This document shows, piece by piece, positions 1 to 64,000 of a stretch of 64,000 nt of DNA. The translations under genes were made by a program, and so were the position numbers. Location: positions 32,001 through 96,000 of the IMG/VR virus record IMGVR_UViG_3300044213_000170, one strand, 5' to 3'. The notes below the pieces were generated by a model, which was not told the DNA's origin, did not search any database, and saw nothing but the letters and a program-made list of their open reading frames with translations. Positions within the stretch are counted from its first letter, which is position 1, and the number at the start of each line of letters is the position of its first letter. The DNA is from a virus.

Positions 1-98
1 TCCACTTTAATTTCTTCGTACGAAATATTTTTTAATTTAAGAAGATTTTTTGCTTGATCGCAAAAAGGGCAATTGTTTTTTGAATAAATTGTTATCAC
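1..98 (-). CDS. glutaredoxin (runs off window edge)
   Basis: Manual translation from GTG at 98: MITIYSKNNCPFCDQAKNLLKLKNISYEEIKV; CPFC motif; AAGGA RBS; follows nrdB. Confidence 0.9.
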   Translation of the reverse strand, partial: MITIYSKNNCPFCDQAKNLLKLKNISYEEIKV

Positions 99-142
99 GT
101 GTTAATTCCTTATTATGTAATTAGTGTAAAATGTCGCCGCAA

Positions 143-1246
143 TTAAATTTCAGGAAGTTCATCATAATTAAGTTGATCGGTCATAACACCAATTACATAA
201 TTAGTGCTTTCATTTTCTTGCAATGCGGTTTGTTTTTTACTAGTATCACTATGTTTATTAAACCAAGGGATAGGTGTATTCTTTGGTGCAGGTAAATGAT
301 ATTTAATACCGATTTCTTTTAATGCCGTCGCTGCAGTATAATCTACAAACTCTTTAAGAATAGACGGCCCTAATCCAATAACCGGACCTTTATGGAACAA
401 ATAATCGGCCCACTCTTTCTCCTCACGAATAACATCTAAATACATGGCATACACTTCGTCTTTACATTCTTGTGCAACCCTAGCAAACCTAGCATCTTCT
501 TTTACTACTTGATTAATAATATATGCCGTCCACCCCTTATGCAACATTTCATCCTGAAGAATTAAACTAATAATATTGCCATTACCGATAAAAATCTTAT
601 TTTCTACCATTGCCAAACTTGTAGCAAATGATACCATAAATCTAAAGGCTTCTAATGCATAACTAGCATTAAGAGCCAACCAGATTGCTTTAATGTGGGA
701 TTCCTCACTGACGGTTCTTGGAGATACTTCTTTAAAACAATTTAGTTGATGCAAGTCGTCATAATACTTACCAACACTACTAGCCATGTTTACGATTTCT
801 TGTGTGTCATGTATAGTATTGAATACCGCTTTTGGTACATTATAAATGTTACGAATGATGTGACTATAACTGCGACTATGAATATTTGTTTCAAAGAATG
901 TCCAATTATATACAAGTGCTTCTAATTCTGGTAAACTTACAACAGGTGTAAAGATTTGACTGGGACCGCGACCTTGCAAACTGTCTAATGCTGTTTGACG
1001 TAATAGGTTGCTAGTGAAGATATGTCTAACTGTATCACTAGCATCCTTGAAGTCGCCGGCGTCTTTAGTTAAACTGATTTCTTCCGGAACCCAAAAGAAT
1101 CCACGTGCGGTTTGTTCAAAGTCAGCGATTTTTTTATATTTCACCTCTTCAAACCTTTGTATTACCACCGGTCCTTCGGGATCCAAAAACATTTTTCTTG
1201 TTAGATAGTTTGGATTTTTTGACAAATCATATTGTGCTCTACTCAT
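143..1246 (-). CDS. nrdB: class Ia ribonucleotide reductase beta subunit
   Basis: FFWVPEE, ETNIHSRSY, EAFRFMVSF and DEMLH di-iron/tyrosyl motifs; C-terminal QENESTNY. Confidence 0.97.
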   Translation of the reverse strand: MSRAQYDLSKNPNYLTRKMFLDPEGPVVIQRFEEVKYKKIADFEQTARGFFWVPEEISLTKDAGDFKDASDTVRHIFTSNLLRQTALDSLQGRGPSQIFTPVVSLPELEALVYNWTFFETNIHSRSYSHIIRNIYNVPKAVFNTIHDTQEIVNMASSVGKYYDDLHQLNCFKEVSPRTVSEESHIKAIWLALNASYALEAFRFMVSFATSLAMVENKIFIGNGNIISLILQDEMLHKGWTAYIINQVVKEDARFARVAQECKDEVYAMYLDVIREEKEWADYLFHKGPVIGLGPSILKEFVDYTAATALKEIGIKYHLPAPKNTPIPWFNKHSDTSKKQTALQENESTNYVIGVMTDQLNYDELPEI

Positions 1247-1254
1247 TTATTTCC

Positions 1255-1944
1255 TTATTGATGTTTATGGAATCTAGATAATCCCATATTATTAGTTTCT
1301 TTTTGACACACTACGCAAGATACTCTGGTTCGGGCAGGATTATTATTTATAAAGTAACATTCGCCATTTTCAATCTGTTCTTTCATCCATTCTGAGTGCT
1401 TAATACCATGTTGCTTCTTCCACTCAGGATCAATGAAATGATGCGTACCTGCCTTAACTCTATCAGATGCCACACTGGTGCCGTCAGGGCGTTTTAGTAA
1501 ATTATGTTTTCCCTCCGCAACTAACCTTTTAGTTACCTTACCACCTAAGTTTGCTTTTGGAGGATCATTGACAAAATTGTGCGTCCCATTATCTATTCTT
1601 TTCTGTGCATTTTCTTTTCCAGCATCTCTCAGTTTTTCAATGGCAGATTCAGTGTGTTTATATCCAGAATTATTGCCTCTACCACCATTGGTAGAATTTC
1701 TCAGTATCCCCGTACCCAAATCTTTTCGTCCATATTGTTCAATTAGTTCCGATTCATAATCGTATGCTTCTTCTTCATACAAACAATCTCTTAGAATGAC
1801 TATTTTACTTTTATCTTTCGGCAAAAGATTAGTTCCATTCGTTCCCGTATGTGATTTCCATGCTCTATCGTTACTGCCCTTACCAATGTAATAAGGTGTT
1901 AGGTCTTCTCGTAGATATGCGTAAACATAAAATATATTTTCCAT
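1255..1944 (-). mobile_element. free-standing GIY-YIG homing endonuclease between nrdA and nrdB
   Basis: YVYAY...YYIGKG...R, E...LRN; NUMOD-like HTESAIEKL and GxHxF repeats. Confidence 0.85.
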
Positions 1945-2003
1945 TATTTCTCCTAATGCATAATACTATTTATCATTTACGCTTCATATCGTTGAATAGT
2001 TAC

Positions 2004-3017
2004 TCAAAGTTTGCATGCCTCACAATCTTCCATGTCGTCAAAATCAATGACTTCTGGTGGTGCTTCAATATCATCTTGTACTTTGGCTCCCTGCTTATTA
2101 ATAAGTGAGTAATAAAAAGTTTTGGTTCCGTAATAATGTGCCATCATCAAGTTTTTAGCAACCAATGTCGTTGGAACTTTTCTGTCAGGAAAATGTGCCG
2201 GATTGTAGAAAGTATTTACAGATATTGCCTGATCAACATATGCTTGTAATACAGCCGATGTTTTTAGATACCCGACACAATCTGTTTGATCCCACATCAA
2301 TTGATATTTGTTTTTCAATTTGTGATATTCTGGAACAACTTGTGTAAATGATCCTGCTTTGCTTTCTTTAACTGTAATTAAACTCATTGGCATTTCTATG
2401 CCGTTAGTGCTATTAATAACGACACTACTAGATTCTACAGGAGCAATCGCCATTTGTGTAGCATTACGGACACCATATTCTTTCATCTGAATTCTCAGTG
2501 ATTCCCAATCCAATTCCGGTGCAAAGTTTGCTAGTTCATTTACACCTGCGGCACGTACTTCCCACGGGAATGTACCTTGTCCATATCTAGTTTTGTCACT
2601 GTCTAAACATTTACCACGCTCTTTTGCTAACTCAACCGATGCCTCTGTTAAATAGTAGGCTTGATGTTCCATCCAAGTTTTTACATCTTGCAACGCATCT
2701 TTATCACCATACTTATAATCTCGCTTGGCGTGCCAATACGCTAAGTTAGTGACACCAATACCTAGCGGACGGATTTCGTCATTGCTTAATTTACTTTGGA
2801 TACTTAGAAAATCTTGATAGTCCAAAATATTATTGAGACTGCGGTGAAGAATACGACAGGCACGACGCATATCTTCCGGGTTACGGAAGGCACCCCAATT
2901 GATAGAGCCGAGTGTGCAAAGAGCCACTCTGCCCTCCGCTTCATCAATCTCAAAATATTCGTATTCATCATCTAACTCTTCGGGTAGATATTCTATTTCT
3001 TCATATAGTTCGTTCAT
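2004..3017 (-). CDS. nrdA: ribonucleotide reductase alpha subunit, C-terminal fragment (NrdA-b)
   Basis: ALCTLGSIN, RPLGIG, AIAPVESSS, KTFYY, terminal CEAC; extra acidic 26-aa N-terminus. Confidence 0.95.
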   Translation of the reverse strand: MNELYEEIEYLPEELDDEYEYFEIDEAEGRVALCTLGSINWGAFRNPEDMRRACRILHRSLNNILDYQDFLSIQSKLSNDEIRPLGIGVTNLAYWHAKRDYKYGDKDALQDVKTWMEHQAYYLTEASVELAKERGKCLDSDKTRYGQGTFPWEVRAAGVNELANFAPELDWESLRIQMKEYGVRNATQMAIAPVESSSVVINSTNGIEMPMSLITVKESKAGSFTQVVPEYHKLKNKYQLMWDQTDCVGYLKTSAVLQAYVDQAISVNTFYNPAHFPDRKVPTTLVAKNLMMAHYYGTKTFYYSLINKQGAKVQDDIEAPPEVIDFDDMEDCEACKL

Positions 3018-3024
3018 TATTCAT

Positions 3025-4494
3025 CTACCTTATCTTCCTGATGTTAACAATGTCATTTGATTTTGTTTTCATAAACTCGTCTACATTGGACTTTTTAACT
3101 CTAATCAACTTTCGTTCAGAATTCATTCGCTTGAAACTCTTGGTGGGCAAAAGGATTTCGCAACATAAATTCGACTGATAAATCTTATGATATTCAGGAT
3201 CAAACGGACCTTGATTCATTACATTGTCTATGAACACAAGATAGATACGTCCGGTGTCTGTACGTTCTTTTAAAATGCCGCCTTTGAATACTTCTTCTGC
3301 TGACATAACTTTTTTACGCAAGCCCGATTGTTTTTCATATTTTGTATATAATTGTTCAAACAACTGAGTATCTCTGTAAAATGCTTCGTACAAGTCAGGT
3401 ACTTCGTTGGGATCAAAGAAAGTAATATTTTCTTTATTTTTAAAGCGGCGCCAAAAGAAGGCACTTAATACAACGCCATAGTCCATATGACGTACACGTG
3501 TTTCTTCCGTACCTTGATTATTCTTTAGAACGATAAGATCATCAAATTGATGATGCCAAATTGGATAAAATACTGTGGCGCTGGCATTACGTATACCACC
3601 CTGACTACAACTTCGTAGATCGCCGAACCATTTCTTTAAGAATGGTATCATACCTGTATGCATAATTTCCCCGCCACGAATAGGACTACCAAGCGGACGT
3701 AAGCGACCAATCTCTAATCCTATGCCAGCACGTTTGCTGGCATACTTGGCCATCATTTCGCCCGAAGCAAAGATACTATCAAGATCGTCGTCACTGCGAA
3801 TGAGAACACAACTGCTAAACTGTTTAGTTGGAGTTCCAAGGCCAGCAAGCACAGGAGTAGCGAGAGTGAAAAGACCATCGGACGCCGCATGGTAATACTC
3901 TTTAATGTATCGCATCCTTGCTGTGTTAGGTTCTTCTTTGTGAAATACTGTTGCAGCCGCGACCATATATCTAATTTGGGGAGTTTCATATGTTTCCTTA
4001 GTAGCACGATTTCTAACTAGATATTTTTCAATTAACTGTTCAATCGCAGCATAGCTATATTGTTCGTCCTTCTCATGGTCCAACATGGCGTTCATTTTAT
4101 CCCAGTCTTCTTTTGTATACCACTCAAGAAGTTCAGGAGTATATAATCCTACGCTTACATTTTTTTTAACAATCTCATATATGTGTGGTACTTCGTAGTC
4201 GCCGTAGACATCTTTGCGTAACATACTAAGACGTTGTTTACCGGCCACATATTGATAATTTGTATGTCCTACTTCGGGGTTATTTTCTACGTCGATTAAA
4301 TCGACTATAGCTCGCAGTGTTATTTCATCTATTTCTCGTGTAGTGATATTATCATAAAATTGAGGATGACTTTTAATTTCGATCATACTCTGACTTACAT
4401 CTGCTACACCTCTACAAACTTTTTGAACTTGTGCTTGCCACTTTTCAACCGACAATGGTTCTTTATTGCCTGAACGTTTTACTACTTGAATCAT
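3025..4494 (-). CDS. nrdA: ribonucleotide reductase alpha subunit, N-terminal fragment (NrdA-a) with ATP cone
   Basis: VVKRSG ATP cone, ATPVLAG, FSSC, SQGGIRNA, QSNLCCEI; extra basic 33-aa tail. Confidence 0.95.
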   Translation of the reverse strand: MIQVVKRSGNKEPLSVEKWQAQVQKVCRGVADVSQSMIEIKSHPQFYDNITTREIDEITLRAIVDLIDVENNPEVGHTNYQYVAGKQRLSMLRKDVYGDYEVPHIYEIVKKNVSVGLYTPELLEWYTKEDWDKMNAMLDHEKDEQYSYAAIEQLIEKYLVRNRATKETYETPQIRYMVAAATVFHKEEPNTARMRYIKEYYHAASDGLFTLATPVLAGLGTPTKQFSSCVLIRSDDDLDSIFASGEMMAKYASKRAGIGLEIGRLRPLGSPIRGGEIMHTGMIPFLKKWFGDLRSCSQGGIRNASATVFYPIWHHQFDDLIVLKNNQGTEETRVRHMDYGVVLSAFFWRRFKNKENITFFDPNEVPDLYEAFYRDTQLFEQLYTKYEKQSGLRKKVMSAEEVFKGGILKERTDTGRIYLVFIDNVMNQGPFDPEYHKIYQSNLCCEILLPTKSFKRMNSERKLIRVKKSNVDEFMKTKSNDIVNIRKIR

Positions 4495-4514
4495 TTATCT
4501 TGAACCTATACTTA

Positions 4515-4970
4515 TTATATTATTTTATCAAGACCCAAATCCGCTATGGTTATGGTTCTTTTTAATTTTAAGTTTTTATTGACTTGTGCTTTATTTAATA
4601 CCGTGTCATGTTCCATATTAAGAACATATAATCCTTGGTTAACAAAGACTAAATTATACTGTTCATTAGTTGATGGGTCAACAAATATTTTTATTTCTAA
4701 CTCAGGCTTATGTTCGCTTAGATATAAAGTATATACTATACCTAGTGCAATTGCAAGAGTACAGTAATAATTTTCAAAAATTAATTCCCAAGGACCGGGC
4801 CACAGGGAAATATCATCCAAGCTAAGATAATGTTTTTGATATGGAGTATAACTCCACATATGTTCGGTTTCTTTAACTGCATCAGCCAAAGATAAGCCAG
4901 AAATTTTTGTTCTAAATTCTTGCCATAACCGAAGTCGGTGGTATGGCATCTCGTTCCAAAAAGTATTCAA
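4515..4970 (-). CDS. hypothetical protein
   Basis: 151-aa ORF in operon. Confidence 0.6.
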   Translation of the reverse strand: MNTFWNEMPYHRLRLWQEFRTKISGLSLADAVKETEHMWSYTPYQKHYLSLDDISLWPGPWELIFENYYCTLAIALGIVYTLYLSEHKPELEIKIFVDPSTNEQYNLVFVNQGLYVLNMEHDTVLNKAQVNKNLKLKRTITIADLGLDKII

Positions 4971-4973
4971 TTT

Positions 4974-5522
4974 TTACCAGGTAAAATCAGATTTTGTAAA
5001 TTTCATATCTGCCGAATTACCGGCAGTTGTTGTTGCTACCAGCACCGCAGTGTTACCATGCATCACTGCCCCTAATATAATACCTATATTAGTGGATTCA
5101 ACATAGTCATCTCTGGTTGAAACATAAGTACCATTATGTGCAATAAAAAAATTCCCTGCTCTAAAATCAGAGTCACGTTTGATTGTATAATTTATAACTG
5201 CGGCAGGTTCATCAATCCCGAATGATACCGGTATGGTATTGACAGTCACATTGGCTAGTGTTACCCCTGCACTGATGCTATCAGTGTTTTGTTGGACATT
5301 GGCACCATAGTAAATGTTCACATTGGCATTACCGCTAGTAATATCCTGCTGTGTAATCACCTTAACTATGGACCCAGGATTAACTGCCTCAGGATCGGAC
5401 CCTACACCGATATATAATTCATGTGTATCTACACACCAGCCGAATTCGCCACCGTCTAATTGCGATAAATCGTCCTTGATACCCCTACGAGTTTTAACTT
5501 TGCTAATCTGTGTTACGGCCAT
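4974..5522 (-). CDS. virion/tail protein with Mtd_N-like N-terminal domain
   Basis: RRG...LDGGEFGWCVDTHELYIG motif; TAAATA upstream. Confidence 0.7.
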   Translation of the reverse strand: MAVTQISKVKTRRGIKDDLSQLDGGEFGWCVDTHELYIGVGSDPEAVNPGSIVKVITQQDITSGNANVNIYYGANVQQNTDSISAGVTLANVTVNTIPVSFGIDEPAAVINYTIKRDSDFRAGNFFIAHNGTYVSTRDDYVESTNIGIILGAVMHGNTAVLVATTTAGNSADMKFTKSDFTW

Positions 5523-5547
5523 TTTTTTATTACCTTAATAGTTATAT

Positions 5548-6231
5548 TTATAGTGATTGATAATACTGTTCTACTCTTGCGAGCCAGTTTTCTGTCCACA
5601 TCGAAAATTCGTCACCCTCAATGACAAATTCTTGGTAATTACAATCGGCACTGCACATTAAAATAACACCTTGATTTATAGTTGTACCATATGTTTCATT
5701 ATGCGCCAATGCATACGCAGTCAGCTGAAGAAAATAATCCTCAATCCATTCGCGTTTTTTAAGTTTATTTGTTTGTTTAAAGTCTAAAATTGCTGGGTTT
5801 CCACGCCATTCGGCAATACAATCTGTTGTGCCCGCATACAATCCTTTACAGTATAAAGGAATCTCTACCCCCCAATATTCAGTGACATTTTTGCCTAATC
5901 CGTCAAAAATGATAGTATTGGCCATACTGTGACTTTGTTTACTAAAAGGATTAGATCCGGGTTGGCCCAAGAATCCATCTTTAATATAGTCTTCAAGCCA
6001 TTTGTGCATTCTGGTGCCACGCCCGGCAGCTTCAGCTGTTATTTCTTTTGCTTTTACTTCGCCTACACGTTTACGCCACTGTTGCAACGCATCTCGTTTT
6101 TCTTGAGGTTTAGTAGCGTCTAGAATAGTTGTGACAGACGGCAAGGCTTCACCGTCCGGAGTTAGATAAACCCGTTTACCATTACGAGACTCTCGTATCA
6201 TTGATTTATATGTAAATTTATTGGTTATCAT
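5548..6231 (-). CDS. PD-(D/E)XK exonuclease
   Basis: LPSVTTIL, GTRMH, YAGTTD, LDFKQ, YFLQLTAY. Confidence 0.88.
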   Translation of the reverse strand: MITNKFTYKSMIRESRNGKRVYLTPDGEALPSVTTILDATKPQEKRDALQQWRKRVGEVKAKEITAEAAGRGTRMHKWLEDYIKDGFLGQPGSNPFSKQSHSMANTIIFDGLGKNVTEYWGVEIPLYCKGLYAGTTDCIAEWRGNPAILDFKQTNKLKKREWIEDYFLQLTAYALAHNETYGTTINQGVILMCSADCNYQEFVIEGDEFSMWTENWLARVEQYYQSL

Positions 6232-7027
6232 AATATCTTGTATATTGAGTTAACATTTTTTGTTTAAAATATTCTTGTGTTTTTTTACCAGGATGTTGAC
6301 CATCTCTTGCCAAGTCAATTGACTGAAAAAATTCTTTCAAGCCGGCAGGAGAAGGTAGCTTTGCGTCTTCTTGATTTTTATTAAAATCTAATAACTGTTC
6401 TGCATCTTCCGAAAATACTGCCTTTACGCCATAAACGTTTGCTAATAAATTTACCATTAATTTATTTTTATGCAGCCTATGTGTGGCGTGCGGGTCGCTT
6501 AATAGATCAATTGACTCCCCTATCTTGCTCCACGGGCCCAGGAATTCGAACCTATTAAATTTTGCTCCAAAATCTCCCTTTGTTAATACTTCAAATCTCG
6601 CTGCACTCGGCCATAATATAAAAACGAATTCCGGGTTAAAGTATGGTATCGTATTTGCAGCCAGTCTGGCAATTGTATCCGAACTAGCACCAGGAAGACC
6701 GAAATTATAAATGGTATGAGTTGGAAACTCTTTTTCTAATAGCACAGGCCACGGCTCGTCTACTCCGACACCTTCAGTAAAGCTGCATCCAAAGCACAAA
6801 ATGGTGTTAGTTAACTCGACGAACTCGTGTGTTCGCCATCCATACGTATTAAATCTATATTCAAAAGAATCGGGCGTGTAGTCGGGTTCGATGCCTTTCG
6901 ATGCACAGTTAGATAGATATTTTTTAAAATTTTTAAGATTATCGGTTCCGGACCAAGTCGAAACCACAGGTTTTGATATGTGCTCTTGTTTTTTAGGTAT
7001 TACCCCTAATTCGAATTTATTTTCCAT
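6218..7027 (-). CDS. SGNH-like hydrolase-fold protein
   Basis: FGCSFTEG, NFGLPGAS, DGQHPG. Confidence 0.6.
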   Translation of the reverse strand: MENKFELGVIPKKQEHISKPVVSTWSGTDNLKNFKKYLSNCASKGIEPDYTPDSFEYRFNTYGWRTHEFVELTNTILCFGCSFTEGVGVDEPWPVLLEKEFPTHTIYNFGLPGASSDTIARLAANTIPYFNPEFVFILWPSAARFEVLTKGDFGAKFNRFEFLGPWSKIGESIDLLSDPHATHRLHKNKLMVNLLANVYGVKAVFSEDAEQLLDFNKNQEDAKLPSPAGLKEFFQSIDLARDGQHPGKKTQEYFKQKMLTQYTRYYDNQ

Positions 7028-7655
7028 TATGCTTGGTCGACTGTTTTATTTTATTTGCCGCTATCTCTTTGTTGGAGATATCATAATTCTTTAAGAATAA
7101 AAAAGGATTTAAGTTTTTAACCCATTTACTTTGCAAGAGTTGAATTTTGCTTAATAAGTTGTGTTGTTCAACAAAAAAGTCATTTGTATATTCAAGTGTA
7201 GTAGGTTTAGGTAATTCTACCCGACTGGTAATTTCTAATCCATCACGTTCAACAATTCGCAGACCAAATTTTGTTGCAAGGTGTTGAATTTTTTTGTTTT
7301 GAGTAATACAGTGCATGAATACATTATCAATGCCGTGTAACTTGGCCCAGGCAATCATATACTTCATTAATTCTCCGGCCACACCTTTGCCTTGAGATAT
7401 AGCATCTACACTTACTGCCAGTTCCCAATCATTTCCAAATTTTGCCAAATGTCCAAATCCTATTATTTCTTCGGAGTCGATCGCACAAAATAAATGGTGG
7501 TCTTGTTGGTTATACAAAATATTTAATATTAGAGCATCAATTTGATGATCGGTTATGTTGTGACAAAATCGAGTGTATTTGTCATCGGCTGGAAGATTTT
7601 TTAAATGTAAACCATACACAGCCAAAACGTCGATTGATTTATGTTGAATTTTCAT
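7017..7655 (-). CDS. GNAT acetyltransferase
   Basis: ELAVSV...QGKGVAGELM acetyl-CoA motif A. Confidence 0.8.
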   Translation of the reverse strand: MKIQHKSIDVLAVYGLHLKNLPADDKYTRFCHNITDHQIDALILNILYNQQDHHLFCAIDSEEIIGFGHLAKFGNDWELAVSVDAISQGKGVAGELMKYMIAWAKLHGIDNVFMHCITQNKKIQHLATKFGLRIVERDGLEITSRVELPKPTTLEYTNDFFVEQHNLLSKIQLLQSKWVKNLNPFLFLKNYDISNKEIAANKIKQSTKHNGK

Positions 7656-7713
7656 AGATGAAGAATATAGTGGGTACCATTGGTGCCCACTTGTGTAATT
7701 ATAAAATATTTAT

Positions 7714-8097
7714 TTAACTTTGTCTACGTTTCAAGGCGCTTTTGGCCATATTAGAAACCGTTTGTGCAGGATTATCCACAGATGTACCGGATGACTCGGA
7801 ATCCTGTGTATTACTGACATTTGAGTAACTATGAGTAACAAACACTATTTCGTTCGGAGTAATTTGTTTAATGATGTTTTTCATAGCCGGAATCTCGTCA
7901 TTCGCAGCCATTAAATCTTCTAAACTAAAACTCGATGCTCCAGTATTTTGAATAAGGCGGACAACAAATTGAACGGGCAATTTGGATTTTAATTCGCCTT
8001 GATCTATTTTACTCTTAATAAGGCTAAGAGCGGTGATAACATTACTATGTACATCACCGTCTTCATTGACTGTATCGAGGAAGTCGTTTGCTCGCAT
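7714..8097 (-). CDS. hypothetical (probable virion) protein
   Basis: 127-aa ORF coupled to upstream gene. Confidence 0.6.
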   Translation of the reverse strand: MRANDFLDTVNEDGDVHSNVITALSLIKSKIDQGELKSKLPVQFVVRLIQNTGASSFSLEDLMAANDEIPAMKNIIKQITPNEIVFVTHSYSNVSNTQDSESSGTSVDNPAQTVSNMAKSALKRRQS

Positions 8098-8783
8098 TAA
8101 CGACGCTCACGACCTAATTCTTCTTCGCCGCCCGCTGCTGCGTCAGAAGTTGCAAAACCATCATCATCATGATCAAAATCGTCTTCAGGAGCAGGTAACT
8201 CACCGCCAGGTGCAGATAAGTCAGCACCCGAATCGGCACCGCCCATAGCCATCGGCTCAGCAATTTGTTCACCGGCTAATGCACGACTACCCTGATCTAA
8301 ATTGTCACGTGCGCCATTTAATGCATCCATTAAACCTTGTAATGCTGCGGTTGCTGTACCTTTAAACTGATCGGCTTGAGCTGTGCCCAATTGGTCACGG
8401 ATACTATCTAACAATGGAGGTAATTGTTCATTTAACATTTTACTAGCGTCGCTGATCATATCTTGAATGCTGTCCACCATATCTTTAGCGGCCAACACTG
8501 CTTCTGCTGTTTCCAATTCTCCTTCAGTTAAGACATTATTATCTACTAACCAAGCATCAATTCCTTCCTTGACCATGAACATTTCCATATATTTAGGATT
8601 TTGCTCAGCAGTATGAATGCCATAACTTTTACGGATTTTATTCAGACTTTCTTCTAATGCAATGCTTAAGCGTTGCGCTTTAGCATAAGTCATATTTTTA
8701 TAATCAACGGAGAATCCAAAGCGACTTTCCATTACTTTGTTCAAACGTTTTGTTGCCTTAGGGGCTAATTCTTTTAAATTCAT
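8097..8783 (-). CDS. hypothetical protein, possible head core/scaffold
   Basis: Helical, acidic C-terminus, LTE motif. Confidence 0.5.
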   Translation of the reverse strand: MNLKELAPKATKRLNKVMESRFGFSVDYKNMTYAKAQRLSIALEESLNKIRKSYGIHTAEQNPKYMEMFMVKEGIDAWLVDNNVLTEGELETAEAVLAAKDMVDSIQDMISDASKMLNEQLPPLLDSIRDQLGTAQADQFKGTATAALQGLMDALNGARDNLDQGSRALAGEQIAEPMAMGGADSGADLSAPGGELPAPEDDFDHDDDGFATSDAAAGGEEELGRERR

Positions 8784-9295
8784 ATTAAGGTATCCCAGAT
8801 TTTATTATATTTAGCCGTTGTTAGAATTTTTGTAAATTCTGATTCTGCATTTTTTAACCTATAATAAGCTAGTTGAAATTTAGCTAATCGTATGTTATGT
8901 TCGACTTCGTCAGCATTTGCGTGATTTCTAATTCTATGTGCTAATATGATATAATCGGCACGCGACTTTGCTAATTCTAAGTCGGCTGATAATAATCTAG
9001 TAGATCTGGTAAATTTATGCAGTTTTTCGTAAGCCGAGTAGTAAATTGCTATTTGTTTATTCTGAAAATGATGTACTAACTTATCATCATTATATACTTT
9101 AGCTGTGCCGTCTTGTTGGATTTTAATATCAAAATTGCCAATACCATAATGTTGTTTGGAATATTCGATGCAAAATGCTTGCGGTTTGTTTTTTATTTTT
9201 GCGAGTTCGCTTTTGGCCCAGTTTTCTACTTGTTCAACTGGCAACTTTTTTGCTATTAATTTAGTGAGTTTTTCTTTTATAAACGACACAGCCAT
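8780..9295 (-). CDS. hypothetical protein
   Basis: 171-aa ORF in operon. Confidence 0.55.
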   Translation of the reverse strand: MAVSFIKEKLTKLIAKKLPVEQVENWAKSELAKIKNKPQAFCIEYSKQHYGIGNFDIKIQQDGTAKVYNDDKLVHHFQNKQIAIYYSAYEKLHKFTRSTRLLSADLELAKSRADYIILAHRIRNHANADEVEHNIRLAKFQLAYYRLKNAESEFTKILTTAKYNKIWDTLI

Positions 9296-9473
9296 TTTCT
9301 TTAACCCTTGTTAGTACATTCTTATTTACTAAATTGCTGGCCATGAGTTGTTGTCTTTGATCCAAGTCGCGCTTGAGCACAACCGGAGTGTGTTCGTCAA
9401 ACTTCAATAACAGATCTGATTCTTCGTTTGTGATTGCTACAGATAAACCGTGTGTTATTTCTAATATCTTCAT
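9261..9473 (-). CDS. hypothetical protein
   Basis: 70-aa ORF, MKILEI start. Confidence 0.55.
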   Translation of the reverse strand: MKILEITHGLSVAITNEESDLLLKFDEHTPVVLKRDLDQRQQLMASNLVNKNVLTRVKENGCVVYKRKTH

Positions 9474-9730
9474 TTATTGACTAAATTAATTAATAATGTG
9501 ATGATTGCTGTAAACATTACCCCCAAAATTGCTGTACCAATAGTTACTAATCTGCTATCAAATCCATTTGCTTTGTTAGATACGGTATCTTTGATTTCTA
9601 ATAAATGCGATTCAACAACGACCAATCTATGATCTAGTTGTTCGAGTTTATTTTCCAATTGTTTGTACCTTTCTGCACATAACTCAACATGCGCTTCTAG
9701 GTTCTCTTTCTCAATGTTGGTGGTAGCCAT
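9470..9730 (-). CDS. coiled-coil protein with C-terminal membrane helix
   Basis: LEAHVELCAERY coiled coil then hydrophobic segment. Confidence 0.6.
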   Translation of the reverse strand: MATTNIEKENLEAHVELCAERYKQLENKLEQLDHRLVVVESHLLEIKDTVSNKANGFDSRLVTIGTAILGVMFTAIITLLINLVNK

Positions 9731-9858
9731 TTAAATCTCTCTTCAATGAAAGATGCTGTGAATCCTTTGCCTGTGTGTGCCATGAAAAAGTGCCTGAATA
9801 TGCCGTGAGCATCAAATATATTTAGTTTTTGTTACTAATTGTAAAACTATGTTTTATT

Positions 9859-9893
9859 AAAAAAGTAAGGCAGCAAATGCCGCCTTACTTTTT
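9859..9893. terminator. bidirectional intrinsic terminator
   Basis: AAAAAAGTAAGGC...GCCTTACTTTTT. Confidence 0.75.
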
Positions 9894-9911
9894 ACTAATA
9901 TTAAATGGATA

Positions 9912-10166
9912 TTAAGCGAATGCTAAACCACTTAATTGAACTTCTGTCCAACCATCTGCTGATGTAAAGTTCTCAACACCACAAGTTACACCAGCTGCTG
10001 TTGGTGTTCCGATGATTGTAATCGATACTTGTGCTTGTAAAACTTGAATAGCTGCTTCAAAGTTAGCATGTACGCTCATGTCGCCTGTGTGTTGAACCCA
10101 GTGAATGTCGCGACCTACTTGTTCCATTGGTGCTACAGCACCGTTTACTCTTGCAAATACTGCCAT
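9912..10166 (-). CDS. small probable virion protein
   Basis: 84 aa, AAGGAAAAG RBS, TAAATA upstream, own terminator. Confidence 0.6.
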   Translation of the reverse strand: MAVFARVNGAVAPMEQVGRDIHWVQHTGDMSVHANFEAAIQVLQAQVSITIIGTPTAAGVTCGVENFTSADGWTEVQLSGLAFA

Positions 10167-10218
10167 TTTCTTTTCCTTTAATGTTTAGCACCTAAAGTGC
10201 ATAATAATATTTATACCT

Positions 10219-11583
10219 TTAGTCTTTTTTCCACTGTTTTGTGGCGGTAAAGTTCTGCTTACTAAATTCTAATCTATCTACTAATTTTACTGCCCCGCCG
10301 TCATGACCAATGGCAACAAATCCTTCAGGTGCAGTTACTTTGTATCCGTCGTCTGTTTTAATAAACGTTCCGATACTCTCGACCTGTTGAATCTTACTGA
10401 GAATAGCTAGTTTTACTTCAATGATTCGTTTATATATAGCTAATACACCTAATAGTGTATTGCTATTATCTTCCATAAATTCTTCGTTTAAAACAATCTT
10501 TTCAATCCTGCGTAAAACTGCTACTTTAACTCCGCTGTCGACTAATGCGGTGTCCAACTGTTTTCTGGCAGAAGGCTCACGTGTGGCCATATATTGATGA
10601 ATTAAGTCTTCTTGTGGTTCTGTAAATTGACTTTGTTTCATTAGATCGTCGATGTCTTTTTCCATCTTACCACGATAATATGACATAAACTCTTGTAGGA
10701 ATTTAGTAGGCTCGCCTGTTTGTTCTCCGCCGCGAACTTTATTGTTGATGAATGGTTTAATATATTGACTGAATTCTGTGTTATTTAAAACAACATTAAA
10801 TTTTTCAGGACTAATCTTCTTTAATGTGTTGGCCGCTGCCCCCAATGTTCTGCCAATCGCACTATTTTCATCTGGGGTTAAACTTGCAATTCCCGTCAAA
10901 TCTTTATATGTTGCATCATCGAACCATACATCAGCATTGGGTTGTAATCCAGCTACACTTGCACCAAAACTGGCTCTCATTTCAGGTAAATTGGGACCTT
11001 CGTACTGGGTATGAAATATAATTCCCAATTTAGCACGAGCGATACGTTTACCTAACTCACTGGCTACAGGTACTGCGTATGTTATGGTATTGGGTTGAAA
11101 TACATGGCAGGGTTCACCATTGATGTCGACGGTTTGTAAGTCACCTTCTGTAAACATCAAATCCCCTTGTAACACATTGCCTATTCCTAATTTAGGCAAA
11201 TATTTTAGTGCTGCTTCTAATTTAGCCGCAAGACCTTCTTGTTGAGAATAAAATTTACGAATATCCGCAGATGACTTACACGCCTTGGGCTCAGTTTTAG
11301 CAAATACACTTTTTGTACCTACAAAAAACTTACCGTCCGCGGGATCTACTCCGCAAATAATTGCAGGTGCTCCGTCCCATTTAACTGTTACTTTTGTGTT
11401 AGTGCCTATGCCGTCGGCAAACATCTTACGTAGGCCTTCACAGTAGCTCAATGCTCGTTGTGCACCTTGATAGCCTTCGTTAAACACTAAATCTTCAATG
11501 TGTTCTAAGTGTACATTTTTGCCCTCTTTGCTTTCAAAGAGTTGCCATTGGGGTATTGACTTTTTAATTTCAAATAATTTCAT
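10219..11583 (-). CDS. conserved T4-like phage protein with ligase-like KxDG motif (DUF6267-like)
   Basis: HLEHIEDL, TVKWDGAPA, QGDLMF, PEGFV, KLVDRLEFS. Confidence 0.65.
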   Translation of the reverse strand: MKLFEIKKSIPQWQLFESKEGKNVHLEHIEDLVFNEGYQGAQRALSYCEGLRKMFADGIGTNTKVTVKWDGAPAIICGVDPADGKFFVGTKSVFAKTEPKACKSSADIRKFYSQQEGLAAKLEAALKYLPKLGIGNVLQGDLMFTEGDLQTVDINGEPCHVFQPNTITYAVPVASELGKRIARAKLGIIFHTQYEGPNLPEMRASFGASVAGLQPNADVWFDDATYKDLTGIASLTPDENSAIGRTLGAAANTLKKISPEKFNVVLNNTEFSQYIKPFINNKVRGGEQTGEPTKFLQEFMSYYRGKMEKDIDDLMKQSQFTEPQEDLIHQYMATREPSARKQLDTALVDSGVKVAVLRRIEKIVLNEEFMEDNSNTLLGVLAIYKRIIEVKLAILSKIQQVESIGTFIKTDDGYKVTAPEGFVAIGHDGGAVKLVDRLEFSKQNFTATKQWKKD

Positions 11584-12005
11584 AATAAATGTAAGTATTG
11601 GTTTAGTATTGCAGCCTGGCCCGAAGAAACCTTAGAGTTCGGTCTATTCAATGGATGCCATTCGTCGAAGTCGTCTAATTCAAATCGTTGTTTGTCAACT
11701 TGTAATACAATAGGATGTCTTGCCAATAGTTTAACATTTGGTGGAAGACCTTGTTGCTGTTGTGTAGCAGCGGCAGGTCTCGGAGACATGCTTTGCTGAG
11801 ATGCGGCAGACTGTGTGGCTGTCGGGGATTTATATGCTAAGTTTGTGGGTGCGTGATAAAATCGATCGCTTTCGGCTTTTTGACTAGCTAGCCAACTGGC
11901 ATTAGTTTCTCCCGCCTTTGCGTTCGGACCGGATTTTCTGGCACCACCTCGCAATTGATTTACAAAATCGCCCAACCCTTCTTTAATTACTTCATTTACT
12001 TTCAT
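11580..12005 (-). CDS. hypothetical protein
   Basis: 141 aa, MKVNEVIKE start. Confidence 0.55.
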   Translation of the reverse strand: MKVNEVIKEGLGDFVNQLRGGARKSGPNAKAGETNASWLASQKAESDRFYHAPTNLAYKSPTATQSAASQQSMSPRPAAATQQQQGLPPNVKLLARHPIVLQVDKQRFELDDFDEWHPLNRPNSKVSSGQAAILNQYLHLL

Positions 12006-12243
12006 TTTGAATTCGTTTAACTCCGCGACTAAATTTAGCAGGATCTTGACCTCTAATACTATTGATCAAACGACGCTCAAGTTCGTCTGCTTGATCTGCA
12101 TCATATGTTTCTCGAATAAAATTAATAAGATTAATCGCACCTTGAATAACGTGGTTGGCACGACTTTCTACTAGGTTCTCCCTGTCTCGTTGTAAACGAT
12201 AAGAGTCTAGTTCTTCCAATAAGCTACGAGTTTTTTTCTGCAA
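11992..12243 (-). CDS. hypothetical protein
   Basis: 83 aa, TTG start, TATAAATA upstream. Confidence 0.6.
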   Translation of the reverse strand: MQKKTRSLLEELDSYRLQRDRENLVESRANHVIQGAINLINFIRETYDADQADELERRLINSIRGQDPAKFSRGVKRIQNESK

Positions 12244-12306
12244 AATAAGGCTCCAGATTAACTATATTTATAAAATTTTTAAAAGTTCAGGTAGAGGTTT
12301 TCGGGG

Positions 12307-13752
12307 TTATTCTGTTTTCTTCAATCCTGCTAACATAGCTTTGAGCTTGGTATTATTTGCTTCACCGTGTACTGGTTTATCTAAACTCCAACCTTCCCTG
12401 GGCTGTGCTCGCTGAAACCCAGATTCAGGACTTCGATCATCATCACCGACTGTACTTTTTGGTTTAATTTGATTCATTATACTACCGACCTGTGGTTTAA
12501 TAGTACCAGGAGTTCCTTGCGCCTCTTCACCAGGATCGGTAATACGTAACGTTTCAATGTCGAAATCTAAGTCAACTTTCATACCAACACCGCTAGAACT
12601 ACGAGTTTTCATCAATTGAATCTGATATCTTCCACGTTCACGCATTGCTCTACTTGTAAAAATACCAAATACATTATCTGCGGTGTTAATTTTACTAATA
12701 CCGCCCGATATATGACTATGATCAAATTCAATTTCTTCCACTGCACTACGATTTAACTGACTGGCTGTGACCATTAAAATTTGAAATTCACGGGCCAGAT
12801 TACGCAATTCTTCAGACACATATTTGTCTTTAACAAATAAATCATTTGGACTAACTTTGGCACTAACTGGCATTACCAAATCCAAATAGTCCACCATAAT
12901 AAAGTCAGTTTTACGTCCGGTTTGTACTTCGAGTTCTTTAAGATATGCACGAATTTGATTTACGTTGCTTTGTGCTGGCATATACTTAATACGTAAATTA
13001 CCTGATTTTTTGCCTGCCATTTTCACTTTAAGTTCAACAGTTTCCATATCCTTAAATACTTCTCTTGTACTAACATTGGCTACCATACTATCCATGCGCA
13101 TAGCACACAATTCTTCACTGAGTTCTAATGTAAGAAATACCCCGTTAAGTCCTTGAGTGACCCAATTAATTGCAATATTTTGCATAAACAATGACTTGCC
13201 TGATCCTGACCCGCCTGCAAAAATATTCAATTCGCCGCGATTCATGCCGCCAAATAAACGCTTATCTAAGGTTGGCCAGCCTGTGCTAACTTGACCATTA
13301 TTATCTTTAATTTTCATTAACCTGGATCTAGGATCAGCAAAATATTCTGTACCCATATCTTTAGTTAAACTGATTTGCACTGCGTCTTTAATGAGTTTTT
13401 CCACCGGATCAAAATCGCCTTTTTCAATCATATCGGCGGCTTTGAGGATAGCTCTTTCTAATTCTTGTTTTTTAGTGAACCCTTCGAATTCACTCATAAA
13501 CCAGTCATAATGATTGTCGCCTAAGTCGGGTACCGGTTTAAGTTCAGTCCCTGTTACTGCTGCTAACTGATCCCTAGTGGGCATTGCTTTATATTGTTCT
13601 ACATGATCTTTAATAAACGTTGCCACAGGTCGTAGACTGCGATCAAAGTTTTCTGGATTGTAAATATTTTGCACTCGCAGATAACTTTCTGCATTTTGCA
13701 TCATCATTTCTAAAAATAGCTTTTGTAAGTCCTGCGAGTATTCTTTTGTCAT
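12307..13752 (-). CDS. replicative DnaB/gp41-like helicase
   Basis: GGSGSGKS, TLELSE, VDYLDL, TASQLNR, KTR. Confidence 0.93.
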   Translation of the reverse strand: MTKEYSQDLQKLFLEMMMQNAESYLRVQNIYNPENFDRSLRPVATFIKDHVEQYKAMPTRDQLAAVTGTELKPVPDLGDNHYDWFMSEFEGFTKKQELERAILKAADMIEKGDFDPVEKLIKDAVQISLTKDMGTEYFADPRSRLMKIKDNNGQVSTGWPTLDKRLFGGMNRGELNIFAGGSGSGKSLFMQNIAINWVTQGLNGVFLTLELSEELCAMRMDSMVANVSTREVFKDMETVELKVKMAGKKSGNLRIKYMPAQSNVNQIRAYLKELEVQTGRKTDFIMVDYLDLVMPVSAKVSPNDLFVKDKYVSEELRNLAREFQILMVTASQLNRSAVEEIEFDHSHISGGISKINTADNVFGIFTSRAMRERGRYQIQLMKTRSSSGVGMKVDLDFDIETLRITDPGEEAQGTPGTIKPQVGSIMNQIKPKSTVGDDDRSPESGFQRAQPREGWSLDKPVHGEANNTKLKAMLAGLKKTE

Positions 13753-14768
13753 TTATTTTTCATTAATTTAATTTTTAAAGGATTTGTTTCTGCCGCGGTT
13801 AGTATTGCCTTTAGCACAAATAATTTCCCATATTTCTGAACAGCCGAGTTAATATCCTTGCAAGTTTCTCTCCAAACAGGAAAACTCACATCCCACCCAT
13901 ATTCGATAGCATGATCGATCATTTGTTTGCCAGGTTCATCCCAGTCTGGTACTACTATTACACGTTTGCCCAATGATTCGATCAACTCTGCTTGCTGTTC
14001 GCTTATTTGGTTGCCCTGCACACTGATCCCGTCAATACTCATAGCATCTATCGGCCCTTCACATACAATAACAAATTTATTGTTTGGTAACTGTTCGTCT
14101 AAATTAAAAACAAAATCCGAAGGATGGTTGCTATAGTATTTTGGTTTTATCCCGTCAACTAATGCTCTTGCAGTATATCCCACTATCCCTTGTTTGTATT
14201 TAAACGGAATAATCACTCGATGACTTAATTTGTGTTCTACTTCGGGTGTCCAATAAAAATCATATTTTTGAGCATTTAACCCTCGATCTCGTGTAATGTA
14301 GTTTACTGAATCAGAGAACAGGGTGGGCAAATTATTATAATCGGCCAAACGGTAAAATTCTGCCAATGCCCAAAAACTTTTAGCTTCCTTGGGTAACTCT
14401 CTTATTTCAAATTCGATTTTTTCTTCGGGTTCTTTAACATCTGCGGGTTCTATTAGATCTTTAATTCTGACAGCTTCGATTACCAGTCGCTGAACTTCGT
14501 TTTGATCTGCACCCAACCATCTCAGTAATTTTCTAAATTTAAAACTTAATGGGCGCCCAGGAATATAGCTGGTTTTAAATTTACAATTGAAACAAGAATA
14601 GCTTACTCCACCGTCCGGATTGGAAATTACCCCGCCGCGTCCCCGAGTGTCCAGTGACTCGCCGTTATGTTGACAACAAACCGCGTTGAAAGAAAGCCAA
14701 CCAGATTGGCTTTTTCTTCGTTTGGCTGGCAATAAACTTAATGTGTAATCTTGAACCGCATTGAACAT
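13749..14768 (-). CDS. DNA primase (zinc finger + TOPRIM)
   Basis: CC..H/CFNC zinc finger, VCEGPIDA, VPDWD, KDIN. Confidence 0.88.
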   Translation of the reverse strand: MFNAVQDYTLSLLPAKRRKSQSGWLSFNAVCCQHNGESLDTRGRGGVISNPDGGVSYSCFNCKFKTSYIPGRPLSFKFRKLLRWLGADQNEVQRLVIEAVRIKDLIEPADVKEPEEKIEFEIRELPKEAKSFWALAEFYRLADYNNLPTLFSDSVNYITRDRGLNAQKYDFYWTPEVEHKLSHRVIIPFKYKQGIVGYTARALVDGIKPKYYSNHPSDFVFNLDEQLPNNKFVIVCEGPIDAMSIDGISVQGNQISEQQAELIESLGKRVIVVPDWDEPGKQMIDHAIEYGWDVSFPVWRETCKDINSAVQKYGKLFVLKAILTAAETNPLKIKLMKNK

Positions 14769-14774
14769 CAAAGT

Positions 14775-14803
14775 ATTTTATACTAAATTACAGACAAAGT
14801 CAA
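14775..14803 (-). promoter_or_regulatory. sigma70-type promoter, leaderless primase mRNA
   Basis: TTGACT-N17-TAAAAT, 6 nt before ATG. Confidence 0.65.
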
Positions 14804-14824
14804 AGAAATTATCTGTAATTTATA

Positions 14825-16939
14825 TTATAAAATTACCGCTTCGATTAGTTTTTCGCCGGTATCTTCGCTAGATTCGAGTGCGATTCCAAAAGACATAAAG
14901 CTCAATGCAGATCCCGCAATTGCGACCCCGGCGGTTTCTGAAGCAATTAAACTATCGCCTTTGTTGACTGGTCCTACTACTCTGACTGGTACACGACCTT
15001 TTAACGCCACAGCCTGACCGTCGGCTTTTTCATTCATTAAAAATGCCGGAGCTTCACTGATTACCCCGATTGGTCTGCTGCCAACTAAACTGGCCGTTAC
15101 TTCTGCGGAACCACCGACAGATACTACCGTGCCAGTAGTATAGTTAACATCAGTCAAGTATTTTTCTGCAATGTCGGCATATAGAGCATTAACTGCGGTT
15201 ACAGTTAACGTATTAGTACTTGGATTATAGTAGAATCCGCTGTTGGTGTATGCCGTTGAATTAGCTCCCTGGGTGTTCACAAACACTGGATAATAGTTCG
15301 CATTTGTTGTTTGGTTTGCCGCATTAATAGTAGTGCTTGGCCCTGTTGGTCCTTGTGGACCTTGTGGACCTGTTGACCCAGTTGGACCTTGTGGACCTTG
15401 TGGACCTTGTGGACCTGTACCCGATCCTGCAGGTCCTGCCGGGCCTGTTGGTCCTTGCGGGCCCTGTGGGCCACCTGCCGGACCTTGTGGACCTTGCGGG
15501 CCTGTTGCACCTTGTGCACCTGTTGGACCTTGAGGACCTTGCGGACCTGTACTACCAGTTGCACCTTGCGGACCTTGCGGGCCAATCGAGCCACCGCCCG
15601 AAGTAACTGCTGCATATCCGGATACTGCACTACTAAAAGTCAATACCGCTTGTGTGTTACTGACAAAGGAAACAGATGGATAATCATATCTACCCACATA
15701 TGATACACCAGTGTTATCAATTGGTTCAATATTAACATACTGAACGCCTAAATTATGGTTGATAGTCCAAGTTGTACTTGGGGTAGTTTGTGTGTGTATG
15801 TATCCGCCACCCGAATCGCCCTTAGGACCTTGTGGACCTTGTGGACCTGTCGACCCAGCTGGGCCTTGTGGCCCTTGTGGACCAGGTGAGCCCGAGCCCG
15901 ATCCTTCCGGGCCTGCCGGGCCTGTTGGTCCTTGCGGGCCCTGTGGGCCACCTGCCGGACCTTGTGGGCCTTGTGGGCCTGTTGCACCTATTGTCCCAGC
16001 TGTACCTGCTGGACCTTGTGGACCTTGCGGACCTGTCGACCCTGCTGGACCTTGTGGGCCAGCTGGTCCGCCACCCGAGGTAACAGCTGCCCACCCCGAA
16101 ACAGCACTATCAAATGTCAATACCGCTTGTGTATTACTAGCAAAGGAAACAGATGGATAATCATATCTACCCACATATGATACACCAGTGTTATCAATTG
16201 GTTCGATATTGACGTATTGTATACCTAAGTTGTGGTTAATAGTCCAAGTTGTACTAGCAGAACTTTGAGTATGGATGTATCCGCCAGTTGCCCCCGAATC
16301 GCCTTTAGGCCCTTGTGGACCTTGTGGACCTGTACCGCCCGGCGAACCCGGTAATCCTGCTGCACCGTTAGTACCAGCCGGGCCTTGTGGTCCTTGCGGA
16401 CCTGTTGCCCCAGTTGCCCCAGGTAATCCTTGTATTCCGATTGGTCCTTGTGGACCTGTTAAACCTACCGGACCTTGTGGTCCTTGTGGACCTTGTGGTC
16501 CTACTGTGCCGACTGCGCCGGCTAAACCTATCTGCCAATTATTATACGTTCCACTGCCAAGTACGCCAGATACGCTAACAATCAATTGACCATTTGCTGT
16601 AGTATAACTAGTAATATTACCAGTCATCAAATCTGAACCATCATAAGCAATAATTACTTCTTGCCCAATGGAGTATGCTAACCCTGCTTCAACAGTTAAA
16701 GTATGTGTTCCTGTGCCAATAGTTAAATTAGTGGAAGATATAGTTGTATATTTGTCGCCAAATACCCCGTCAGCTCCTTGGGGTCCTTGGGGTCCTTGGG
16801 GCCCTTGTGGGCCACTCGACCCGAGTGTTGAAGTTACATTTGCAAAATTTTTGTTTATTTTATTAAATGCATCTCGTAAATTATCTCCAGTCCCGTCGTT
16901 GGGACTGGTGCCGATATTAATATTTCCAAATGAACTCAT
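14825..16939 (-). CDS. collagen-like tail fibre
   Basis: [20 protein letters not shown]-terminus, long G-P-Q runs, C-terminal YADIAEKY...GRVPVRV domain. Confidence 0.85.
15337..16812 (-). repeat. Gly-X-Y collagen repeats and a duplicated ~70-aa domain
   Basis: GGACCTTGT-type 9-mers; GGYIHTQ...AAVTSGG present twice (~15590-15810 and ~16070-16285). Confidence 0.9.
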
Positions 16940-17001
16940 GTTTTAACCCAAATAATAGTTGTATTTATTCAATTTAAATTATTCATGATATTGGGTATAC
17001 A

Positions 17002-17223
17002 TTAGTTTATTTCTTGCCGTTCGATACTTGACACCACTTTCTGATTATTGCCACTTGTACATACTTCAATCACAAACTCGTAATATTTACCATGCAACCC
17101 ATCTCGCGCCAACTGATAAGTAAATCCTGTCGGAGCTTGGGATGTTATAGAACTAGATTGATTACTTGCTATAATGTAGCTTGTTGTATTAACTCGTTGT
17201 GGGTAGCGTGGTTCTGCAGACAT
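17002..17223 (-). CDS. hypothetical protein
   Basis: 73-aa ORF. Confidence 0.5.
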   Translation of the reverse strand: MSAEPRYPQRVNTTSYIIASNQSSSITSQAPTGFTYQLARDGLHGKYYEFVIEVCTSGNNQKVVSSIERQEIN

Positions 17224-17240
17224 TTTAATTTGCCTTCGTA

Positions 17241-17447
17241 TTATTTCCAGGGGCGTCCTTCTATTAGTCCGCCGGCATTCGGCTGCGAATCAGGTTCAAT
17301 ATTATTTCCTACATAAGGATTAGGCAATTCAGTTTTATCTAATAGATGACGACGGCCATCGGATATACGTTTAGCAGTTGCAAGTGCTAGTTTAGCATCT
17401 TGTTTTTGTTGTCGTGTGGTTAAATGTGCTATTCCATTTGCGGACAT
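17241..17447 (-). CDS. hypothetical protein
   Basis: 68 aa, MSANGI...GRPW. Confidence 0.6.
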   Translation of the reverse strand: MSANGIAHLTTRQQKQDAKLALATAKRISDGRRHLLDKTELPNPYVGNNIEPDSQPNAGGLIEGRPWK

Positions 17448-17450
17448 AAT

Positions 17451-17750
17451 TTACTCCTCGGCAGAATATTTAGGATACATGCTAATACTATCACTACGCA
17501 TATCAGCAGGATTTTTACTGTGATGCATGTCTGTACCTGCAGGGAAAGCCGCGGTTATTGGAAATATCTGTTCGTTAGGTTTCGTGGTTGCACGTGCAAC
17601 ACCTGCCAATCTAGCCAACTGTTCCAATTCGCTGGTATTTTCGGGCTCTTGTTGTGCTACTATTTCAACAGTATTTACTTGCGGCATCTGTTCTGCTTGT
17701 TCGGCATCTACCAAATCTGCCAGTGTTCTTAAAAGTTCTGCTATTTTCAT
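17451..17750 (-). CDS. hypothetical (probable head) protein
   Basis: MKIAELL start, LARLAG motif. Confidence 0.55.
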   Translation of the reverse strand: MKIAELLRTLADLVDAEQAEQMPQVNTVEIVAQQEPENTSELEQLARLAGVARATTKPNEQIFPITAAFPAGTDMHHSKNPADMRSDSISMYPKYSAEE

Positions 17751-17788
17751 AAATTGTTGCCTATTAGATATTTATTGTATTCCGTATG

Positions 17789-18229
17789 TTATCGAGGGAT
17801 AGAACTAATTAATAATTGGCCACTGGCTCCATAGTTATCATCAACATAAGCCGCAACGTTAGCGGTACCGGTGTTGACCACCACTGCGTATGTATAACTT
17901 TCTCTATCTAACACCGCGACATCATTGCTACTTAATGTAACAGTACCTAATCCAGCTGCAGAGTTTACTATAGTTACATTAGCACGTAAAACTACATTAG
18001 CATCGGCATTAACATAAGCATCGACAATGTTAAATTGTAAGGCATACCCAGTAATATCAACGGCTTTTTGATCACCGTTTTGCACTTTAATTTTTAAAAT
18101 ATTATCTACACCTTTGTAGATTTGTATTGGTCGTGTATACACTACTCTATTCCTTTGCGTGATAGTGGGATCTGTAGTAACTTGTACTGTGACCCATTGA
18201 TCATATAAAAACGAATTTATTTGTTGCAT
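17789..18229 (-). CDS. Ig-like/BppU-like virion protein
   Basis: Beta-rich, IYKGVDN...DQKAVDITG; start placed at the ATG just after TAAATA. Confidence 0.55.
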   Translation of the reverse strand: MQQINSFLYDQWVTVQVTTDPTITQRNRVVYTRPIQIYKGVDNILKIKVQNGDQKAVDITGYALQFNIVDAYVNADANVVLRANVTIVNSAAGLGTVTLSSNDVAVLDRESYTYAVVVNTGTANVAAYVDDNYGASGQLLISSIPR

Positions 18230-18232
18230 TAT

Positions 18233-18292
18233 AGAGTATTTATTCAAAAACCATAATCAAATCACACAAAATTTTTGGATTATAAATACTCT
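18233..18292. promoter_or_regulatory. divergent late-type promoters
   Basis: ATAAATACTCT on both strands as an inverted repeat, resembling the T4 late TATAAATA box. Confidence 0.6.
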
Positions 18293-18664
18293 GTGACTGA
18301 AATTCAAGAACTACTGGATAACTACCCCTTTTTAAGTTTCGTAACTTATGGTGGTAATGAATATATCGGGATTATACAAAACATCGATGATGTTATTACC
18401 AGCATCTACGATTTTAGTATGCTTAAAACCCCCGAGCAGAAACATCTCTATCTAGAATTAGGAGAGGCTTGGTGGTGGGAAAGTAATAGGATGGTTCCTA
18501 TTAATATTTTCTTGAAAACAGAATGGATATACTTTAAACCTTGCTTAAAAACATTCAACAGCAAAGATGTAGAAGTAAAATATGGCCCAGCATTGAGCCT
18601 TAAAGAAAATGCTCAAAAACGTTCAAAGCGACGTAGTATTACATTAGTTCGTCGGATCGTTTAA
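18275..18664 (+). CDS. hypothetical protein (true start probably GTG 18293)
   Basis: 129-aa ORF, WWWESNRMVPINIFL. Confidence 0.65.
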   Translation: MDYKYSVTEIQELLDNYPFLSFVTYGGNEYIGIIQNIDDVITSIYDFSMLKTPEQKHLYLELGEAWWWESNRMVPINIFLKTEWIYFKPCLKTFNSKDVEVKYGPALSLKENAQKRSKRRSITLVRRIV

Positions 18665-19228
18665 ATTCATATTAACTACCACAAGTTGTGAATAGGCCAG
18701 ACTATGGCTCTTCTTGAAATAATAACTGTCATCAGCAGGTTTTTCCCAAATGGTTTCAGCAACTTCTTTCCACGGTTTCCCTATTAAATGCCGCTTTGCA
18801 GGCCTAATCACTGACAAAAACATGGCCAGCCTGGGAATACTGTCTATGTGCTCGGGCATTTTCATCATAGTGTCATAATGATTATTAATGTGAATTAACT
18901 GCTCACAGAATGCACGATCACGCAACTTGCTCCAGTCGGGCTCGCGAGTCATTAAATCTATTAGATGTTGCTCGCTGGTAATCCTATTATAGATATTCAC
19001 ATTAAGAAAGTCCAACTTTAAATATCCGCGAGATTCTGCAACTTGATAATCCAAGCTAGCTTGTCCAGTAAAAGGGTCTACTGGGATCTTTTGAAAATAG
19101 ACACCGGTATTGTGCTTAGTGATATTGCCATCCTTGATAATACTAGCCGGGGTATGCACTAATAAAGCAAGAATTTGATCTCTGTTAGCAAAATCTATGT
19201 CAATGTCTGAGTTAAATTTTTGATCCAT
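18644..19228 (-). CDS. miniature DNA polymerase III alpha (DnaE)-like protein
   Basis: DIDIDF, KHNTG, KLDFL, IRP, FKKSHSLAY in 194 aa. Confidence 0.8.
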   Translation of the reverse strand: MDQKFNSDIDIDFANRDQILALLVHTPASIIKDGNITKHNTGVYFQKIPVDPFTGQASLDYQVAESRGYLKLDFLNVNIYNRITSEQHLIDLMTREPDWSKLRDRAFCEQLIHINNHYDTMMKMPEHIDSIPRLAMFLSVIRPAKRHLIGKPWKEVAETIWEKPADDSYYFKKSHSLAYSQLVVVNMNLNDPTN

Positions 19229-19502
19229 ATTTTAATAAAATCCAAGTTGCAATGTCATCGGTGCATTCAAATTCTACATATCTATTAGACATAGTTTGGT
19301 AAACATTGTCCCAAACAGAGGGATTGTATGTCCAACTAAAATCCTTATGGACAGTATATCCGATATTATCTAATCCTTCGAGTATTCTGTAGATCTCGCC
19401 GACGTCGTCTAATAGTATAGTAACTGTTGTCATCAAAAATATATAGATTTTACAATCCTGCTTCCTGTAAAATATTTTTAATATACTCAGTATCTGCAAC
19501 AT
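19212..19502 (-). CDS. hypothetical protein (start likely 19433)
   Basis: ORF between neighbours. Confidence 0.45.
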   Translation of the reverse strand: MLQILSILKIFYRKQDCKIYIFLMTTVTILLDDVGEIYRILEGLDNIGYTVHKDFSWTYNPSVWDNVYQTMSNRYVEFECTDDIATWILLKYGSKI

Positions 19503-20133
19503 AATCTTTGAATTTTTGTTGCCAAAAATCAGGATCGATCCACGGTATGATTAATTCAATTTGTTCGTCATTGAGTTGACTTAATAAGGTAACTCCTGTG
19601 TCACAATTAAACACAATCCACGGGCTGATTCTACCATTGGATATGTGATGACATATTCTATTAACATTGCCGGCACGAAAATAGTTACTAAAATTGTTTT
19701 GTAATTGTTGACTATTTTCTGCATATTCCTGCATTTCCTTAAATGCTCGATCTAATGCGTCATCGACACTTTCTTTACGCATATATTGTTTAAGCCACTC
19801 AACGTAAAACTCATCCTTGGTCCATTGATCCAATTTTTTATTATTTTTAAGTAGCCAGTCAGCGAAACTGCTAAAATTTACACAACGAATTCCACGACAA
19901 TATCTGCCGAATTTTACAAATGCCGAATAGAAATTACTGGTGGCAAAATCCTCGTAAGTTTTTAACTTGGCACTGCCTTGAGTAATTTCGTAAAATCTTA
20001 AATACGCCTTAAATCCCAGCTGAACATCGGGATCAGACTGATTTCGTGCCCTGCGTTTAGGCTCACAAAGGTGTACAGCCAGTGTACTCTCCTTTGCATA
20101 AGTCTTTTTGCAGTATTGGCAAGTATAGTTCAA
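19450..20133 (-). CDS. C2H2-type zinc-finger protein
   Basis: CQYCKK...HLC N-terminus. Confidence 0.6.
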   Translation of the reverse strand: MNYTCQYCKKTYAKESTLAVHLCEPKRRARNQSDPDVQLGFKAYLRFYEITQGSAKLKTYEDFATSNFYSAFVKFGRYCRGIRCVNFSSFADWLLKNNKKLDQWTKDEFYVEWLKQYMRKESVDDALDRAFKEMQEYAENSQQLQNNFSNYFRAGNVNRICHHISNGRISPWIVFNCDTGVTLLSQLNDEQIELIIPWIDPDFWQQKFKDYVADTEYIKNILQEAGL

Positions 20134-20594
20134 CCCAGTTCCTTTTTAATCTCAGCATCGGTCATACCAAGGTTTTTGGCCAATTCTTTTAACTCTTTAT
20201 CTGTGTTAATGCTAGCCAGCAATGCCGCTTCATCTTCTTTAATATGTGGAAATAATTTAATAATAAATTTAATTGCTTTGCTATTGCCGCTTTCTTTCTT
20301 TTTACTGGCTTGCCAATAATGTCTTTGTGTGCCCATGTCGGGGCTAACTGTAGTGCATAGCAACCATTGTAATTTAGGGTGGCGACCAAGGTCAAAGAAA
20401 TTTCTATTTACTTTTTCATTAGTCGAACGCAAATACCATTCTTGCAAATCTGCAGAACCTTGTACACTGGCGGCATATCTCAACATTAAATAAGGACTAA
20501 ACTTTTTGCGTTCTTCCTCATTGAGATCATCGTAAAAGTCTCTGTTTTTACGATCAAGTTGAGTCATTTCATTGTTAATTGATAGCTTATCCAT
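20130..20594 (-). CDS. clamp loader small subunit-like (gp62-like)
   Basis: FSPYLMLRY...N...HPKLQW; replication context. Confidence 0.6.
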   Translation of the reverse strand: MDKLSINNEMTQLDRKNRDFYDDLNEEERKKFSPYLMLRYAASVQGSADLQEWYLRSTNEKVNRNFFDLGRHPKLQWLLCTTVSPDMGTQRHYWQASKKKESGNSKAIKFIIKLFPHIKEDEAALLASINTDKELKELAKNLGMTDAEIKKELG

Positions 20595-20829
20595 TTTCTT
20601 TAATCAAGTGATATAGCATTATAACACGATCTACTTCTTCTTGTAAAGCCTTGTTGGTCTTTGCAGTCTGTCGAATTTTAATCCAAAGATTGTGTTCGTC
20701 TAGTTCAATTTGACTAGCAGTTCTGCCAACTTCAAATCGTTCGCTGTGTGGGGCACCGAACTCTCTGGCATAGGTAACCCCACTTGCACGTTCGTAAATA
20801 TAAGTTACACCCGGTTTAAGTTTTCCCAT
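20587..20829 (-). CDS. hypothetical protein
   Basis: 80-aa coupled ORF. Confidence 0.55.
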   Translation of the reverse strand: MGKLKPGVTYIYERASGVTYAREFGAPHSERFEVGRTASQIELDEHNLWIKIRQTAKTNKALQEEVDRVIMLYHLIKENG

Positions 20830-21628
20830 TTTCTGCCTCCTGTCCGGGTAATCGACTTATTTCTTTACCCGGAAAATCCCATTGTTCATAAGACTTGATT
20901 GTATCACTGTCCCACTGTTTAATAATTTCATAAAAAATATTTGCAAGATATTGCTGACTTTTTGGACTACCATGGTACCCAGGGTCTTTATTTTCTACCG
21001 GATATAACCAAGTGGCATGCTGGGGCAACATTTCGTTTTTGGTAATCAGATATTTGTCCGGAATAAATGAAGGAATGATGTTCCGTACTGTATCAGCCGA
21101 CCATAAGTTATCCGGCAATACAATAAATTTAATACCCGCCGCATAGGCCTGTACTATCCCATCACGCATGATCCAAGTGTCAATTTGCAATTTCCAGTTG
21201 CTGTCATAAAGATAACTGACATAAGATTTAACTGCCTGTTGAGTAGCACTATCTAATTTAGGACATCTGTCAGAATGTAGATAATTTTCTGCAAGACTGG
21301 CGATTGGTTCACAAATTAACGAATAAGGCTGTTTACCATAGTTTACATTTTTAATACCCAGCTCAGATTGATATCCTACGGAGTTTGATACTTTTGCAGG
21401 AATCTCCATACGATCATGGAACGTAGGGGCTATGATAGCAAAATCGGGCTTCTGGCGTATGACTTCATCAATTTGAAGCCTGATTCCGCCGTTACTACAC
21501 CCCGGTCGTGCAAGTTGTACTAATTCCCAATCGAGTTGTTGGGCTAATAACTCTCCGTAACTTGTATCGGGAAATTCTTTACTGGCAGCACTAAAACTAC
21601 ATCCACATATGACCAGTTTTTTCTTCAT
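20816..21628 (-). CDS. SGNH-like protein
   Basis: GCSFS, LARPGCSN, DPGYH. Confidence 0.55.
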   Translation of the reverse strand: MKKKLVICGCSFSAASKEFPDTSYGELLAQQLDWELVQLARPGCSNGGIRLQIDEVIRQKPDFAIIAPTFHDRMEIPAKVSNSVGYQSELGIKNVNYGKQPYSLICEPIASLAENYLHSDRCPKLDSATQQAVKSYVSYLYDSNWKLQIDTWIMRDGIVQAYAAGIKFIVLPDNLWSADTVRNIIPSFIPDKYLITKNEMLPQHATWLYPVENKDPGYHGSPKSQQYLANIFYEIIKQWDSDTIKSYEQWDFPGKEISRLPGQEAENGKT

Positions 21629-21638
21629 ACATGAGATT

Positions 21639-22142
21639 TTACCAAACTTTGGTGTAATTTATCACTTCACATTGTCGGCTAATATCTTTAACAAAGTAAA
21701 CACATAATGGTTTTTCTTTGTCTGTTTCTAATGGAACTGCCAACATCTGACCTGGCTTCAATTTAGGAAAATACCATTTAATATCTTGATAAATGTCCAC
21801 TACTTCGATCTTAAAGAATTCAGGTCTAAAACTACCCATGGGATTAAATGCAAATGCGCTAAAACCACGATCGTTGATACTGGTTAACGGCACAACTTCC
21901 AGATCTCCCAAATCTGGTTCTCCTATTAGTATTTGCCAATCCATTGGCATCTTAATAATATTCCCGCCTATGTTTAGTACTAATGCAGGGCTATTAAATG
22001 ATTCTAAAAAGATAAGCGGTATGAAAAAATAATCGGGGTCTTTTGGATCACTGTTGTCCAGCACACAAAACCTTACGTCATCTACTTCTTCGGGTATCTC
22101 GTTAAGTTCATAGCTGGTGTTTTCTAAAGTTAAAAGTCGCAT
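21639..22142 (-). CDS. conserved hypothetical protein
   Basis: 167 aa; TTGACA-N17-TATTAT promoter just upstream. Confidence 0.65.
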   Translation of the reverse strand: MRLLTLENTSYELNEIPEEVDDVRFCVLDNSDPKDPDYFFIPLIFLESFNSPALVLNIGGNIIKMPMDWQILIGEPDLGDLEVVPLTSINDRGFSAFAFNPMGSFRPEFFKIEVVDIYQDIKWYFPKLKPGQMLAVPLETDKEKPLCVYFVKDISRQCEVINYTKVW

Positions 22143-22173
22143 ATTTGTATAATATAAGATTTACATCTGTTTG

Positions 22174-23016
22174 TCAAGATTGCCAGTCTATTTTTTCCAG
22201 ACTGAATGGGTAGTTGGCTTCTTTGTAGAATGATTTTCGTTTAGTAAGATGTCGTTTGGCAAATTTACAGGTGCTTGTGATGTCCCAAATTTCAACGTGG
22301 TCCTTGTCTTGAGCTTTCCTAATACCTCGGCCAATAGATTGTATAACCCTAACAAAGCTCTTTCCGGGTTCCACAAGAACCAAATTAAAGATCCGAGGAA
22401 TATTAATCCCCACAGCGGCCACACCATAAGTCGCCACAATAACTTTCCCATCTGCGGTAGCCACCTCATCATATTCTTCCTTTCGATCCTTGGCCTTTGT
22501 TGCGCCACTAACAAATACAGCATCTTTGATTCTGCTGGTCAATTCCTTGCCCGGGCCCACTCTATCTACTAGAACTAATGTGTTACCTGACTCCGCTATC
22601 TTACTGATCATATTGCTCATATAATCAATTCGTTCTTGTGTTTCTAACAAATATCGTAGCTCTTGCTGATAGTCTTTGTATTCTACATAGTCTACCATCT
22701 GTACTATATTTACATGACAATTACTCAAGTGGCCTGCTTCTTGAAGTTCGTTGGCGCTGAGTTTTCCTACCACTGGCCCGATGCAACAAAATAATGCTTG
22801 AGCTGCATATTCTTCTTTTGGTATGGTCCCCGTTAGCCCCCAACGGATCGGTGTATTGGCAAATACGCTGGTTAACAAAGTTTTTAATGCATCTGCTTTA
22901 GCACTATGGCAATTAGATACAACTGCGCCATTAACAATATAGTTGTGATCATTTTGAATATGTAGGTTATACACCAATTCAGGTTTTGTGATTTCTGTTT
23001 TCTTTATTAATTTCAT
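22174..23016 (-). CDS. uvsW: UvsW-like SF2 helicase C-terminal part fused to split-intein C fragment (aa 1-35)
   Basis: VYNLHIQNDHNYIVNGAVVSN|CH, then GLTGT and QSIGRGIR. Confidence 0.92.
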   Translation of the reverse strand: MKLIKKTEITKPELVYNLHIQNDHNYIVNGAVVSNCHSAKADALKTLLTSVFANTPIRWGLTGTIPKEEYAAQALFCCIGPVVGKLSANELQEAGHLSNCHVNIVQMVDYVEYKDYQQELRYLLETQERIDYMSNMISKIAESGNTLVLVDRVGPGKELTSRIKDAVFVSGATKAKDRKEEYDEVATADGKVIVATYGVAAVGINIPRIFNLVLVEPGKSFVRVIQSIGRGIRKAQDKDHVEIWDITSTCKFAKRHLTKRKSFYKEANYPFSLEKIDWQS

Positions 23017-23912
23017 AATGTTATTAATTTCTTAATTTTTTCCTGTGTGTTAACATCAAACACAGTATAATCAATATTGCCAATTTTCTTAGCAGTTAAA
23101 CAAATCCATTCTTTGTTTACTAGGATTACATTATAACAGCTATTTTCGGCCCATTGCAACAATGCAGTATATTTTGCCATAAATTTTTGTTCGGAACATA
23201 ATTCTATCGGTTTTACTTCGATGCAAGTTTTGGTTATGTGATTTACAAAATCAACTATATAAACACGTTCTTTACTGTTATACTGATATGGTATTCTCAG
23301 AGTTTCATATAATGCATCTTTATCAAAATACTGATACAATGCCTCCCAGCTTGATCGGTAACGCTTACCATTATACTGTGCATCCCAATGAGTATTTCTA
23401 TTATTAGAGTTCGGAGTAAACTTACCTGATAAAATTAGTGATTTCATTAATTTAGAATGTGCCTCTTTTTGATCAGCTGACATTCGTTTGCCGTACATAC
23501 CGTTGTTTTTACCTTTGTTCTTTTCACTAATTTTTAATTTAGATTCTTCTGTATGCGGTGTACCCAGAAATCCTGTTTTCCCTTTGTTCCAAGGAATACC
23601 TGTATTTAAATTGTTTATTATTTTATTTTTATGAATATGCCAACAAGAATTACCACCCAATTTGGCTAATTCTGTCTTGATTTCTTTTTCTGTTTGTGCA
23701 CCGTCAAGTAAGTTATCAACGTTTTTAACCCATATATCCGTTTTTTTGTTTAGCAGGCGCCTTTTAAACTTCTGCAAATCTTTACCACTTATTAATATAC
23801 CGTTTGATAACTCAACTGTTTTATTTTTATAATCCACAATTCTGGTAATTTGACCATAATGTGTTAACAAGTTATTAATATCTACAATCCAACTATTATT
23901 TGTTTTTTTCAT
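23013..23912 (-). mobile_element. free-standing homing endonuclease (NUMOD3 + TnsA-like PD-(D/E)XK) inside the fractured helicase gene
   Basis: PWNKG, HTEESKLKISE, NGMYG; YRSSWE...YIVDF...IEVKP. Confidence 0.85.
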
Positions 23913-23939
23913 TAATGCATCTGCTTTAGCTGAATGTAC

Positions 23940-24956
23940 TTATGTTTTATTTATTATTTCGTGATTTTCGGTCAACTCATCGGCCCTGCACCAACCCAAG
24001 TTAGTCAAAAATTTATGGTTACCAGTTACTTCTATTATAGTCCCATTATCAAATTCTAACTTATACATTTTTTCTGACTCAGAATTTGTTAAATTTATGT
24101 GCTGTTTTACCACCGTGTCTGTTTTAAATTCTTTTGCGGTCTCAGAATAATTAATGATTACATCACCAACAGCAACATCTTTTATGGGCTTATATCCGTC
24201 CACTGTTAATACTAACGAATCGCCGGAAAAGCATTCATCGACCATAACACAAACCACATTTTCTACGAATTCACCGATAGTCATATCGGCTTCGTAATTT
24301 TTTGTATTTTTAAGTAAAGCATTGAGGCTTTGCCAAGTGCATATTGTATGTGTACGGTTATACTCTTTCCTGTCGCCGAATAATACCCCAACATCCAGCC
24401 CCATATTAATATAATCGGCTTCGGTCTGTGTCACAAGACTTTTGCTGGGCACAATAACTATGCTACGACCATATTTTTGCACACTTGCAGACAATGCCGC
24501 TGTCATAATAGTTTTACCCGCACCTGTAGCCACTTCCTGTATGCATTGAGGATTTTCTAAAAATTTATTTACAATTTCAACTTGATAATCTCTCATTAAT
24601 ATCGGTTGACCTTCTGCCGGATGTCCTTTTGGCCATTTGATATCTTGGAATGTTGTTTCTGTAACAGGGTCAAATTCAAATGTAGTGCTGTATTGCCGTA
24701 AATCATTTACTTCTATATCGTAACCCCGTTCGTCCAAAAACGGCAAAATTTCGGGCAACAAGTTAATATATGTAGTGCCTCCTAGATTAAAATAAGGAAC
24801 TTTGCCGTCCCAACGACCAAGACGTACTGCTGGCAAGTACCTTGCTCCAGGAATCTCATATTTAAACTTATCAACTAATCGTTTCCGATCAGTTAATTCT
24901 ACGTTATGAAGTTTACAATTAACTTCATCTTTAATTTCAATTATACAGGTTGTCAT
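23940..24956 (-). CDS. uvsW: UvsW-like SF2 helicase N-terminal part fused to split-intein N fragment (last 97 aa)
   Basis: RDYQ, ATGAGKT, VMVDE|CFSGDSLV (block A), VTGNHKFLT (block B). Confidence 0.92.
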   Translation of the reverse strand: MTTCIIEIKDEVNCKLHNVELTDRKRLVDKFKYEIPGARYLPAVRLGRWDGKVPYFNLGGTTYINLLPEILPFLDERGYDIEVNDLRQYSTTFEFDPVTETTFQDIKWPKGHPAEGQPILMRDYQVEIVNKFLENPQCIQEVATGAGKTIMTAALSASVQKYGRSIVIVPSKSLVTQTEADYINMGLDVGVLFGDRKEYNRTHTICTWQSLNALLKNTKNYEADMTIGEFVENVVCVMVDECFSGDSLVLTVDGYKPIKDVAVGDVIINYSETAKEFKTDTVVKQHINLTNSESEKMYKLEFDNGTIIEVTGNHKFLTNLGWCRADELTENHEIINKT

Positions 24957-26008
24957 TCGATGTAAAAAATCTTTTCTGCGTTAAGCAACCAACTGGTTTT
25001 TCTAGAACCGACCATTAATGAACTTTCACTGACCATACAACGAATGGGTGTATTTGCATTTTCTGATCTTAAGTATTTAATTTCGTCGGTACTGGTCTTG
25101 GGTATTCCAGTAGCATATACATATACCGGCAAGCGGTTAGTGGATCTTGCATATTCCACTATATCGAGTAATGAAGTACTGTCTTTGGGGAAATGATATA
25201 GTCTTTTGACTGTACACATAATTTGTGCAGTGTTTAGCTCAGTGGTACTGCCCGATAAAAACTTTTGCAATATTTCATCTGCGACCTCATATCCAAGAAT
25301 CTCGGAATTATCTATCAAGGATAATAAATTATCGTACCCGAATCCGCCCAGTTTATCATTGATATATTCTTTCAATGAATCGCTGGCATTTTCTATATCA
25401 TATCCTGTACCGGTATCAACTAACTTAATAGCAAATCCACGACTTTCGACATCAAGTATTTTTTGATATAGTTCTTGAATCTCTTGATCCACTTCAATTT
25501 GTCGATTTTCTGCAATTGTGCATAGCCAATTGATTGCATTTTCAGTTAATCCTAAGATCCATACTTTCTGATCGTGATCAAATTTAACCGATCCTTGACC
25601 ATCACGACCCTGAGCTTTAATTACATTAATTAATTCGGAATCATATGGAAATCTCAATACTATCCTTTGATTTTCTATATATGCTCGTTTGCTTCTATCA
25701 ATTTGTCTAATAGGGAATCTAAAGTTATCTAGCTCGGTTTCGTCAGGCACAAGTACAGGCACTTTCAATTGACTCAATTGTTTACGATATTTACTAACAA
25801 TCTTAACTGCCAATAGTGCTTGTTTGTCAGTGTACCCGCGAGACAATTCCGAAGTTTGAATTGCTAAACTGTCAACAATTTTTACATCGTATCTGGCTAA
25901 ACTAACAGGGCAAGGTCGATAACCAAACATTCCCAGTTTTTTATTATTTTCATCTCGATATCCAGCAATGAATTCAAGATAATCTTCGACGTAATAAAAT
26001 GTGCTCAT
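24953..26008 (-). CDS. hypothetical protein
   Basis: 351 aa; TTGACT-N17-TATAAT 6 nt upstream. Confidence 0.65.
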   Translation of the reverse strand: MSTFYYVEDYLEFIAGYRDENNKKLGMFGYRPCPVSLARYDVKIVDSLAIQTSELSRGYTDKQALLAVKIVSKYRKQLSQLKVPVLVPDETELDNFRFPIRQIDRSKRAYIENQRIVLRFPYDSELINVIKAQGRDGQGSVKFDHDQKVWILGLTENAINWLCTIAENRQIEVDQEIQELYQKILDVESRGFAIKLVDTGTGYDIENASDSLKEYINDKLGGFGYDNLLSLIDNSEILGYEVADEILQKFLSGSTTELNTAQIMCTVKRLYHFPKDSTSLLDIVEYARSTNRLPVYVYATGIPKTSTDEIKYLRSENANTPIRCMVSESSLMVGSRKTSWLLNAEKIFYIE

Positions 26009-26041
26009 GAATCTATTATATAGTAAACAGATCGCAAAGTC

Positions 26042-26070
26042 AAAAAAAATCCTGCATAATGCAGGATTAA
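26042..26070 (-). terminator. intrinsic terminator
   Basis: AATCCTGCAT/ATGCAGGATT hairpin followed by a T-run on the minus strand. Confidence 0.7.
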
Positions 26071-26143
26071 AAATACCAATCGATACACGAGTTAGTTAAG
26101 AGCTGTATCGGTTGGGATTTGCAGCAAGCCGCAAATTTTTATT

Positions 26144-26575
26144 CTAGAGGGTCGGTGATATTCCAATGGATGACAACTCTGCCAAAATTTGAAATTGATC
26201 CCACGCTAATTTGGCAGCAGGATTCTTTTCAATATCCGAATCAATCAATACTGTTTCTAACCAGTAATAGGGCAAACGCTGAGGATTCGCTCCAAATTTA
26301 CGGGGCTGGTGTAGTTTGCCCATCTCAAATAGTTCTATACTGACACTGCGAAAACGGCCTTCGTCCTCGTCAGCATAGTTGCCCCACTCGGGCATACTCC
26401 AGATGCTGCCCGCACCTCCGTTGCCGCCGCCATACCCTTGCCAAATACCTTTCCATTGATCGTCATCGTGGGGATCAAAATCTGTGCGGGCAATGATCAC
26501 AAGTACATCTCGAATGCCGACCTTGCCTTCTACAATATCTCGCACACAGCGGCTATAACTTAATCCGATCCGCAT
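26144..26575 (-). CDS. hypothetical protein
   Basis: 143 aa. Confidence 0.6.
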   Translation of the reverse strand: MRIGLSYSRCVRDIVEGKVGIRDVLVIIARTDFDPHDDDQWKGIWQGYGGGNGGAGSIWSMPEWGNYADEDEGRFRSVSIELFEMGKLHQPRKFGANPQRLPYYWLETVLIDSDIEKNPAAKLAWDQFQILAELSSIGISPTL

Positions 26576-26581
26576 TTTAGT

Positions 26582-26773
26582 TTAATTCTCTGTAGGTAGC
26601 AGGTTCCACTCTTTGACGATTGCCAGCATTTCTTCTTCGGTGTTGCAAAGAATCTTACAAGTCTTCCAATCGTCGTCATAATCTCGACCACCCACTTCGA
26701 CCATCCAACCGTTGTCATAACGGTTGATGCTGATGCTTTCATTTACTTTTGATAATTTGTTTAAAAATGCCAT
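26582..26773 (-). CDS. hypothetical protein
   Basis: 63 aa, GAGG RBS. Confidence 0.55.
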   Translation of the reverse strand: MAFLNKLSKVNESISINRYDNGWMVEVGGRDYDDDWKTCKILCNTEEEMLAIVKEWNLLPTEN

Positions 26774-26898
26774 TTTATGCTTCCTCTTTCTTTGTTAATA
26801 CTGTAAATCCAGCGTCTACAGCTTCATCGGCTTCGTATTCTGTATCTACAGAATACAAAAATAAATTGCCGTCCCATACCTCGTACATAATAATACCT

Positions 26899-27294
26899 TT
26901 AGATTAATTTGTCAATTTCTTTTTCGGATTTATTTGCCAGAATAGCAAACATCTTTTTCTTTTCTTCACGCTCTTTAGCCAACCGTTGACGTTCAACTTC
27001 TTTGGCTTCGAATTTCTTACGCTTCTTGTCGTCACTCATACGCAAGAGCATATCGTATTGTTGGGCACGTGCCCAACCGGTTAAGAATATCTCTACCTGA
27101 CTAAATGTACCTATAAAAAGTTCAGCATCACGAGTGTAAACTGGCAAAGCGTCGATGTCAGGGAACACTGCGACCTCGTCCTGATCAGAGGAAGTAGAGC
27201 CCCACCCACTCTTGGGACTAGCAAGGCGAAACCCCAAGGATTTAGCTTGTTCTTCGATTCGACTCCAACGTTTATAAGTTGTATATCCGCTCAT
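26899..27294 (-). CDS. hypothetical protein
   Basis: 131 aa. Confidence 0.55.
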   Translation of the reverse strand: MSGYTTYKRWSRIEEQAKSLGFRLASPKSGWGSTSSDQDEVAVFPDIDALPVYTRDAELFIGTFSQVEIFLTGWARAQQYDMLLRMSDDKKRKKFEAKEVERQRLAKEREEKKKMFAILANKSEKEIDKLI

Positions 27295-27605
27295 TTTTTC
27301 TTCAATCCCAACAATATTTTTTCTTCATCAGTAAGTCTGGCTAGAAGTTGTGCTTTGGCTTCTTCTTTCCGTTGTTTGGCTTCTGCAGCTTCACGAGTAC
27401 GACGATCAGCTTCTTGGTGAGCGATCCACCATTCTCGAAGTTCGTCATCTTCTAACAGAAGAAAATCTTCTTGTTCATTCTCTTGTAAAGCCAAAAGGGC
27501 CTTACAAGCAATACGAGTTACTTTATCAAGTTCCCGTTTCAGACGCCGAACTTCGCCATCGCTACTACGAGTAGCCCAATCCGTATCGTAACTTTGACAA
27601 GGCAT
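27291..27605 (-). CDS. hypothetical protein
   Basis: 104 aa, MPC...EWW..H. Confidence 0.55.
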   Translation of the reverse strand: MPCQSYDTDWATRSSDGEVRRLKRELDKVTRIACKALLALQENEQEDFLLLEDDELREWWIAHQEADRRTREAAEAKQRKEEAKAQLLARLTDEEKILLGLKKK

Positions 27606-27715
27606 ATAACCCCTTTAGCCTATTGCTATACAAAAGATAATCAAGGCAATAATTGGGTGACCGCAAAACAATGCAAACAATGCGATCACTGATCCAAAGA
27701 ATATCCGATCATCAT

Positions 27716-27931
27716 TCATATAACTTTTCCTAGACCGGAATAGATCAATTGATCTAACTCTTTTGTAAAATCTTGGCCTGTCCTACGTTTGTGCCACACT
27801 TGCGTTAATAAGCTATGAAAAGGTTCCGGCGCAGCAGAATCCCGGAGTCCTCGACTGTCTAGTTCGTCTAGTAGATCGTCATCATCAAACATATCTAAAT
27901 CAACATTAACATCAATATTTATATAAGCCAT
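27716..27931 (-). CDS. hypothetical protein
   Basis: 71 aa, AAGGA RBS. Confidence 0.5.
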   Translation of the reverse strand: MAYINIDVNVDLDMFDDDDLLDELDSRGLRDSAAPEPFHSLLTQVWHKRRTGQDFTKELDQLIYSGLGKVI

Positions 27932-28014
27932 TTTTGCTATCCTTTTATATTATCGAAACCGGACTTACATCATACGTGGTATGAATGCCGGTTACGCACA
28001 CGGCAGGGGTAATT

Positions 28015-29046
28015 TTACACGGGCTTAGTGCAAGTAGTCAATGCCATCGACTTCCAACGCAAAGGGAAACTCTTATACAAATCTGCAATTTTCAAAGCCA
28101 TACGCAAACTCATTTCGCGCAACTTGTTCTTATTCTCATCCATAAACGACAGGATCTCATCCTGACCAACTTGGCCAAATTCATAGTCTCGAAACAATTC
28201 ACCATCGTTGGCAATTTGCTTAATACGCAAGAATTTGTCACGCATGGTGTCAAGTGTCAAGTCCAAATAGTGACAACGGCTTTGCAAGGCATCCAAGTGA
28301 TCACGAAGTTTTTGGCTTCGCATAGTATCAAACTTCAAGTTCGTGATAAAGATCACACTTCCATTAAAGTTGAAACTGTCAGGGACACCTTCACGGCGCA
28401 ACATATTGCTATCACTCAACCAAGAAATCTTACGCTTCTTACCCGAGTCCAACGCACCTTTCAGCAAGTTCAAAGCAACATCATCCAACAAAATACTATC
28501 ACAGTCATCGAACACCAACACACAATTGGGATCGGAATATTTGTACAAAGTGCAATACAAACCCAATGCGGTAGCAGAACCTTTGACTACTTCTGCACGA
28601 AGGCGCTTGCCTGCAATTTGATCAAAAAGACAAGCCTTTTCGATTTCGGTTTCTACACCGTGAGATTTACCAACGCCGGGAGGTCCTGAAACAATCATTG
28701 CACGAATGTCGCCGTTGGTGGATGCTTTGGTCATCTCAGTGAGAATATCAAAACGTTCACGGATGCGTTCAATCGCTTGTTCATCTGTTTCTGTCGGGGT
28801 CAGGACTTCCGTCGATTCTTCGACAACATTATTCAAATTTTCTACTCCATTTACAAACTCATAAGCATCGGTTCCCGACACTTTAATACGAATGACATCA
28901 GGAAACCCAGGAAAAGCGTCACCGTTTTTGACTGTTACAAACCCACCAGTGGCAGTACGCTTATACTGATCTACCAACTCAAACACTTTACCTTTGATTT
29001 TTTGATTACGGTAAGTGCCTTTGGTGATGCGGATAGTTGCTGACAT
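28015..29046 (-). CDS. AAA+ ATPase
   Basis: GPPGVGKS, LVFDDCD, IFITN, ALQSR. Confidence 0.85.
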   Translation of the reverse strand: MSATIRITKGTYRNQKIKGKVFELVDQYKRTATGGFVTVKNGDAFPGFPDVIRIKVSGTDAYEFVNGVENLNNVVEESTEVLTPTETDEQAIERIRERFDILTEMTKASTNGDIRAMIVSGPPGVGKSHGVETEIEKACLFDQIAGKRLRAEVVKGSATALGLYCTLYKYSDPNCVLVFDDCDSILLDDVALNLLKGALDSGKKRKISWLSDSNMLRREGVPDSFNFNGSVIFITNLKFDTMRSQKLRDHLDALQSRCHYLDLTLDTMRDKFLRIKQIANDGELFRDYEFGQVGQDEILSFMDENKNKLREMSLRMALKIADLYKSFPLRWKSMALTTCTKPV

Positions 29047-29100
29047 TTACTAACTCCTGTTGCGTTATTGTAAGTTTATATTATACAATGATTTGGTTTT

Positions 29101-29388
29101 TTAGTCAACCAAATCGACTTGAACTGGAACTAATACTTCGGTTTTACCGTCGGCAGTATAGCGGTAATTAAATCCGAACCCCACCGGAGCGACCGTGCGT
29201 TTCACTTGGGCAACGCTGCGTTCGTGTGCAAGATTTTGCAGAGCCATTGTCACTGCTACTTGATGTGAATGAGTACAGATGTTAGTGGTGCCGTAAACCG
29301 TAGTGTAAAAGCCAACACCGTCAACAATTACACGAATTTTTTGACTATTTTTCAAGCCTGAAATGTAAGTCGGTTTACGCATCTTCAA
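29101..29388 (-). CDS. hypothetical protein
   Basis: AGGAG RBS, sigma70 promoter upstream. Confidence 0.5.
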   Translation of the reverse strand: MKMRKPTYISGLKNSQKIRVIVDGVGFYTTVYGTTNICTHSHQVAVTMALQNLAHERSVAQVKRTVAPVGFGFNYRYTADGKTEVLVPVQVDLVD

Positions 29389-29486
29389 CTCCTGTTTTGT
29401 TACTGTATGTCATTATTATAGCAAAACACCCAATTTCAGTCAATACCCGCCAATTTGACAGGGTATTAATTTGTAATACTTAAGTA

Positions 29487-29708
29487 TTACTTTTTAGACA
29501 CTTCGTTCAAACGCTCAAGCGCCTCTGCTTTGTGCAACTCAAAATCGTATTCCAATTTGAGCAGATACACTATAAAAATGCCGCCGAGACCAGCCAAAAT
29601 TTCATTAGTGCTAAACACATTAAATGCGACCACCAACCCTGCGTAACATGCGATAACGTAGGCGATCAATTTGGTAACGCGCAAAAGCGCCGTTTGTTTT
29701 GGGGTCAT
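29487..29708 (-). CDS. small membrane protein
   Basis: Two hydrophobic helices. Confidence 0.5.
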   Translation of the reverse strand: MTPKQTALLRVTKLIAYVIACYAGLVVAFNVFSTNEILAGLGGIFIVYLLKLEYDFELHKAEALERLNEVSKK

Positions 29709-29795
29709 AAACTTCCTTTCTTTGTATACTACATTATAACAAATATGCGAATTAAATGCAATACCCTTATAAAAACAAGGGTTAATACCTAAGTG

Positions 29796-29952
29796 TTACT
29801 CTTCAGATTTATCGTTTGCATCTAGATGCTGTTTGACTACCCGCATCAGCTTACGGCTGGTGTCGTATACATATTCCTTAGCATCGTCTTCGGTGTTGAC
29901 TACAAGGATAAAACCGTTTGCGGCTTTGCGAACTTCGAGTGATTCGAACATA
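29796..29952 (-). CDS. hypothetical protein
   Basis: MFESLEVRKAANGFIL, GGAG RBS; start position approximate. Confidence 0.45.
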
Positions 29953-30004
29953 TTGGCTCCAAAAGTTAATTGATTCATAATAATAGCATATTATTGAATA
30001 ATAG

Positions 30005-30373
30005 TCAAGCGATTCGGCGAAACACGGTATGTAATACTAAACTGGCACTGTCAAAATTTGATTCCATATGGGGCAAATTTGCAAAACCATATGCAATGGC
30101 GCCCATGTCTCTATAATAAGTATCACTGGGCCACCGTCTTTTCTTTAACGGATAACTGTTTATAAGTAAACACTCATCGCCTATATGTTGATAATTTCCG
30201 CCGGTTAAGAGCTGGATTGCGATGGCTTCTTCATCAATTTTTAGTTCAACAAAGTTTTTAGCAAGTAAATAGACAACATACTGTTCAACCGTATCGTCTA
30301 AGTATGTATTTGCTATACTTTCACTTTCCATTATAAGATCATACGAAGCTGTTAGGAAATTTTGCCAACTCAT
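30005..30373 (-). CDS. hypothetical protein
   Basis: 122 aa. Confidence 0.55.
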   Translation of the reverse strand: MSWQNFLTASYDLIMESESIANTYLDDTVEQYVVYLLAKNFVELKIDEEAIAIQLLTGGNYQHIGDECLLINSYPLKKRRWPSDTYYRDMGAIAYGFANLPHMESNFDSASLVLHTVFRRIA

Positions 30374-30391
30374 ACAATTATTTAGTAGCTG

Positions 30392-31123
30392 TCACAATAA
30401 ACCAATTTGGCCGGCAACTTGTTGCATCAACGCCAATCTTTGTTGGGCACCGCGACTACTGTGCCAATGAATAATATTGGCATCGCTAAACGCACATCGG
30501 TTCCATTGATCTGCGTAATGCTCGCCGCCGGGTAACATAAATGCTTGATAGGCCAGTGCAGGTCTAATCATAGCTGCTGGCGGAATTTGTTGATGCCACG
30601 CCATAGTGTTTAATATGATTTGTTCAGTATTCCAATCAGATAAATCCCAATCGTGTGCCATGGCCAGTCCAATGTCCCAAGTTTCTTTTTTCATCGACGC
30701 TGGAAAATACCTAACACCCGCATTTAAAAAAATATCAAATGATTTATTATAACGATTGGGTGCTTGAAAAACAGGAGGGTCTGTTATGTTAAACATGGAA
30801 AAATAATCAAACTTTCCAAATATCTCTGTGTGAGTTATCATTAACGTATCGGGATCAGTATATAAAATATTACAAGGTTCGCTGGACCATAAATCGTAAA
30901 TTTTAAAGAAAGTTTCTTTTAATGCTTGATGTATATTGTCGGTTTTGCCGCCGTAAAACACCAATTCCCAATCATCTTTAAGACATACTCGATGACTTAA
31001 AATGGATAAGTCGTGCATTTCTTGATACACAGGAAATATATTGTTTTCTCCGCTGCGATCAATATCAGGGCTCCATTTCGGGTCTACGACTTCGAATAAT
31101 GATTTAACTAAATAATTCTTCAT
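30392..31123 (-). CDS. GT-A fold glycosyltransferase-like protein
   Basis: LYTDPD (DxD), LNAGV, EQ..LN, IIHWH. Confidence 0.65.
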   Translation of the reverse strand: MKNYLVKSLFEVVDPKWSPDIDRSGENNIFPVYQEMHDLSILSHRVCLKDDWELVFYGGKTDNIHQALKETFFKIYDLWSSEPCNILYTDPDTLMITHTEIFGKFDYFSMFNITDPPVFQAPNRYNKSFDIFLNAGVRYFPASMKKETWDIGLAMAHDWDLSDWNTEQIILNTMAWHQQIPPAAMIRPALAYQAFMLPGGEHYADQWNRCAFSDANIIHWHSSRGAQQRLALMQQVAGQIGLL

Positions 31124-31862
31124 ATATACGGGTCATTGATTTATGAATAGCGATACAAGCATCATCGTGCCTATGTAATGTGTAGCCCAAGTCTATTAGA
31201 TAGGTTTTAAGTTTCTCGGCATTATCATCCCACCAACGATTATAACTCCATAATTCGTAAACTATCGGTGGATAATCATTTCCGGCAATGGTATTAATAG
31301 CACCGTCTAATACGTGTTGCTCTAGCCCTTCGACATCTAGTTTAATTGCACGAATTCGGCCCTTGAGTCCTAATGAATCTAAGGTCTTGACTTCTACTTC
31401 AGCCATTTGTCCATACCCTTGTGCAATGTCAGACTGATCCTGAACATATGAATTTAAACTGAATGCACCTATATTGGTGGCGGTATCATAATCGGGCAAT
31501 CGAATCGATATTGTCTTGATTACATTACTCAGACCGTATGGATGTACTTGTATGTTAGTGATGTTATTTGATGTGATATTTTCGTTAATTATCGACACCA
31601 TGTGAGGTTGTACTTCAAAAGCGTGGAATTGATATTTTTTATATTTTACGGCCAAAGGTAAGGATACAGATGCCATATTAGCACCCACATCTAAAAAAAC
31701 CCCGTCGTTGAACTTTGACAACAGATAATCTAATATATCAACCACATACCATTCATATTCTCCGGTACGCAGTAATTGTTGACTGATAAGATCATCGGGA
31801 TGATGGATATTCATTAAACCGTGACGAGTTTTAACCAGTAAAGGCAGATTATTTGTATTCAT
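31104..31862 (-). CDS. FkbM-family methyltransferase
   Basis: LDVGAN, AFE, IKLDVEGLE. Confidence 0.88.
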   Translation of the reverse strand: MNTNNLPLLVKTRHGLMNIHHPDDLISQQLLRTGEYEWYVVDILDYLLSKFNDGVFLDVGANMASVSLPLAVKYKKYQFHAFEVQPHMVSIINENITSNNITNIQVHPYGLSNVIKTISIRLPDYDTATNIGAFSLNSYVQDQSDIAQGYGQMAEVEVKTLDSLGLKGRIRAIKLDVEGLEQHVLDGAINTIAGNDYPPIVYELWSYNRWWDDNAEKLKTYLIDLGYTLHRHDDACIAIHKSMTRIYEELFS

Positions 31863-32286
31863 AATTTACACTTGTTTCGTTGATGCGATAAATGGTAGCA
31901 CCATTTTTCAAATGGAATCTACGAGCCAATTCTGTCGGTGGACTTAATGTTACAAATTGTTTTACTCCGGGCATTTCAGATTTAATTTGTAATAAAACTT
32001 TCCTAAGTAATTCTTGTCCGGCACCTTTGGTGTAACTCCATATAGTGTAAAATACCATAGTGTCTAAATCAATCGACGGATTCAACAGATCGTCTTCATT
32101 AGACGGAACCCCGTGACACAACTTTGTACACACCATTGCTTTAACTTGATTATCATCGTCATCAAGTAATGCATAAACAAAGCGGTCAATGCCAAATCGG
32201 AATTCATGAGGTATATGCGGCCTTACTGGGTCCTCGTTGAGATGTTTTGATAACGGATCATCTATTCCGGTCAAAGTGTAAATCAT
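31849..32286 (-). CDS. GNAT-like protein
   Basis: FYTIWSY..GAG, VTLSP, FHLKNGA. Confidence 0.55.
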   Translation of the reverse strand: MIYTLTGIDDPLSKHLNEDPVRPHIPHEFRFGIDRFVYALLDDDDNQVKAMVCTKLCHGVPSNEDDLLNPSIDLDTMVFYTIWSYTKGAGQELLRKVLLQIKSEMPGVKQFVTLSPPTELARRFHLKNGATIYRINETSVNYEYK

Positions 32287-32329
32287 AATTTATTTTACTG
32301 TTAATAAAGTCAAATGTCAACCTTGCAAC

Positions 32330-33076
32330 TTACGATTTAGTTGCCATTAGTTTTTTGATTAACCATACACTATAATCGTTTATGTTGCCCGAGCCGTAAT
32401 CATACAATCCAGGAGTGTCATGATGGTTTTTATGTAAAAATACCGGGTTGATAAATCTAGCTGCCCACGATACATTGACTGGAATAGGCACATTATCCGG
32501 TCCGAATGTATGCCCGAAACTATTTAATAAACATAACTTATGGAAGTTCAGAATAGCGCCCAACAACACAGAAATAAAAATAAAATTCGATAAGGCAAAC
32601 AATATACCAAAGAAAGTCACTGGTATTATGGAATTATACTTTCTCAGATTTTTCATCCATTTGTACTCTCTTGCCAAATCCTTAACTATAAATGCGTTAC
32701 TTGAACTTGAGTGATCGTCTAAGAACCAGCCGTAATATGCATACCATCGGCCGTTTTTTAATGTATGGGGATCTCGATCTGTGTCACTAAACTTGTGATT
32801 CGTTCTGTGAGTTGCTACCCAAGATACCGGGTCCCCCACTAAGGAACATAAATTAATTGCTGTTACTAACGGTGTAACCCACGGTTTAGGTGTAAATGCT
32901 TTATGACTCAACATCTTATGATAGCCCGCACTGCTAGCGAAATCACAAATAAAAAATACCATCACAGCACTTAATATAACATAAAAATTAATGTCGATGA
33001 ATATTAATCCCAATATCAATGCTAAATGCATTAATGGGATTATAAACTTGTAAAGATAGCTGGGTTTGTATTTCAT
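32330..33076 (-). CDS. membrane fatty-acid desaturase (delta9-like), variant His box
   Basis: HKMLSH, HRTNH, DPH, NSFGH, HKNHH. Confidence 0.85.
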   Translation of the reverse strand: MKYKPSYLYKFIIPLMHLALILGLIFIDINFYVILSAVMVFFICDFASSAGYHKMLSHKAFTPKPWVTPLVTAINLCSLVGDPVSWVATHRTNHKFSDTDRDPHTLKNGRWYAYYGWFLDDHSSSSNAFIVKDLAREYKWMKNLRKYNSIIPVTFFGILFALSNFIFISVLLGAILNFHKLCLLNSFGHTFGPDNVPIPVNVSWAARFINPVFLHKNHHDTPGLYDYGSGNINDYSVWLIKKLMATKS

Positions 33077-33792
33077 TTTTTTAATAGGTTGACTAGTATG
33101 TTTCCGGCGTCTAACATATAAAATTTATCACCGAAAACAGGATCTGTAGGCTTGTCATGATGTTTGTCATGAATCCATTCTCCGCCTAGCGGCAATATAT
33201 ATTCCATATACCATTTGTTAGTTGCACCGGTCGAATTGTGACTAAATGTGCGATGAATGCCTTCTACTAGATGTAAAGTAAACCAAGGAACTAGTAACAT
33301 CCATACTGTCAATTTAAAATTAATAAGAGTTAATAGCACCAGCGGAATTAAAGTAAACAACACAGCATTTCTTCTTACCATATCATGACGATCATTATAA
33401 AACCATTTAGCATTCGCTGCATAGCGCAAACTAGTAGGATTTTTATAAAACGCTGTCAGAATTCCTTTAAGGCCTTTGATGTGGGTGTCCCGGTCAGTAT
33501 CTGCGTGTGCATGGTGTGCGGTATGTAAAAAACTCCAGCTAATCGGACAAGCAAATCCATAAATCATGGGAAATAGCGAAAACCAAAACATAGTATTTGG
33601 ATTGGCATCAAATGCCCTGTGGCAAAAATATCTATGAGTAACTGCACTGAAAATACTAATTGTAATAACGTGAATAATTACGGATACCAGAAACCAGTTC
33701 CACTCCCATATAAACAAGCTGTATAAAAATCCTAAGGCAGATACCCAATATAGTGCGGTGGCTTTTTTATTATCTAATGTAAACATATTCAC
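33073..33792 (-). CDS. membrane fatty-acid desaturase (delta9-like)
   Basis: HRYFCH, HTAHH, GEWIHDKHH. Confidence 0.85.
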   Translation of the reverse strand: MNMFTLDNKKATALYWVSALGFLYSLFIWEWNWFLVSVIIHVITISIFSAVTHRYFCHRAFDANPNTMFWFSLFPMIYGFACPISWSFLHTAHHAHADTDRDTHIKGLKGILTAFYKNPTSLRYAANAKWFYNDRHDMVRRNAVLFTLIPLVLLTLINFKLTVWMLLVPWFTLHLVEGIHRTFSHNSTGATNKWYMEYILPLGGEWIHDKHHDKPTDPVFGDKFYMLDAGNILVNLLKK

Positions 33793-34502
33793 TCCTTAAT
33801 AACTTCACTTCTGTATACTTTTTTAGTCGGTGTTACTGCGCTGATTATTTCCATAGTATCGACTGTACGCATAACTGTCAACCCGGGATGTATTAAACAT
33901 CCTTGTTTTAAAATCAAATCGTTTTTACTATTGCTGGGTTTTAATACTCTACTGCCTATTCCAACATAGACGTCGTCTTCAAGTGTGATAAAAGATGCTA
34001 CGATAACGCCTCGTTGAAGTACAATATTATTACCGTAATTGCTGTGGTGACCTAATATTGTTCCTGCTTGAAATGCACAATAATTTCCTATTTTGGTGTA
34101 TGCCGACAATATAGAATTAATACCAAAAAAATTACCTTTGCCGATAGTAGTAGCGCGGTTACTTAAATTAGCACTAGGATGTATAAGGTTAATGACGTTT
34201 AACGAATATTGTTCTGCAAGAGCAATGAAATTTTTTCGTTTATCGGCATCTCTATCCATCCCATACACCCAATTACTGCCAACGAACCAATTGTAATTGT
34301 CTTTTTCTTTTTCAAAATCAAAAGTTTTTTCGGAATATTTAACAGGAATGCCACTGATTGCATCAGTATTACCATAATAATCGCTATCCATTATAGCTGC
34401 AGATACTCCTCCCAATTCTTCGTATAAATCTGCATATAAAAATATTGCAGTATTAGATCCCATTAATATTAACGGTTTTGAAAAATCAATTTTATTGTTC
34501 AT
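33789..34502 (-). CDS. NeuD/PglD-like hexapeptide-repeat acetyltransferase
   Basis: NLIHPSA, IGKG/IGNY repeats, LGHH. Confidence 0.75.
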   Translation of the reverse strand: MNNKIDFSKPLILMGSNTAIFLYADLYEELGGVSAAIMDSDYYGNTDAISGIPVKYSEKTFDFEKEKDNYNWFVGSNWVYGMDRDADKRKNFIALAEQYSLNVINLIHPSANLSNRATTIGKGNFFGINSILSAYTKIGNYCAFQAGTILGHHSNYGNNIVLQRGVIVASFITLEDDVYVGIGSRVLKPSNSKNDLILKQGCLIHPGLTVMRTVDTMEIISAVTPTKKVYRSEVIKE

Positions 34503-35305
34503 GGCCGGCTCCTGTCATGAATCTTTGTAGCCAGTAAAGGAATTAAATATTTTGCAATGTCAAATTCGTACCATCGTTCGCTATCATGAAATCTACCTGG
34601 CGCATGGTGATGATTATTTTGTAGTGCTCCACTGCCTTGCCAGAATATCCAGCTCAACCACCAAATATTAGTACTATGATCGCCGTTGTCATAACGTTGA
34701 CTACCTATTCTGTGGGCAGCAGAATTTGTAATACAAGTGAAGTGCCATCCTATAAACCCGGCCAAGCCCATACTAAAAATTAAAATTCTGAAATCTATTA
34801 GAGCTAAAATTATAGCCAAACCCCACCAAATAGATATTTTGTATTTTTCTAATCTCGGATAAAATTTATCTTTCAGCAAGTGACGGGTGGCCATTAATAC
34901 TGGACTGCTTATTTTTATAGTGGAAAGATACCAACCCAAGTATGCGTGAAAAAATCCTTTTGTAGGAGTATGAAAATCTTTGTCAGTATCACTAAAAGCA
35001 TGATGTATGATGTGAATACTAGCGAATCCCATAGGGCTACCGAAACCACCCATCAATGCCATAATGCTAAAAAATTTTGCAACTAGCGGATGGCATTCGA
35101 ACGTTTTATGTGCAAAGTATCTATGTAAAAAAATGCCTTCGCCTATTACATAAAATAAGAGCCAAGAAACAAAGGTCAATAGTAACCAGTAATAGCTTGC
35201 AGTATAATAAAGATATACAATCGACGATATGGCCAGTATATGTTGCGGAACTATTACTAAAAGAAAAAATCTCAATAAGGATGTGGTGTTTGAATTATGT
35301 GACAT
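34499..35305 (-). CDS. membrane fatty-acid desaturase (delta9-like)
   Basis: HRYFAH, HIIHH, NSAAH, QNNHHH. Confidence 0.88.
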   Translation of the reverse strand: MSHNSNTTSLLRFFLLVIVPQHILAISSIVYLYYTASYYWLLLTFVSWLLFYVIGEGIFLHRYFAHKTFECHPLVAKFFSIMALMGGFGSPMGFASIHIIHHAFSDTDKDFHTPTKGFFHAYLGWYLSTIKISSPVLMATRHLLKDKFYPRLEKYKISIWWGLAIILALIDFRILIFSMGLAGFIGWHFTCITNSAAHRIGSQRYDNGDHSTNIWWLSWIFWQGSGALQNNHHHAPGRFHDSERWYEFDIAKYLIPLLATKIHDRSRP

Positions 35306-35710
35306 GTCATGAAAAATCTAATTAGTTATTTTACTATGAGTTATCAGAGATGTCAATTCTCTGCATACGGTCGGCGTTCCAAGCATATGTATGTTGGTAA
35401 AAAGGTCACTACCTTAGGCGTCAAATTAAACCCGACGTCGATTCGATTAATCGGCGCTACTGCAATATTATTTAGCAAATGTCTGTTTTTTAGAAAAGAT
35501 TCAGACTTTTAATCATTATATCATATTAGATAACATAATATCATGATATAAATATTTTTGTGAAAAGATACAGTAATTTAACCCCGCAGGGTCTACATTT
35601 TCACTTATCACTGAGTGATACTGGTGTTTGTTGTATCATCGTTTATGATGTGTTTGGCGATGATACCGTAATACGATTTTTTACCAGTTCAGTAGATGCA
35701 CTTAGATTTG

Positions 35711-36103
35711 TCAACAATCTCTGACCCAGCTGCCGGTGTCTTTATAACTATATTCAAAACTATAATCTGGCCAAGCATAAGATACCCAAGATTGCTCAGA
35801 TGTCTGATTAAATTTAAAATCAAAATCTGCGTCCCAATTACCTTCGGGATCTATATTAAAACTAAGAACAGCATTTAGATCACAAGCCAAACGATGACCT
35901 AGTTCGTGCATATCAAATGTCGGCTCGTAAGTAATAGACATCTTATAAGGATCGATTGCTCTCCATAGAGTTCTGAATAACGGCCAAACTTCATTCATTA
36001 CGCTATTGGCAAATTCTCCCCGATCAGAATTGATTATGTTATAGTTAAATTCTTTTGCGGGCGTGGCTTGGCTAACGTTGCCATAGATCGGGCCATAACC
36101 CAA
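35711..36103 (-). CDS. hypothetical protein
   Basis: 130 aa. Confidence 0.45.
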   Translation of the reverse strand: MGYGPIYGNVSQATPAKEFNYNIINSDRGEFANSVMNEVWPLFRTLWRAIDPYKMSITYEPTFDMHELGHRLACDLNAVLSFNIDPEGNWDADFDFKFNQTSEQSWVSYAWPDYSFEYSYKDTGSWVRDC

Positions 36104-36325
36104 TCTTTACTTTCACTGGATGTATCTGCTGGGATTGGTAATGTTTCGATTGCTTTCTTTTCGACTATAGGAATCGATTTATTAAATTTTTGCATAGCGA
36201 ATTTTAAGCGATAGTTTTTTTGTGACAGGATTACTATCAACCCCGAACATACAGCCCATCCCGCGTTTCGTATGTTGCGGAAGCAGAAATTCTATTCTAA
36301 TAGAGGTGCGGGTCTGCTCTTGTAT

Positions 36326-36931
36326 TTACATTGTAGGACCGTTACCGTTACGGAAACCGACTTCGCCGCCTTCTTCTCGAATACGTTTAATAACATCTTC
36401 AAATAAGATAGGTGCAAAGTCTGGAAGTTGTTCTACGCAAACACAATGGTAACGAACATCGTTCTCATCGCTGTACAAAATTTCTCCAGTCCTGGCATCA
36501 ACACCGCGAGCCCGCTTAACACGATTTGCGTGTAAGTGCCCGTGAATGTTGGTGCCAAACCGACCTAAGCTATCACTGTGTACAGGAATATGGCTTAAGA
36601 TCATACCGTCCATAACGTGGTAAGCACGAAGTTCACGGAAGTATTGCCTGTACTCGTCATCCTTAAAGATGTCGTGGTTACCACGGATTAAAACTTTGTC
36701 GCCGTTTAAGCGGGCTAATGTACTCATGGCCTTACGGTTGATAACAACGTCACCTAAGTGATAGACCTTGTCTGTGGGCTTGACTCTTTCGTTCCAAGCC
36801 TTGACCATAGCCTCATCCATCTCGGCAGGATCAGTCCAAGGACGTAATTTTGTAACACCGTCGTTACGTGTGAAGCGACATACACCTGCGTGACCAAAGT
36901 GTGTGTCGCTTACTAAAAATACACTAGGCAT
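36326..36931 (-). CDS. calcineurin-like metallophosphoesterase
   Basis: SDTHFGH, HLGD, GNHD, HGHLH. Confidence 0.9.
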   Translation of the reverse strand: MPSVFLVSDTHFGHAGVCRFTRNDGVTKLRPWTDPAEMDEAMVKAWNERVKPTDKVYHLGDVVINRKAMSTLARLNGDKVLIRGNHDIFKDDEYRQYFRELRAYHVMDGMILSHIPVHSDSLGRFGTNIHGHLHANRVKRARGVDARTGEILYSDENDVRYHCVCVEQLPDFAPILFEDVIKRIREEGGEVGFRNGNGPTM

Positions 36932-36957
36932 ATTCGTTTCCTTTATCTTTAACCAGT

Positions 36958-37242
36958 TTATCGCTTCACAGGCTTGATGCCATCAAACCCCCAATCATCA
37001 AGTGCTTGATTGTAGTGCCAGTTTTCGCCAAACTCATCATCTTCGTAGTAGACATGTTCACTGTTGCCAGCACGATCCACATCGTTTTTATCGTAGCCGT
37101 AACTGTCGTATCCTTCAGGATCGTATTGGTGGTAAGTAACTTCATTTTCACCAGTATACTTGCGCCACCAATCTTGATCCTTCATGTATGCGGCAGTAAC
37201 AGTAGGGCTATACTTTCCACGCATTTTATCCTCACTTATCAA
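36958..37242 (-). CDS. hypothetical protein with YD.xG repeats
   Basis: YDPEGYDSYGYDKNDVDRAG. Confidence 0.55.
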   Translation of the reverse strand: MISEDKMRGKYSPTVTAAYMKDQDWWRKYTGENEVTYHQYDPEGYDSYGYDKNDVDRAGNSEHVYYEDDEFGENWHYNQALDDWGFDGIKPVKR

Positions 37243-37594
37243 AATAGCTTTTGTCGGCGAACTTCTTTTTCAAGCGTTCGTATTCTTTGCGCTCTTTTTC
37301 TTCTTTAGTTGCCTTCCATTCTTTAGCCTTTGCTTTGGCTTTCTTTTCTTCGGCCATACGCTTGGCAAACTCTTTGTCAGTTTCAAGACGGCGTTCCCGC
37401 AACTTCAGTTCTTTGCCACCATCGTATCCATAACTCGTAACATTAAAGTAAATGTCACGGCCTTCATATTCCTTTTTGAAACTTTCTGCAGCTTCGATTA
37501 CTTGATCGGGAGTCTTTCCATTAAGAATATCATCGAAGTCAACATATCCATCGACTCCGCCAACTTCAACATCTAAAATTTTACGCTTACTCAT
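37232..37594 (-). CDS. hypothetical protein
   Basis: 120 aa, charged C-terminus. Confidence 0.55.
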   Translation of the reverse strand: MSKRKILDVEVGGVDGYVDFDDILNGKTPDQVIEAAESFKKEYEGRDIYFNVTSYGYDGGKELKLRERRLETDKEFAKRMAEEKKAKAKAKEWKATKEEKERKEYERLKKKFADKSYFDK

Positions 37595-37608
37595 TTCCTA
37601 ACATCCTC

Positions 37609-38277
37609 TTACCAAAGTAATTCAAAATTACCCGCTAATACTTTTTTGGTACTAGCAGCCTTATCTGTTCTGTGATCCTTAACAACATCGTCTTGGAATC
37701 TGTAGGTGCGGATTTTGTCGCCCCGCATACCAGATCCGACTTGTTGCTTTCTATCACTTGCTATTGTATTATTATACTGCCTTTTTACCAAATTGTCAAC
37801 CGTTTCTAAGATAGTACTTTTTGCTTGGTCTAGGCTGTTTTGACGGCTACGGCATTGTGCTGTGGCTGTTATGCCCGTAGGGATATGAGTTATCCGGCAA
37901 CTGTTTTGGTGTTTGTTGCGATGTTGCCCGCCGGCACCCGTGCCCGAATACCATTCTATTTTTAGATCAGCATCCATCACCTTTATCTTTGGTGCGCTTT
38001 GGTCTATGACTGCCACGGTCACGGTGCTAGTATGGACTCGACCCTTTCGTTCCGTTGGAGGTATACGCTGTATGCGATGTCCCCCACACTCGTTTTCTAA
38101 GCCGGATAAATCAGTACCCTCGACAAGTATATGAACTTCGCCAAGATATTCATTTATCAGGCGGGTAGTTCAGCCCTTGCTGTGTGCGAATTTAATGTAG
38201 GCCTGTGCCAAGTCTTTAACAAATAACTTACTGTCCTCACCGCCTTCTGCGGCTCTGATCTCCAATGTGCGTTTCAT
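37609..38277 (-). CDS. RF1-like peptide chain release factor lacking domain 1, with in-frame UGA at codon 36 (38170-38172)
   Basis: Manual translation MKRTLEIRAAEGGEDSKLF...HSKG*TTRL...ECGGHRIQRIPPTERKGRVHTSTVTVAV...GAGGQHRNK...RSRQNS...IRTY; ATG overlaps upstream TAA. Confidence 0.85.
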
Positions 38278-38501
38278 TATACTCTCTCCTTTTTAACGCG
38301 GCCTATTCGGCTTGCTTTGTTCCAATCGTATTTAACACCATCTGGGCAAAAACCGTCTTTAACAGAGTCTACTCCAAACTTACCAACAATTTCAAAGTTG
38401 TCACCGACAATTCTTACGAATTCGTTCATGTGCTTGGCAACATTCATTGCCTCATTCAAAGTTAAAACCTTTAAGGTTTCTTCCTTACCTATTATCTTAA
38501 A
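38277..38501 (-). CDS. hypothetical protein
   Basis: C-terminal part of ORF 38277..38585; start approximate (MFKIIG). Confidence 0.45.
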   Translation of the reverse strand, partial: FKIIGKEETLKVLTLNEAMNVAKHMNEFVRIVGDNFEIVGKFGVDSVKDGFCPDGVKYDWNKASRIGRVKKERV

Positions 38502-38503
38502 CA

Positions 38504-38713
38504 TTACCAATAACTTCTTTCGTATTCGGTTAGGTTGTCTTCTTGAGTAGCAGCCTTCATTAGTTTTTGGAAATCCATTCTCCAACGGCGCTCGTACTCT
38601 ACCTGATGCTCTAATCTTTCTTTTTCTTGTTTTAAAGCTTCATTACATTTCTTGAACTTGTCTAATTCAGTTTCTAACCGTTTAATCTTCTTTTCTTCGG
38701 GTGTTTGTGCCAT
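38504..38713 (-). CDS. coiled-coil hypothetical protein
   Basis: AGGAG RBS. Confidence 0.55.
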   Translation of the reverse strand: MAQTPEEKKIKRLETELDKFKKCNEALKQEKERLEHQVEYERRWRMDFQKLMKAATQEDNLTEYERSYW

Positions 38714-39638
38714 TAGATATCTCCTTTACTTTCCAACCCATTGAACTCTTTATATCACCAGAAATCAACTTCGATATATTCCCAATCTTATGCTTTTCTT
38801 TCATTTCAACTCTGGTACATTTTTCGATGAGTCCCGACTCGTGTGTAAATTCATAAATTCTTTTATCTGCCTTGACATGGTTTAAACCTTCTCGGGTATT
38901 TCGTCCCTTGTTCCAGCCATCTTTTATGGCTTGCGATCTTGTTTCTTTAAACTTAGTATCTTTCCACAAATTCAACATTTTAGTTTTATTTCTTTCTTTG
39001 GCAGCGGGAGTAGTCTGAGCCAGTTTAGATGATATTCTGTGTTTTTCTTTCACTATAGGATCTGCCATTGTCAATGCCCGTTTTGACAAAACTTCGGGTT
39101 TATTTTGAACAACTTTTTGAATGTCACTGAGTTCCTTTTTCTTTTTTGGATCATTCATTGTTTTAGTTATCGCATCTGTCACTTTTACTCGATACGATTC
39201 ATTGTTCCACCTTGCTTTTGCTACTTCACTTTTTTTCTTCTTTATATCTGGTCTACTCTGTGCTTCTTTCTGTCGCATTGATCTAAGTTCTTTTGCCCCG
39301 GGTTTTTGCCACATATCTTTGGCAGTTTGACTACTCATTCCACCTTCCAACCCATCTTCATTTTTTAAGTTCGCCCAATCATTAGATTCCACTATATTAA
39401 ATAGTTCCGAAAAAAATAATGCGAATTCTTTCAGATCATCGGGGTCATAAAATAGTTCGCTAACCCATTCAGTTATTACTTGTTGCGTTCCATACTTTTT
39501 AATATGTGCTGTCCACCTTACTCCCGATCCGTTATATTTTAAGTAATTCGCCCTGGTCGTTTTACAAAAATAGCGTAGCCCAGTTATCGTATGTCTCTTT
39601 ACCATCAATCTAGTTGGTTTAAATAGTTTATTTTTCAT
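38682..39638 (-). mobile_element. Seg-like (GIY-YIG-related) homing endonuclease
   Basis: LRYFCKT...YNGSG..W, WANL..EDG, repeated basic helices. Confidence 0.7.
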
Positions 39639-39646
39639 AAACTTAT

Positions 39647-40063
39647 TTATTCCGAATAAGTCAACCCCAACACTTTCATCATCTTGTGCTTGACTAGCAG
39701 GTTGGGGCTACGAAAAGCCTCGGCATCCTGAAAGCCCATCATTACACCAACCTCTGCCACAGCACCACTGCGGCAAACACCGGCGTGGCAATGAACAACC
39801 ACATCACTACGATTAAGCAGAGCCTGCTTGAGTATCAACACCAAACTATTTGCTTGATGGTCATTGATTTTGAAGTCATCGTCAAAAGGATCATCACGTT
39901 CTGCATCTAAGAATTGAAACTGATGAATACTACCGAACTTGTGCAATGGTGTAGGGAACTCCATACACGGGTCAACAATTTGGATCAATACACTATTTTC
40001 ACCAACATTAATGTGATGACCTTTTGGTATATCTCTAAGTGCTACGTTTTGAATCCAAGGCAT
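39647..40063 (-). CDS. protein-tyrosine/dual-specificity phosphatase
   Basis: VVHCHAGVCRS (HCX5R). Confidence 0.88.
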   Translation of the reverse strand: MPWIQNVALRDIPKGHHINVGENSVLIQIVDPCMEFPTPLHKFGSIHQFQFLDAERDDPFDDDFKINDHQANSLVLILKQALLNRSDVVVHCHAGVCRSGAVAEVGVMMGFQDAEAFRSPNLLVKHKMMKVLGLTYSE

Positions 40064-40114
40064 AATTTAAACTCCTAAGTAGTATTATAGCATCAATTTG
40101 AATTAAAAGCAACC

Positions 40115-40142
40115 AAAAAAAAATCCCGGAAATCCCGGGATA
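40115..40142 (-). terminator. intrinsic terminator ending the tRNA region
   Basis: ATCCCGG/CCGGGAT hairpin followed by a T-run. Confidence 0.75.
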
Positions 40143-40149
40143 TTTAAAG

Positions 40150-40225
40150 TGGAGCGGGATATCAGGTTCGAACTGACGACCTAGTGCTTGGCAAGCACTC
40201 GCTCTACCAACTGAGCTAATCCCGC
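40150..40225 (-). tRNA. tRNA-Gly(GCC)
   Basis: Cloverleaf, loop ttGCCaa, CCA encoded. Confidence 0.95.
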
Positions 40226-40234
40226 AAAAAATCT

Positions 40235-40310
40235 TGGTGCCCCTTGTCCGACTCGAACAGACCACCTACTGATTACAAATCAGTTGCTCTACCAGATGAG
40301 CTAAAGGGGC
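40235..40310 (-). tRNA. tRNA-Thr(TGT)
   Basis: Loop ttTGTaa, CCA. Confidence 0.95.
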
Positions 40311-40440
40311 TAACAGATCAATTTGACAACATAACATAACATAATATATCATAATACGTAAATTGTTCGTCTCTTTACAGAGTGTGTTGTTAAATTGTCT
40401 TTACTAACTATTTATTAAAGAAAAATCTATCGTTAAAATT

Positions 40441-40530
40441 TGGCGGAGCGACTGGGAGTCGAACCCAGTCACCGTCTTTCAACGGTGTACGGATTAGCAA
40501 TCCGCTGCCTTACCGTTCGGCCACCGCTCC
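40441..40530 (-). tRNA. tRNA-Ser(GCT)
   Basis: Long variable arm, G73, CCA. Confidence 0.95.
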
Positions 40531-40549
40531 TATTATCATATTATTTATT

Positions 40550-41383
40550 GCTCTGCATCCCTCGGCGGTAATTATACCTCTCAAGCCTTTTGCCGTCACT
40601 TGAAATATACAGGCATGACCCATATACTCCATCAGGTTACTTGACTATCACAGAGGCCGCCACCCGCTTCCCGACAGGGACCGTTCACGCATTGCCAGCG
40701 GCCTTTTGGTTCGAAGACTACCACCCGTGGGGCACGACCACCACTTCTCCTTCATCCGGGTCAGACTAGCTCAGCGTTACCCGAGCGGGTTCTTTCTCAG
40801 ACGCCACCGTTCTTTAGCGGCGTCTGATATTTTCTTCTTCTGTTCTTCAGACATTATTTTGGATCTTGTCTCCCAAGACTTTTTTGTTGTCTCACTTAAC
40901 TTTTGTCTAACTTCTTCAGTGTGGCAATTTGGGTAGCTACGTCTTTTATTAGCGTTGCTTATTTTTTGTCTAGTTTCAACACTAGTAATTTTTCCTCTTT
41001 TCGAACTACCTTTTTTCCAATTAGATTCTGGTGAAGTTCCTGAAGAACCTTCACCACCATTAGTCATATTCTTTAATATGCCTGTTCCTAAATCTTGTCT
41101 TCCATATTTTGAAATTAATTCAGTTTCTAAGTTAAATGCTTCCTGTTCAGACAAATTTTCATGTAACAGAACTATTCTCTTATAGTTTTTTGGAGTATGA
41201 ACTCCCCTACCATTAACACGATGCTGTTCCCAGGCACGCCGTTCTTTACCCTTACCAATATAGTAAGGTGAACCATCTTCTCTTAGATAAGCATAAACAT
41301 AGTATTCATTCATACTATTATTTATGTCAACCGGGTCATACCACCATCCTGCGGGTCACAGTATCTGCTGATTAGGCAGAACG
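40550..41383 (-). ncRNA. unidentified structured RNA interrupted by a GIY-YIG ORF
   Basis: GC-rich flanks; 5' GTTCTGC pairs with 3' GCAGAGC; promoter at 41410-41438. Confidence 0.55.
40777..41313 (-). mobile_element. GIY-YIG + NUMOD3 homing endonuclease
   Basis: YYVYAYLREDGSPYYIGKG; SVETRQKIS and HTEEVRQKLS repeats; paralog of 1255..1944. Confidence 0.88.
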
Positions 41384-41409
41384 TCTTTAAATATTTCTAA
41401 CTTATATGT

Positions 41410-41438
41410 ATTATACAAAATTAATCATTTTTTGTCAA
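41410..41438 (-). promoter_or_regulatory. sigma70 promoter
   Basis: TTGACA-N17-TATAAT. Confidence 0.8.
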
Positions 41439-42783
41439 TTAACTTTTGCAAATCTTCTGCCATTCTGTCCAGCACATCATAATTATGCATTCGATCTTGC
41501 CAATATGTAGTTATATCATTGTACAAACCGCTTTGTGTTCCGTATTCGCCCCATCGCCAATCACTACCGTCATATGGGACATATACCCAACACGTTTTAC
41601 CTAATGCACCTGCTAAATGAATCGGTGCACTGTCAATGCTAATTATTAAATCAAGCTGATCTAAAAATTTTGCAGTATCGTTAAAGTCAATTAACTTGGG
41701 TGTAACATCGATTATATTTAATTTACTACGAGCGACTTCTCCTTTGTCAATTATGTTAGCTTGTAGACTAACATAAGTAATGTCTTTAGGAAAATGGTCA
41801 AACATACTCAATGTCAAACTTCTATTTTTGTCATTGATATGTCTGGGATTACCTCGCCACGCTAACCCGACTTTAAATCCTGCGGGCAACTGTGGTACGT
41901 CACAATCTGCGGCCTCGAGATAAGCAGGAGGACTACCCCACCCGGTTTCTACTCCCAACGCATAAGGTATACTCATTTGGTATAACCAAAAATCGTATTT
42001 ACTAGGATCAATATTTTCGTAATCGCTAGTAATAGTTACGTTTTCACAAGTGTTGGAATTTTTAAATAATTTTTCTAACGCTTGTTCACACCCATAAGTC
42101 ACGTGACTTGCTACCTTACTCAAGGGTTCTAAATATCTAAAGAATTGAAGTCCGTCGCCGAACCCTTGCTCTTTACTGACAAATATCCTGGCACCTTTAA
42201 TGCTTTCTGGGTTGCCGTCCCATAAGGGTAATCTCCCCTTAACGTAACGGTCACTAAATTTTTCAGGTTCTGTTCGAAGATTCCTGTTTTCGTGCAATCT
42301 CCAGCCATCTTTAAAATTGCCAAGCCTTAATTCCACCAATCCCCAATCAAACCAAGATTTATAATGATCGGGCATTATATCTACTGCTTTTTTGTAATAA
42401 GGGATAGATTCTTTTTGTTTATGCATTCTGGATAATGCATATCCGATATTTGTGTAAAACTCAGGAACATTGTTATTGATACGAGACCCACGAGTCAACA
42501 TGTCGATGGCTTCTATATATCTGCAATTTTGTAATAACAGATATGCATACGAAAACATAAAGTTATAACATTGTGGGTGTTTTTCGTTCTGTATCAAAAT
42601 TTTAAAAATTTGTTCGGCCTTAACATAGTCTTGATCGGTTAATGCTTGTTTAGCCTCGATATACATATCTTCAGGGGTTTTTATCTGACTTTTAAGATTG
42701 TCAGAAATAGCTGCTCCGGCTTGATTAATGGCTTTGATTATTTGGTCAATATACGGTTGAATATCTGTCACTTGAATCTCCAA
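41425..42783 (-). CDS. TPR + glycosyltransferase (GT9-like) protein
   Basis: TPR repeats, EQGFGD, ISIDSAPIHLAGALG, DWRW. Confidence 0.85.
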   Translation of the reverse strand: MEIQVTDIQPYIDQIIKAINQAGAAISDNLKSQIKTPEDMYIEAKQALTDQDYVKAEQIFKILIQNEKHPQCYNFMFSYAYLLLQNCRYIEAIDMLTRGSRINNNVPEFYTNIGYALSRMHKQKESIPYYKKAVDIMPDHYKSWFDWGLVELRLGNFKDGWRLHENRNLRTEPEKFSDRYVKGRLPLWDGNPESIKGARIFVSKEQGFGDGLQFFRYLEPLSKVASHVTYGCEQALEKLFKNSNTCENVTITSDYENIDPSKYDFWLYQMSIPYALGVETGWGSPPAYLEAADCDVPQLPAGFKVGLAWRGNPRHINDKNRSLTLSMFDHFPKDITYVSLQANIIDKGEVARSKLNIIDVTPKLIDFNDTAKFLDQLDLIISIDSAPIHLAGALGKTCWVYVPYDGSDWRWGEYGTQSGLYNDITTYWQDRMHNYDVLDRMAEDLQKLIDKK

Positions 42784-42837
42784 TACAATTTATATTTACT
42801 TTTTTTAAATTCGACTCAAATCATATTAAATAGTTTT

Positions 42838-43116
42838 ATGTCAAAAGATCGAATCCCAATAAACTTACGTCGCAGAGTCTTAGAACGAGACGGGCCGCAT
42901 TGTGTTTATTGTGATGAGGATTTAACTGACAAAGAAATACATATGGACCATGTAATACCCGAATCACAAGGAGGTCCTACAACATATAGCAATTTACAAG
43001 TTACTTGTCGTAAATGTAATTTAGCCAAAGGCATATTAACCGAAGACGAGTTTGTTACCAGATTGAGAAATAGAGCTTGGAATATTCTCAATCGATTAGG
43101 CACACCAAAAAATTAA
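42838..43116 (+). CDS. HNH endonuclease
   Basis: RDGPHCVYC, DHVIP..GG, NLQVTCRKCN. Confidence 0.85.
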   Translation: MSKDRIPINLRRRVLERDGPHCVYCDEDLTDKEIHMDHVIPESQGGPTTYSNLQVTCRKCNLAKGILTEDEFVTRLRNRAWNILNRLGTPKN

Positions 43117-43745
43117 GGTTGCTGAATAATTATATCTTTATACTTTTCTTTAAAAGTAATAAAATCTGGATTGCTAGGCAAAATTAAACTAAACAATACT
43201 CGCGTAGATTCGATATTTTCTACACTATGATATGTTTGCACATCAAATGAATGCCAAGTATTGTACGGCAAACACACATCAAAATTTCGTGTAAGTTGGT
43301 CGTAAGTAAGATTCTCAGCAGCTGTCAAGTCGGTTCCTTTTCGTTTTTCATTAAAGAAACAAGTTCGAACATTGTCGCCGCCTGTTTGTAGAATATAATT
43401 AATGCTAACTTTACGTGCCCTGTCACAATGTGGTGGGCTTTCGGCTAGTCTATCACCATATGTATTTGATAAGTTTGCTACTACGGCTTTAACTTCCTCG
43501 CCGAAAAATACACTATAAATATTTCGAATTTCTTGTTGTAGCTGGTCCGGTATGGGTACTCTACCATATGCTACACTTATCGAATGAATCTCATTGCTGT
43601 GAAATTCTTCTAACCATTTTTGTCCTTCCGAATCCGGCGGAATTGCCATTGCGAATTTAGTAAGTTGGTCAGATATTTCAGTGGACAAAGGAGGCAAATT
43701 TAAATATACCAGAAGGTTGTTCATTTTTGCCGCCACCATACTCAA
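43113..43745 (-). CDS. cupin/2OG-Fe(II)-like protein
   Basis: PHCD..R..SINY, WH...YHSVEN...R. Confidence 0.55.
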   Translation of the reverse strand: MSMVAAKMNNLLVYLNLPPLSTEISDQLTKFAMAIPPDSEGQKWLEEFHSNEIHSISVAYGRVPIPDQLQQEIRNIYSVFFGEEVKAVVANLSNTYGDRLAESPPHCDRARKVSINYILQTGGDNVRTCFFNEKRKGTDLTAAENLTYDQLTRNFDVCLPYNTWHSFDVQTYHSVENIESTRVLFSLILPSNPDFITFKEKYKDIIIQQP

Positions 43746-44308
43746 ATTAGATTTTCATTTTGCAAAATATCAACGATATTTTTGATCAATTCAATTTCAG
43801 TGCGGACATTCAATTCCAACACTTTATCATTGATACTTTGCTTTTCCTTTTTAAGTCCTAGCATTTCCTTACGGAATGCGTCAATATCTGCTTGGTCCAA
43901 GACCCCGGTGCTAACAGTGTCATGGTAACCGTATACACGGCTTGACTTCTCAGAAGATGCAATCTTTTGCAACTTACCTGCAACTACATCAAGATGCTCA
44001 GCAACTTCGCCTTCAACAAAACCTTTAAGGTGGCCGATGCGCTTATCGATATACGCAGCTTGTGTGAGCAGATCGCTTACACCGCTTTCAACATTGGCAC
44101 GACCAACGGCACTGCGGATTGCATATAGCGCCTTTGTCAGCTCGTTGCGGCGAGTATCCCCTTGTAATACTTGTGCCCGAGCGGCAACTAGTTCGATCCC
44201 TGGATTTTGGAATTCATTGATCGAAATCGAAGTCTTAACTTCGACGGTCTTGATTTGATCTTGAATTGCAGTTTGCAGTGCATTTGCTTTGCGAAGTGTG
44301 ATTTTCAT
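43742..44308 (-). CDS. coiled-coil hypothetical protein
   Basis: MKITLRKANALQ start with AAAAGGA RBS. Confidence 0.65.
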   Translation of the reverse strand: MKITLRKANALQTAIQDQIKTVEVKTSISINEFQNPGIELVAARAQVLQGDTRRNELTKALYAIRSAVGRANVESGVSDLLTQAAYIDKRIGHLKGFVEGEVAEHLDVVAGKLQKIASSEKSSRVYGYHDTVSTGVLDQADIDAFRKEMLGLKKEKQSINDKVLELNVRTEIELIKNIVDILQNENLI

Positions 44309-44871
44309 TTGATATTCCTTTTTGTAAAAAACAGTGAGTGTATGGCAAGTAAATAGCCGGACAATGTGCAATAAACATTATCAGGACCATTACAGCCGCT
44401 GTCGATAAGACAATGTGCAAAAGACAGTGATCTTAATTTTTCCAGGGTCAACAAACAAGGCTTTCGCCGTAATATAAAGCTGGGTCACTAAGATACGAGA
44501 GTAGTCATTAAAAGCCCTTTTCAAGAGGATTTTAACGTTTCGCTATCCCTAATCTCCACACACTAACCGGCTAGTTTTTAAAAACTAGCAAAATTTAATA
44601 ATCATAGTATATACTATAAAGTGTTAAGTTCATAATATTTTGGTTAAATTGATATCAATTTAACCAAATATAGGATTTGCAAGTAGTTCCGCCTCCCTCA
44701 TTCGGAACCATTTTACCAGTATTTTCTGTGAAGCCCGGGACTGGTTAGAGGTACGTATTAACAATAGTTACTTGAAGTTAATGTCGGTATCCCGATGCAT
44801 TTCTTCTCACAAGGTTTTCGACGCCTTGCTTTCACTACATATACACTTGCAAAATTTGTTGGTTTATTAAA

Positions 44872-44997
44872 CCATATAAAAATACACTCAATATCAGTTC
44901 CTTGCTGGCACAAAGATCCTTTCGCCCCTGCCAGGGGACCGAAGTAGTTACCGCTTTTAGGCACGGCACTTGCCCCGTCAAGCATACTTTTATATGG
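44872..44997 (-). ncRNA. long-stem small RNA family, copy A
   Basis: CCATATAAAAGTATGCT ... AGTGTATTTTTATATGG. Confidence 0.55.
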
Positions 44998-45157
44998 CAA
45001 CAAACTAATGCGATGGGATTCGAACCCAACCCTGCTCCCCTTTCGGCAATTCATCCACCCCTGCAAGGGTTTCAACTCTGCGTACTCGCTTCGCTGTGCT
45101 ACCAGCACACCACACAACCTGTCACAATCCATTGCAGTGTCTTGTGAGCAGTCTTGT

Positions 45158-45247
45158 ACCATATAGAAACACACTACCTACGCTCTCAGTCGTAGCCCAC
45201 CCGTGGAACCTTCGATCAACTCCGGCCTAAGTGTGTTTTTATATGGT
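45158..45247 (-). ncRNA. long-stem small RNA family, copy B
   Basis: ACCATATAAAAACACACT ... AGTGTGTTTCTATATGGT. Confidence 0.6.
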
Positions 45248-45462
45248 TAGTTCAAAGTCCCGATACAGGCATGACCCATATGACACTTTTTATCCGCTTA
45301 ACCGAGCCGGTGCGTTATTCACGGTGCGGCAAAATTAAGTTTCAGAACTAGCATATTTCTGGTCTGGGACTCGAACCCAGTGCGTGAACGGCTTCGCTTC
45401 AGGTAACGTTACCTCCTTAGCACTTACTAACACAGGTTAATTAAGCCAACTATTAAAGTTAC

Positions 45463-45549
45463 TGGTGAGACAGGTGGGGATCGAACCCACACGGGCATAA
45501 AGCCGCCAGATTAAAAGTCTGGTACCGCAACCATTTCGGTGTCTGTCCC
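45463..45549 (-). tRNA. atypical tRNA, anticodon TTT (Lys) with long variable arm
   Basis: CCAGA-ctTTTaa-TCTGG, 15-nt variable region, A8, A73, CCA. Confidence 0.85.
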
Positions 45550-45553
45550 ATAT

Positions 45554-45628
45554 TGGTCCTTGCTCAGAGAATCGAACTCTGTTTTTCCGGGTAAGAGCCG
45601 GGTACTTCGCCAGCAAAGTTTAGCAAGG
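45554..45628 (-). tRNA. tRNA-Lys(CTT)
   Basis: Loop ctCTTac, A8/U14, CCA. Confidence 0.9.
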
Positions 45629-45723
45629 ATGGCTTGTATTAAAATTATCTTTAATGTCTCACAACTTATTAAAGAGTTCTTTAATGTGCCATCCCAAGAC
45701 CAATACGGAGTCTAAGGATGACA

Positions 45724-45747
45724 CTATCGTTTCGTTGAACGTTTCAT
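45724..45747 (-). CDS. 7-aa leader peptide MKRSTKR
   Basis: AAAAGGAAA RBS; TTGACA-N17-TATAAT at 45775-45803; hairpin directly after TAG. Confidence 0.5.
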   Translation of the reverse strand: MKRSTKR

Positions 45748-45854
45748 GTCATTTCCTTTTGCGTTAAAAATATTATTATACAACTATCATGGTCAGTTGT
45801 CAACCGAATTTGTATGTGTTGTTTTCGCACAACACATAAAGCGGGGTCTGTTCT

Positions 45855-46226
45855 TTACTTCTTCAATGATTCTATTGTAGTAAGCAATTCCCTCCATAGC
45901 TTACTAGGATTTTCACCCTTATTAAAATCCATCAATGCCATATAAGTTTCTTGACTACCTTCTGGAATCTTGAAATAGATATTAGCATAGGTGTAATCAA
46001 AATCATCGTCTGCATCATGGCTGTACCATGGGTGTTCTGACATCTCATCAAAAACATCTTCATAGTCTTCACGGTTACCGCCACCATTACGTGTATGAAC
46101 AACAATGAAACCATCTTCCATATAGACATTACGAAAACGACCAAAGTCAGCCTTCGTCTTGCCTAACAAGGACAATAGCTTGTCACTGTCAGGATTCATT
46201 CCAAAAACTAGATTATACAATGACAT
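45855..46226 (-). CDS. hypothetical protein
   Basis: GRFR...TRNGGGNR...DDDFDYTYA; AAGGAG RBS. Confidence 0.7.
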   Translation of the reverse strand: MSLYNLVFGMNPDSDKLLSLLGKTKADFGRFRNVYMEDGFIVVHTRNGGGNREDYEDVFDEMSEHPWYSHDADDDFDYTYANIYFKIPEGSQETYMALMDFNKGENPSKLWRELLTTIESLKK

Positions 46227-46245
46227 ATTGTCTCCTTTGTAAATG

Positions 46246-46321
46246 TGGTAGGTCTTACTGGAATCGAACCGGTGGTCTTCACCGTGTCATGGTGACGATT
46301 TAGCCTCTAATCTAAAGACCT
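46246..46321 (-). tRNA. tRNA-Val(GAC)
   Basis: Loop atGACac, CCA. Confidence 0.9.
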
Positions 46322-46325
46322 ATTG

Positions 46326-46472
46326 TTAATCTAATCCGTTACCACTAGTGGATAAGGACGACTTTTGTTGTCTACGCAAAGCCTTATTAGTTTTGCGATG
46401 TGAACCTGCTTTTCTCATTAATGCTAAGGCAACGAAGCGGTTACGTTGCTTGACAATGTTTACTCGCTTCAT
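46326..46472 (-). CDS. small basic protein (48 aa)
   Basis: MKRVNIVKQRNRFVALALMRKAGSHRKTNK...; AAGGA RBS. Confidence 0.55.
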   Translation of the reverse strand: MKRVNIVKQRNRFVALALMRKAGSHRKTNKALRRQQKSSLSTSGNGLD

Positions 46473-46491
46473 TATGTTTCCTTCATTAAAT

Positions 46492-46567
46492 TGGTTGCAG
46501 AGGAGGGAATCGAACCCCCGACCTCCAGGTTATGAGCCTGGCCAGATACCGCTTCTAACACTCTGCG
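46492..46567 (-). tRNA. initiator-like tRNA-fMet(CAT)
   Basis: C1:A72 mismatch, loop ctCATaa. Confidence 0.85.
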
Positions 46568-46587
46568 ATTCTATTTATAAAAATACT

Positions 46588-46664
46588 TGGAGGTCTGGGT
46601 AGGATTTTAACCTACGAATCAACTGGTTTGCAATCAGTGCCATTAAACACTCTGGTACCAGACC
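46588..46664 (-). tRNA. tRNA-Cys(GCA), aberrant T loop
   Basis: U73, T loop TTAAAAT. Confidence 0.75.
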
Positions 46665-46670
46665 ATAAAA

Positions 46671-46740
46671 CTATTATGAAACACACTAACCCGCTTGGCT
46701 ACCCTAAAAAGGACCGCGCTTCCAATGCGTTTTACAATAG
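46671..46740 (-). ncRNA. long-stem small RNA family, copy C
   Basis: CTATTGTAAAACGCATT ... AGTGTGTTTCATAATAG. Confidence 0.55.
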
Positions 46741-47635
46741 TGCCTAAGGTTGAGATTACACCTTAAGCCAACAGCACCTCGAGCATTATAGTACGCCTTG
46801 CGAGCATACCTTCTCTCGACATCCACATAAGCCATTGCTGTACCTATGTCTGCTATCAGCATCGCCGTTTTAAGTCAGGCAGTAGACTTGACATCATATG
46901 CTATTCTACGCTTTCTATCCCGTTGAACTTGCGGTCCATTAAGCCTTGCGAGCTACGAAACTTCTTGCATAAACAGTTTTTACCTTGCGAGTTACGACTG
47001 ACTGAATTACCTTGCGGCTCCAGTATTAGATGCTTTTCACATATGACCGAGGCAGTCTTTGCATTTTAATCGTTAATTGGATTTGAACCAATAGTCGACT
47101 CCTTAACAGGGAGTTGCGTTACCATTACGCTATAACAACCTACTGCGATGAGCTGCCTCTGTTGCTACACAATCTTTTGGACTGCATAATACAACTCACC
47201 ACGTACCTTTTGTCTTGCGGACTACTCAGTCGTCTTTTGCGATCATTGTCGGGTCTCGGCTTTCGCGTACCTCCAACAACCACTCAAACTGCATACAAGC
47301 CCTTAGGTGCAACCCCTTGGACAAGTATACTACCCTTTCTCATACCAAATAACTGAATTGGTTTCGTAGTGAAGTCAGCACCACCTGTTACTTTCCATCT
47401 ACTCAAGTTCCCATCCGTCGAAACTTCAGGCTTGTAAGCAGACGTTCTTTCCACTACATTCAGCGTCTCTGTTACCACCACCGGTCTTATCAGTGATGGG
47501 CACCTCGCGGTGCTGAGCAGGCTTGTTTATCTGAACTATTACTAGCGGACTTATGTAGGCATACATCCTTTGGCTCCATCGCTGGAGTTATTCTTCGTAA
47601 ACGGCAAGCCGCCTACAGGACAATAAACTGCCCTA
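46741..47635 (-). ncRNA. GOLLD-like large ornate RNA (~0.9 kb)
   Basis: No credible ORF; many GCAA/GAAA tetraloop hairpins; 3' AAGGTGTAATCTCAACCTT; inside a phage tRNA cluster; family recalled from memory, not searched. Confidence 0.72.
47068..47140 (-). tRNA. tRNA-Asn(GTT)-like cloverleaf embedded in the GOLLD-like RNA
   Basis: D arm GCGT/ACGC, ACTCC-ctGTTaa-GGAGT, ATTGG-TTCAAAT-CCAAT, G:U-rich acceptor, no CCA. Confidence 0.7.
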
Positions 47636-47768
47636 AAATCTTGTTTGTTCTGTGTCTTGCACTATTTGCCTAACTCAACAGCTTTACTCGAGTTTACTGT
47701 TTATTGCGTCGGTTACATAACGCTTGATCATGCCTCTGTGCTTGCAAGGCACAGAACAAACAAGATTT
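47636..47768 (-). repeat. 26-bp inverted repeat enclosing ~80 nt
   Basis: AAATCTTGTTTGTTCTGTG.CTTGCA arms. Confidence 0.8.
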
Positions 47769-47820
47769 ACAAAATTTACTTTTTAAAGAACAAACTTAGT
47801 TAATTTCTAACTAAGAATCT

Positions 47821-47849
47821 ATTGTAGCAAATTATATAAAATTTGTCAA
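47821..47849 (-). promoter_or_regulatory. sigma70 promoter upstream of the GOLLD-like RNA
   Basis: TTGACA-N17-TACAAT. Confidence 0.7.
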
Positions 47850-48022
47850 CCTATGGGGCTTTTGACGATCCAGCCCAGTGCATGTAAGTTCAAGAAAGTA
47901 CTCCACATAGTCATTGCAAACAATCCGATTTTTACAACAATGTTTAACCAGCCCCTGGTGCTCCAGCGCACCAAGAAATAGGTAAAGATCATGCCCGACA
48001 CAGCGAAATACCAGTTAATCAT
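47846..48022 (-). CDS. small membrane protein (58 aa)
   Basis: MINWYFAVSGMIFTYFLV...; two hydrophobic stretches; promoter at 48054-48082. Confidence 0.5.
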   Translation of the reverse strand: MINWYFAVSGMIFTYFLVRWSTRGWLNIVVKIGLFAMTMWSTFLNLHALGWIVKSPIG

Positions 48023-48094
48023 TTGAAAGCGCCTTTAGTTAATCAATACGAATATTATAGTCCCAAAACGATTTATAGTCAACTTGGTTTTATA

Positions 48095-48130
48095 TAGTAC
48101 TAAAGTACTAGTACTAGTACTTTAGTACTA
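48095..48130. repeat. perfect 36-bp palindrome of AGTACT units
   Basis: TAGTACTAAAGTACTAGTACTAGTACTTTAGTACTA equals its reverse complement. Confidence 0.9.
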
Positions 48131-48135
48131 AATTT

Positions 48136-48210
48136 TGGCCCGGCGTACAGGAATCGAACCCATATTCGTGGTGTAGAAGACCACTGTATTATCCATTATA
48201 CTAACGCCGG
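48136..48210 (-). tRNA. tRNA-Arg(TCT)
   Basis: Loop ctTCTac, CCA. Confidence 0.92.
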
Positions 48211-48214
48211 ATTC

Positions 48215-48290
48215 TGGTGGTCGGAAGAGCACTCGAAGCTCCACATTCCTCCTTATGAGGGAGGCTCTCTTCCTCTTAAGATATCCGACC
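48215..48290 (-). tRNA. tRNA-Met/Ile2(CAT)
   Basis: CCTCC-ctCATaa-GGAGG, CCA. Confidence 0.85.
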
Positions 48291-48293
48291 ATA

Positions 48294-48475
48294 ATATTTG
48301 TTAAGCTGGCTCACTTTGAGCACCTTCGTCCTCCACGGACGCTAGTCTTATGCCATCCTTGTTGAATCAGTCTCCGCAGGGCCCATTGGCTACCTATCAA
48401 CAATTCATCGCGTCCCTTGCTCGTACCCGTCGGTAATTACTCAGGCTTTCGTTTAAACTACAGCTTAACAAATAT
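48294..48475 (-). ncRNA. candidate small RNA closed by a perfect 15-bp inverted repeat
   Basis: ATATTTGTTAAGCTG ... CAGCTTAACAAATAT around a GC-rich interior. Confidence 0.5.
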
Positions 48476-48581
48476 CATATAGAAACACACTGGTGTCCTT
48501 GCTCCTCCAGGATGACACTCCTGTCCAAATGAGGTTTATGACCGGCTTGTCGATCAGCAACAATGTGTTTTTATATGATAT
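48472..48581 (-). ncRNA. long-stem small RNA family, copy D
   Basis: ATATCATATAAAAACACATT ... AGTGTGTTTCTATATGATAT. Confidence 0.6.
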
Positions 48582-48744
48582 CGAAGATGGGAATCGAACC
48601 CACTAACTACCGGTGCGATGCCGGTTGTGCTACGCTCATTATACAACAAGTTTGTTCCGTTTGCAACCGGACTCGCTATATAACTTGGCACTAACTTTCC
48701 ATGTCGTTTTCTTCATTACCATATAGAATGTGTTTTTATATAAG

Positions 48745-48822
48745 TGGAGCACAGGGAGGGATTTGAACCCCCGGTTTTAGGGATTTGCAATCCCTTGCAT
48801 TGGGCCACTCTGCCACCTGTGC
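48745..48822 (-). tRNA. tRNA-Cys(GCA)
   Basis: Loop ttGCAaa, U73, CCA. Confidence 0.92.
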
Positions 48823-48830
48823 ATATTTTA

Positions 48831-48906
48831 TGGTAGCGACGGTGGGACTCGAACCCACGATAAACTCCGTATGAAGGAGGTACATTAGCCGCTATGCTAA
48901 ATCACT
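48831..48906 (-). tRNA. tRNA-Met/Ile2(CAT)
   Basis: Loop ttCATac, CCA, weak acceptor stem. Confidence 0.8.
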
Positions 48907-48913
48907 ATATTTT

Positions 48914-48989
48914 TGGTGCCGCCTCCCGGGATCGAACCAGGTTCCATGGATTTTCAATCCACCGCAATGACCACATTTGCTAAAGCGGC
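48914..48989 (-). tRNA. tRNA-Phe(GAA)
   Basis: Loop ttGAAaa, CCA. Confidence 0.92.
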
Positions 48990-49148
48990 AATGTAGATCG
49001 GGAGCCTAACTATCCTCCTGGGAGGACTCGCTAGATTGTCTCGAATAGGCAAGTTTATCTACCACGAATAGCCATCTGTTGTTGTCGCATAGCTAAGTCA
49101 CTATGCTAGGCTAGGTGGGACTCAAACCTATCGTCTATCCCTTAAACT

Positions 49149-49223
49149 TGGGGTATCGTACCAGGATCGAACTGGTGATAGCGGAATCACAACCCGCGGT
49201 TTTACCACTAAACTAACGACACC
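49149..49223 (-). tRNA. tRNA-His(GTG)
   Basis: G-1:C73, loop ttGTGat. Confidence 0.93.
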
Positions 49224-49231
49224 ATATCAAT

Positions 49232-49308
49232 TGGCGCGACTGGAGAGATTCGAACTCCCGACACCTGACTTCGTAGGCCAGTACTCTATCCAACTGAGCT
49301 ACAGTCGC
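49232..49308 (-). tRNA. tRNA-Arg(ACG)
   Basis: Loop ctACGaa, CCA. Confidence 0.95.
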
Positions 49309-49314
49309 AAAAAA

Positions 49315-49391
49315 TGGCCCGCCCTGACGGACTCGAACCGCCAACAACTGATTTCGAAGACCAGGACTCTATCCAGTTGAGCTAAAGGCGG
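49315..49391 (-). tRNA. tRNA-Arg(TCG)
   Basis: Loop ctTCGaa, CCA. Confidence 0.93.
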
Positions 49392-49400
49392 TCTAAATAT

Positions 49401-49475
49401 TGGCAGGGGGTTAGGGAATCGAACCCTATCACCTACGGTCAAAGCGTAGTATCTGCTCCAATCGATTTACCCCCA
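49401..49475 (-). tRNA. tRNA-Gln(TTG)
   Basis: Loop ctTTGac, G73, A8. Confidence 0.88.
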
Positions 49476-49559
49476 ACTGATCTGAAGTGTTGCTTATTCT
49501 ATACAATGTACAATATAAGCAACAGTTTGTTGGTCTCGCATAATGCGAATTATAAAACT

Positions 49560-49636
49560 TGGCGACCCCGGATGGATTTGAACCACCGACATTTGGTTTT
49601 GGAGACCAACGTTCTGCCAGACTGAACTACGGAGCC
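49560..49636 (-). tRNA. tRNA-Trp(CCA) with U11-A24
   Basis: D stem GTTC/GAAC, loop ctCCAaa. Confidence 0.95.
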
Positions 49637-49643
49637 ATTAAAT

Positions 49644-49734
49644 TGGCGGAGGGCTAGAGAGTCGAACTCTAAAGGCGCTATTAACGCTCGGCGGTTTTCA
49701 AGACCGTTACCGTCACCAATCGGCTTGGCCCTCC
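49644..49734 (-). tRNA. tRNA-Ser(TGA)
   Basis: Loop ctTGAaa, long variable arm. Confidence 0.93.
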
Positions 49735-49860
49735 ATTTTGTGATTGTCGTTACGGGGTTTACCGTACCTGAAACTAGTCCCACCGCTTGCCAATCTTACT
49801 GAATGGACCTATAGACTTATGTGGCGCTTCCGTGCATTCTCATTACACTATGACAAAACT

Positions 49861-49938
49861 TGGCGCAGACCAAAGGACTCGAACCTTTGCGGGAATCTAG
49901 AATGCGGAGGACATGCCCCCTACCCCTCCATTATCTGC
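49861..49938 (-). ncRNA. tRNA-like RNA with acceptor/T arm and CCA but no canonical D or anticodon arm
   Basis: GCAGAT/GTCTGC-G-CCA, CAAAGG-TTCGAGT-CCTTTG. Confidence 0.6.
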
Positions 49939-49945
49939 ATTAACT

Positions 49946-50021
49946 TGGTGCCGTCGCCATGAATCGAACACGGGACCTTCTCATTACAAGTGAGTTGCTC
50001 TACCAACTGAGCTACAACGGC
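49946..50021 (-). tRNA. tRNA-Thr(TGT)
   Basis: Loop ctTGTaa, CCA. Confidence 0.93.
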
Positions 50022-50030
50022 TTTAATAAA

Positions 50031-50109
50031 TGGCGCACCGTACGAGATTCGAACTCGTGATCTCCGCCGTGACAGGGCGGCGCCTTAGGCCAGACTGAGC
50101 TAACGGTGC
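50031..50109 (-). tRNA. tRNA-Asp(GTC)
   Basis: Loop ctGTCac, G73. Confidence 0.93.
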
Positions 50110-50114
50110 AAATT

Positions 50115-50190
50115 TGGCGCTCGGTAGGGGAATCGAACCCCTCTTCCCGCCGTGAAAGGGCGGTGTCCTAGACCGATAGACGAACCGAGC
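50115..50190 (-). tRNA. tRNA-Glu(TTC)
   Basis: Loop ctTTCac. Confidence 0.93.
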
Positions 50191-50272
50191 ATAATATCTT
50201 GAGACGGTGGAATCAAACCACTCTAGTCAGCATCTTCTCTGTGAAGATGCCCGTAATCATACTCCTCAAAAT

Positions 50273-50339
50273 ACTATATGTAAGTACACTACTCATCGGC
50301 TGTGCCATTTGACTGTTCGGCAATGTACTTGCATATAGT
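50273..50339 (-). ncRNA. long-stem small RNA family, copy E
   Basis: ACTATATGCAAGTACATT ... AGTGTACTTACATATAGT. Confidence 0.55.
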
Positions 50340-50459
50340 TTAGGGCTGTGGTCACTTTCGACTTAACATTTAACTAAGGCTTTCTTTATGCATTTATATC
50401 CTTAGCACCCTTCTTAAACATTATTATAAAAGAAAATACTTTTATTGTCAACTATGTAG

Positions 50460-50541
50460 TGGATGCGGTTGGAGTCGAACTTACTCATCCGAAGAAACTG
50501 GGTTACAGCCAGCCACACCTCTCCAACTGTGTCGCACTTCC
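50460..50541 (-). pseudogene. degenerate tRNA-Tyr(GTA) duplicate
   Basis: Similar to neighbour, mismatched T and acceptor stems, no CCA. Confidence 0.65.
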
Positions 50542-50548
50542 ATTAATT

Positions 50549-50634
50549 TGGTGGGTAAGGATGGATTCGAACCAACTCATCCGAAGGAAAGAGATTTACA
50601 GTCTCCCGCGCCTCTCCAACTGCGCCGCTTACCC
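50549..50634 (-). tRNA. tRNA-Tyr(GTA)
   Basis: Loop ctGTAaa, variable arm, CCA. Confidence 0.92.
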
Positions 50635-50714
50635 ATAGTACATATTATATCGAAAAAAATAATTTTCGTCAACTAAAAAAAAAATAGCCGTAAACTTGTT
50701 AAGGCTATTTTGTT

Positions 50715-50789
50715 TGGTGGAGGATAGCGGGGTCGAACCGCTGACTGAAGCTTGCAAAGCTACCGTGTTCCCAACTATACCAATCCCCC
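50715..50789 (-). tRNA. tRNA-Ala(TGC)
   Basis: G3:U70, loop ttTGCaa. Confidence 0.93.
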
Positions 50790-50800
50790 CGATAACTTAT

Positions 50801-50974
50801 TTATTCTTCTTTGCCACGCTTGGTGGACTTTGCCAACCGATTATTAGTTTCAATCATCTTAGTATACATTTTGAAATACTCGCGACGATCGGTATTGTTT
50901 AAAATCCTTGCAGCACGGCGCTTAACCGCTTTAGGCATTTTTATTGCTTTAATGTCATATCCTCTACAGGTCAT
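50801..50974 (-). CDS. small basic protein (57 aa)
   Basis: MTCRGYDIKAIKMPKAVKRRAA... Confidence 0.5.
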   Translation of the reverse strand: MTCRGYDIKAIKMPKAVKRRAARILNNTDRREYFKMYTKMIETNNRLAKSTKRGKEE

Positions 50975-51000
50975 TTTATTTCTTTCAAAAATAATTAATT

Positions 51001-51219
51001 GTAGTTCAGTGTCCTCAGGTTTATCACTGATGTTTAGACGTTCAGAGCCGGACTTCCTAACGTCGAGTTCTTCCAGGACTTGTTACTCGGGCTACTAAGC
51101 CAGGTGCTCCTTTTCAGCTACCGCCCAAAATGGACAGTGGGGAGTTGAACCCCCTCCTGCTTTACACTAGTTCAACGTTCGAACATCTTACTAATGTGCT
51201 TTTCACTTGCTAACACTAC
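51001..51219 (-). ncRNA. YrlA/Y-RNA-like RNA with circularly permuted tRNA module
   Basis: CAGG - T arm GGGG-TTCAACT-CCCC - closed acceptor CTGTCCA-ttt-TGGGCGG - TA - D arm GCT/AGC - CCTG. Confidence 0.6.
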
Positions 51220-51224
51220 AAACT

Positions 51225-51300
51225 TGGTCTCCGTAGAAGGATTTGAACCTTCACCGCATGGTCCCAAACCATGAACGCTACCGGGTTACGCTATACGGAG
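51225..51300 (-). tRNA. tRNA-Pro(TGG)
   Basis: Loop ttTGGga, CCA. Confidence 0.92.
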
Positions 51301-51731
51301 TTTATACTTTTCAACATAATCGTCTATAATGGGCTGAACCTCATTAACATAACGACTATGAACATAACTATGATGTGTAGGACATAAAGGAACTAAATTC
51401 GCAGGTTCATTGTTATCATGGTTGTGATCGTGATGATGCACTGCTACAATTTTATCTTCCTCACACACTACACACTTTTTATCGTGGTGTAAGAAGCAAA
51501 TGGATTGATACTTTTCGCCCTTCCAATTACCGTTACTTTCACCACTTCTAAAATGCTTGTTTGAACAACTTCTACTGCAAGTACCTTTAGAGTTCTTGAA
51601 GTCCTTAATAGGGGTCGAACATACTATACATTCTTTTATATTAACAGGATTTAGATAACAATTATCCTCGTGCCGTTTAATATTTTGTGGTTCGTTTCTT
51701 TACCGCAGTATTGACAATTAATATGTTTCAT
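51286..51731 (-). pseudogene. zinc-finger HNH homing endonuclease with a 1-nt frameshift near 51690
   Basis: MKHINCQYCGKE in one frame; PQNIKRHEDNC...CSRSC...VHH.D.N..NN..NLVPLCPTHH in the -1 frame. Confidence 0.65.
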
Positions 51732-51800
51732 ACATTTATTTATCATTTAGCGCACAGAATGAGATATTCTCAAACAGACTGCTCTACACTCCGAAATCTC

Positions 51801-51876
51801 TGGTAGGACGTGACGGTCTCGAACCGCCGACATTCACGGTGTAAACGTGACGCTCTACCAACTGAGCTAACGTCCT
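51801..51876 (-). tRNA. tRNA-Val(TAC)
   Basis: Loop ttTACac. Confidence 0.94.
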
Positions 51877-52029
51877 ATATCTTTTACTTATGTTTATTAT
51901 ACAGACACAAATAATAAATGTCAAATAATTTTTGCAATTTCCGGTGCAAAAACTGCACTTGCAAATGCTATATAAAATAATAATATCAACATACTCTAAT
52001 CCTCTAGACTATAGTATATTTAATATGTA

Positions 52030-52103
52030 TGGAGCGGAATATCAGAATCGAACTGATGACGTCTGCTTGGAAGGCAGTGGTTTTACCATTAAACTAATCC
52101 CGC
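52030..52103 (-). tRNA. tRNA-Gly(TCC)
   Basis: Loop ctTCCaa, U73. Confidence 0.93.
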
Positions 52104-52113
52104 ATTTTATTCT

Positions 52114-52190
52114 TGGTGCCTTGACCTGGATTCGAACCAGGGACCTACGCCTTATCAAGACGGTGCTACTACCAGCTGAGCTATCAAGGC
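52114..52190 (-). tRNA. tRNA-Ile(GAT)
   Basis: Loop ttGATaa. Confidence 0.93.
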
Positions 52191-52195
52191 CAATT

Positions 52196-52280
52196 TGGTG
52201 CCCCCCAAGAGACTCGAACTCTCACGCCTTGCGGCGCTGGAACCTAAATCCAGTGCGTCTACCAATTTCGCCAAAGGGGC
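52196..52280 (-). tRNA. tRNA-Leu(TAG)
   Basis: Loop ttTAGgt, variable arm. Confidence 0.94.
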
Positions 52281-52289
52281 AATGATGTT

Positions 52290-52366
52290 TGGCTCCTCGA
52301 CGTGGGCTCGAACCACGGACATCTTGATTAACAGTCAAGCGCAACTACCAACTGTGCTATCGAGGA
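52290..52366 (-). tRNA. tRNA-Asn(GTT)
   Basis: Loop ctGTTaa, G73. Confidence 0.94.
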
Positions 52367-52415
52367 ATAAAATTCAACAGTATATATTATATATGCGATA
52401 TAAATTTGCTGTCAA

Positions 52416-52516
52416 GTATTTTAGAACACACTAGTGATTCGACCTAGTAAATGGGCCCGCCACAATAGTTTATCGTTCTATCGGCCGAGTTATTCGTCTA
52501 ATGTGCTCTAAAATAC
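52416..52516 (-). ncRNA. long-stem small RNA family, copy F
   Basis: GTATTTTAGAGCACATT ... AGTGTGTTCTAAAATAC. Confidence 0.55.
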
Positions 52517-52693
52517 CTTCTTATTAAGAAGATATGTTAGGGTTGTACCCTAACCAGTTATCTGTACTTTGCTGTTATCGCCAGCATTTCATCCAACTGT
52601 CCGCCCATTTGTCACATTTTATATGGCGTTGTGTGCTGGCTCGCGTTGCCTTATCACGCCGAAAATTAACAATAGTCAATTTTCTTTTTACAT

Positions 52694-52726
52694 AAACAAA
52701 AACCCCAGGGTGTTTAATCCTGGGGT
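52694..52726 (-). terminator. intrinsic terminator (putative attenuator)
   Basis: ACCCCAGG-loop-CCTGGGGT followed by TTTTGTTT. Confidence 0.85.
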
Positions 52727-52751
52727 CCTTAGAGTGGTTGTAGTGTTGTTT

Positions 52752-52895
52752 TTACGCTACAATGTCCCCCTGGACCCCGATCTTAATCTCCGGTGTACGA
52801 TCATTATGATTTCCAGTAACCATACACCAAGAGGCAGACATCGCCTGTCTCTGTTTGGCATAAAAGTTTACTGATGATGATAAAATCGTGTTCAT
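52752..52895 (-). CDS. 47-aa putative attenuator leader peptide containing all 20 amino acids
   Basis: MNTILSSSVNFYAKQRQAMSASWCMVTGNHNDRTPEIKIGVQGDIVA*; perfect promoter just upstream. Confidence 0.7.
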   Translation of the reverse strand: MNTILSSSVNFYAKQRQAMSASWCMVTGNHNDRTPEIKIGVQGDIVA

Positions 52896-52905
52896 GATGT
52901 TTTGT

Positions 52906-52934
52906 ATTATATGTTATTTATACTTTGTTGTCAA
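52906..52934 (-). promoter_or_regulatory. sigma70 promoter with nested TATAAATA late box
   Basis: TTGACA-acaaagTATAAATAaca-TATAAT. Confidence 0.8.
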
Positions 52935-52975
52935 GAAGTTTTGATTATGTTGTAAAAATACAACAAATTAAAATT

Positions 52976-53060
52976 TGGTGCGCCTAGCCGGAATCGAACC
53001 AGCATGACCGAAGTCGGGAGATTTTAAGTCTCCTGTGTCTACCTATTTCACCATAGGCGC
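52976..53060 (-). tRNA. tRNA-Leu(TAA)
   Basis: Loop ctTAAaa, variable arm. Confidence 0.94.
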
Positions 53061-53129
53061 ATTTGTTTTGCAATAACTCTATTGTAGCAATATTTCTATT
53101 TATTGTCAACAATATTTTGTTGTTATTTT

Positions 53130-53221
53130 TGGTACCAGCGGAGGGGATCGAACCCTCTCAAGAACGCTAATCTGGCGCTAAAAGTCTTATAAGGACTCTC
53201 TGACTTCCAAGTCTCGCTGGT
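53130..53221 (-). tRNA. atypical tRNA, anticodon TAT, long variable arm, small D loop
   Basis: ACCAGCG/CGCTGGT-A-CCA; GACT-TGGA-AGTC; AGAGTC-ctTATaa-GACTTT. Confidence 0.8.
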
Positions 53222-53226
53222 AAAAC

Positions 53227-53303
<77 letters not shown>

Positions 53304-53320
53304 GATTTTTCTATTATATG

Positions 53321-54259
53321 TTATTCTGCATTTATTGTCAATGACAAATTATTTATTGCATCTATCTGCTGAAATCGTAAATCCATCTTAGTAAACATAG
53401 AAGTATCTTGTTCGATTAAAATGCATCGACGATTTTTGTTAGATGCAGCAATACCAGTGCTTCCACTGCCCGCAAAAGTATCCAACACCATATCACCAGG
53501 TTTGGATAACAATTCAATAAAGTACTCTAACACTTCAGTAGGCTTTTGTGTGGGATGAATTTTATCTTTGCCCAATCCGCCGCTATAGGTAATTGTGTTA
53601 GGAATAACACATTCGATCAATCCGTTTGATCTTTTGCGATCAGCCAACATCTTTTTACTATCAGCTAATGCCTTAGCAAACGCCTTGTCGATTGGTATAC
53701 CTTGAGAGATATATTTGTATACGATACTGCTGACTTTGTCTGCCGCCGCATAACGCTCAACCATAGATCCTTCAGTCGCATCTGCATTAAATGTTCTAGA
53801 GCCCTTGGGTTTAATGCCGAACAAAACGTATTCACAGCCACTTACTGGATTTACTCGACGATTGAATGGGACTGCTGCAGGTTTTTTCCAAGTCCATACA
53901 CGCTTAGACTCAAACCCAGCGTCGTTCATTGCGGTAATGAGATAACTTAAATATCTATCACTGATAAAAATTGCAAAACTTCCGCCCTTACGAAGTTTTG
54001 TAAACCACATCCTTGCCCAATCATTTAACTGTTGTTGGAATTCTTCATGACCAACATCGTCCCAGTCGTTATCAAATTCTTCACTGAAATTTTGATTATG
54101 GATTGTTGTTTTATTTTTGCCGGTTTCCTTGTCGAGCCAAATTGGATTTGCACCGTTTTTACTGATATTGTAAGGCGGATCTGTCAACAACAAATCAATC
54201 GAAGAATCGGGTATTTGATGTGCAATTGTCAAACAATCGCCGTTTAATCTAGTAATCAT
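53321..54259 (-). CDS. N6-adenine/N4-cytosine DNA methyltransferase (beta class)
   Basis: TDPPY, HPTQKP, LDTFAGSGST; promoter at 54267-54295 supports ATG 54259. Confidence 0.92.
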   Translation of the reverse strand: MITRLNGDCLTIAHQIPDSSIDLLLTDPPYNISKNGANPIWLDKETGKNKTTIHNQNFSEEFDNDWDDVGHEEFQQQLNDWARMWFTKLRKGGSFAIFISDRYLSYLITAMNDAGFESKRVWTWKKPAAVPFNRRVNPVSGCEYVLFGIKPKGSRTFNADATEGSMVERYAAADKVSSIVYKYISQGIPIDKAFAKALADSKKMLADRKRSNGLIECVIPNTITYSGGLGKDKIHPTQKPTEVLEYFIELLSKPGDMVLDTFAGSGSTGIAASNKNRRCILIEQDTSMFTKMDLRFQQIDAINNLSLTINAE

Positions 54260-54291
54260 AAATGTGATTATACAATAATTTGGATTTATTG

Positions 54292-55779
54292 TCAATATAC
54301 TATCATAAACCCTGGTAAATTATTACCGGGCATATGACTAGGGGCGTGATATTGGAATTTAAACTTTAAATCGGTGAACGGTTTCGCTGATGCAACTACT
54401 CCCCCCTCATCAGTGATATCCAATCTCCCCAAATATGCAGAACTTTGATTGACTACATTGGTCATCATTTTTGCATATTCTTCTGCATCAGGTCCTTTGG
54501 TCACTGCATTTAACGTGCCAACACCCAATGCATAAGTTAATATGTCTGTTGCAGCTTTAACTGGATTAGCTTTGAAACTAGGATATCCTGCTTCTTTTTC
54601 GGCGGCCTTGTCTTTTTTCATACCCATATAGAACTGACCGTCGGCAGGTAATCCTACAGGTCTTCCCCAAGGACCAGCAACCATTATTGGATAGATTGCC
54701 TTTAAGAAATCTCCGTAGTCTGTTGCACTATTGCCTTTTACTAAGGATTTCACTAAATTTTGAAGTGACGTCCAGTTATCAAATTCTCCGCCAAGGATCT
54801 CTACGGCTTTTTTATATTCAGGAATCTTAACAAAATTTGCAGCTTTTACCAACTTATCGACGTTCTTGCCGCCGGCATTAGGATGATATGCTTTAAATAA
54901 AGCAAATAGCTTTTCTTGTGTACTATCTTTCTTAATGGTTTTTTCAAAGTTATCCATTAAATCACTAATACTTCTGAAGCTAGTGCCACTACCTGTTAAA
55001 CTTTTAACACTAAACTTTGTAGAACCAACAATTACATCAACTAAAGGAAAATTGCCCTCGGCCGGAAATTCAATTGATTGATTGCCTTTAGCAAACATTA
55101 TAGGTGCTAATATTTCTCCAAAGTCTACACTCAATTGATTTCTTGCTCTATCAGTCAAATGTCGATTTACTTCCGGATCTAATGTAGTGTTGCCGCCACT
55201 GGCTGCTACATTAACTAAACCCAATAATATTTGCATTAATTCGGGACGAGTTTTTGTTTTTGCTAAGACTGCTTGTTGCGTAGCAGATATTAATTCGTCT
55301 TTTGTATATATTTTACCGGCTAACCCTAATGTTGTAGGTGTAAACTCTTTAATGCTTACACTAACGCCAGTCTCATCTGTCTTTGCACCAGAGCTAGCAA
55401 CAACCAGTGTATAAATTACTGTATTAACTACATTGTCCGCAGTATCATTGCCTTGTGGAGGTTTATTTGCTGATATAGGAGTGGCGCTTGTTTCGAAACT
55501 TAGAATATTGTTTCTATATTTGCCGCTGATTGCAGCCTGTTCAGGTTCTATTGGCAGGGAATCTAATCCATGCGATTGAAAATATTGCTTAATCGCTTGT
55601 TTCTCTGCTCCGAATATACGAATATAAAATACAGGGCTAATATTTTTTTTCTCCACTGCAAATCTGTAGTCAGGCAGTTGTTCTTGCAAATTTTTTGCAA
55701 GAGCCTGTGTTTCTGCGCGGGTCGCATATCGCGCCGCTACATCTAATTCTTCAGATATTGTTATTTCGTTAAATCTCAT
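54292..55779 (-). CDS. putative PD-(D/E)XK restriction-like nuclease
   Basis: DFGEILAP...FP..GNFPLVD...FSVKS; adjacent to the methyltransferase. Confidence 0.55.
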   Translation of the reverse strand: MRFNEITISEELDVAARYATRAETQALAKNLQEQLPDYRFAVEKKNISPVFYIRIFGAEKQAIKQYFQSHGLDSLPIEPEQAAISGKYRNNILSFETSATPISANKPPQGNDTADNVVNTVIYTLVVASSGAKTDETGVSVSIKEFTPTTLGLAGKIYTKDELISATQQAVLAKTKTRPELMQILLGLVNVAASGGNTTLDPEVNRHLTDRARNQLSVDFGEILAPIMFAKGNQSIEFPAEGNFPLVDVIVGSTKFSVKSLTGSGTSFRSISDLMDNFEKTIKKDSTQEKLFALFKAYHPNAGGKNVDKLVKAANFVKIPEYKKAVEILGGEFDNWTSLQNLVKSLVKGNSATDYGDFLKAIYPIMVAGPWGRPVGLPADGQFYMGMKKDKAAEKEAGYPSFKANPVKAATDILTYALGVGTLNAVTKGPDAEEYAKMMTNVVNQSSAYLGRLDITDEGGVVASAKPFTDLKFKFQYHAPSHMPGNNLPGFMIVY

Positions 55780-55912
55780 AATGAATGTCAGTTTAGTTTA
55801 TTTATTAAAAAACGTCAAGTTTGAAAATCTATTTCCCATATCAGTAGAAACCATAGGTTTTGTGCAATGCAACATAAATATATTAGTAGAAACACTGATA
55901 TAGGATAAGCAC

Positions 55913-56086
55913 ATGACAAAAATTATTAAAAAAATTAAAATGATTATTTCAAAAAGTCAGTCTCTTCAGTCTGACCTAGAACTTTATATTTCTAAACGTC
56001 GGCCAACTAACCAAGTAGATGTAGAACGTGCAATTACTGACTTTTATCGCCAAGCAGCAAGAGGCGGATATAATGTATTTCGTTGA
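55913..56086 (+). CDS. small hypothetical protein (57 aa)
   Basis: LELYISKRRPTNQVDVERAI; AGGA RBS. Confidence 0.45.
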   Translation: MTKIIKKIKMIISKSQSLQSDLELYISKRRPTNQVDVERAITDFYRQAARGGYNVFR

Positions 56087-56259
56087 AATCTAATGGCATT
56101 TTATTTTTCTATCTTGGAAGATTAATCAGAAAAACAAGGACTATAACCATGAAAAATATTAAAGAATTCATTAATGAACTCGTTTATTTTGTACAGCTTT
56201 TTAAAAATAATTGGAAGCTAAAATTTACTGATATTTTACGGAACGAGTAAAGCATTAAC

Positions 56260-56283
56260 AAAAAGGGGCAATGCCCCTTTTAT
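56260..56283. terminator. bidirectional terminator
   Basis: AAAAGGGGCA-A-TGCCCCTTTT. Confidence 0.8.
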
Positions 56284-57032
56284 TTTCTTTCTATGTCTTC
56301 TTCTATACAACTATCCCCGTATTGTATCTCTACTATTTTACAGGGCCAATCGTATGGGTTAATCAATTGATGCCAATGACCGACGGGTATATATACGCTC
56401 ATGTGTTGTTCTAGTTCTTTTGAGGGCAATGTATAACCATTATTCATCATGCTGTTTAATAGACATTTGCCCTCACTAACTAACCAAAATTCATTACGCT
56501 TAAAGTGTCGTTGCATACTTAGACTGCTGTACGGGTCAATAGTCAATTCCTTTACTTTACATCCATCTACTTCGTGTAATACACGATAGTATCCCCATTG
56601 ACGTTCTGTTTTTGGTGCTTTCCATTCTTGCAATATCCAGCTACTACTATTGGCTTTATTTTCGCCGCCGACGCCGAACATGAAAAGCACACCTTTACAA
56701 ATCATCTCAGGGATATTCAGTGCGGTTCGATCTCCCCCATTTGCAAAAATAATTTCATCGTTAGGATATTGGGTTTGCATTGCCCGAATAAACTCACAAG
56801 CACTGCCGTCGGCATCATCAAAGCCATATGCCGCATCAACTACGTCGATCGAACTAACGATTAGTTGTCGTTCATACAGTGGCATAAAGCTGCGGCCTTT
56901 CTTACGCTCAAGCCACTGATCGCTATTAACGCCTACTATAAGTTTATCACCAAGTGCTTTTGCCGCTTTAAAGTAAGCAATATGTCCGCTGTGTAGCGGA
57001 TCGAATCCGCCTGTTGTAAGTACTATTTTCAT
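56280..57032 (-). CDS. cytidylyltransferase-like + mannose-6-phosphate isomerase cupin fusion
   Basis: GGFDPLHSGH, FANGGDR, RQWG, LSMQRH..R.EFW, EIQYG. Confidence 0.88.
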   Translation of the reverse strand: MKIVLTTGGFDPLHSGHIAYFKAAKALGDKLIVGVNSDQWLERKKGRSFMPLYERQLIVSSIDVVDAAYGFDDADGSACEFIRAMQTQYPNDEIIFANGGDRTALNIPEMICKGVLFMFGVGGENKANSSSWILQEWKAPKTERQWGYYRVLHEVDGCKVKELTIDPYSSLSMQRHFKRNEFWLVSEGKCLLNSMMNNGYTLPSKELEQHMSVYIPVGHWHQLINPYDWPCKIVEIQYGDSCIEEDIERK

Positions 57033-57036
57033 AATT

Positions 57037-57489
57037 TTACAGTGTAATATCTTCCATCCCAGCAGTTCTTAGTCTGCTGATGTGACCTAGCATAAAGTTT
57101 TTACTTTCTATGCCTTTCATTAGTCCCAACCATTTATTGCGTACCAGTGCAACTTCATTTATAAGAGTTTCATAATCGATTACTTCATCCTCACCGTCGA
57201 CATACTTTTCAGCATCTCGACTGGTCAATGCTCGATTATAGTTTTCAAGATATTTTTGAAAATGTTTTTTACGAATTTTCTTAAGTTGAATATTCAAATA
57301 ATTCAATACTGCTTCAATTTCTTGCAATTGATTAAACCGATGCTCAGTTATACCAGGAAGATCCGAAATACTTCTTTCTAATCGCCCTCGCACACCACAA
57401 TCGAGTTTAGCTTCCTGTAGTTCATTTTCGTAATAATTAATGAACTCAGGAAGATTACCGATGTCTTGAACTATTTTATGATACCACAT
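57037..57489 (-). CDS. uvsY: UvsY-like recombination mediator
   Basis: KYVDGE...LRTAG; helical; next to uvsX. Confidence 0.7.
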   Translation of the reverse strand: MWYHKIVQDIGNLPEFINYYENELQEAKLDCGVRGRLERSISDLPGITEHRFNQLQEIEAVLNYLNIQLKKIRKKHFQKYLENYNRALTSRDAEKYVDGEDEVIDYETLINEVALVRNKWLGLMKGIESKNFMLGHISRLRTAGMEDITL

Positions 57490-57725
57490 TAGTCTTCGTA
57501 GTCGTAATTTTCATCATCAGCATCGTCGTCGAAATTACCAGCATATTCGTCATAACTACGTTTAGTATATGTATCGATTGATGCAAACTCTTTTAACGAG
57601 TTGTCATCTAGCATATCAACTAACATACTCATGATAGTATCACTGGCTTCTTGCCGATCTTTTGCAGGAATATATTGTTTAAGGGTAGAATATACTTCGC
57701 CCAATACATCAACTTCTATAGTCAT
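57489..57725 (-). CDS. acidic hypothetical protein
   Basis: 78-aa coupled ORF. Confidence 0.55.
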   Translation of the reverse strand: MTIEVDVLGEVYSTLKQYIPAKDRQEASDTIMSMLVDMLDDNSLKEFASIDTYTKRSYDEYAGNFDDDADDENYDYED

Positions 57726-58795
57726 TGTTCTTCCTCTTGGGGTTCTTCGGCAGTCACGGTCGATTGTCGATGGGGATTTTTGCTGAAATCTTCCATAACC
57801 TGATCCAATGTGCCATCTTCATTTCGTTCCCATGCTTTTCGGAATTGTTTGATAATGGTACCGTCTGCTAATGTATATTTAAGACTATTGCCTTCTTTCT
57901 GCAATAAACCTTTAGATTCGATCATATCAACTAATCCGCTGTAGGGGTTCATTCCGGTTTCATAAGGGATTTTAATTTGGACTGATTCAAAAGGTTTCGC
58001 ATATCGTGTTTTCATAATCTTACAAGCGGCACGAATACCTTTAACTTCGCTGACTTTGTTGCCATCTTCATCCTCTTTGAGTTTAAGTTTACGCATTGCA
58101 ACAACGATAGAGCTTGCATAGATAAAGCCCTGACCACCTGAAATCTTGTCATCAGGATCAAACATATCCTGTGATGCGTAGGTGTGGTTAGTTGCAACGA
58201 GTCCGATATTCAAATCACCGATCATATTCACACAGTTACGAACAAGAGCAGTCAGTGCCTTTGGCTTACGTCCCATGTCACCCTTCATATCACCGGCTTC
58301 GAACTGATTAACGTCTGTTGGTGTCAACATCATACCCAATGAGTCAAGTACAAACATAACCTTTGGGCGACTATCTTCTGGCAGTGCCTTATACTCTTTA
58401 ACAAAGTCACTGATCAACTTAGCAACGTCGTCAATCATCGCTACGTTAAGTTTAAGAAGTTTATCTTCGGAAGTATCTACTCCCAAAGCATGTAACCAGG
58501 CCTCGTCTAATGCATTTTCTGTATCGACGAGAATAACATAAATTCCCTGTTCTTGTGCATTCTTGACTAAGTTTCCACTACAGATAAATGATTTACCTGC
58601 GCCCGATTCACCCGCAAATACTGTTACTTTACCTAACGGTACTCCTTTATTAAAATCGCCGCTGATAAGATAGTTTAGTGCATAATTATTTGTAGAGATC
58701 CAAGTGTCTGGATCGCGGAATCCGATACTGATTCCATCGATGCTTTTTGTAATATTTTTTCTAAATTTACTTACATCAAAAGGTTTAGTTGCCAT
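57722..58795 (-). CDS. uvsX: RecA/UvsX recombinase
   Basis: GESGAGKS, DTENA, LDSLG, NHTY, SGG, KTR. Confidence 0.93.
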   Translation of the reverse strand: MATKPFDVSKFRKNITKSIDGISIGFRDPDTWISTNNYALNYLISGDFNKGVPLGKVTVFAGESGAGKSFICSGNLVKNAQEQGIYVILVDTENALDEAWLHALGVDTSEDKLLKLNVAMIDDVAKLISDFVKEYKALPEDSRPKVMFVLDSLGMMLTPTDVNQFEAGDMKGDMGRKPKALTALVRNCVNMIGDLNIGLVATNHTYASQDMFDPDDKISGGQGFIYASSIVVAMRKLKLKEDEDGNKVSEVKGIRAACKIMKTRYAKPFESVQIKIPYETGMNPYSGLVDMIESKGLLQKEGNSLKYTLADGTIIKQFRKAWERNEDGTLDQVMEDFSKNPHRQSTVTAEEPQEEEQ

Positions 58796-58990
58796 GATTA
58801 GTTTCCTTAGTTAATTTTTAATATGTAGAGACAAATAGTTGTCTGTATTCCTATATAGCATTTTACGATATTCAAACAATTTAGTCGATAATCCCCGGAA
58901 TTTTCGAAAACTAATTGCAATTTCATGTTACATTTACAATAGAAATGTAGGGGACCGTCTCCCCTACAAGACACAAGCTAACAATAATAA

Positions 58991-59998
58991 TTATTGTTTC
59001 TGACGGTTACGAATTTGTGCTAAGATGTCCATGGCATTTTTACTGCCGCTGGCTGCAGGGGCAGTTACTGCCGGTGCAGAATCTTCTGTATCAAACGGAG
59101 GATTTTCTTCTACTGCTGCTGTAGGTAGTGGAGGTGTGGATTTAGTTACTACAGGAGTCGATGCTGGAGCCGCACCTGCATCACCACGCATATTATTCAA
59201 CTCGGTATTCATCATACCTGAAGGTTTGTAGTATGCACCCCAACGTTCCATATCGTATGGCTCACCATCTACAGATGCTTCGAACATCTCTTTGATGATC
59301 TTCAATTCGACTTCACTTGGTTTCTTAGGCAAAAAGTCTGCCAAGTTATACAAACCAAATCGCTCAATGGCTTGAAGTTCATCAGTAGTCAATGCATTTT
59401 CGCGACGTGCCCAAGTACTAGTACTATAGTCGGCGTATCCACCTTTCGAAGTTTTCTTGATGTTGAAATCAAGTCCTGCTTCGTAATCAGTTGGCATATT
59501 TTCTAACTCTGGATCCATCAATGCATTTTTAACCAAGTTAAAAATCTGTGGACTAATAACAAAACGACGAATTGGATTCTCTGGGGTTTTGTCGTCACTT
59601 AGCGGGTTCTCACGAACGAAGCCTTGGAACAAGTAGCTTTTCTTTTTCCAATATTTACGACCCATTTCCTCGAGTGCAGGATCTTTAAACCAAGTACGCA
59701 CTTCTGCCAGAACGGGACAAGATTCTTGCCACATTTCAACGCATGGTACTTGTACAAAAGTTGGTTTACTATCCGGTTGACCTTTGATGCCAGCGAATGG
59801 CAATTTGATCATTAATCGCTCGACCCAGAAAAAACTATTTTTATCATTTGCGTCAGGGAGGAAACGTACACGAGCGGTAGTTCCTTCTGCGATATTCCAA
59901 TGGGCGTAAATGCCATTGTCACCGCCTTGAGATCCTTGTGGACCTTTGTTTTCTTGTGCTGCCAATTTGGCGCGAATTTCTGCTAAAGATGTGGCCAT
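58991..59998 (-). CDS. gp32-like single-stranded DNA-binding protein
   Basis: RFLP, C...CPV, YWKKKSY, GYADY. Confidence 0.88.
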   Translation of the reverse strand: MATSLAEIRAKLAAQENKGPQGSQGGDNGIYAHWNIAEGTTARVRFLPDANDKNSFFWVERLMIKLPFAGIKGQPDSKPTFVQVPCVEMWQESCPVLAEVRTWFKDPALEEMGRKYWKKKSYLFQGFVRENPLSDDKTPENPIRRFVISPQIFNLVKNALMDPELENMPTDYEAGLDFNIKKTSKGGYADYSTSTWARRENALTTDELQAIERFGLYNLADFLPKKPSEVELKIIKEMFEASVDGEPYDMERWGAYYKPSGMMNTELNNMRGDAGAAPASTPVVTKSTPPLPTAAVEENPPFDTEDSAPAVTAPAASGSKNAMDILAQIRNRQKQ

Positions 59999-60153
59999 AA
60001 TATTTCTCCTTAAAAAATGCCATAATGTTTTGTGCCTAGATATAAACTTGCACCGTGCAAGTATATAACAATAATATTTAGCCTGTCAAGACAAAAAGTA
60101 AATTTTTCTTCCGGCACAGATTTAGTATAGCTGTGCTTTCGGTTAAAATCAAA

Positions 60154-61536
60154 TTATTTGGTTAAACCTGCCAAACGTTTAAGTATGCTGAATGATTCTT
60201 CGCTTTCGTGCACTGCTGCACTCATTCTGCTCAAATCCCTATCGTTGGTGCTGGCGCCGTAATTGCTTCTGGGATCCTGGACTGTCATTTTAGGAATTTC
60301 CATTTGAGCAGATAATATTACATTTTCTGCACGATCCACTTCTTCTTTACTCTCGAAATAATATACACCATCTTCAACTCGATATTCGAATCCCCATTCA
60401 TCCAATAGTTCATTTAATTTTTCATCAACGGTATCATCTGTTTCAAATTCAGGATGTTGTGTTGTATAGGGTTCAGGATTGTCTATTTTACTCAATGGGC
60501 TACTATTTTCTTCGAGGCTGTTGGCCCAAGCTTCGAATTCTTCGCCTACTTTGTCGCTATGTGATTTGTATGCGCGATGCACGATAGGCAATGCATCCAA
60601 TAACCGATCATCAAATACACGTTTGACAAATCGTTCTTTTAATGCATCCATATCAAATTCTTCTTCATCTAATACTTCAGGGGTCCACAATGCACGATAT
60701 TGTTCATATCCTCGTTGACCTCTGACTGTAAATAAATCTCTATGTAGTTTACCATAATGATCTATTGCAGCTTCAACCATCACTTGAGTTTCTACATCGT
60801 CAAATTTGCGACCTCGCATATTGCGTACAAAATGCTTTAGCGAATTCATTTCACTAATCAATTTGCTAATATGTTTGCCGAACTCGTCATGAATGGCGCC
60901 ACCGTTTTTAACGTGACGGGCATATGCGCGGGCCCCATTGACTGTGGTGCCTTCGGGTAGTCTAAAACGTTCTCCAAGGGAATTCTCGACGTAGAAACAT
61001 TCGATATTACGACTTCTTGCGCCGGGCTTTGTTTCGTCCACAATGGGTTTGCTATGTCTTGCTATGATTCGAACGTTTTCTAATTTTTGATAACTGCTGC
61101 GACTAGTACCATAAAATTTGTTTTCATTTAAGTTTACATCGTCTGAAGAGACAACCTCTGCATCTTTATTGGCGTGCTTTAAGTCACGCAAATTTAGCCC
61201 GCTTTTTGCAATATCTCTGATATCAAAACTATCAAAACTGTTTTGCATCGAGAAACGGCGTAGACCACGTAAAAACTGGTACCAATTGTTTTTAACTTCT
61301 TCGGGCATTTCTGCGTCGATTTCTTTGTCAAAATAAACTTTTAAAGTTTGATTGTCGACCATGCTAATGGTTATGTTTCCGTAATTTTTCCCGTTATCCA
61401 CATAGTCGAAGTTAAAGAATCTTGCCTTTGTAGGATCTACAGTACTTTTGGCATTTTCGTCGCCGATGTTGATATTCGAAAATCTATTGCGAATTTTATC
61501 AAATAAGTTTTCGGCCGTTTTTTCAATTGCTATCAT
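60154..61536 (-). CDS. hypothetical (probable head) protein
   Basis: 460 aa; TAAATA upstream; LNE sites; C-terminal LKRLAGL. Confidence 0.6.
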   Translation of the reverse strand: MIAIEKTAENLFDKIRNRFSNINIGDENAKSTVDPTKARFFNFDYVDNGKNYGNITISMVDNQTLKVYFDKEIDAEMPEEVKNNWYQFLRGLRRFSMQNSFDSFDIRDIAKSGLNLRDLKHANKDAEVVSSDDVNLNENKFYGTSRSSYQKLENVRIIARHSKPIVDETKPGARSRNIECFYVENSLGERFRLPEGTTVNGARAYARHVKNGGAIHDEFGKHISKLISEMNSLKHFVRNMRGRKFDDVETQVMVEAAIDHYGKLHRDLFTVRGQRGYEQYRALWTPEVLDEEEFDMDALKERFVKRVFDDRLLDALPIVHRAYKSHSDKVGEEFEAWANSLEENSSPLSKIDNPEPYTTQHPEFETDDTVDEKLNELLDEWGFEYRVEDGVYYFESKEEVDRAENVILSAQMEIPKMTVQDPRSNYGASTNDRDLSRMSAAVHESEESFSILKRLAGLTK

Positions 61537-61578
61537 AGTATAGTATTTATAAATTTATGCAAATCCATATGCTGCAAA

Positions 61579-63141
61579 TTAAAGCATAATAAATGGCATA
61601 GGGGTTAACAATTCTGATTCGTCTTTTAACTTTTCATCTACATTAGGATCAAAATCACGAATTACGCCGGCCATTCTGACTGCTAATAGCATACTCATGA
61701 CTAGGTCGTCTGTTTCACCGATCTTTGCTGCAAAACTGCTGCCTGCTGCAACAAACGTTTTTAACTCGCTGATCAGTGGTTTGCTGGCTAAATGTAATTT
61801 TTTAGTTTCTATTAGATTCTTAAGTTTGCTGCACGCACTGATTTTTGTTTTATGCGTAGTATTAAATCCTTTTCGATATCTGCGTGTTGCACCAGGTCTC
61901 CCCGGTTCGCTTAAAAAGATACCTTTAATGTTTTCTTCTCCGTATTCGTCAATGGCTATTAAAGCTGCTTCGCCCAATGTATTATTCTCTACACTATAAT
62001 ATACATCCGTTTCTGACCCAGTTTCATCTGAAATATATTTCACAATCTCTGCAAGTATTTTTATTTGTTGTTGTACAGGAGTCTTATTATGTTGCCATTC
62101 TCCTATTTGCAACATTGATGGCATTTCTAATATTTGTATGGCCGACGGATCTCCCCCTGTACCTAAACTCGGGTCAAGTGCTACACAATATAAATGATTT
62201 TTAGATGGTTTTTTATACCAACGCACTTGTCCTTGTTTTAACACTGGATCTATACCGGCCATTTCTGTTAAGAATAAAGGATTGATCAACGTTTCATCAT
62301 AAATGATGAACTCACATTCAATCTCTCGACGGAATCGTTCTTCTCCTAATTGAGATTTCATGCTCGCAGCCCACGCAGTGTCCCTGTCAGGATGTTCTTG
62401 CCATTTACTTCTGTATGCTTTAAATCCATTGACTCCCACTTCAGTTTCATTGCCAAACTCATCTTGCGTTTTATTTGCCTGTCTCCATATTTGTGCAAAT
62501 TGATCTTCGTCGCTGTTAGGAGTAGAAGTAATGATACATTTACCGCCTGTTGCCAATGTAGGGCTAATAGAAGTCCAAAATTCAGATGCTATTGTTGGTC
62601 GCACGAATGCAAACTCGTCACAGTATAATAGTGATATCGACATACCACGACCTGTGTTTTCTGTTGTTGTAGCACTTACTATACGTGACCCGTTGTCGAA
62701 ATCTACACTGCCTTTATTATAACTAGTAACACCTGCTCTTATAAAGTCAGGCACTGCTTCATATGCATATCGAATGCGTTGCATAATTTCTTGCGAACCT
62801 GTATATTTGTGTGCAGCAACCAAAATTGTACTGTCCGCCACAAACATTGCATACCATAACAAATACCCCGCGGCGGTAGTAGATTTACCCGTTTGGCGCG
62901 GCATTAAACTAATAGAATATCTATTTTTATGATATGTTTCGATTAGTCTGGTTTGATACGCATACGGCACATATTTCATCCGGCCACGAGTCGGGTGCTG
63001 TATGTAAAAATAATTATTTAGGAAATAATCGGGCCCAGTGTCAGGATCTGCACATTTTGCAAATTCAATTACCTGCGCTTCGGTAAAACTTTCAATTTGA
63101 TTCGGTTTTTTGATTAGGACCGATTCGAGTGGTTTTGCCAT
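61579..63141 (-). CDS. terminase large subunit (gp17-like)
   Basis: PRQTGKS, YCDEFAF, TSTPN, LDPSLG, DDLVM. Confidence 0.95.
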   Translation of the reverse strand: MAKPLESVLIKKPNQIESFTEAQVIEFAKCADPDTGPDYFLNNYFYIQHPTRGRMKYVPYAYQTRLIETYHKNRYSISLMPRQTGKSTTAAGYLLWYAMFVADSTILVAAHKYTGSQEIMQRIRYAYEAVPDFIRAGVTSYNKGSVDFDNGSRIVSATTTENTGRGMSISLLYCDEFAFVRPTIASEFWTSISPTLATGGKCIITSTPNSDEDQFAQIWRQANKTQDEFGNETEVGVNGFKAYRSKWQEHPDRDTAWAASMKSQLGEERFRREIECEFIIYDETLINPLFLTEMAGIDPVLKQGQVRWYKKPSKNHLYCVALDPSLGTGGDPSAIQILEMPSMLQIGEWQHNKTPVQQQIKILAEIVKYISDETGSETDVYYSVENNTLGEAALIAIDEYGEENIKGIFLSEPGRPGATRRYRKGFNTTHKTKISACSKLKNLIETKKLHLASKPLISELKTFVAAGSSFAAKIGETDDLVMSMLLAVRMAGVIRDFDPNVDEKLKDESELLTPMPFIML

Positions 63142-63206
63142 TGTTTTAAATTCCAGTTTCGTGTATAATAAATATTTATGTAAACCAATCACAGTGAGAT
63201 TTCAAA

Positions 63207-63731
63207 ATTTCTGACGTACTTTTATTAAATAGCGACTTTAATCCTATTAGCATTCTGCCATTAAGTGTTATTAGTTGGCAGCACGCTATCAAATTGCATT
63301 TCTTGGATCGTATTACCATCTTAGAGGAATACGACAATTGGGAAATACGTAGTGAATATTTAACTATGAAAGTCCCAGCAGTGGCGGTAACCAAGGAATA
63401 CTTTAAATATAAAAAATCTGCTAAGTTCAGTAGAGCCAATCTTTTCTTACGAGATCTATACCAATGTCAGTATTGCGGAGATACTTTTGATCCAAAAGAT
63501 CTAACGCTAGACCACGTAAAGCCCAGAAGTCGGGGAGGTCTAACTAATTGGGAAAATTCTGTTACTGCTTGTAAATCTTGTAATTGGAAAAAAGGCGATA
63601 AAGATATAAAGCCATTGCGAGCACCATTCAAGCCCGAACTATTTCATTTAATTAACAAATGGAAACAACGGCCAATTACTGTGCGGCATCCAAGTTGGTA
63701 TGCTTATTTGGGGATAGAGCCGTTTAAATAG
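63207..63731 (+). CDS. HNH endonuclease (probable ATT start)
   Basis: LLLNSDF.P N-terminus, RD.YQCQYCG, DHVKP..GG, CKSCN. Confidence 0.8.
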   Translation: MSDVLLLNSDFNPISILPLSVISWQHAIKLHFLDRITILEEYDNWEIRSEYLTMKVPAVAVTKEYFKYKKSAKFSRANLFLRDLYQCQYCGDTFDPKDLTLDHVKPRSRGGLTNWENSVTACKSCNWKKGDKDIKPLRAPFKPELFHLINKWKQRPITVRHPSWYAYLGIEPFK

Positions 63732-63933
63732 GCTTTTCCCCGGTAAGATATGGTCTTGCAAACCAGAGTTTAAACCAGGCCTCTGTGCCTGGTTTAATTT
63801 TATGCTCTCGTTGTAATTTGGCTTTTTCTGTTCCAGTATAACTTATGTTATCCGGTTGGCCGATTTTATATTCTTGAATATTTGGGCGATTAGTAATGCC
63901 GGCTAGCAATTTAAGTTGTTGTAAATCATCCAT
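63724..63933 (-). CDS. hypothetical protein
   Basis: LKLLAG, IKPGTEAWFKLWF. Confidence 0.6.
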   Translation of the reverse strand: MDDLQQLKLLAGITNRPNIQEYKIGQPDNISYTGTEKAKLQREHKIKPGTEAWFKLWFARPYLTGEKPI

Positions 63934-64000
63934 TATACACCGTATTTGTTCTTTTTCTTTTTAGATACAGGACTGACTTTATTTACATTGCTTAATTCTT
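63933..64000 (-). CDS. C-terminal end of a gene entering from outside the window
   Basis: ...NKVSPVSKKKKNKYGV*. Confidence 0.5.
   Translation of the reverse strand, partial: ELSNVNKVSPVSKKKKNKYGV

Follow-up and report, generated by a model that had tools for sequence, protein, structure and literature searches.

A release factor gene that is interrupted by an in-frame stop codon raises the question of whether the gene is broken, divided or deliberately gated. The window analysed here, a stretch of 64,000 nucleotides from a viral contig of 145.4 kb with an estimated completeness of 42%, contains such a gene on its minus strand. The mechanical list of open reading frames gives only a 137-aa ORF at the locus, with a GTG start at 38022. 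Read from the ATG at 38277-38275, the frame comprises 222 codons, and direct translation finds a single internal stop, the TGA at codon 36, in the context AAG GGC TGA ACT. The start codon shares one base with the TAA of the preceding ORF (TAATG, 38279-38275). The first-pass annotation had described 222 codons with one UGA and an ATG coupled to the upstream stop, and both the translation of 38277-37609 and the sequence around the start bear this out. The elements of the gene are as follows.

37609-38277, minus strand: complete short RF1-type class-I release factor gene, 222 codons, the in-frame TGA among them, with TAA as terminator
38284-38290, minus strand: Shine-Dalgarno region read from the sequence, with AGGAG at 38290-38286, 8 nt 5′ of the ATG
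38173-38277, minus strand: codons 1-35, the part before the gate, with strand 2-11 and helix 14-33 of domain 2 and the conserved AEGGED tip region
38170-38172, minus strand: the gate, in-frame UGA at codon 36, which is TGA in all relatives and never TGG
38053-38061, minus strand: PPT tripeptide, residues 73-75, at the PxT position of RF1
37924-37932, minus strand: GGQ peptidyl-tRNA hydrolysis motif, residues 116-118, with invariant columns G116, G117 and Q118

When one residue is placed at the stop, the protein matches the Pfam families PCRF (3e-23, positions 103-194 of 194) and RF-1 (3e-18). Its NCBIfam scores decrease from RF1 (prfA, 197 bits) to RF2 (prfB, 122 bits) and PrfH (44 bits). The profile matches start at model positions 103-115, and domain 1 is absent; because its approximately 105 residues are missing, the scores of 197 and 195 bits lie under the cut-offs of 400 and 423 that apply to four-domain RF1. 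The reading loop Q70...P73-P74-T75...H82-T83 matches RF1 residue for residue when aligned with the T. maritima and E. coli proteins. The structure alignment shows the PxT tripeptide and the third-base readers Gln and Thr of RF1, as distinct from the SPF and Val of RF2, and the PPT tripeptide is invariant throughout the family alignment. These RF1-type residues indicate that the factor should recognise UAA and UAG, and not UGA.

The TGA of codon 36 aligns without a gap to the tryptophan of the KGW/RRW motif in solved RF1 structures. The AlphaFold model of the protein has a pLDDT of 94 and superimposes on domains 2-4 of ribosome-bound RF1 with TM scores of 0.91-0.93. In this model, helix 14-33 of domain 2 precedes the gate and strand 37-44 follows it, and the predicted placement of the stop inside the domain implies that the 35 upstream codons belong to the fold. 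Pfam, NCBIfam and the alignments to RF1 structures thus agree with the original description of an RF1-type factor with intact PPT and GGQ motifs, no domain 1 and a UGA at the tryptophan position of class-I factors. The parallel with PrfH that accompanied this description holds for the absence of domain 1 in both proteins, and is otherwise an analogy only, at 44 bits against a cut-off of 167. The ORF preceding the factor gene has no match in a Pfam scan. Among phages in GenBank, blastn finds no match to the locus, and tblastn finds only distant ones of at most 39% identity, which are phage-encoded or contaminating cellular RF1 or RF2.

One account of the interruption is a pseudogene or a sequencing error, for which one TGG-to-TGA transition would suffice. 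We scanned viral and metagenome contigs with the protein and its most distant matches and obtained several hundred loci. Codon 36 is TGA in all 81 loci of the first set, in 109 of 109 distinct IMG/VR sequences, including members that are only about 45-50% identical, and in 139 of 139 distinct relatives over all loci, which come from many independent metagenomes and assemblies; TGG occurs in none of the 139. The remaining two tryptophan codons of the gene are TGG in every relative. Among 72 relatives, pN/pS is 0.22 before the stop and 0.27 after it, and synonymous sites are nearly saturated (pS 0.69-0.77, with 0.69 for codons 1-35). The conservation of the UGA is far beyond chance. A single A-to-G change would create a tryptophan codon and is never seen, which argues that the stop itself is under selection. 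The occurrence of TGA in 139 distinct relatives, together with purifying selection on both sides of it, rules out a sequencing error, a recent mutation and a pseudogene. The homologs with TGG that would have pointed to a mutation, and for which the first-pass annotation advised a search, did not appear, and its central claim of programmed UGA read-through is strongly supported by the comparison over mutation or sequencing error.

A genome-wide reassignment of TGA to tryptophan is refuted. TGA terminates 54 of the 181 genes of the contig (approximately 30%), coding density under code 11 is 90.4% of the contig for a greedy ORF set, and code 4 was rejected as it brings no gain in coding density and TGA is a normal terminator. 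The very long ORFs of the 145-kb contig are intact under the standard code, and apparent TGA-joined frames at 129-136 kb of the contig turned out to be the antisense strand of a 3419-aa gene. The TGA in the factor gene is thus a lone exception within a standard-code phage. Taken together, pseudogene, sequencing error and altered code retain practically no probability.

It might instead be supposed that no read-through takes place, and that the locus encodes a 35-residue peptide and a separate C-terminal protein, namely the 137-aa product from the GTG at 38022, an ArfB-like GGQ protein or a re-initiation product. Public gene callers indeed give products of 180-187 aa in relatives, and many such shortened calls, starting just past the gate, were found among cluster representatives. 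However, there is no in-frame ATG, GTG or TTG from the UGA to codon 86, and codons 37-85 hold the invariant PPT loop and are under purifying selection. Furthermore, the N-terminal strand and helix are predicted to be part of the same fold, and the stop aligns without a gap to one residue of RF1. We consider a separate C-terminal protein highly improbable.

Downstream of the gate, the RNA is predicted to form an extended hairpin of approximately 60 nt, which begins 8 nt 3′ of the UGA.

38163-38169, minus strand: 7-nt spacer ACUACCC between the UGA and the hairpin, with raised synonymous conservation
38101-38162, minus strand: conserved hairpin, with 5′ arm 38162-38141, variable apex 38140-38123 and 3′ arm 38122-38101

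The hairpin of the window sequence has a minimum free energy of -26.3 kcal/mol (z = -3.0), and the 78 nt after the UGA have a mean folding z of -3.5 over the 109 distinct sequences. The usual start of the main stem in these sequences is nt 8, or nt 2-4 where a few extra outer pairs are predicted. RNAalifold recovers the core of the hairpin with compensatory pairs. Among 69 distinct sequences, 83% of the cells are paired; a shift of the 3′ partner by 1-3 columns lowers this to 31-47%. Double changes occur in 56 cells, whereas shuffles give 29, and none of 500 shuffles reaches 56. The covariation comprises exchanges among A-U, G-U and G-C at two positions, a change of A-U to U-A at one position, and changes of U-A to C-G and of A-U to G-C at two more. 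The apex is not conserved and is the least conserved part of the hairpin. The identity of synonymous codons is 0.8-1.0 in codons 37-45 and 53-59, which correspond to both arms, and approximately 0.25-0.55 elsewhere; it is 0.80-0.90 in codons 37-38 of the spacer. Correspondingly, codons 37-60 have a pS of 0.42, down from 0.72.

In divergent subclades the stem persists with other letters and at a constant spacing of 8 nt, as seen in the arms of the main clade and of three divergent loci.

Main clade: 5′ arm CCUGAUAAAU, 3′ arm AUUUAUCCGG
L335: 5′ arm CCUGUUAGAU, 3′ arm AUCUAACAGG
L191: 5′ arm CUGAAAGAU, 3′ arm AUCUUUCAG
L210: 5′ arm AUAAUUAAA, 3′ arm UUUAAUUAU

If the divergent subclades are read with the pair columns of the main clade, a difference in register leaves only 6-13 of 18 pairs intact; these subclades fold into stems of their own, equally far from the UGA. 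The shorter, 25-nt hairpin that was proposed in the first-pass annotation can form and is 92% paired across relatives, but shows no covariation, and the longer hairpin is supported in its place. The 25-nt hairpin was rejected as the functional element as it varies on one side per pair and performs no better than shuffles. The two hairpins share the 5′ arm and compete with each other. The comparative data establish programmed in-frame recoding with a dedicated 3′ structure, and it is probable that the hairpin stimulates read-through. Judged by these comparisons, the stop and the hairpin are a built-in control point and no defect.

A UGA followed at a short distance by a conserved hairpin could also specify the insertion of selenocysteine, with the hairpin acting as a bacterial SECIS element. 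This reading is extremely improbable, since tRNA-Sec is absent from the contig and from complete relatives and the apex, where SelB would bind, is the least conserved part of the hairpin. In addition, a search of Rfam finds no family that matches here, and homologs have Trp, Leu, Ile, Phe or Ala in the place of the UGA, and never Cys.

What would decode the UGA is suggested by the tRNA genes and the nucleotide context. Complete relatives of the phage have genomes of 320-364 kb with approximately 46 tRNA genes each. A tRNA with a UCA anticodon occurs neither among the 34 tRNAs of the contig nor in two of these complete relatives, and an opal-suppressor tRNA was thus rejected as the UGA reader. 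One of the complete relatives has an amber-suppressor tRNA, with no obvious TAG-gated gene beside it. Near-cognate tRNA-Trp is a familiar misreader of UGA in bacteria and, as there is no cognate tRNA, it is the obvious candidate.

49560-49636, minus strand: phage tRNA-Trp (anticodon CCA) identified with ARAGORN, candidate reader of the UGA

This is the only tRNA-Trp of the 145-kb contig. Its D-stem GUUC/GAAC contains a U11-A24 pair, the pair to which the UGA-suppressor mutation of Hirsh gives rise in E. coli. Adenine 24 is present in both tRNA-Trp genes of one complete relative and is replaced by G24 in the single tRNA-Trp of another, so a Hirsh-like tRNA is a supporting detail and no fixed component of the system. 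The same parallel has been drawn for the tRNA-Trp of Mimivirus (PMC3521657). The residue homologous to the gate is a tryptophan in RF1 structures, and the amino acid inserted at UGA-36 is most probably tryptophan.

The base after the UGA is A in 76, G in 25, C in 8 and T in none of the 109 distinct IMG/VR sequences, and at the ordinary TGA stops of this phage T follows in 12 of 49 and A in 18 of 49. UGA-A contexts are leaky in E. coli, and a purine after UGA promotes leakage. However, since ordinary genes of the phage so often end in TGA-A, the tetranucleotide alone does not confer leakiness.

The reading that we favour, and regard as fairly probable, is programmed read-through of the UGA, probably by tRNA-Trp, with the yield of full-length protein set by RF2 and tRNA-Trp. 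Ribosomes that initiate at the ATG (38277) would reach UGA-36 after 35 codons, and either of two outcomes may follow there. Host RF2 may terminate translation and release a 35-residue peptide, or an amino acid may be inserted and the same frame kept, which would give the 222-residue factor. The inserted tryptophan would be delivered by near-cognate tRNA-Trp(CCA) of the host or the phage, and read-through would be favoured by the hairpin that starts 8 nt on, the base other than U after the stop, and the glycine codon in the P site. The competition of RF2 and tRNA-Trp at this one codon would set the full-length yield, a dependence that is expected since the factor carries the residues of a protein that reads UAA and UAG but not UGA. 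The gate would permit low-level synthesis of a phage terminator of the RF1 type, with more of it made when RF2-dependent termination weakens or tRNA-Trp rises. With a factor that is not expected to act at UGA, the gate would report on RF2 versus tRNA-Trp, and not on the factor itself. From sequence we infer which residue is inserted, that the hairpin stimulates read-through and how the gate is regulated, and the function of the gate is plausible. The same reasoning suggests that the gate is a sensor or a throttle, and is not part of a closed feedback loop such as that of prfB.

A throttle could also be fixed and sense nothing. Constant read-through of a few per cent would then limit the amount of a potentially toxic factor or fix the ratio of peptide to factor. 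The comparative evidence for read-through applies equally to such an arrangement, and the stable hairpin and fixed context suggest a hard-wired efficiency. However, a weak ribosome-binding site or promoter would be a cheaper means to the same end, yet the AGGAG site is strong. Moreover, three kinds of gate recur at the site, which suggests that the stop codon itself is informative. A fixed throttle is therefore quite unlikely in our view.

The recurrence of gates became apparent from the wider family. A protein search covered 1.8 billion cluster representatives, among which intact relatives without domain 1 have a length of 217-236 aa and W, L, I, A or H at the position of the gate. Full-length database proteins (P0002, P0005, P0008, P0011 and P0016) have W at this position, which may stand for TGG or for a TGA that the gene caller of the source translated under code 4, and the intact relative L342, 64% identical to P0016, has W at the site under table 11. 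The metagenome scan distinguished four states of the gate site, and the PPT loop is kept in all of them.

State 1: TGA-36 clade
State 2: intact genes with KGW, KGF or RGL at the site
State 3: small separate clade with the TGA approximately 5-10 codons further on
State 4: frameshift clade with the N-terminal part in another frame and a prfB-like GGAGG-N3-CTT-TGA/TAG-C +1 cassette

In the frameshift clade, CTT sits at the codon equivalent to the tryptophan, and the stop is TGA in 19 genes and TAG in 10, with C or G as the next base. A quick tree with weak deep nodes places the frameshift genes in one group, with TGA and TAG interleaved among close relatives, so that the gate flips between UGA and UAG and the PPT loop stays unchanged. 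No prfB-type +1 frameshift is indicated in the gene of the window, where the downstream homology is in frame 0 and GGC precedes the stop. The presence of gates of other kinds in sister clades argues that gating itself is selected.

These sister clades bear on autoregulation in the style of prfB, according to which the factor reads UGA, perhaps all three stop codons, despite its PPT, and halts its own synthesis at codon 36 when abundant, whereas read-through would take place when it is scarce. Three clades of the family have a recoding gate at this site or close to it, and one of these has the full prfB cassette with flips of TGA and TAG and the same PPT loop, which would be explained most simply by a factor that reads either codon. 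The UGA/UAG interchange agrees poorly with a dedicated RF2 sensor, and would be in keeping with a factor that recognises UGA as well as UAG. The precedents are prfB (PMC12421855) and Mimivirus R726 (PMC3521657). On the other hand, the Pro and Thr of PxT, which reject G at the second position, and the Gln and Thr that accept A or G at the third are all of the RF1 type, and the protein scores 197 bits with the NCBIfam RF1 model against 122 with that of RF2. We hold autoregulation to be unlikely, and retain programmed read-through governed by RF2 and tRNA-Trp as the preferred explanation.

Three complete relatives contain no second release factor besides one gene with an RF-1 domain, which lies among tRNA genes, and no match to peptidyl-tRNA hydrolase (Pth, PF01195). 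It is conceivable, if doubtful, that the short RF1-like factors of large phages form a family that is always stop-gated, with the shared purpose of a virus-encoded sensor of termination capacity. A replacement or competing terminator would then be switched on as host release factors fail during infection. In a stronger version of this proposal, the factors may have a changed or broadened stop specificity, in which case the gates would be autoregulatory loops and the protein a natural UGA reader on an RF1 scaffold.

Programmed stop-codon read-through is well documented for eukaryotic and RNA viruses. To our knowledge, clear conserved read-through in bacteria or dsDNA phages is very rare, and rarer still in combination with a dedicated downstream RNA structure. 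The comparative support at this locus is unusually strong, with more than 100 diverged sequences, compensatory changes in the stem and selection on both sides of the stop, and the product of the gated gene is itself a termination factor. Together with the prfB-like frameshift sister clades, this suggests that large phages gauge or adjust how translation is terminated in the cells they infect. The principle of a release factor gene gated by its own kind of signal would extend from RF2 to proteins of the RF1 type. The element of approximately 110 nt could be developed into a compact bacterial read-through element that responds to RF2 or tRNA-Trp, and the factor without domain 1 offers a natural experiment on the roles of domain 1 and of RF3 recycling in termination.

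Several known systems resemble parts of this arrangement. Like PrfH (RF-H) and ArfB, the factor lacks domain 1 and keeps the GGQ domain. PrfH is without the normal stop-codon reading motifs and is partnered with RtcB, and ArfB consists of the GGQ domain and a tail only. In contrast, the RF1 reading loop is kept here, the score is 43.9 bits against the TIGR03072 cut-off of 166.65, and no match to RtcB was found among the seven neighbouring ORFs scanned. Stop-codon-recoded phages encode RF1 or RF2 beside tRNA genes, and in these phages a stop codon is reassigned genome-wide in late genes and the release factor genes are reported to be in the standard code and ungated (Borges et al., bioRxiv 10.1101/2021.08.26.457843). 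The position of the release factor in a translation module near tRNA genes is common to both; however, this phage uses the standard code over 145 kb and has a single gated gene.

A counterpart in a bacterial host is that of the RNA phage Q-beta, in which read-through of a UGA by tRNA-Trp extends the coat protein to A1. The decoding of UGA at low frequency by a normal tRNA-Trp, which gives an extended protein, is shared by Q-beta and the arrangement proposed here. In Q-beta, a complete protein is extended to a second, minor product, whereas here the short product would be a 35-residue fragment and the read-through product the sole functional one, and the 3′ structure is conserved. MuLV has a read-through pseudoknot. 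In eukaryotic viruses, including alphaviruses and others, 3′ RNA structures stimulate read-through (PMC3159437). The succession of stop codon, short spacer and extended structure with enhanced conservation of synonymous sites is the same as here, but those cases are eukaryotic and serve the expression of polymerases. A full-text literature search found no description of an RF1-type phage factor that is gated by hairpin-assisted UGA read-through. We know of no other conserved hairpin-assisted UGA read-through in a dsDNA bacteriophage.

Among giant viruses, the release factor gene R726 of Mimivirus and its counterpart mg280 of Megavirus require read-through of a conserved UGA, for which the insertion of tryptophan has been proposed, and the tRNA-Trp of Mimivirus has a Hirsh-like adenine in its D arm (Jeudy et al. 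2012, PMC3521657). Both R726 and the gene described here thus encode a viral class-I factor with UGA read-through, and the phage tRNA-Trp has the U11-A24 pair. R726 differs in that its product is of the eRF1 (eukaryotic and archaeal) type; the one gene needs a frameshift in addition to the read-through, and no downstream hairpin has been reported for it, whereas the phage gene encodes a domain-1-less protein of the bacterial RF1 type, with a single read-through site and a conserved hairpin.

The gene prfB, which encodes RF2, is controlled by an autoregulatory programmed +1 frameshift with a Shine-Dalgarno-like element and the sequence CUU UGA C (PMC12421855). There, as here, an in-frame UGA occurs early in the gene of a class-I factor, and the complete protein depends on recoding at that stop. 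The differences are that in the phage gene the frame is kept, and GGC before the stop and a hairpin after it stand in place of the CUU slip codon and the Shine-Dalgarno-like element. Moreover, the gate lies in domain 2, whereas that of prfB is near the N-terminus of domain 1, and the phage factor, being of the RF1 type, would presumably not recognise its own UGA, so that feedback is not obviously closed. In sister clades, an actual prfB-type GGAGG-N3-CTT-TGA-C cassette occupies the neighbouring codon.

Within the release-factor gene, the 3' portion of the reading frame (approximately codons 160-170) contains a perfect sigma-70 consensus promoter, which is oriented towards the genes downstream of the release-factor gene.

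Window 37771-37799, minus strand: sigma-70 consensus promoter; TTGACA, 17 nt, TATAAT; 12/12 match to the consensus.

Among the 72 distinct relatives, TTGACA is present in 49 and TATAAT in 54, and 41 of them contain both boxes with the correct spacing, with variable amino acids encoded in between. In the alignment of the release-factor genes, the peak of synonymous conservation coincides exactly with the codons of the promoter boxes.

Two further genes from the neighborhood of the release-factor gene, which is gated by an in-frame TGA, encode a phosphoesterase and a putative phosphatase; the matches of the latter to Pfam are weak and below the cut-off.

Window 36326-36931, minus strand: calcineurin-like metallophosphoesterase, close to the gated gene.
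Window 39647-40063, minus strand: Cys-based dual-specificity/tyrosine phosphatase-like ORF.

The first tRNA gene of the window is located 1.9 kb from the gated gene, on the same strand. In the complete relative G001, the gated gene (G001:C1:293773-294084) is positioned within the tRNA region and is flanked on either side by tRNA genes.

G001, 293533-293604: flanking tRNA.
G001, 295416-295490: flanking tRNA.

Each of the complete relatives G001, G002, and G003 encodes an amber-suppressor tRNA with the anticodon CUA, labeled 'Pyl' by ARAGORN.

G001, L187 392-466 (G001:C1:174391-174465): CUA-anticodon tRNA.
G002, L190 409-483: CUA-anticodon tRNA.
G003, G003:C1:187515-187586: CUA-anticodon tRNA.

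The CUA tRNAs are remote from the main tRNA region, and that of G001 adjoins genes for GroES-like and NAMPT-like proteins. No TAG-gated gene was evident beside the CUA tRNA of G001, and the 145-kb contig of the window phage contains no tRNA with this anticodon. ARAGORN additionally predicted a tRNA with a four-base anticodon in one complete relative, which may be similar to +1 frameshift-suppressor tRNAs or may be a prediction artefact.

G002, L188 3533-3607: tRNA with the anticodon tttc.

Other gates occur in sister clades of the short release factor, which lacks domain 1. In a small separate clade (metagenome loci L350, L375, L396, L398, and L412), the in-frame stop TGA lies approximately 5-10 codons downstream of the codon-36 position and is again preceded by a Gly or Ser codon. 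Locus L399 contains two in-frame stops. The frameshift sister clade, which has the PPT reading loop, comprises metagenome loci from the range L351-L420 (for example L366, L370, L392, and L395), in which two frames are linked by a cassette that resembles the +1 frameshift signal of the RF2 gene prfB. The sequence of the cassette is GGAGG-N3-CTT-TGA-C/G or CTT-TAG-C, and closely related loci differ in whether they carry TGA or TAG, so that the two forms are intermingled.

What the first reader, a model, noticed from the sequence alone, without database searches (positions are those of the whole stretch)
44872..52516. Family of six dispersed small RNAs with a shared 17-20 bp closing stem and unrelated GC-rich cargo
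Seen: copies lie at 44872-44997, 45158-45247, 46671-46740, 48472-48581, 50273-50339 and 52416-52516, with a collapsed remnant near 48718-48741. On the minus strand every 3' arm begins AGTGT and the 5' arm ends (C/T)T. The stems show compensatory changes and G:U pairs that work only on the minus strand. Four copies have an A:C or C:A mismatch exactly 10 bp from the top. Interiors (~30-90 nt) differ. Inference: a common processing or protein-binding handle (RNase III-like) presents interchangeable cargo such as guides, decoys or aptamers. I do not recognise the family.
Basis: partly seen in the sequence, partly recalled or inferred. Interest (0 to 1): 0.78.

Follow-up and report, generated by a model that had tools for sequence, protein, structure and literature searches.

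The report
Constant-stem RNA cassettes in phage tRNA array
Between its tRNA genes, this uncultured freshwater T4-like phage carries six small RNA hairpins with nearly the same 19-22 bp stem but a different folded interior each; the same apparently undescribed module occurs in over a hundred other uncultured phage contigs, where the interiors are swapped like cassettes, and its function is still unknown.

Summary
All six hairpins exist at the stated coordinates, on the tRNA (minus) strand. The RNA-sense consensus is TACCAUAUAAAAACACAYU-[cargo]-AGUGUGUUUCUAUAUGGUA, with a central A.C mismatch. There is no Rfam match, even at E<1.

The stem recurs in more than 120 IMG/VR phage contigs (245 copies analysed):
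- Wherever orientation could be scored (201 of 254 copies), it is co-oriented with the tRNAs.
- In 136 of 245 copies it starts exactly on the ACCA 3' end of the preceding tRNA.
- It preferentially follows tRNA-Lys(UUU), Gln(UUG) and Glu(UUC).
- It follows four of five GOLLD RNAs within 4 nt.

Pairing is under RNA-level selection: 16 of 19 pairs show double changes, and G.U far outnumbers A.C on the sense strand. Cargo forms about 170 sequence clusters and is never inverted. In at least three contig pairs the arms and 60-nt flanks are 97-100% identical but the cargo is unrelated.

Best reading (about 0.5): a dsRNA punctuation or processing stalk, probably a host RNase III substrate. It marks the 3' end of the preceding RNA and frees or protects a stem-capped small RNA, and its conserved arms allow cargo exchange by recombination. 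Cleavage, expression and cargo function are untested.

This scan has already reported the family in at least seven other genomes.

The parts
44870..44999 (-). Copy 1: 19-bp+ stem with a 92-nt three-hairpin cargo. The 5' arm starts on GCCA at the end of a 160-nt T-arm-containing RNA.
   Evidence: Folds (-48.7 kcal/mol, z -3.5). It has 4 G.U pairs on the minus strand only. The cargo family is found in 8 other phage contigs, always inside the constant stem.
45157..45248 (-). Copy 2: near-consensus stem (AACCAUAUAAAAACACACU / AGUGUGUUUCUAUAUGGU) with an A.C at pair 10 and a 54-nt cargo.
   Evidence: The cargo is 93% identical to the one in L011, L136 and L137, which have unrelated flanks.
46669..46742 (-). 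Copy 3: diverged stem (CACUAUUGUAAAACGCAUU / AGUGUGUUUCAUAAUAGUU) with a 36-nt cargo. It lies 4 nt after the 3' end of GOLLD and 4 nt before tRNA-Cys.
   Evidence: z -3.4. The same GOLLD-then-hairpin layout occurs in L010, L062 and L044.
48471..48582 (-). Copy 4: 21-bp stem with A.C at pair 10 and a cargo of about 70 nt. It follows a conserved tRNA-like RNA that ends UCA.
   Evidence: I3; z -4.6. The upstream tRNA-like RNA is conserved in L038 and L067.
50272..50340 (-). Copy 5: diverged stem (ACUAUAUGCAAGUACAUU / AGUGUACUUACAUAUAGU) with C.A at pair 10 and a 31-nt cargo. It lies about 75 nt downstream of a consensus promoter and 82 nt upstream of tRNA-Glu.
   Evidence: (z -6.1).
52414..52518 (-). 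Copy 6: diverged, fully paired stem (GGUAUUUUAGAGCACAUU / AGUGUGUUCUAAAAUACU) with a 67-nt cargo. It ends 1 nt before the -35 box of the next consensus promoter.
   Evidence: I16; z -5.9. It has 3 G.U pairs on the minus strand that would be 3 A.C on the plus strand.
48718..48741 (-). Decayed remnant: a 5' arm fused to the outer half of a 3' arm, with cargo and upper stem deleted. It lies directly after the CCA of tRNA-Cys (48745-48822).
   Evidence: (not stable as RNA).
46747..47202 (-). Context: the conserved 3' domain of GOLLD RNA, with tRNA-Asn (47067-47140) nested in it. Copy 3 caps its 3' end.
   Evidence: Rfam RF02032, 223 bits, E 6e-62.
40317..40399 (.). Doubtful, degenerate seventh copy between tRNA-Ser and tRNA-Thr. 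Its cargo is AT-rich, and it pairs better on the plus strand, opposite to the tRNAs.
   Evidence: (z -1.5 on minus, -2.0 on plus).

Best explanation
The six elements are RNA modules co-transcribed with the phage's tRNAs, GOLLD RNA and tRNA-like RNAs from the many sigma-70-type promoters of the array.

Each module is a 19-22 bp, AU-rich double-stranded stalk. Its 5' strand typically begins on the (A)CCA 3' end of the preceding RNA, and its 3' strand ends a few nucleotides before the next RNA. The stalk encloses a compact, GC-rich folded cargo.

The stalk most likely acts as a punctuation and processing handle. A helix of two turns is the substrate of the host's RNase III. A cut near the central A.C mismatch, together with RNase P cleavage at the next tRNA and 3' exonuclease trimming back to CCA, would separate the neighbouring RNAs. 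It would also release the cargo as an exonuclease-resistant small RNA capped by a half-stem. If the stalk is left uncut, it would instead protect the 3' end of the RNA upstream, such as GOLLD.

At the DNA level, the two nearly invariant arms serve as portable homology. They let the phages' own recombination machinery exchange cargo between sites and between phages.

Shown: the anatomy, the strand, the anchoring on CCA, RNA-level selection on pairing, conserved structured cargo families, and cassette replacement.

Inferred: transcription as one precursor, the RNase III cut, release and stability of the cargo RNA, and recombination as the exchange mechanism.

Unknown: what the cargo RNAs do.
For: 1. 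Strand and position.
- Where polarity could be scored, every copy has the polarity of the nearest tRNA: 151 same and 0 opposite at 20 nt or less, plus 26 that could not be scored.
- 136 of 245 copies overlap the upstream tRNA by exactly 5 nt (N-ACCA). The 3' arm lies -4 to +10 nt from the next tRNA in 109 copies.
- Four of five Rfam-verified GOLLD RNAs are followed by a copy within 4 nt.

2. RNA-level pairing (115-sequence alignment A1).
- 92.2% of cells are paired, against 84.2% in shuffles.
- 16 of 19 pairs show changes on both sides, in 159 cells. None of 500 shuffles reaches this. Slid controls give 30-58% paired.
- G.U/U.G intermediates far outnumber A.C/C.A on the sense strand at every pair except pair 10.

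3. Helix length. Pair 20 is formed in 80% of copies, using six pair types, so the helix is 20-22 bp, about two turns.

4. Cargo is selected RNA.
- Related cargos show compensatory changes.
- There are 115 related pairs in the same sense and 0 inverted, although the arms are near-palindromic.

5. Exchange.
- 138 of 148 pairs with upstream tRNAs at least 90% identical carry unrelated cargo.
- Three contig pairs have identical arms and 97-100% identical 60-nt flanks but unrelated cargo. A fourth pair, with slightly different arms, opposes a 49-nt cargo to a 5-nt loop.
- The phage encodes a UvsX/RecA-like recombinase.

6. No phage RNase III gene was found in two complete carrier genomes, so any such cut must be made by the host enzyme.

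7. Ten consensus promoters lie on the same strand within 9 kb.
Against: - No expression or cleavage data exist. No RNA-seq run holds this DNA, so the RNase III step rests only on helix geometry and analogy.
- Stem sequence, not only pairing, is strongly conserved across very different phages (many positions above 90%). A structure-only RNase III site does not need this. It may instead point to a sequence-specific binder, or to homogenisation by recombination.
- The conserved central A.C mismatch has no established role in RNase III recognition.
- Four of the six copies in this window lack CCA in the arm and do not abut a called tRNA, so defining a CCA end cannot be the whole function.
- Alleles with a 4-5 nt loop exist, so cargo is dispensable at some sites.
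- The preference for Lys/Gln/Glu tRNAs is not explained by a generic processing site.
Confidence: 0.5

Rival explanations
1. The constant stem is a sequence-specific protein handle, bound by a phage-encoded or host RNA-binding protein (a Ro60/Y-RNA-like or Cas6-like logic). The modules would then work as RNPs, with the cargo displayed on a constant scaffold. RNase III is not the reader.
For: Sequence conservation goes well beyond what pairing requires: many positions are above 90% across 234 unique copies. The A.C at pair 10 is retained in about half to 60% of copies (114 of 234, 69 of 115). The top of the stem (ACAYU/AGUGU) is kept even in diverged copies 3, 5 and 6. Small, very basic ORFs lie inside the array at 46326-46472 and 50801-50974.
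Against: No candidate partner co-occurs strictly. There is no TROVE/Ro60 in G000. The commonest array neighbour, the PF04308 RNaseH-like ORF (33 of 120 loci), is absent from complete carrier genome G001 and from G000. The small basic ORFs have no family match. The excess conservation of the 3' arm is explained by wobble rules alone, because only the A/C-rich 5' arm can change by transition and stay paired.
Confidence: 0.2
2. The modules are selfish palindromic DNA cassettes, MITE-like or spread by gene conversion. They proliferate in the non-coding tRNA arrays through their conserved inverted repeats, possibly helped by the homing endonucleases there. Being transcribed has no function.
For: Cassette replacement occurs between identical flanks, and 'empty' alleles exist. 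The same cargo is found behind different tRNAs. Copy number ranges from about 1 to at least 8 per contig. The window holds decayed copies. GIY-YIG/NUMOD3 and HNH endonuclease genes flank or lie inside the array.
Against: Polarity relative to tRNAs is strict where it could be scored: 151 to 0 at 20 nt or less. Related cargos are never inverted, 115 to 0. G.U exceeds A.C on the sense strand. Cargo shows compensatory changes. The stem is anchored on the CCA end, not on a duplicated target site. No copies occur outside tRNA/ncRNA arrays. The cargos encode nothing. This rival is compatible with the best explanation as its mode of spread, but not as a sole explanation.
Confidence: 0.13
3. The stem is a tRNA-specific device. 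By pairing with the ACCA end it masks or protects particular phage tRNAs, chiefly Lys(UUU), Gln(UUG) and Glu(UUC). Protection would be from 3' exonucleases, premature charging or host tRNA-directed nucleases until processing. The cargo is incidental loop filler.
For: Lys(UUU) genes carry the module in 63 of 87 cases and in 29 of 41 clusters at 90% identity. Gln(UUG) has it in 12 of 37 clusters and Glu(UUC) in 9 of 35; all other types have it in 5 clusters or fewer (Fisher 1e-24 at cluster level). From general knowledge, not tested here: these three tRNAs carry 2-thio-U34 and are the classic targets of anticodon nucleases. Cargo-less alleles exist.
Against: The module also follows GOLLD, tRNA-like RNAs and at least 19 other tRNA types, and it also stands alone. 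In this window none of the six copies directly follows tRNA-Lys, Gln or Glu. Cargo families are conserved with covariation and a fixed orientation. A codon-demand explanation is only partial: GAA, AAA and CAA rank 2nd, 4th and 9th in G000, but GCA and AAT are as frequent.
Confidence: 0.12

Closest known systems
RNase III processing stalks (stems bracketing 16S/23S rRNA in rRNA operons; phage T7 early-transcript sites such as R1.1)
   Same: A helix of about two turns is formed by sequences that flank or separate mature RNAs in a polycistronic precursor. Central imperfections are common. Phage T7 sites also resemble one another in sequence.
   Different: Here one nearly invariant stem sequence is shared by over a hundred unrelated-looking phage contigs. 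It is anchored on a CCA end and encloses a hypervariable, exchangeable small RNA instead of a mature rRNA or a simple loop. Cleavage has not been shown.
Phage T4 stable RNAs species 1 and 2 (rnaC, rnaD) in the T4 tRNA cluster
   Same: These are small non-tRNA RNAs of unknown function. They are co-transcribed with phage tRNAs and released by tRNA-processing enzymes. A homing endonuclease gene (segB) lies in the same cluster.
   Different: T4 rnaC folds as a tRNA-like RNA with a T arm, and rnaD has no long closing stem. Neither has the constant 19-bp stem. They resemble the CCA-ending RNAs upstream of the hairpins rather than the hairpins themselves.
Transcribed palindromic repeats / MITEs (Neisseria Correia elements, ERIC, RUP)
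   Same: They have terminal inverted repeats of about 20-26 bp and occur as many dispersed copies. They fold into long hairpins when transcribed, and Correia hairpins are RNase III substrates (general knowledge).
   Different: MITE families have a conserved interior, insert in either orientation and duplicate a target site. Here the interior is the variable part, polarity is fixed, and the repeat includes the tRNA's own CCA.
Integron gene cassettes with attC sites
   Same: There is a constant, imperfectly palindromic, strand-specific element with a deliberate mismatch. It is combined with a large pool of exchangeable cassettes at fixed sites.
   Different: There is no attC core (GTTRRRY), and no integrase was seen. 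The variable part lies inside the palindrome, is 30-120 nt long and is non-coding. The strand asymmetry follows RNA wobble rules.
Y RNAs (YrlA/Yrn1) bound by Ro60/Rsr
   Same: The 5' and 3' ends form a long conserved closing stem, the other end is a variable structured module, and they occur in some phages.
   Different: There is no Rfam Y-RNA hit even at E<1, no Ro-binding bulged helix motif and no TROVE gene in the record. The cargos are not tRNA-like as a rule.

Membership tests
Any Rfam 15 family | Covariance-model match at or near the gathering score | tested here: not met
   cmscan at the gathering threshold and at E<=1 over 44400-53400 gives only tRNA, GOLLD and chance hits. None overlaps the six copies. 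No cargo hit was listed among the best 150 matches in each of two scans covering 28 related loci.
RNase III processing stalk | Uninterrupted dsRNA helix of about 20-22 bp | tested here: met
   19 conserved pairs, plus pair 20 formed in 80% of copies and pairs 21-22 in about 50%. There is one central A.C.
RNase III processing stalk | Lies between mature RNAs of one precursor | tested here: met
   Same strand as the tRNAs. It starts on the CCA of the upstream RNA and ends 10 nt or less before the next tRNA in many copies. Promoters are on the same strand. Co-transcription itself is inferred.
RNase III processing stalk | Staggered cleavage by RNase III leaving 2-nt 3' overhangs | not testable with these tools
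   No RNA run holds the sequence. Testing needs an in vitro or in vivo assay.
MITE / Correia-like repeat | Conserved interior, both orientations, target-site duplication | tested here: not met
   The interiors form about 170 clusters among 245 copies. Polarity is 151:0 with the tRNAs and 115:0 for cargo. The flanking TA is part of the paired stem and the tRNA end.
Integron attC | R''/R' core GTTRRRY and an IntI integrase | tested here: not met
   The arm consensus has no such core. No integrase appears among the ORFs scanned near the array or among the ten commonest array neighbours. A dedicated integrase search was not run.
Y RNA (YrlA-type) | Ro60-binding stem, neighbouring rsr (TROVE) gene, tRNA-like module | tested here: not met
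   No Rfam hit. No TROVE domain in G000, which is a fragment. Only about 10 of 218 cargos contain a T-loop-like hairpin.
T4 rnaC/rnaD stable RNAs | Sequence or structure similarity to species 1 / species 2 RNA | tested here: not met
   Folds of T4 71046-70908 and 71171-71053 show no constant long stem. Only the genomic setting is shared.
Intrinsic terminator | GC-rich stem followed by a U tract | tested here: not met
   The stem is AU-rich. The downstream 8 nt are mixed A/T with no U run. The terminator scan does not call any copy.
CRISPR array | Direct repeats separated by spacers | tested here: not met
   The repeats are inverted and pair with each other.

The most novel reading that the evidence does not exclude
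The modules form a phage-borne library of exchangeable RNA cassettes, a functional RNA analogue of integron cassettes. A constant dsRNA scaffold, processed out of tRNA operons, displays one of hundreds of small structured RNAs. These act as decoys, sponges or aptamers against host defence or RNA-handling proteins. Phages reshuffle them by recombination through the constant arms in an arms race with their hosts. The link to tRNA-Lys/Gln/Glu would reflect coupling to the tRNAs that host anticodon nucleases attack.
Probability: 0.2. Interest if true: 0.9.

Novelty: new variant of a known kind. Interest (0 to 1): 0.75.

Why it matters
Phage tRNA arrays are usually read as codon-supply or counter-defence tRNA sets, with the gaps treated as spacers. 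These data show that in many freshwater phages the gaps hold a large, uncatalogued family of structured RNAs built on one constant helix. Its interiors are conserved, directional and exchanged as units between otherwise identical genomes.

If the cargo RNAs are functional, this is a new and very diverse reservoir of phage small RNAs, with a built-in mechanism for shuffling them. If only the stem matters, it is a new sequence-conserved processing or protection signal for tRNAs and for GOLLD RNA, whose 3'-end formation is unstudied.

Either way it gives concrete, cheap experiments. It also offers a natural stable scaffold for expressing small RNAs from tRNA operons.

Tried and rejected
- RNA evidence: the look-up of sequencing runs listed no RNA holder. 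Laying four DNA runs gave only fragmented contigs that break at the repeats, and nothing about the hairpins could be learned.
- Cultured phages: blastn (word 11, E<=10) with copy 2 against 50,697 phage records found nothing, and megablast with the whole region found only tRNA matches. AT-rich arms may be masked, so this is weak evidence.
- Prokaryote genomes: a 19-mer scan gave 7 hits. Four have the paired arm and lie on 1.4-2.8 kb contigs packed with tRNAs, which look like mis-binned phage fragments. A fifth (L142) lies on a similar short tRNA-bearing contig but has no paired arm. Two lie on long bacterial contigs without a partner arm, consistent with chance. No host clue resulted.
- Phage RNase III and Ro60: none in G000, and no RNase III in five carrier records, two of them complete.
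- Partner-protein hunt: ORFs from 120 loci were clustered. The top neighbours (PF04308 RNaseH-like, metallophosphoesterase, dCMP deaminase, HNH, RNAP omega-like, DSP phosphatase) do not co-occur strictly with the hairpin.
- Anticodon-loop decoy idea: cargo hairpin loops are not enriched for YU-NNN-R loops or for UUU/UUG/UUC.
- Antisense idea: window cargos have only chance 10-12-mers in the phage's own 145 kb. The host is unknown, so host targets could not be searched.
- Promoter and terminator readings of the arms (T4-late-like TATAAAAA, MotA-box-like) were considered and dropped. The positions covary as pairs, and there is no room for a start site before the next tRNA.
- Codon-demand explanation of the tRNA bias: only partly fits.
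- T4 rnaC/rnaD as homologues: rejected.
- Literature: three full-text searches found no description of this element. The GOLLD cryo-EM preprint does not mention it.

Full report
**Setting.** The window is bases 32001-96000 of a 145.4-kb IMG/VR virus record that CheckV rates as 42% complete. The phage is T4-like in its machinery: a T4-type large terminase, a UvsX/RecA-like recombinase, a DnaB-like helicase and a ribonucleotide reductase. GC content is 39%. Its DNA is held by freshwater metagenome runs.

Positions 44.4-53.4 kb form a dense non-coding array on the minus strand:
- 31 of the window's 34 tRNAs.
- A GOLLD RNA at 46747-47202 with tRNA-Asn nested in it.
- Several GC-rich non-tRNA RNAs.
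- A few tiny ORFs and an HNH remnant.
- Ten consensus or near-consensus TTGACA-N17-TATAAT promoters, all on the minus strand.

All six copies fold on the minus strand with a 17-21 bp closing stem and a separate folded interior. Folding z-scores are -2.5 to -6.1.
- 3' arms begin AGUGU and 5' arms end YU.
- An A.C or C.A mismatch lies 10 bp from the top in copies 2-5.
- G.U pairs exist only in the minus-strand reading in copies 1, 3 and 6.

The arm motif occurs 11 times against 2.55 expected, and no shuffle out of 100 reaches that. The 'remnant' at 48718-48741 is a 5' arm joined to the outer half of a 3' arm, right after the CCA of tRNA-Cys, and is no longer a stable hairpin. A possible seventh copy at 40317-40399 is degenerate and pairs better on the other strand. 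I do not count it.

**The family is large and phage-only.** Nearly all hits have the partner arm. In those loci (1.2 Mb, with 2016 tRNAs called by ARAGORN) I extracted 245 copies, 234 of them unique. The consensus is TACCAUAUAAAAACACAYU-[4 to about 127 nt]-AGUGUGUUUCUAUAUGGUA.

In one representative genome of each of 185,579 prokaryote species, genuine copies occur only on 1.4-2.8 kb contigs packed with tRNAs, from freshwater MAGs of unrelated phyla. These look like mis-binned phage fragments. Nothing was found in 50,697 cultured-phage records, in Rfam or in three literature searches.

This scan has already reported the same family from at least seven other genomes, each time as undescribed and of unknown function. 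I reached the anatomy independently and agree with those reports.

**Anatomy relative to neighbours.**
- Polarity, scored from the A.C and U.G asymmetry, always equals that of the nearest tRNA wherever it could be scored. At 20 nt or less the count is 151 same, 0 opposite and 26 unscorable.
- In 136 of 245 copies the annotated upstream tRNA overlaps the stem by exactly five bases, so the stem's (N)ACCA is the tRNA's discriminator plus CCA.
- The 3' arm ends -4 to +10 nt from the next tRNA in 109 copies.
- When no tRNA is called upstream, the stem often still starts with CCA at the end of another structured RNA.
- Four of five Rfam-verified GOLLD RNAs (window, L010, L062, L044) are followed by a copy within 4 nt. 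In L013 a tRNA lies in between.

In this window only copies 1 and 2 keep CCA. Copy 3 caps GOLLD, copy 4 follows a conserved tRNA-like RNA ending UCA, and copies 5 and 6 stand inside or at the end of short transcription units.

**Selection acts on the RNA helix.** On a 115-sequence alignment, 92.2% of cells pair against 84.2% in shuffles. Sixteen of 19 pairs show double-sided changes, in 159 cells. None of 500 shuffles reaches any measure, and sliding the partner drops pairing to 30-58%.

Transition intermediates are almost always G.U on the sense strand and almost never A.C. Pair 18, for example, is U.G 153, C-G 60, U-A 20 and C.A 0. The exception is pair 10, where A.C is the majority state (114 of 234), alternating with A-U (42) and G-C (37). 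The helix usually continues for one to three more covarying pairs, giving 20-22 bp.

**Cargo.**
- The 245 cargos fall into about 170 sequence clusters.
- No two copies within one contig share a cargo: 0 of 237 pairs, although only about 1.3 would be expected by chance.
- Related cargos from different phages show compensatory changes in their internal hairpins.
- Related cargos are always in the same sense: 115 pairs against 0 inverted.
- The cargos of window copies 1 and 2 recur in 8 and 3 other contigs, always inside the constant stem and with unrelated flanks.
- Cargos match no Rfam family in 28 loci.
- They are not enriched in anticodon-like loops, and the window's cargos have no antisense target in the phage's own 145 kb.

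**Cassette replacement.** Among copy pairs whose upstream tRNAs are at least 90% identical, 138 of 148 carry unrelated cargo. Conversely, 22 pairs with near-identical cargo (at least 90%) have upstream tRNAs less than 90% identical.

Three contig pairs have identical arms and 97-100% identical 60-nt flanks on both sides, yet cargo that is unrelated in sequence and length: L070/L100, L023/L108 and L030/L100. In a fourth pair (L072/L123), whose arms differ at three positions, a 49-nt cargo faces a 5-nt loop. The breakpoints therefore lie inside or at the edge of the arms. The arms behave as portable homology for exchange, and these phages encode their own recombinase.

**A new lead: which tRNAs carry it.** Within the loci, Lys(UUU) genes are followed by the module in 63 of 87 cases (29 of 41 clusters at 90% identity). 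Gln(UUG) has it in 12 of 37 clusters, Glu(UUC) in 9 of 35 and Leu(UAG) in 5 of 25. Every other type has it in 4 clusters or fewer (Fisher 1e-24 at cluster level).

From general knowledge, not tested here, these three tRNAs carry 2-thio-U34 and are the classic prey of anticodon nucleases. Codon demand explains the bias only partly. There is a caveat: the loci were selected through the motif, so absolute frequencies are biased, although the comparison among tRNA types within the loci is fair. In this window the rule is not visible. Here tRNA-Lys(UUU) is followed by a 215-nt CCA-ending RNA and only then by copy 2.

**Mechanism.** The best-supported reading is an RNA punctuation and processing stalk. 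It is a two-turn helix between mature RNAs of a polycistronic precursor, pairing with the CCA end.

This is what RNase III substrates look like, and two complete carrier genomes encode no RNase III of their own, so the host enzyme would do the cutting. Cutting near the central mismatch, plus RNase P at the next tRNA and exonuclease trimming to CCA, would free both neighbours and release a small RNA capped by a half-stem. Left uncut, the stalk would protect the upstream RNA's 3' end.

I put this at about 0.5. The RNase III step itself is inference from geometry only. The strong sequence conservation, the retained A.C and the tRNA bias leave room for three rivals:
- A sequence-specific protein handle (0.2).
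- A tRNA-specific masking device (0.12).
- A purely selfish, recombination-driven DNA palindrome (0.13).

The selfish-palindrome reading is contradicted as a sole explanation by the strict polarity, the wobble asymmetry and the cargo covariation. It may still describe how the modules spread.

**Comparison with known systems.** The module works most like rRNA-operon and T7 RNase III stalks. It sits where T4's species 1 and 2 RNAs sit, but it is not related to them. It shares inverted repeats and hairpin transcripts with Correia-type MITEs, and the combination of a constant site with an exchangeable cassette with integrons. It fails the defining features of each (see the membership table).

I rate it a new variant of a known kind, a processing stalk, and an apparently undescribed family. 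The more radical reading is an RNA cassette library used in the arms race with hosts. That reading is not excluded, and I give it about 0.2.

Noticed in passing
window 46747-47202 (-), probably extending to about 47814: GOLLD RNA (RF02032, 223 bits) with tRNA-Asn nested at 47067-47140. A near-consensus promoter lies at 47849-47821, and a 26-bp, 96% complementary inverted repeat (47636-47661 / 47743-47768) probably belongs to the variable 5' domain. In four of five GOLLD loci examined, the 3' end is capped by a constant-stem hairpin within 4 nt.
   Followed up: partly
window 48582-48717 (-); also L038 about 3190-3239 and L067 about 13790-13840: Conserved tRNA-like RNA that ARAGORN does not call. 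It has a T arm and an acceptor-like end, plus a stem capped by the 7-nt loop CAUCGCA. That stem covaries between phages (ACCGG/CCGGU, ACCCG/CGGGU, ACUGG/CCAGU). It ends UCA rather than CCA and is always followed by a hairpin module.
   Followed up: partly
window 45248-45462 (-) and 44998-45157 (-): Two GC-rich non-tRNA RNAs of about 215 and 160 nt, each with a T-arm-like GGGUUCGA(R)UCCC motif. They end in ACCA/GCCA just before copies 2 and 1. The first directly follows tRNA-Lys(UUU).
   Followed up: no
window 44300-53500 (-): Ten perfect or 11/12 TTGACA-N17-TATAAT promoters on the tRNA strand within 9 kb, so the array is cut into many short transcription units. Copy 6 ends 1 nt before one such -35 box.
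   Followed up: partly
window 40777-41313 (-), 42646-43116 (+), 51286-51468 (-): Homing-endonuclease-type genes at and inside the array: a GIY-YIG-like ORF with NUMOD3, an intact HNH, and a short HNH remnant whose reading frame looks broken upstream. This is reminiscent of segB in the T4 tRNA cluster.
   Followed up: partly
window 39647-40063 (-); L049:2010-2594 and 14 other loci: A cysteine-phosphatase (DSP/PTP-like) ORF next to the tRNAs, conserved beside tRNA arrays in 15 of 120 loci. It might act on RNA ends.
   Followed up: no
L026:2973-3629 and 32 other loci; G003, G004, G005: A PF04308 'RNaseH-like' (YkuK-type) ORF is the commonest protein gene next to hairpin-bearing tRNA arrays (33 of 120 loci). 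It is absent from G000 and from the complete carrier genome G001.
   Followed up: partly
window 46326-46472 (-) and 50801-50974 (-): Two very basic mini-ORFs (48 and 57 aa) inside the RNA array with no family match. They could be RNA-binding peptides or not genes at all.
   Followed up: no
window 48092-48133: A 42-nt almost perfect AT-rich palindrome (21+21 nt, no spacer) between tRNA-Arg and the next promoter. It may be a bidirectional terminator or a protein site.
   Followed up: no
L062:754-1160, L019:13913-14302, L086:4094-4286: Related tRNA arrays also carry two-piece (permuted) tmRNA genes and a group I intron.
   Followed up: no
window 45463-45549 (-): The window's tRNA-Lys(UUU) is 87 nt long, with a long variable arm, which is unusual for tRNA-Lys.
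   Followed up: no

What the first reader, a model, noticed from the sequence alone, without database searches (positions are those of the whole stretch)
52694..52934. Candidate all-amino-acid attenuator upstream of a 20-amino-acid phage tRNA array
Seen: a perfect TTGACA-N17-TATAAT promoter precedes an almost leaderless 47-codon ORF, and all 20 amino acids occur within its first 36 codons. Codons 40-48 form the 5' arm of a long hairpin (GGGGTCC 52772-52778 with GGACCCC 52722-52728, AGGG/CTCT, TTGTAG/CTACAA) with the TAA stop at its apex. The 3' arm overlaps the left stem of an intrinsic terminator, so the two folds exclude each other. About 30 tRNAs covering all 20 amino acids lie downstream. 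Established: trp/his-type attenuators sense one or a few amino acids through ribosome stalling. Inference: completed translation melts the antiterminator and transcription stops, while a stall at any depleted or cleaved tRNA allows read-through into the array. That would be a general tRNA-pool sensor, for example against host anticodon nucleases. Caveat: internal sigma70-like promoters (~52386-52415, ~51896-51924) mean only part of array expression may be controlled.
Basis: partly seen in the sequence, partly recalled or inferred. Interest (0 to 1): 0.93.

Follow-up and report, generated by a model that had tools for sequence, protein, structure and literature searches.

The report
All-amino-acid leader switch before phage tRNAs
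This uncultured large phage, like well over a hundred relatives, places in front of most of its tRNA genes a tiny translated gene that selection keeps stocked with all 20 amino acids and that ends inside a stop/go RNA switch, so it probably transcribes on into its tRNA region whenever ribosomes decode any codon class too slowly.

Summary
The window alone is not beyond chance: all 20 amino acids within 36 codons has P about 0.3%, and 2 of 232 ORFs here do it.

Relatives decide the case. Two DNA-pattern scans and one profile search found the same cassette in more than 140 distinct variants, all on uncultured viral contigs.
- Coverage: 59 of 67, 91 of 101 and 105 of 146 leaders hold all 20 amino acids. 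The background is 1.7-2.5%. Cys, His, Tyr and Trp mostly occur exactly once, and Cys, His and Tyr move between positions.
- Codon classes: the leaders cover a median 29 of 32, against 22 in ordinary genes.
- Switch: the stop codon sits at the top of an antiterminator hairpin whose 3' arm shares CCC(C/U) with an intrinsic terminator. The shared base changes together with both partners, and the two folds are nearly isoenergetic.
- Context: a same-strand tRNA array follows in nearly every locus.

The best reading is a ribosome-mediated transcription attenuator with the logic of whiB7. Completed translation terminates; stalled or absent translation reads through. This is inferred, not shown.

In this window the next tRNA has its own perfect promoter, so control is partial. 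The scan had already found this family on other DNA. I found no publication.

The parts
52948..52965 (-). Palindrome TGTTG-N8-CAACA, 14 nt upstream of the -35 box. It may be an operator or an upstream hairpin. It is not general to the family.
   Evidence: Read. Present in 6 of 68 family upstream regions. The same palindrome lies at 45817-45834.
52906..52934 (-). Consensus sigma-70 promoter: TTGACA, 17 nt, TATAAT.
   Evidence: 12 of 12 matches. A near-consensus promoter sits 6-10 nt or about 40-60 nt before the ATG in 61 of 68 family members.
52752..52895 (-). Leader ORF of 47 codons plus TAA. It is nearly leaderless and reaches all 20 amino acids by codon 36.
   Evidence: Family conservation of coverage. 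Coding constraint: synonymous to non-synonymous differences 759:624.
52797..52889 (-). Long hairpin ('rod') formed by codons about 3-33 of the leader. Possibly an RNA polymerase pause or timing structure.
   Evidence: MFE folds. Family mean -30.7 kcal/mol, about 31 nested pairs, z about -3. Cognate halves fold better than chimeric ones, -30.7 against -26.5.
52788..52805 (-). Conserved nucleotide motif AATGATCGTACACCGGAG (N-D-R-T-P-E). It forms the 3' strand of the rod base plus the linker to the antiterminator.
   Evidence: Alignments. The pattern ATGATCGYACACCAGAG hit 120 or more viral stretches.
52722..52778 (-). Antiterminator hairpin. The base is GGGGUCC/GGACCCC, with middle and apical helices inside it. 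The stop codon UAA lies at the 5' side of the apical loop.
   Evidence: Constrained folds (-25.3 kcal/mol). 36 distinct apical helices and the chimera test. The closing pair changes together with the shared base.
52694..52728 (-). Intrinsic terminator: CCCCAGG, a 9-nt loop, CCUGGGG, then UUUUUGUUU. Its 5' half overlaps the antiterminator 3' arm.
   Evidence: Variant terminators with compensatory changes in relatives. The two states differ by only 1.5 kcal/mol.
52490..52660 (-). Conserved, highly structured non-coding stretch directly after the terminator. In most relatives it lies after a small protein gene that this window lacks.
   Evidence: blastn matches to L093, L082 and L022 at 70-75% identity. 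Fold z-score -5.85 for 52420-52690. No Rfam match.
52386..52415 (-). Independent perfect sigma-70 promoter, 19 nt before the first downstream tRNA (Asn). It limits how much the switch can control in this phage.
40150..52366 (-). Downstream tRNA region: 31 tRNAs, 20 amino acids, 26 anticodons. It also holds GOLLD RNA and further promoters.

Best explanation
The element is a ribosome-mediated transcription attenuator. Its leader ORF acts as a test track for the whole decoding apparatus.

The proposed sequence of events:
- A strong sigma-70 promoter starts a nearly leaderless mRNA.
- Its first 36 or so codons contain every amino acid. In most relatives they contain nearly every tRNA decoding class.
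- Its last 10 or so codons and its stop codon form the 5' arm and top of an antiterminator hairpin.
- The 3' arm of that hairpin shares CCCC with the 5' half of an intrinsic terminator.

The two outcomes:
- If a ribosome keeps pace with RNA polymerase and reaches the stop codon, it holds the 5' arm open. The terminator then forms and transcription ends at 52694-52702.
- If the ribosome is delayed at any codon, or never starts, the slightly more stable antiterminator forms first. Polymerase then reads through into the downstream structured RNA and the tRNA region.

The likely purpose is a feedback that raises phage tRNA output when decoding is limiting.

Shown by sequence comparison:
- the ORF is under selection for complete amino-acid coverage;
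- the switch architecture and its pairing are conserved;
- it is linked to tRNA arrays.

Inferred:
- translation of the ORF;
- the polarity of the switch;
- the pause role of the rod hairpin;
- the physiological trigger.
For: 1. Family size. The terminator pattern and the ORF-motif pattern each hit about 120 or more viral stretches. A peptide profile hit 165 cluster representatives.

2. Amino-acid coverage.
- All 20 amino acids occur in 59/67, 91/101 and 105/146 leaders.
- The comparison figures are 1.7% of other ORFs of 40-52 aa in the same loci, 2.1% of 46-codon windows of real genes, and a column-permutation mean of 10 of 67 with a maximum of 20.
- Cys occurs exactly once in 55/67, spread over 22 alignment columns. 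His occurs once in 57, over 18 columns. Tyr occurs once in 48, over 23 columns.

3. Codon classes.
- The median is 29 of 32 half-boxes, against 22.0 +/- 2.1 in real genes.
- Both Ser boxes occur in 69/70 leaders and ATA in 62/70.

4. The switch.
- The antiterminator is present in all 70 folded elements, and the stop codon is always at its apex.
- The spacing from the stop codon to the terminator is 26-37 nt.
- GGGGUCC is read in different frames in different members.
- The shared base C or U pairs G or A in the antiterminator and G or A in the terminator. No permutation out of 5000 reaches the observed Watson-Crick fraction.
- A divergent relative has both helices rewritten compatibly.
- The antiterminator state is more stable in 117/117 elements, but by a median of only 1.5 kcal/mol.

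5. Geometry. The last new amino acid lies a median 11 nt before the 5' arm.

6. Context. Same-strand tRNA arrays follow in nearly all loci with downstream sequence. They cover 17-20 amino acids.

7. Coding constraint. Synonymous to non-synonymous differences are 759:624.

8. Precedent. The whiB7 uORF attenuator has the same polarity. Removing an amino acid from that uORF abolishes sensing of that amino acid (PMC10274678).
Against: - There is no expression, ribosome or termination data.
- In this window the first downstream tRNA has its own perfect promoter, and further ones follow. Three tRNAs lie upstream of the leader.
- The window's own leader covers only 25 of 32 codon classes.
- Within the main subfamily the base and middle helices are conserved rather than covarying.
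- The tree-aware test of the shared-base covariation is concordant (about 4:0) but underpowered, p = 0.125.
- In 16 elements the last new amino acid lies only 5-9 nt before the arm, and in 4 it lies inside it.
- In about 80% of relatives the first gene after the terminator is a small protein of unknown function, so tRNAs may not be the primary target.
- A 3-5 nt leader without a Shine-Dalgarno sequence is a poor initiation context in E. coli (my own knowledge).
Confidence: 0.72

Rival explanations
1. The attenuator is real, but its main targets are the genes immediately behind it: a conserved 50-60 aa protein in most relatives and a structured non-coding RNA. The tRNA genes would be driven mainly by their own promoters. 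The switch would then induce a translation-stress factor, as whiB7 does, rather than tRNA supply.
For: - 100 of 127 downstream contexts have the small ORF starting within 45 nt of the U-tract. 92 of them have a Shine-Dalgarno-like sequence.
- The conserved structured stretch follows it.
- The window and about 14 of 62 relatives have a consensus promoter just before the first tRNA.
Against: - 27 contexts, including this window, keep the switch without the small protein.
- Most relatives show no strong promoter between the terminator and the first tRNA under the strict pattern used.
- The cassette is found ahead of same-strand tRNA arrays essentially always.
- The two readings are not exclusive.
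Confidence: 0.15
2. The ORF encodes a small protein that works as a protein. The hairpin and terminator are simply the 3' end of its own transcription unit.
For: - It has its own strong promoter and terminator.
- There is purifying selection on the peptide.
- There is a conserved Trp and a conserved NDRTPE motif.
Against: - Peptide identity is low, with mean column identity 33%, while composition is held. Single Cys, His and Tyr residues wander over 18-23 columns.
- Codon-class coverage exceeds that of real genes.
- GGGGUCC is conserved in two reading frames.
- The conserved peptide motifs coincide with RNA helices.
- The hairpin competes with the terminator and changes together with it.
Confidence: 0.06
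3. The roughly 200-nt transcript is a structured small RNA, made of the rod hairpin and a 3' hairpin, that acts in trans. The open reading frame would be incidental.
For: - It folds strongly, with z -4.97 for the window and about -3 for the rod across the family.
- The surrounding region is rich in non-coding RNAs, including GOLLD.
- Attenuator RNAs can double as small RNAs. rnTrpL is an example, seen in abstracts listed.
Against: - An open frame of 35-53 codons is kept in more than 140 variants. The start is at the 5' end or behind a purine-rich stretch, and the stop is fixed in the apical loop.
- The excess of synonymous changes and the enforced 20-amino-acid coverage have no RNA-only explanation.
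Confidence: 0.05

Closest known systems
whiB7 / wblC uORF transcription attenuator of mycobacteria and other Actinobacteria (PMC10274678, read)
   Same: - It has the same two-state logic. Efficient translation of a fairly long, compositionally diverse uORF lets a rho-independent terminator form. Stalling anywhere in the uORF gives an antiterminator and read-through.
- Which starvations are sensed depends on which amino acids the uORF contains. The M. smegmatis uORF has every amino acid except Cys.
   Different: - whiB7 is a bacterial chromosomal element controlling a transcription factor for antibiotic and alanine stress.
- Its uORFs are alanine-enriched, vary in length, and often lack several amino acids.
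- The element here is a phage element ahead of tRNA genes. Complete coverage is itself under selection, with rare residues kept at exactly one copy.
- There is no sequence similarity. Homology was neither tested nor expected.
Leader-peptide attenuators of enterobacterial amino-acid operons (trpL, hisL, leuL, pheL; multivalent thrL and ilvL); my own knowledge
   Same: - A short translated leader.
- An intrinsic terminator.
- A competing antiterminator.
- The position of the ribosome decides the fold.
- An upstream hairpin that could synchronise polymerase and ribosome.
   Different: - The classical leaders carry tandem runs of one to three cognate codons and use four segments (1:2, 2:3, 3:4). 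Without translation they terminate.
- Here every amino acid appears, mostly once, and there are only two competing helices.
- The rod hairpin does not overlap the antiterminator.
- Absence of translation should give read-through.
- The products controlled are RNAs (tRNAs), not biosynthetic enzymes.
T-box riboswitches (my own knowledge)
   Same: Both adjust transcription read-through by an antiterminator/terminator choice according to the state of the tRNA pool.
   Different: - T-boxes bind one specific uncharged tRNA directly, need no ribosome and no ORF, and control aminoacyl-tRNA synthetase and amino-acid genes.
- No T-box match was found here (Rfam).

Membership tests
Ribosome-mediated (leader-peptide) transcription attenuator | A short ORF lies in the 5' leader, on the same transcript as and upstream of the controlled genes | tested here: met
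   The 47-codon ORF starts 10 nt after the -10 box. It is conserved in more than 140 variants.
Ribosome-mediated (leader-peptide) transcription attenuator | An intrinsic terminator lies between the leader ORF and the downstream genes | tested here: met
   A 7-bp G+C stem, a 9-nt loop and a U-tract. It is conserved, with compensatory variants. Its termination activity was not measured.
Ribosome-mediated (leader-peptide) transcription attenuator | An alternative antiterminator helix excludes the terminator and is supported by comparative evidence | tested here: met
   - The two helices share CCC(C/U). The shared base pairs G or A in both helices, and no permutation out of 5000 matches this.
- The two states are nearly isoenergetic.
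- The tree-aware test is concordant but underpowered.
Ribosome-mediated (leader-peptide) transcription attenuator | The ORF end is placed so that a terminating ribosome disrupts the antiterminator while a ribosome stalled upstream does not | tested here: met
   - The stop codon is in the apical loop in all 70 elements.
- The 5' arm starts 11-28 nt before the stop codon.
- The terminator starts 26-37 nt after the stop codon.
- The last new amino acid lies a median 11 nt before the arm.
Ribosome-mediated (leader-peptide) transcription attenuator | The leader ORF is translated, and read-through responds to ribosome stalling | not testable with these tools
   Only evolutionary evidence of coding is available.
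Classical amino-acid-specific attenuators (trpL/hisL type) | Tandem or clustered codons for the one to three amino acids made by the controlled operon | tested here: not met
   There are no codon runs. All 20 amino acids are present, and the rare ones occur once each.
Classical amino-acid-specific attenuators (trpL/hisL type) | A four-segment design in which an upstream 1:2 hairpin sequesters the antiterminator strand, so that an untranslated leader terminates | tested here: not met
   The rod hairpin ends a median 14 nt before the antiterminator arm and does not overlap it.
whiB7-type general translation-stress attenuator (functional class) | A long, compositionally diverse uORF; the terminator forms on efficient translation and the antiterminator on stalling | tested here: inconclusive
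   The architecture and the inferred polarity match the description in PMC10274678. The polarity here is inferred from geometry only.

The most novel reading that the evidence does not exclude
The cassette is a pan-tRNA sensor that large phages use as a counter-defence. When the host cleaves, depletes or fails to charge any tRNA species (through anticodon nucleases, starvation, or phage-induced host shut-off), ribosomes lag on the leader. The phage then switches on a spare, near-complete tRNA set and an accessory small protein and RNA. The near-isoenergetic switch and the rod hairpin would make it a kinetic race that measures decoding speed over almost every codon class.
Probability: 0.35. Interest if true: 0.95.

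Novelty: new variant of a known kind. Interest (0 to 1): 0.87.

Why it matters
How phages regulate their tRNA genes, and why large phages carry near-complete tRNA sets, are open questions.

This cassette gives a concrete and testable answer. The tRNA region would be gated by a translated probe that samples every amino acid and almost every decoding class.

It would extend leader-peptide attenuation in three ways:
- from amino-acid biosynthesis to the supply of tRNAs themselves;
- from one or a few amino acids to all twenty;
- from bacteria to phages.

It also shows a rare kind of selection, on the composition of a peptide rather than on its sequence.

The compact module of about 200 nt could serve as a general reporter of translation stress.

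Tried and rejected
- Cultured relatives: blastn and tblastn against cultured phage genomes found no relative of the cassette.
- Bacterial and archaeal genomes: the exact terminator pattern is absent from the species-representative genomes.
- RNAalifold: on MAFFT alignments it recovered only the invariant terminator or the invariant base helix, because the inner helices are misaligned.
- Covariation within the main subfamily: the count of structure pairs on the base and middle helices showed no excess over shuffles, 93.2% against 92.7%. I therefore relied on three other lines: per-sequence constrained folds, chimera tests, and the variants found with a terminator-independent pattern.
- Tree-aware test: the test of the shared-base covariation lacked power.
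- Known families: Rfam has no family for the leader or the downstream structured stretch. Pfam and the protein atlas gave nothing for the small downstream protein.
- Literature: five full-text searches found no description of such a leader before phage tRNA genes.
- Opposite polarity: I considered and rejected it. No segment of the rod is complementary to the antiterminator arm, so there is no anti-antiterminator.

Full report
**What is in the window**

The window is part of a 145-kb viral contig, estimated 42% complete. It comes from a large tailed phage that encodes a large terminase subunit, ribonucleotide reductase, a DnaB-like helicase, a UvsX-like recombinase and tail fibres.

All 34 tRNA genes lie on the minus strand between 40150 and 53303. 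Eight perfect TTGACA-N17/18-TATAAT promoters lie on the same strand in 15 kb.

Every detail of the finding is at the stated place:
- Promoter: 52934-52906.
- Start: ATG at 52895, 10 nt after the -10 box, with no Shine-Dalgarno sequence.
- ORF: 47 codons ending in TAA at 52754-52752. All 20 amino acids are reached at codon 36.
- Antiterminator: GGGGTCC (52778-52772) pairs with GGACCCC (52728-52722) around two inner helices. The stop codon is at the top.
- Terminator: CCCCAGG, 9 nt, CCTGGGG, then TTTTTGTTT, ending at 52694. It re-uses the CCCC of the 3' arm.

Thirty-one tRNAs for all 20 amino acids lie downstream and three lie upstream.

**Is the window alone beyond chance?**

No. Reaching all 20 amino acids within 36 codons has a probability of about 0.25-0.31% at this composition. 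The window holds 232 ATG-ORFs of at least 36 codons, and two of them do it. Five ORFs of 36-60 codons contain all 20. The case rests on relatives.

**Relatives**

The closest syntenic contig is L001, whose neighbouring protein is 64% identical. It has the same order of parts: a methyltransferase, tRNA-Met, a perfect promoter, a 47-codon ORF, a hairpin and a terminator. Its peptide is barely similar to the window's, yet it again holds all 20 amino acids.

Three wider searches followed:
Most were the same cassette.
- A second scan used a motif inside the ORF (ATGATCGYACACCAGAG) and so did not depend on the terminator.
- A profile of 66 leader peptides was searched against 1.84 billion cluster representatives. 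It gave 165 hits, almost all of 41-83 residues.

No cultured phage and no species-representative bacterial genome carries the cassette.

**Selection for complete coverage**

All 20 amino acids are present in:
- 59 of 67 distinct peptides of the first set;
- 91 of 101 of the second set;
- 105 of 146 profile hits, with 139 of 146 holding at least 19.

The controls are far lower:
- 1.7% of other ORFs of 40-52 aa in the same loci;
- 2.1% of 46-codon windows of long genes;
- 2.5-3.4% of random draws;
- a mean of 10.1 of 67 (maximum 20 in 2000 trials) when residues are permuted within alignment columns.

The rare residues are kept at exactly one copy:

| Residue | Leaders with exactly one copy (of 67) | Alignment columns occupied |
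|---|---|---|
| Cys | 55 | 22 |
| His | 57 | 18 |
| Tyr | 48 | 23 |
| Trp | 65 | 3 (essentially one) |

Three of the four shift position, as the column counts show. Where the usual Tyr before the Trp is replaced, a Tyr appears elsewhere. This is selection on composition, not on sequence. Mean column identity is only 33%.

At the codon level the leaders cover a median 29 of 32 decoding classes, against 22.0 +/- 2.1 for real genes. Both Ser boxes are present in 69 of 70 leaders, both Leu boxes in 59, both Arg boxes in 58, and ATA in 62. The window's own leader is a poorer member with 25 classes.

Close pairs differ by 759 synonymous and 624 non-synonymous single changes, which shows coding constraint.

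**The RNA switch**

Constrained folds of 70 unique elements show the following:
- The antiterminator is present in all of them.
- The stop codon is always at the 5' side of its apical loop.
- The 5' arm starts mostly 22-25 nt before the stop codon.
- The terminator starts 26-37 nt after the stop codon.

GGGGUCC is read in two different frames in different members, so it is constrained as RNA.

Within the main subfamily the base and middle helices are conserved rather than covarying. The evidence for pairing comes from three other lines:
- The apical helix takes 36 different sequences. Cognate halves fold better than chimeric ones, -8.2 against -4.7 kcal/mol.
- Divergent subfamilies rewrite the base helix compatibly.
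- In 117 unique elements the base shared by the two helices is C in 79 and U in 38. Its antiterminator partner is G with C (73 cases) and A with U (34 cases). Its terminator partner is G with C. With U it is A or wobble G. No permutation out of 5000 reaches the observed Watson-Crick fraction.

A tree-aware pairing test is concordant, about 4 to 0, but has too few independent pairs (p = 0.125).

At the moment of decision the antiterminator state is the more stable one in all 117 elements, by a median of only 1.5 kcal/mol. For the window the values are -27.5 and -26.0.

Codons 3-33 also fold into a long rod, with mean -30.7 kcal/mol and z about -3. It ends a median 14 nt before the antiterminator and does not compete with it.

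**Context**

Almost every locus with downstream sequence has a same-strand tRNA array beginning 56-1100 nt after the terminator. There are usually no tRNAs upstream. Arrays of 20 or more tRNAs cover 17-20 amino acids in all but one of the 18 loci checked.

In 100 of 127 contexts the first gene after the U-tract is a conserved 50-60-residue protein of unknown function. The window lacks it. A conserved structured stretch follows, and the window has that directly after the terminator.

A near-consensus promoter lies either 6-10 nt or about 40-60 nt before the ATG in 61 of 68 members.

**Mechanism**

The geometry implies the following outcomes:
- A ribosome that reaches the stop codon keeps the 5' arm open and stays clear of the terminator, so transcription stops.
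- A ribosome delayed in the first 36 or so codons leaves the arm free, as does a failure to initiate. The antiterminator then forms first and polymerase reads through.

The last new amino acid lies a median 11 nt before the arm. That is about the downstream edge of a stalled ribosome (the footprint size is my own knowledge).

This is the logic described for the whiB7 uORF attenuator. There, removing Trp or His codons from the uORF abolishes sensing of that amino acid (PMC10274678).

The following remain inference:
- translation of the ORF;
- the polarity of the switch;
- a pause role for the rod;
- the trigger, whether starvation, host shut-off or tRNA nucleases.

In this window the promoter at 52415-52386 drives the next tRNA independently, so the switch can add to array transcription but cannot gate it.

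**Novelty**

Five full-text searches found no account of such a leader before phage tRNA genes.

Earlier follow-ups of this scan reached the same reading for this family on other genomes. They also supplied the whiB7 lead, which I checked.

I class the element as a new variant of a known kind of regulator.

Noticed in passing
window 46747-47202 (-): Full-length GOLLD RNA (Rfam RF02032, 223 bits) lies inside the tRNA region, with tRNA-Asn (47067-47140) embedded in it. A relative, L065, has one too at 4861-5326.
   Followed up: partly
L065:2148-2330 (+) and about 100 other family loci; absent from the window: A conserved 50-60-residue, charged, probably helical protein starts within 45 nt of the terminator U-tract. 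Its motif resembles TL-x-EQ-xx-KLIQDK-x-ERA. It has no match in Pfam or the protein atlas. It is the first gene behind the switch in about 80% of relatives.
   Followed up: partly
window 52420-52690 (-): A highly structured non-coding stretch (z -5.85) lies directly after the terminator. The part at 52490-52660 is conserved in relatives at 70-75% identity. It also includes a long-stem hairpin at about 52416-52516. There is no Rfam match.
   Followed up: partly
window 45724-45803 (-): A second perfect promoter (45803-45775) drives a 7-codon mini-ORF (45747-45724, rich in Lys and Arg) that has a Shine-Dalgarno sequence. A 9-bp hairpin follows, and then the two tRNA-Lys genes. It may be a second, amino-acid-specific leader. 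No U-tract terminator was seen.
   Followed up: no
window 52948-52965 and 45817-45834 (-): The same palindrome, TGTTG-N8-CAACA, lies 14 nt upstream of the -35 box of both leader promoters. It recurs in 6 of 68 family members.
   Followed up: partly
window 39500-54500 (-): Eight perfect TTGACA-N17/18-TATAAT promoters lie on one strand in 15 kb, several of them directly before tRNA genes. The leader promoters of the family also share a conserved spacer, AAAGACTAAATAA.
   Followed up: partly
window 53130-53221 (-): ARAGORN calls a 92-nt tRNA-Ile with anticodon UAU and a long extra arm, next to a CAU tRNA. This is an unusual way to read ATA codons.
   Followed up: no
family loci, 5' of the leader ORF: The family has two promoter arrangements. 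In one the -10 box lies 6-10 nt before the ATG, giving a leaderless-like mRNA (24 variants). In the other a 40-60 nt 5' UTR carries a small hairpin and an AAGGA stretch (about 37 variants).
   Followed up: partly
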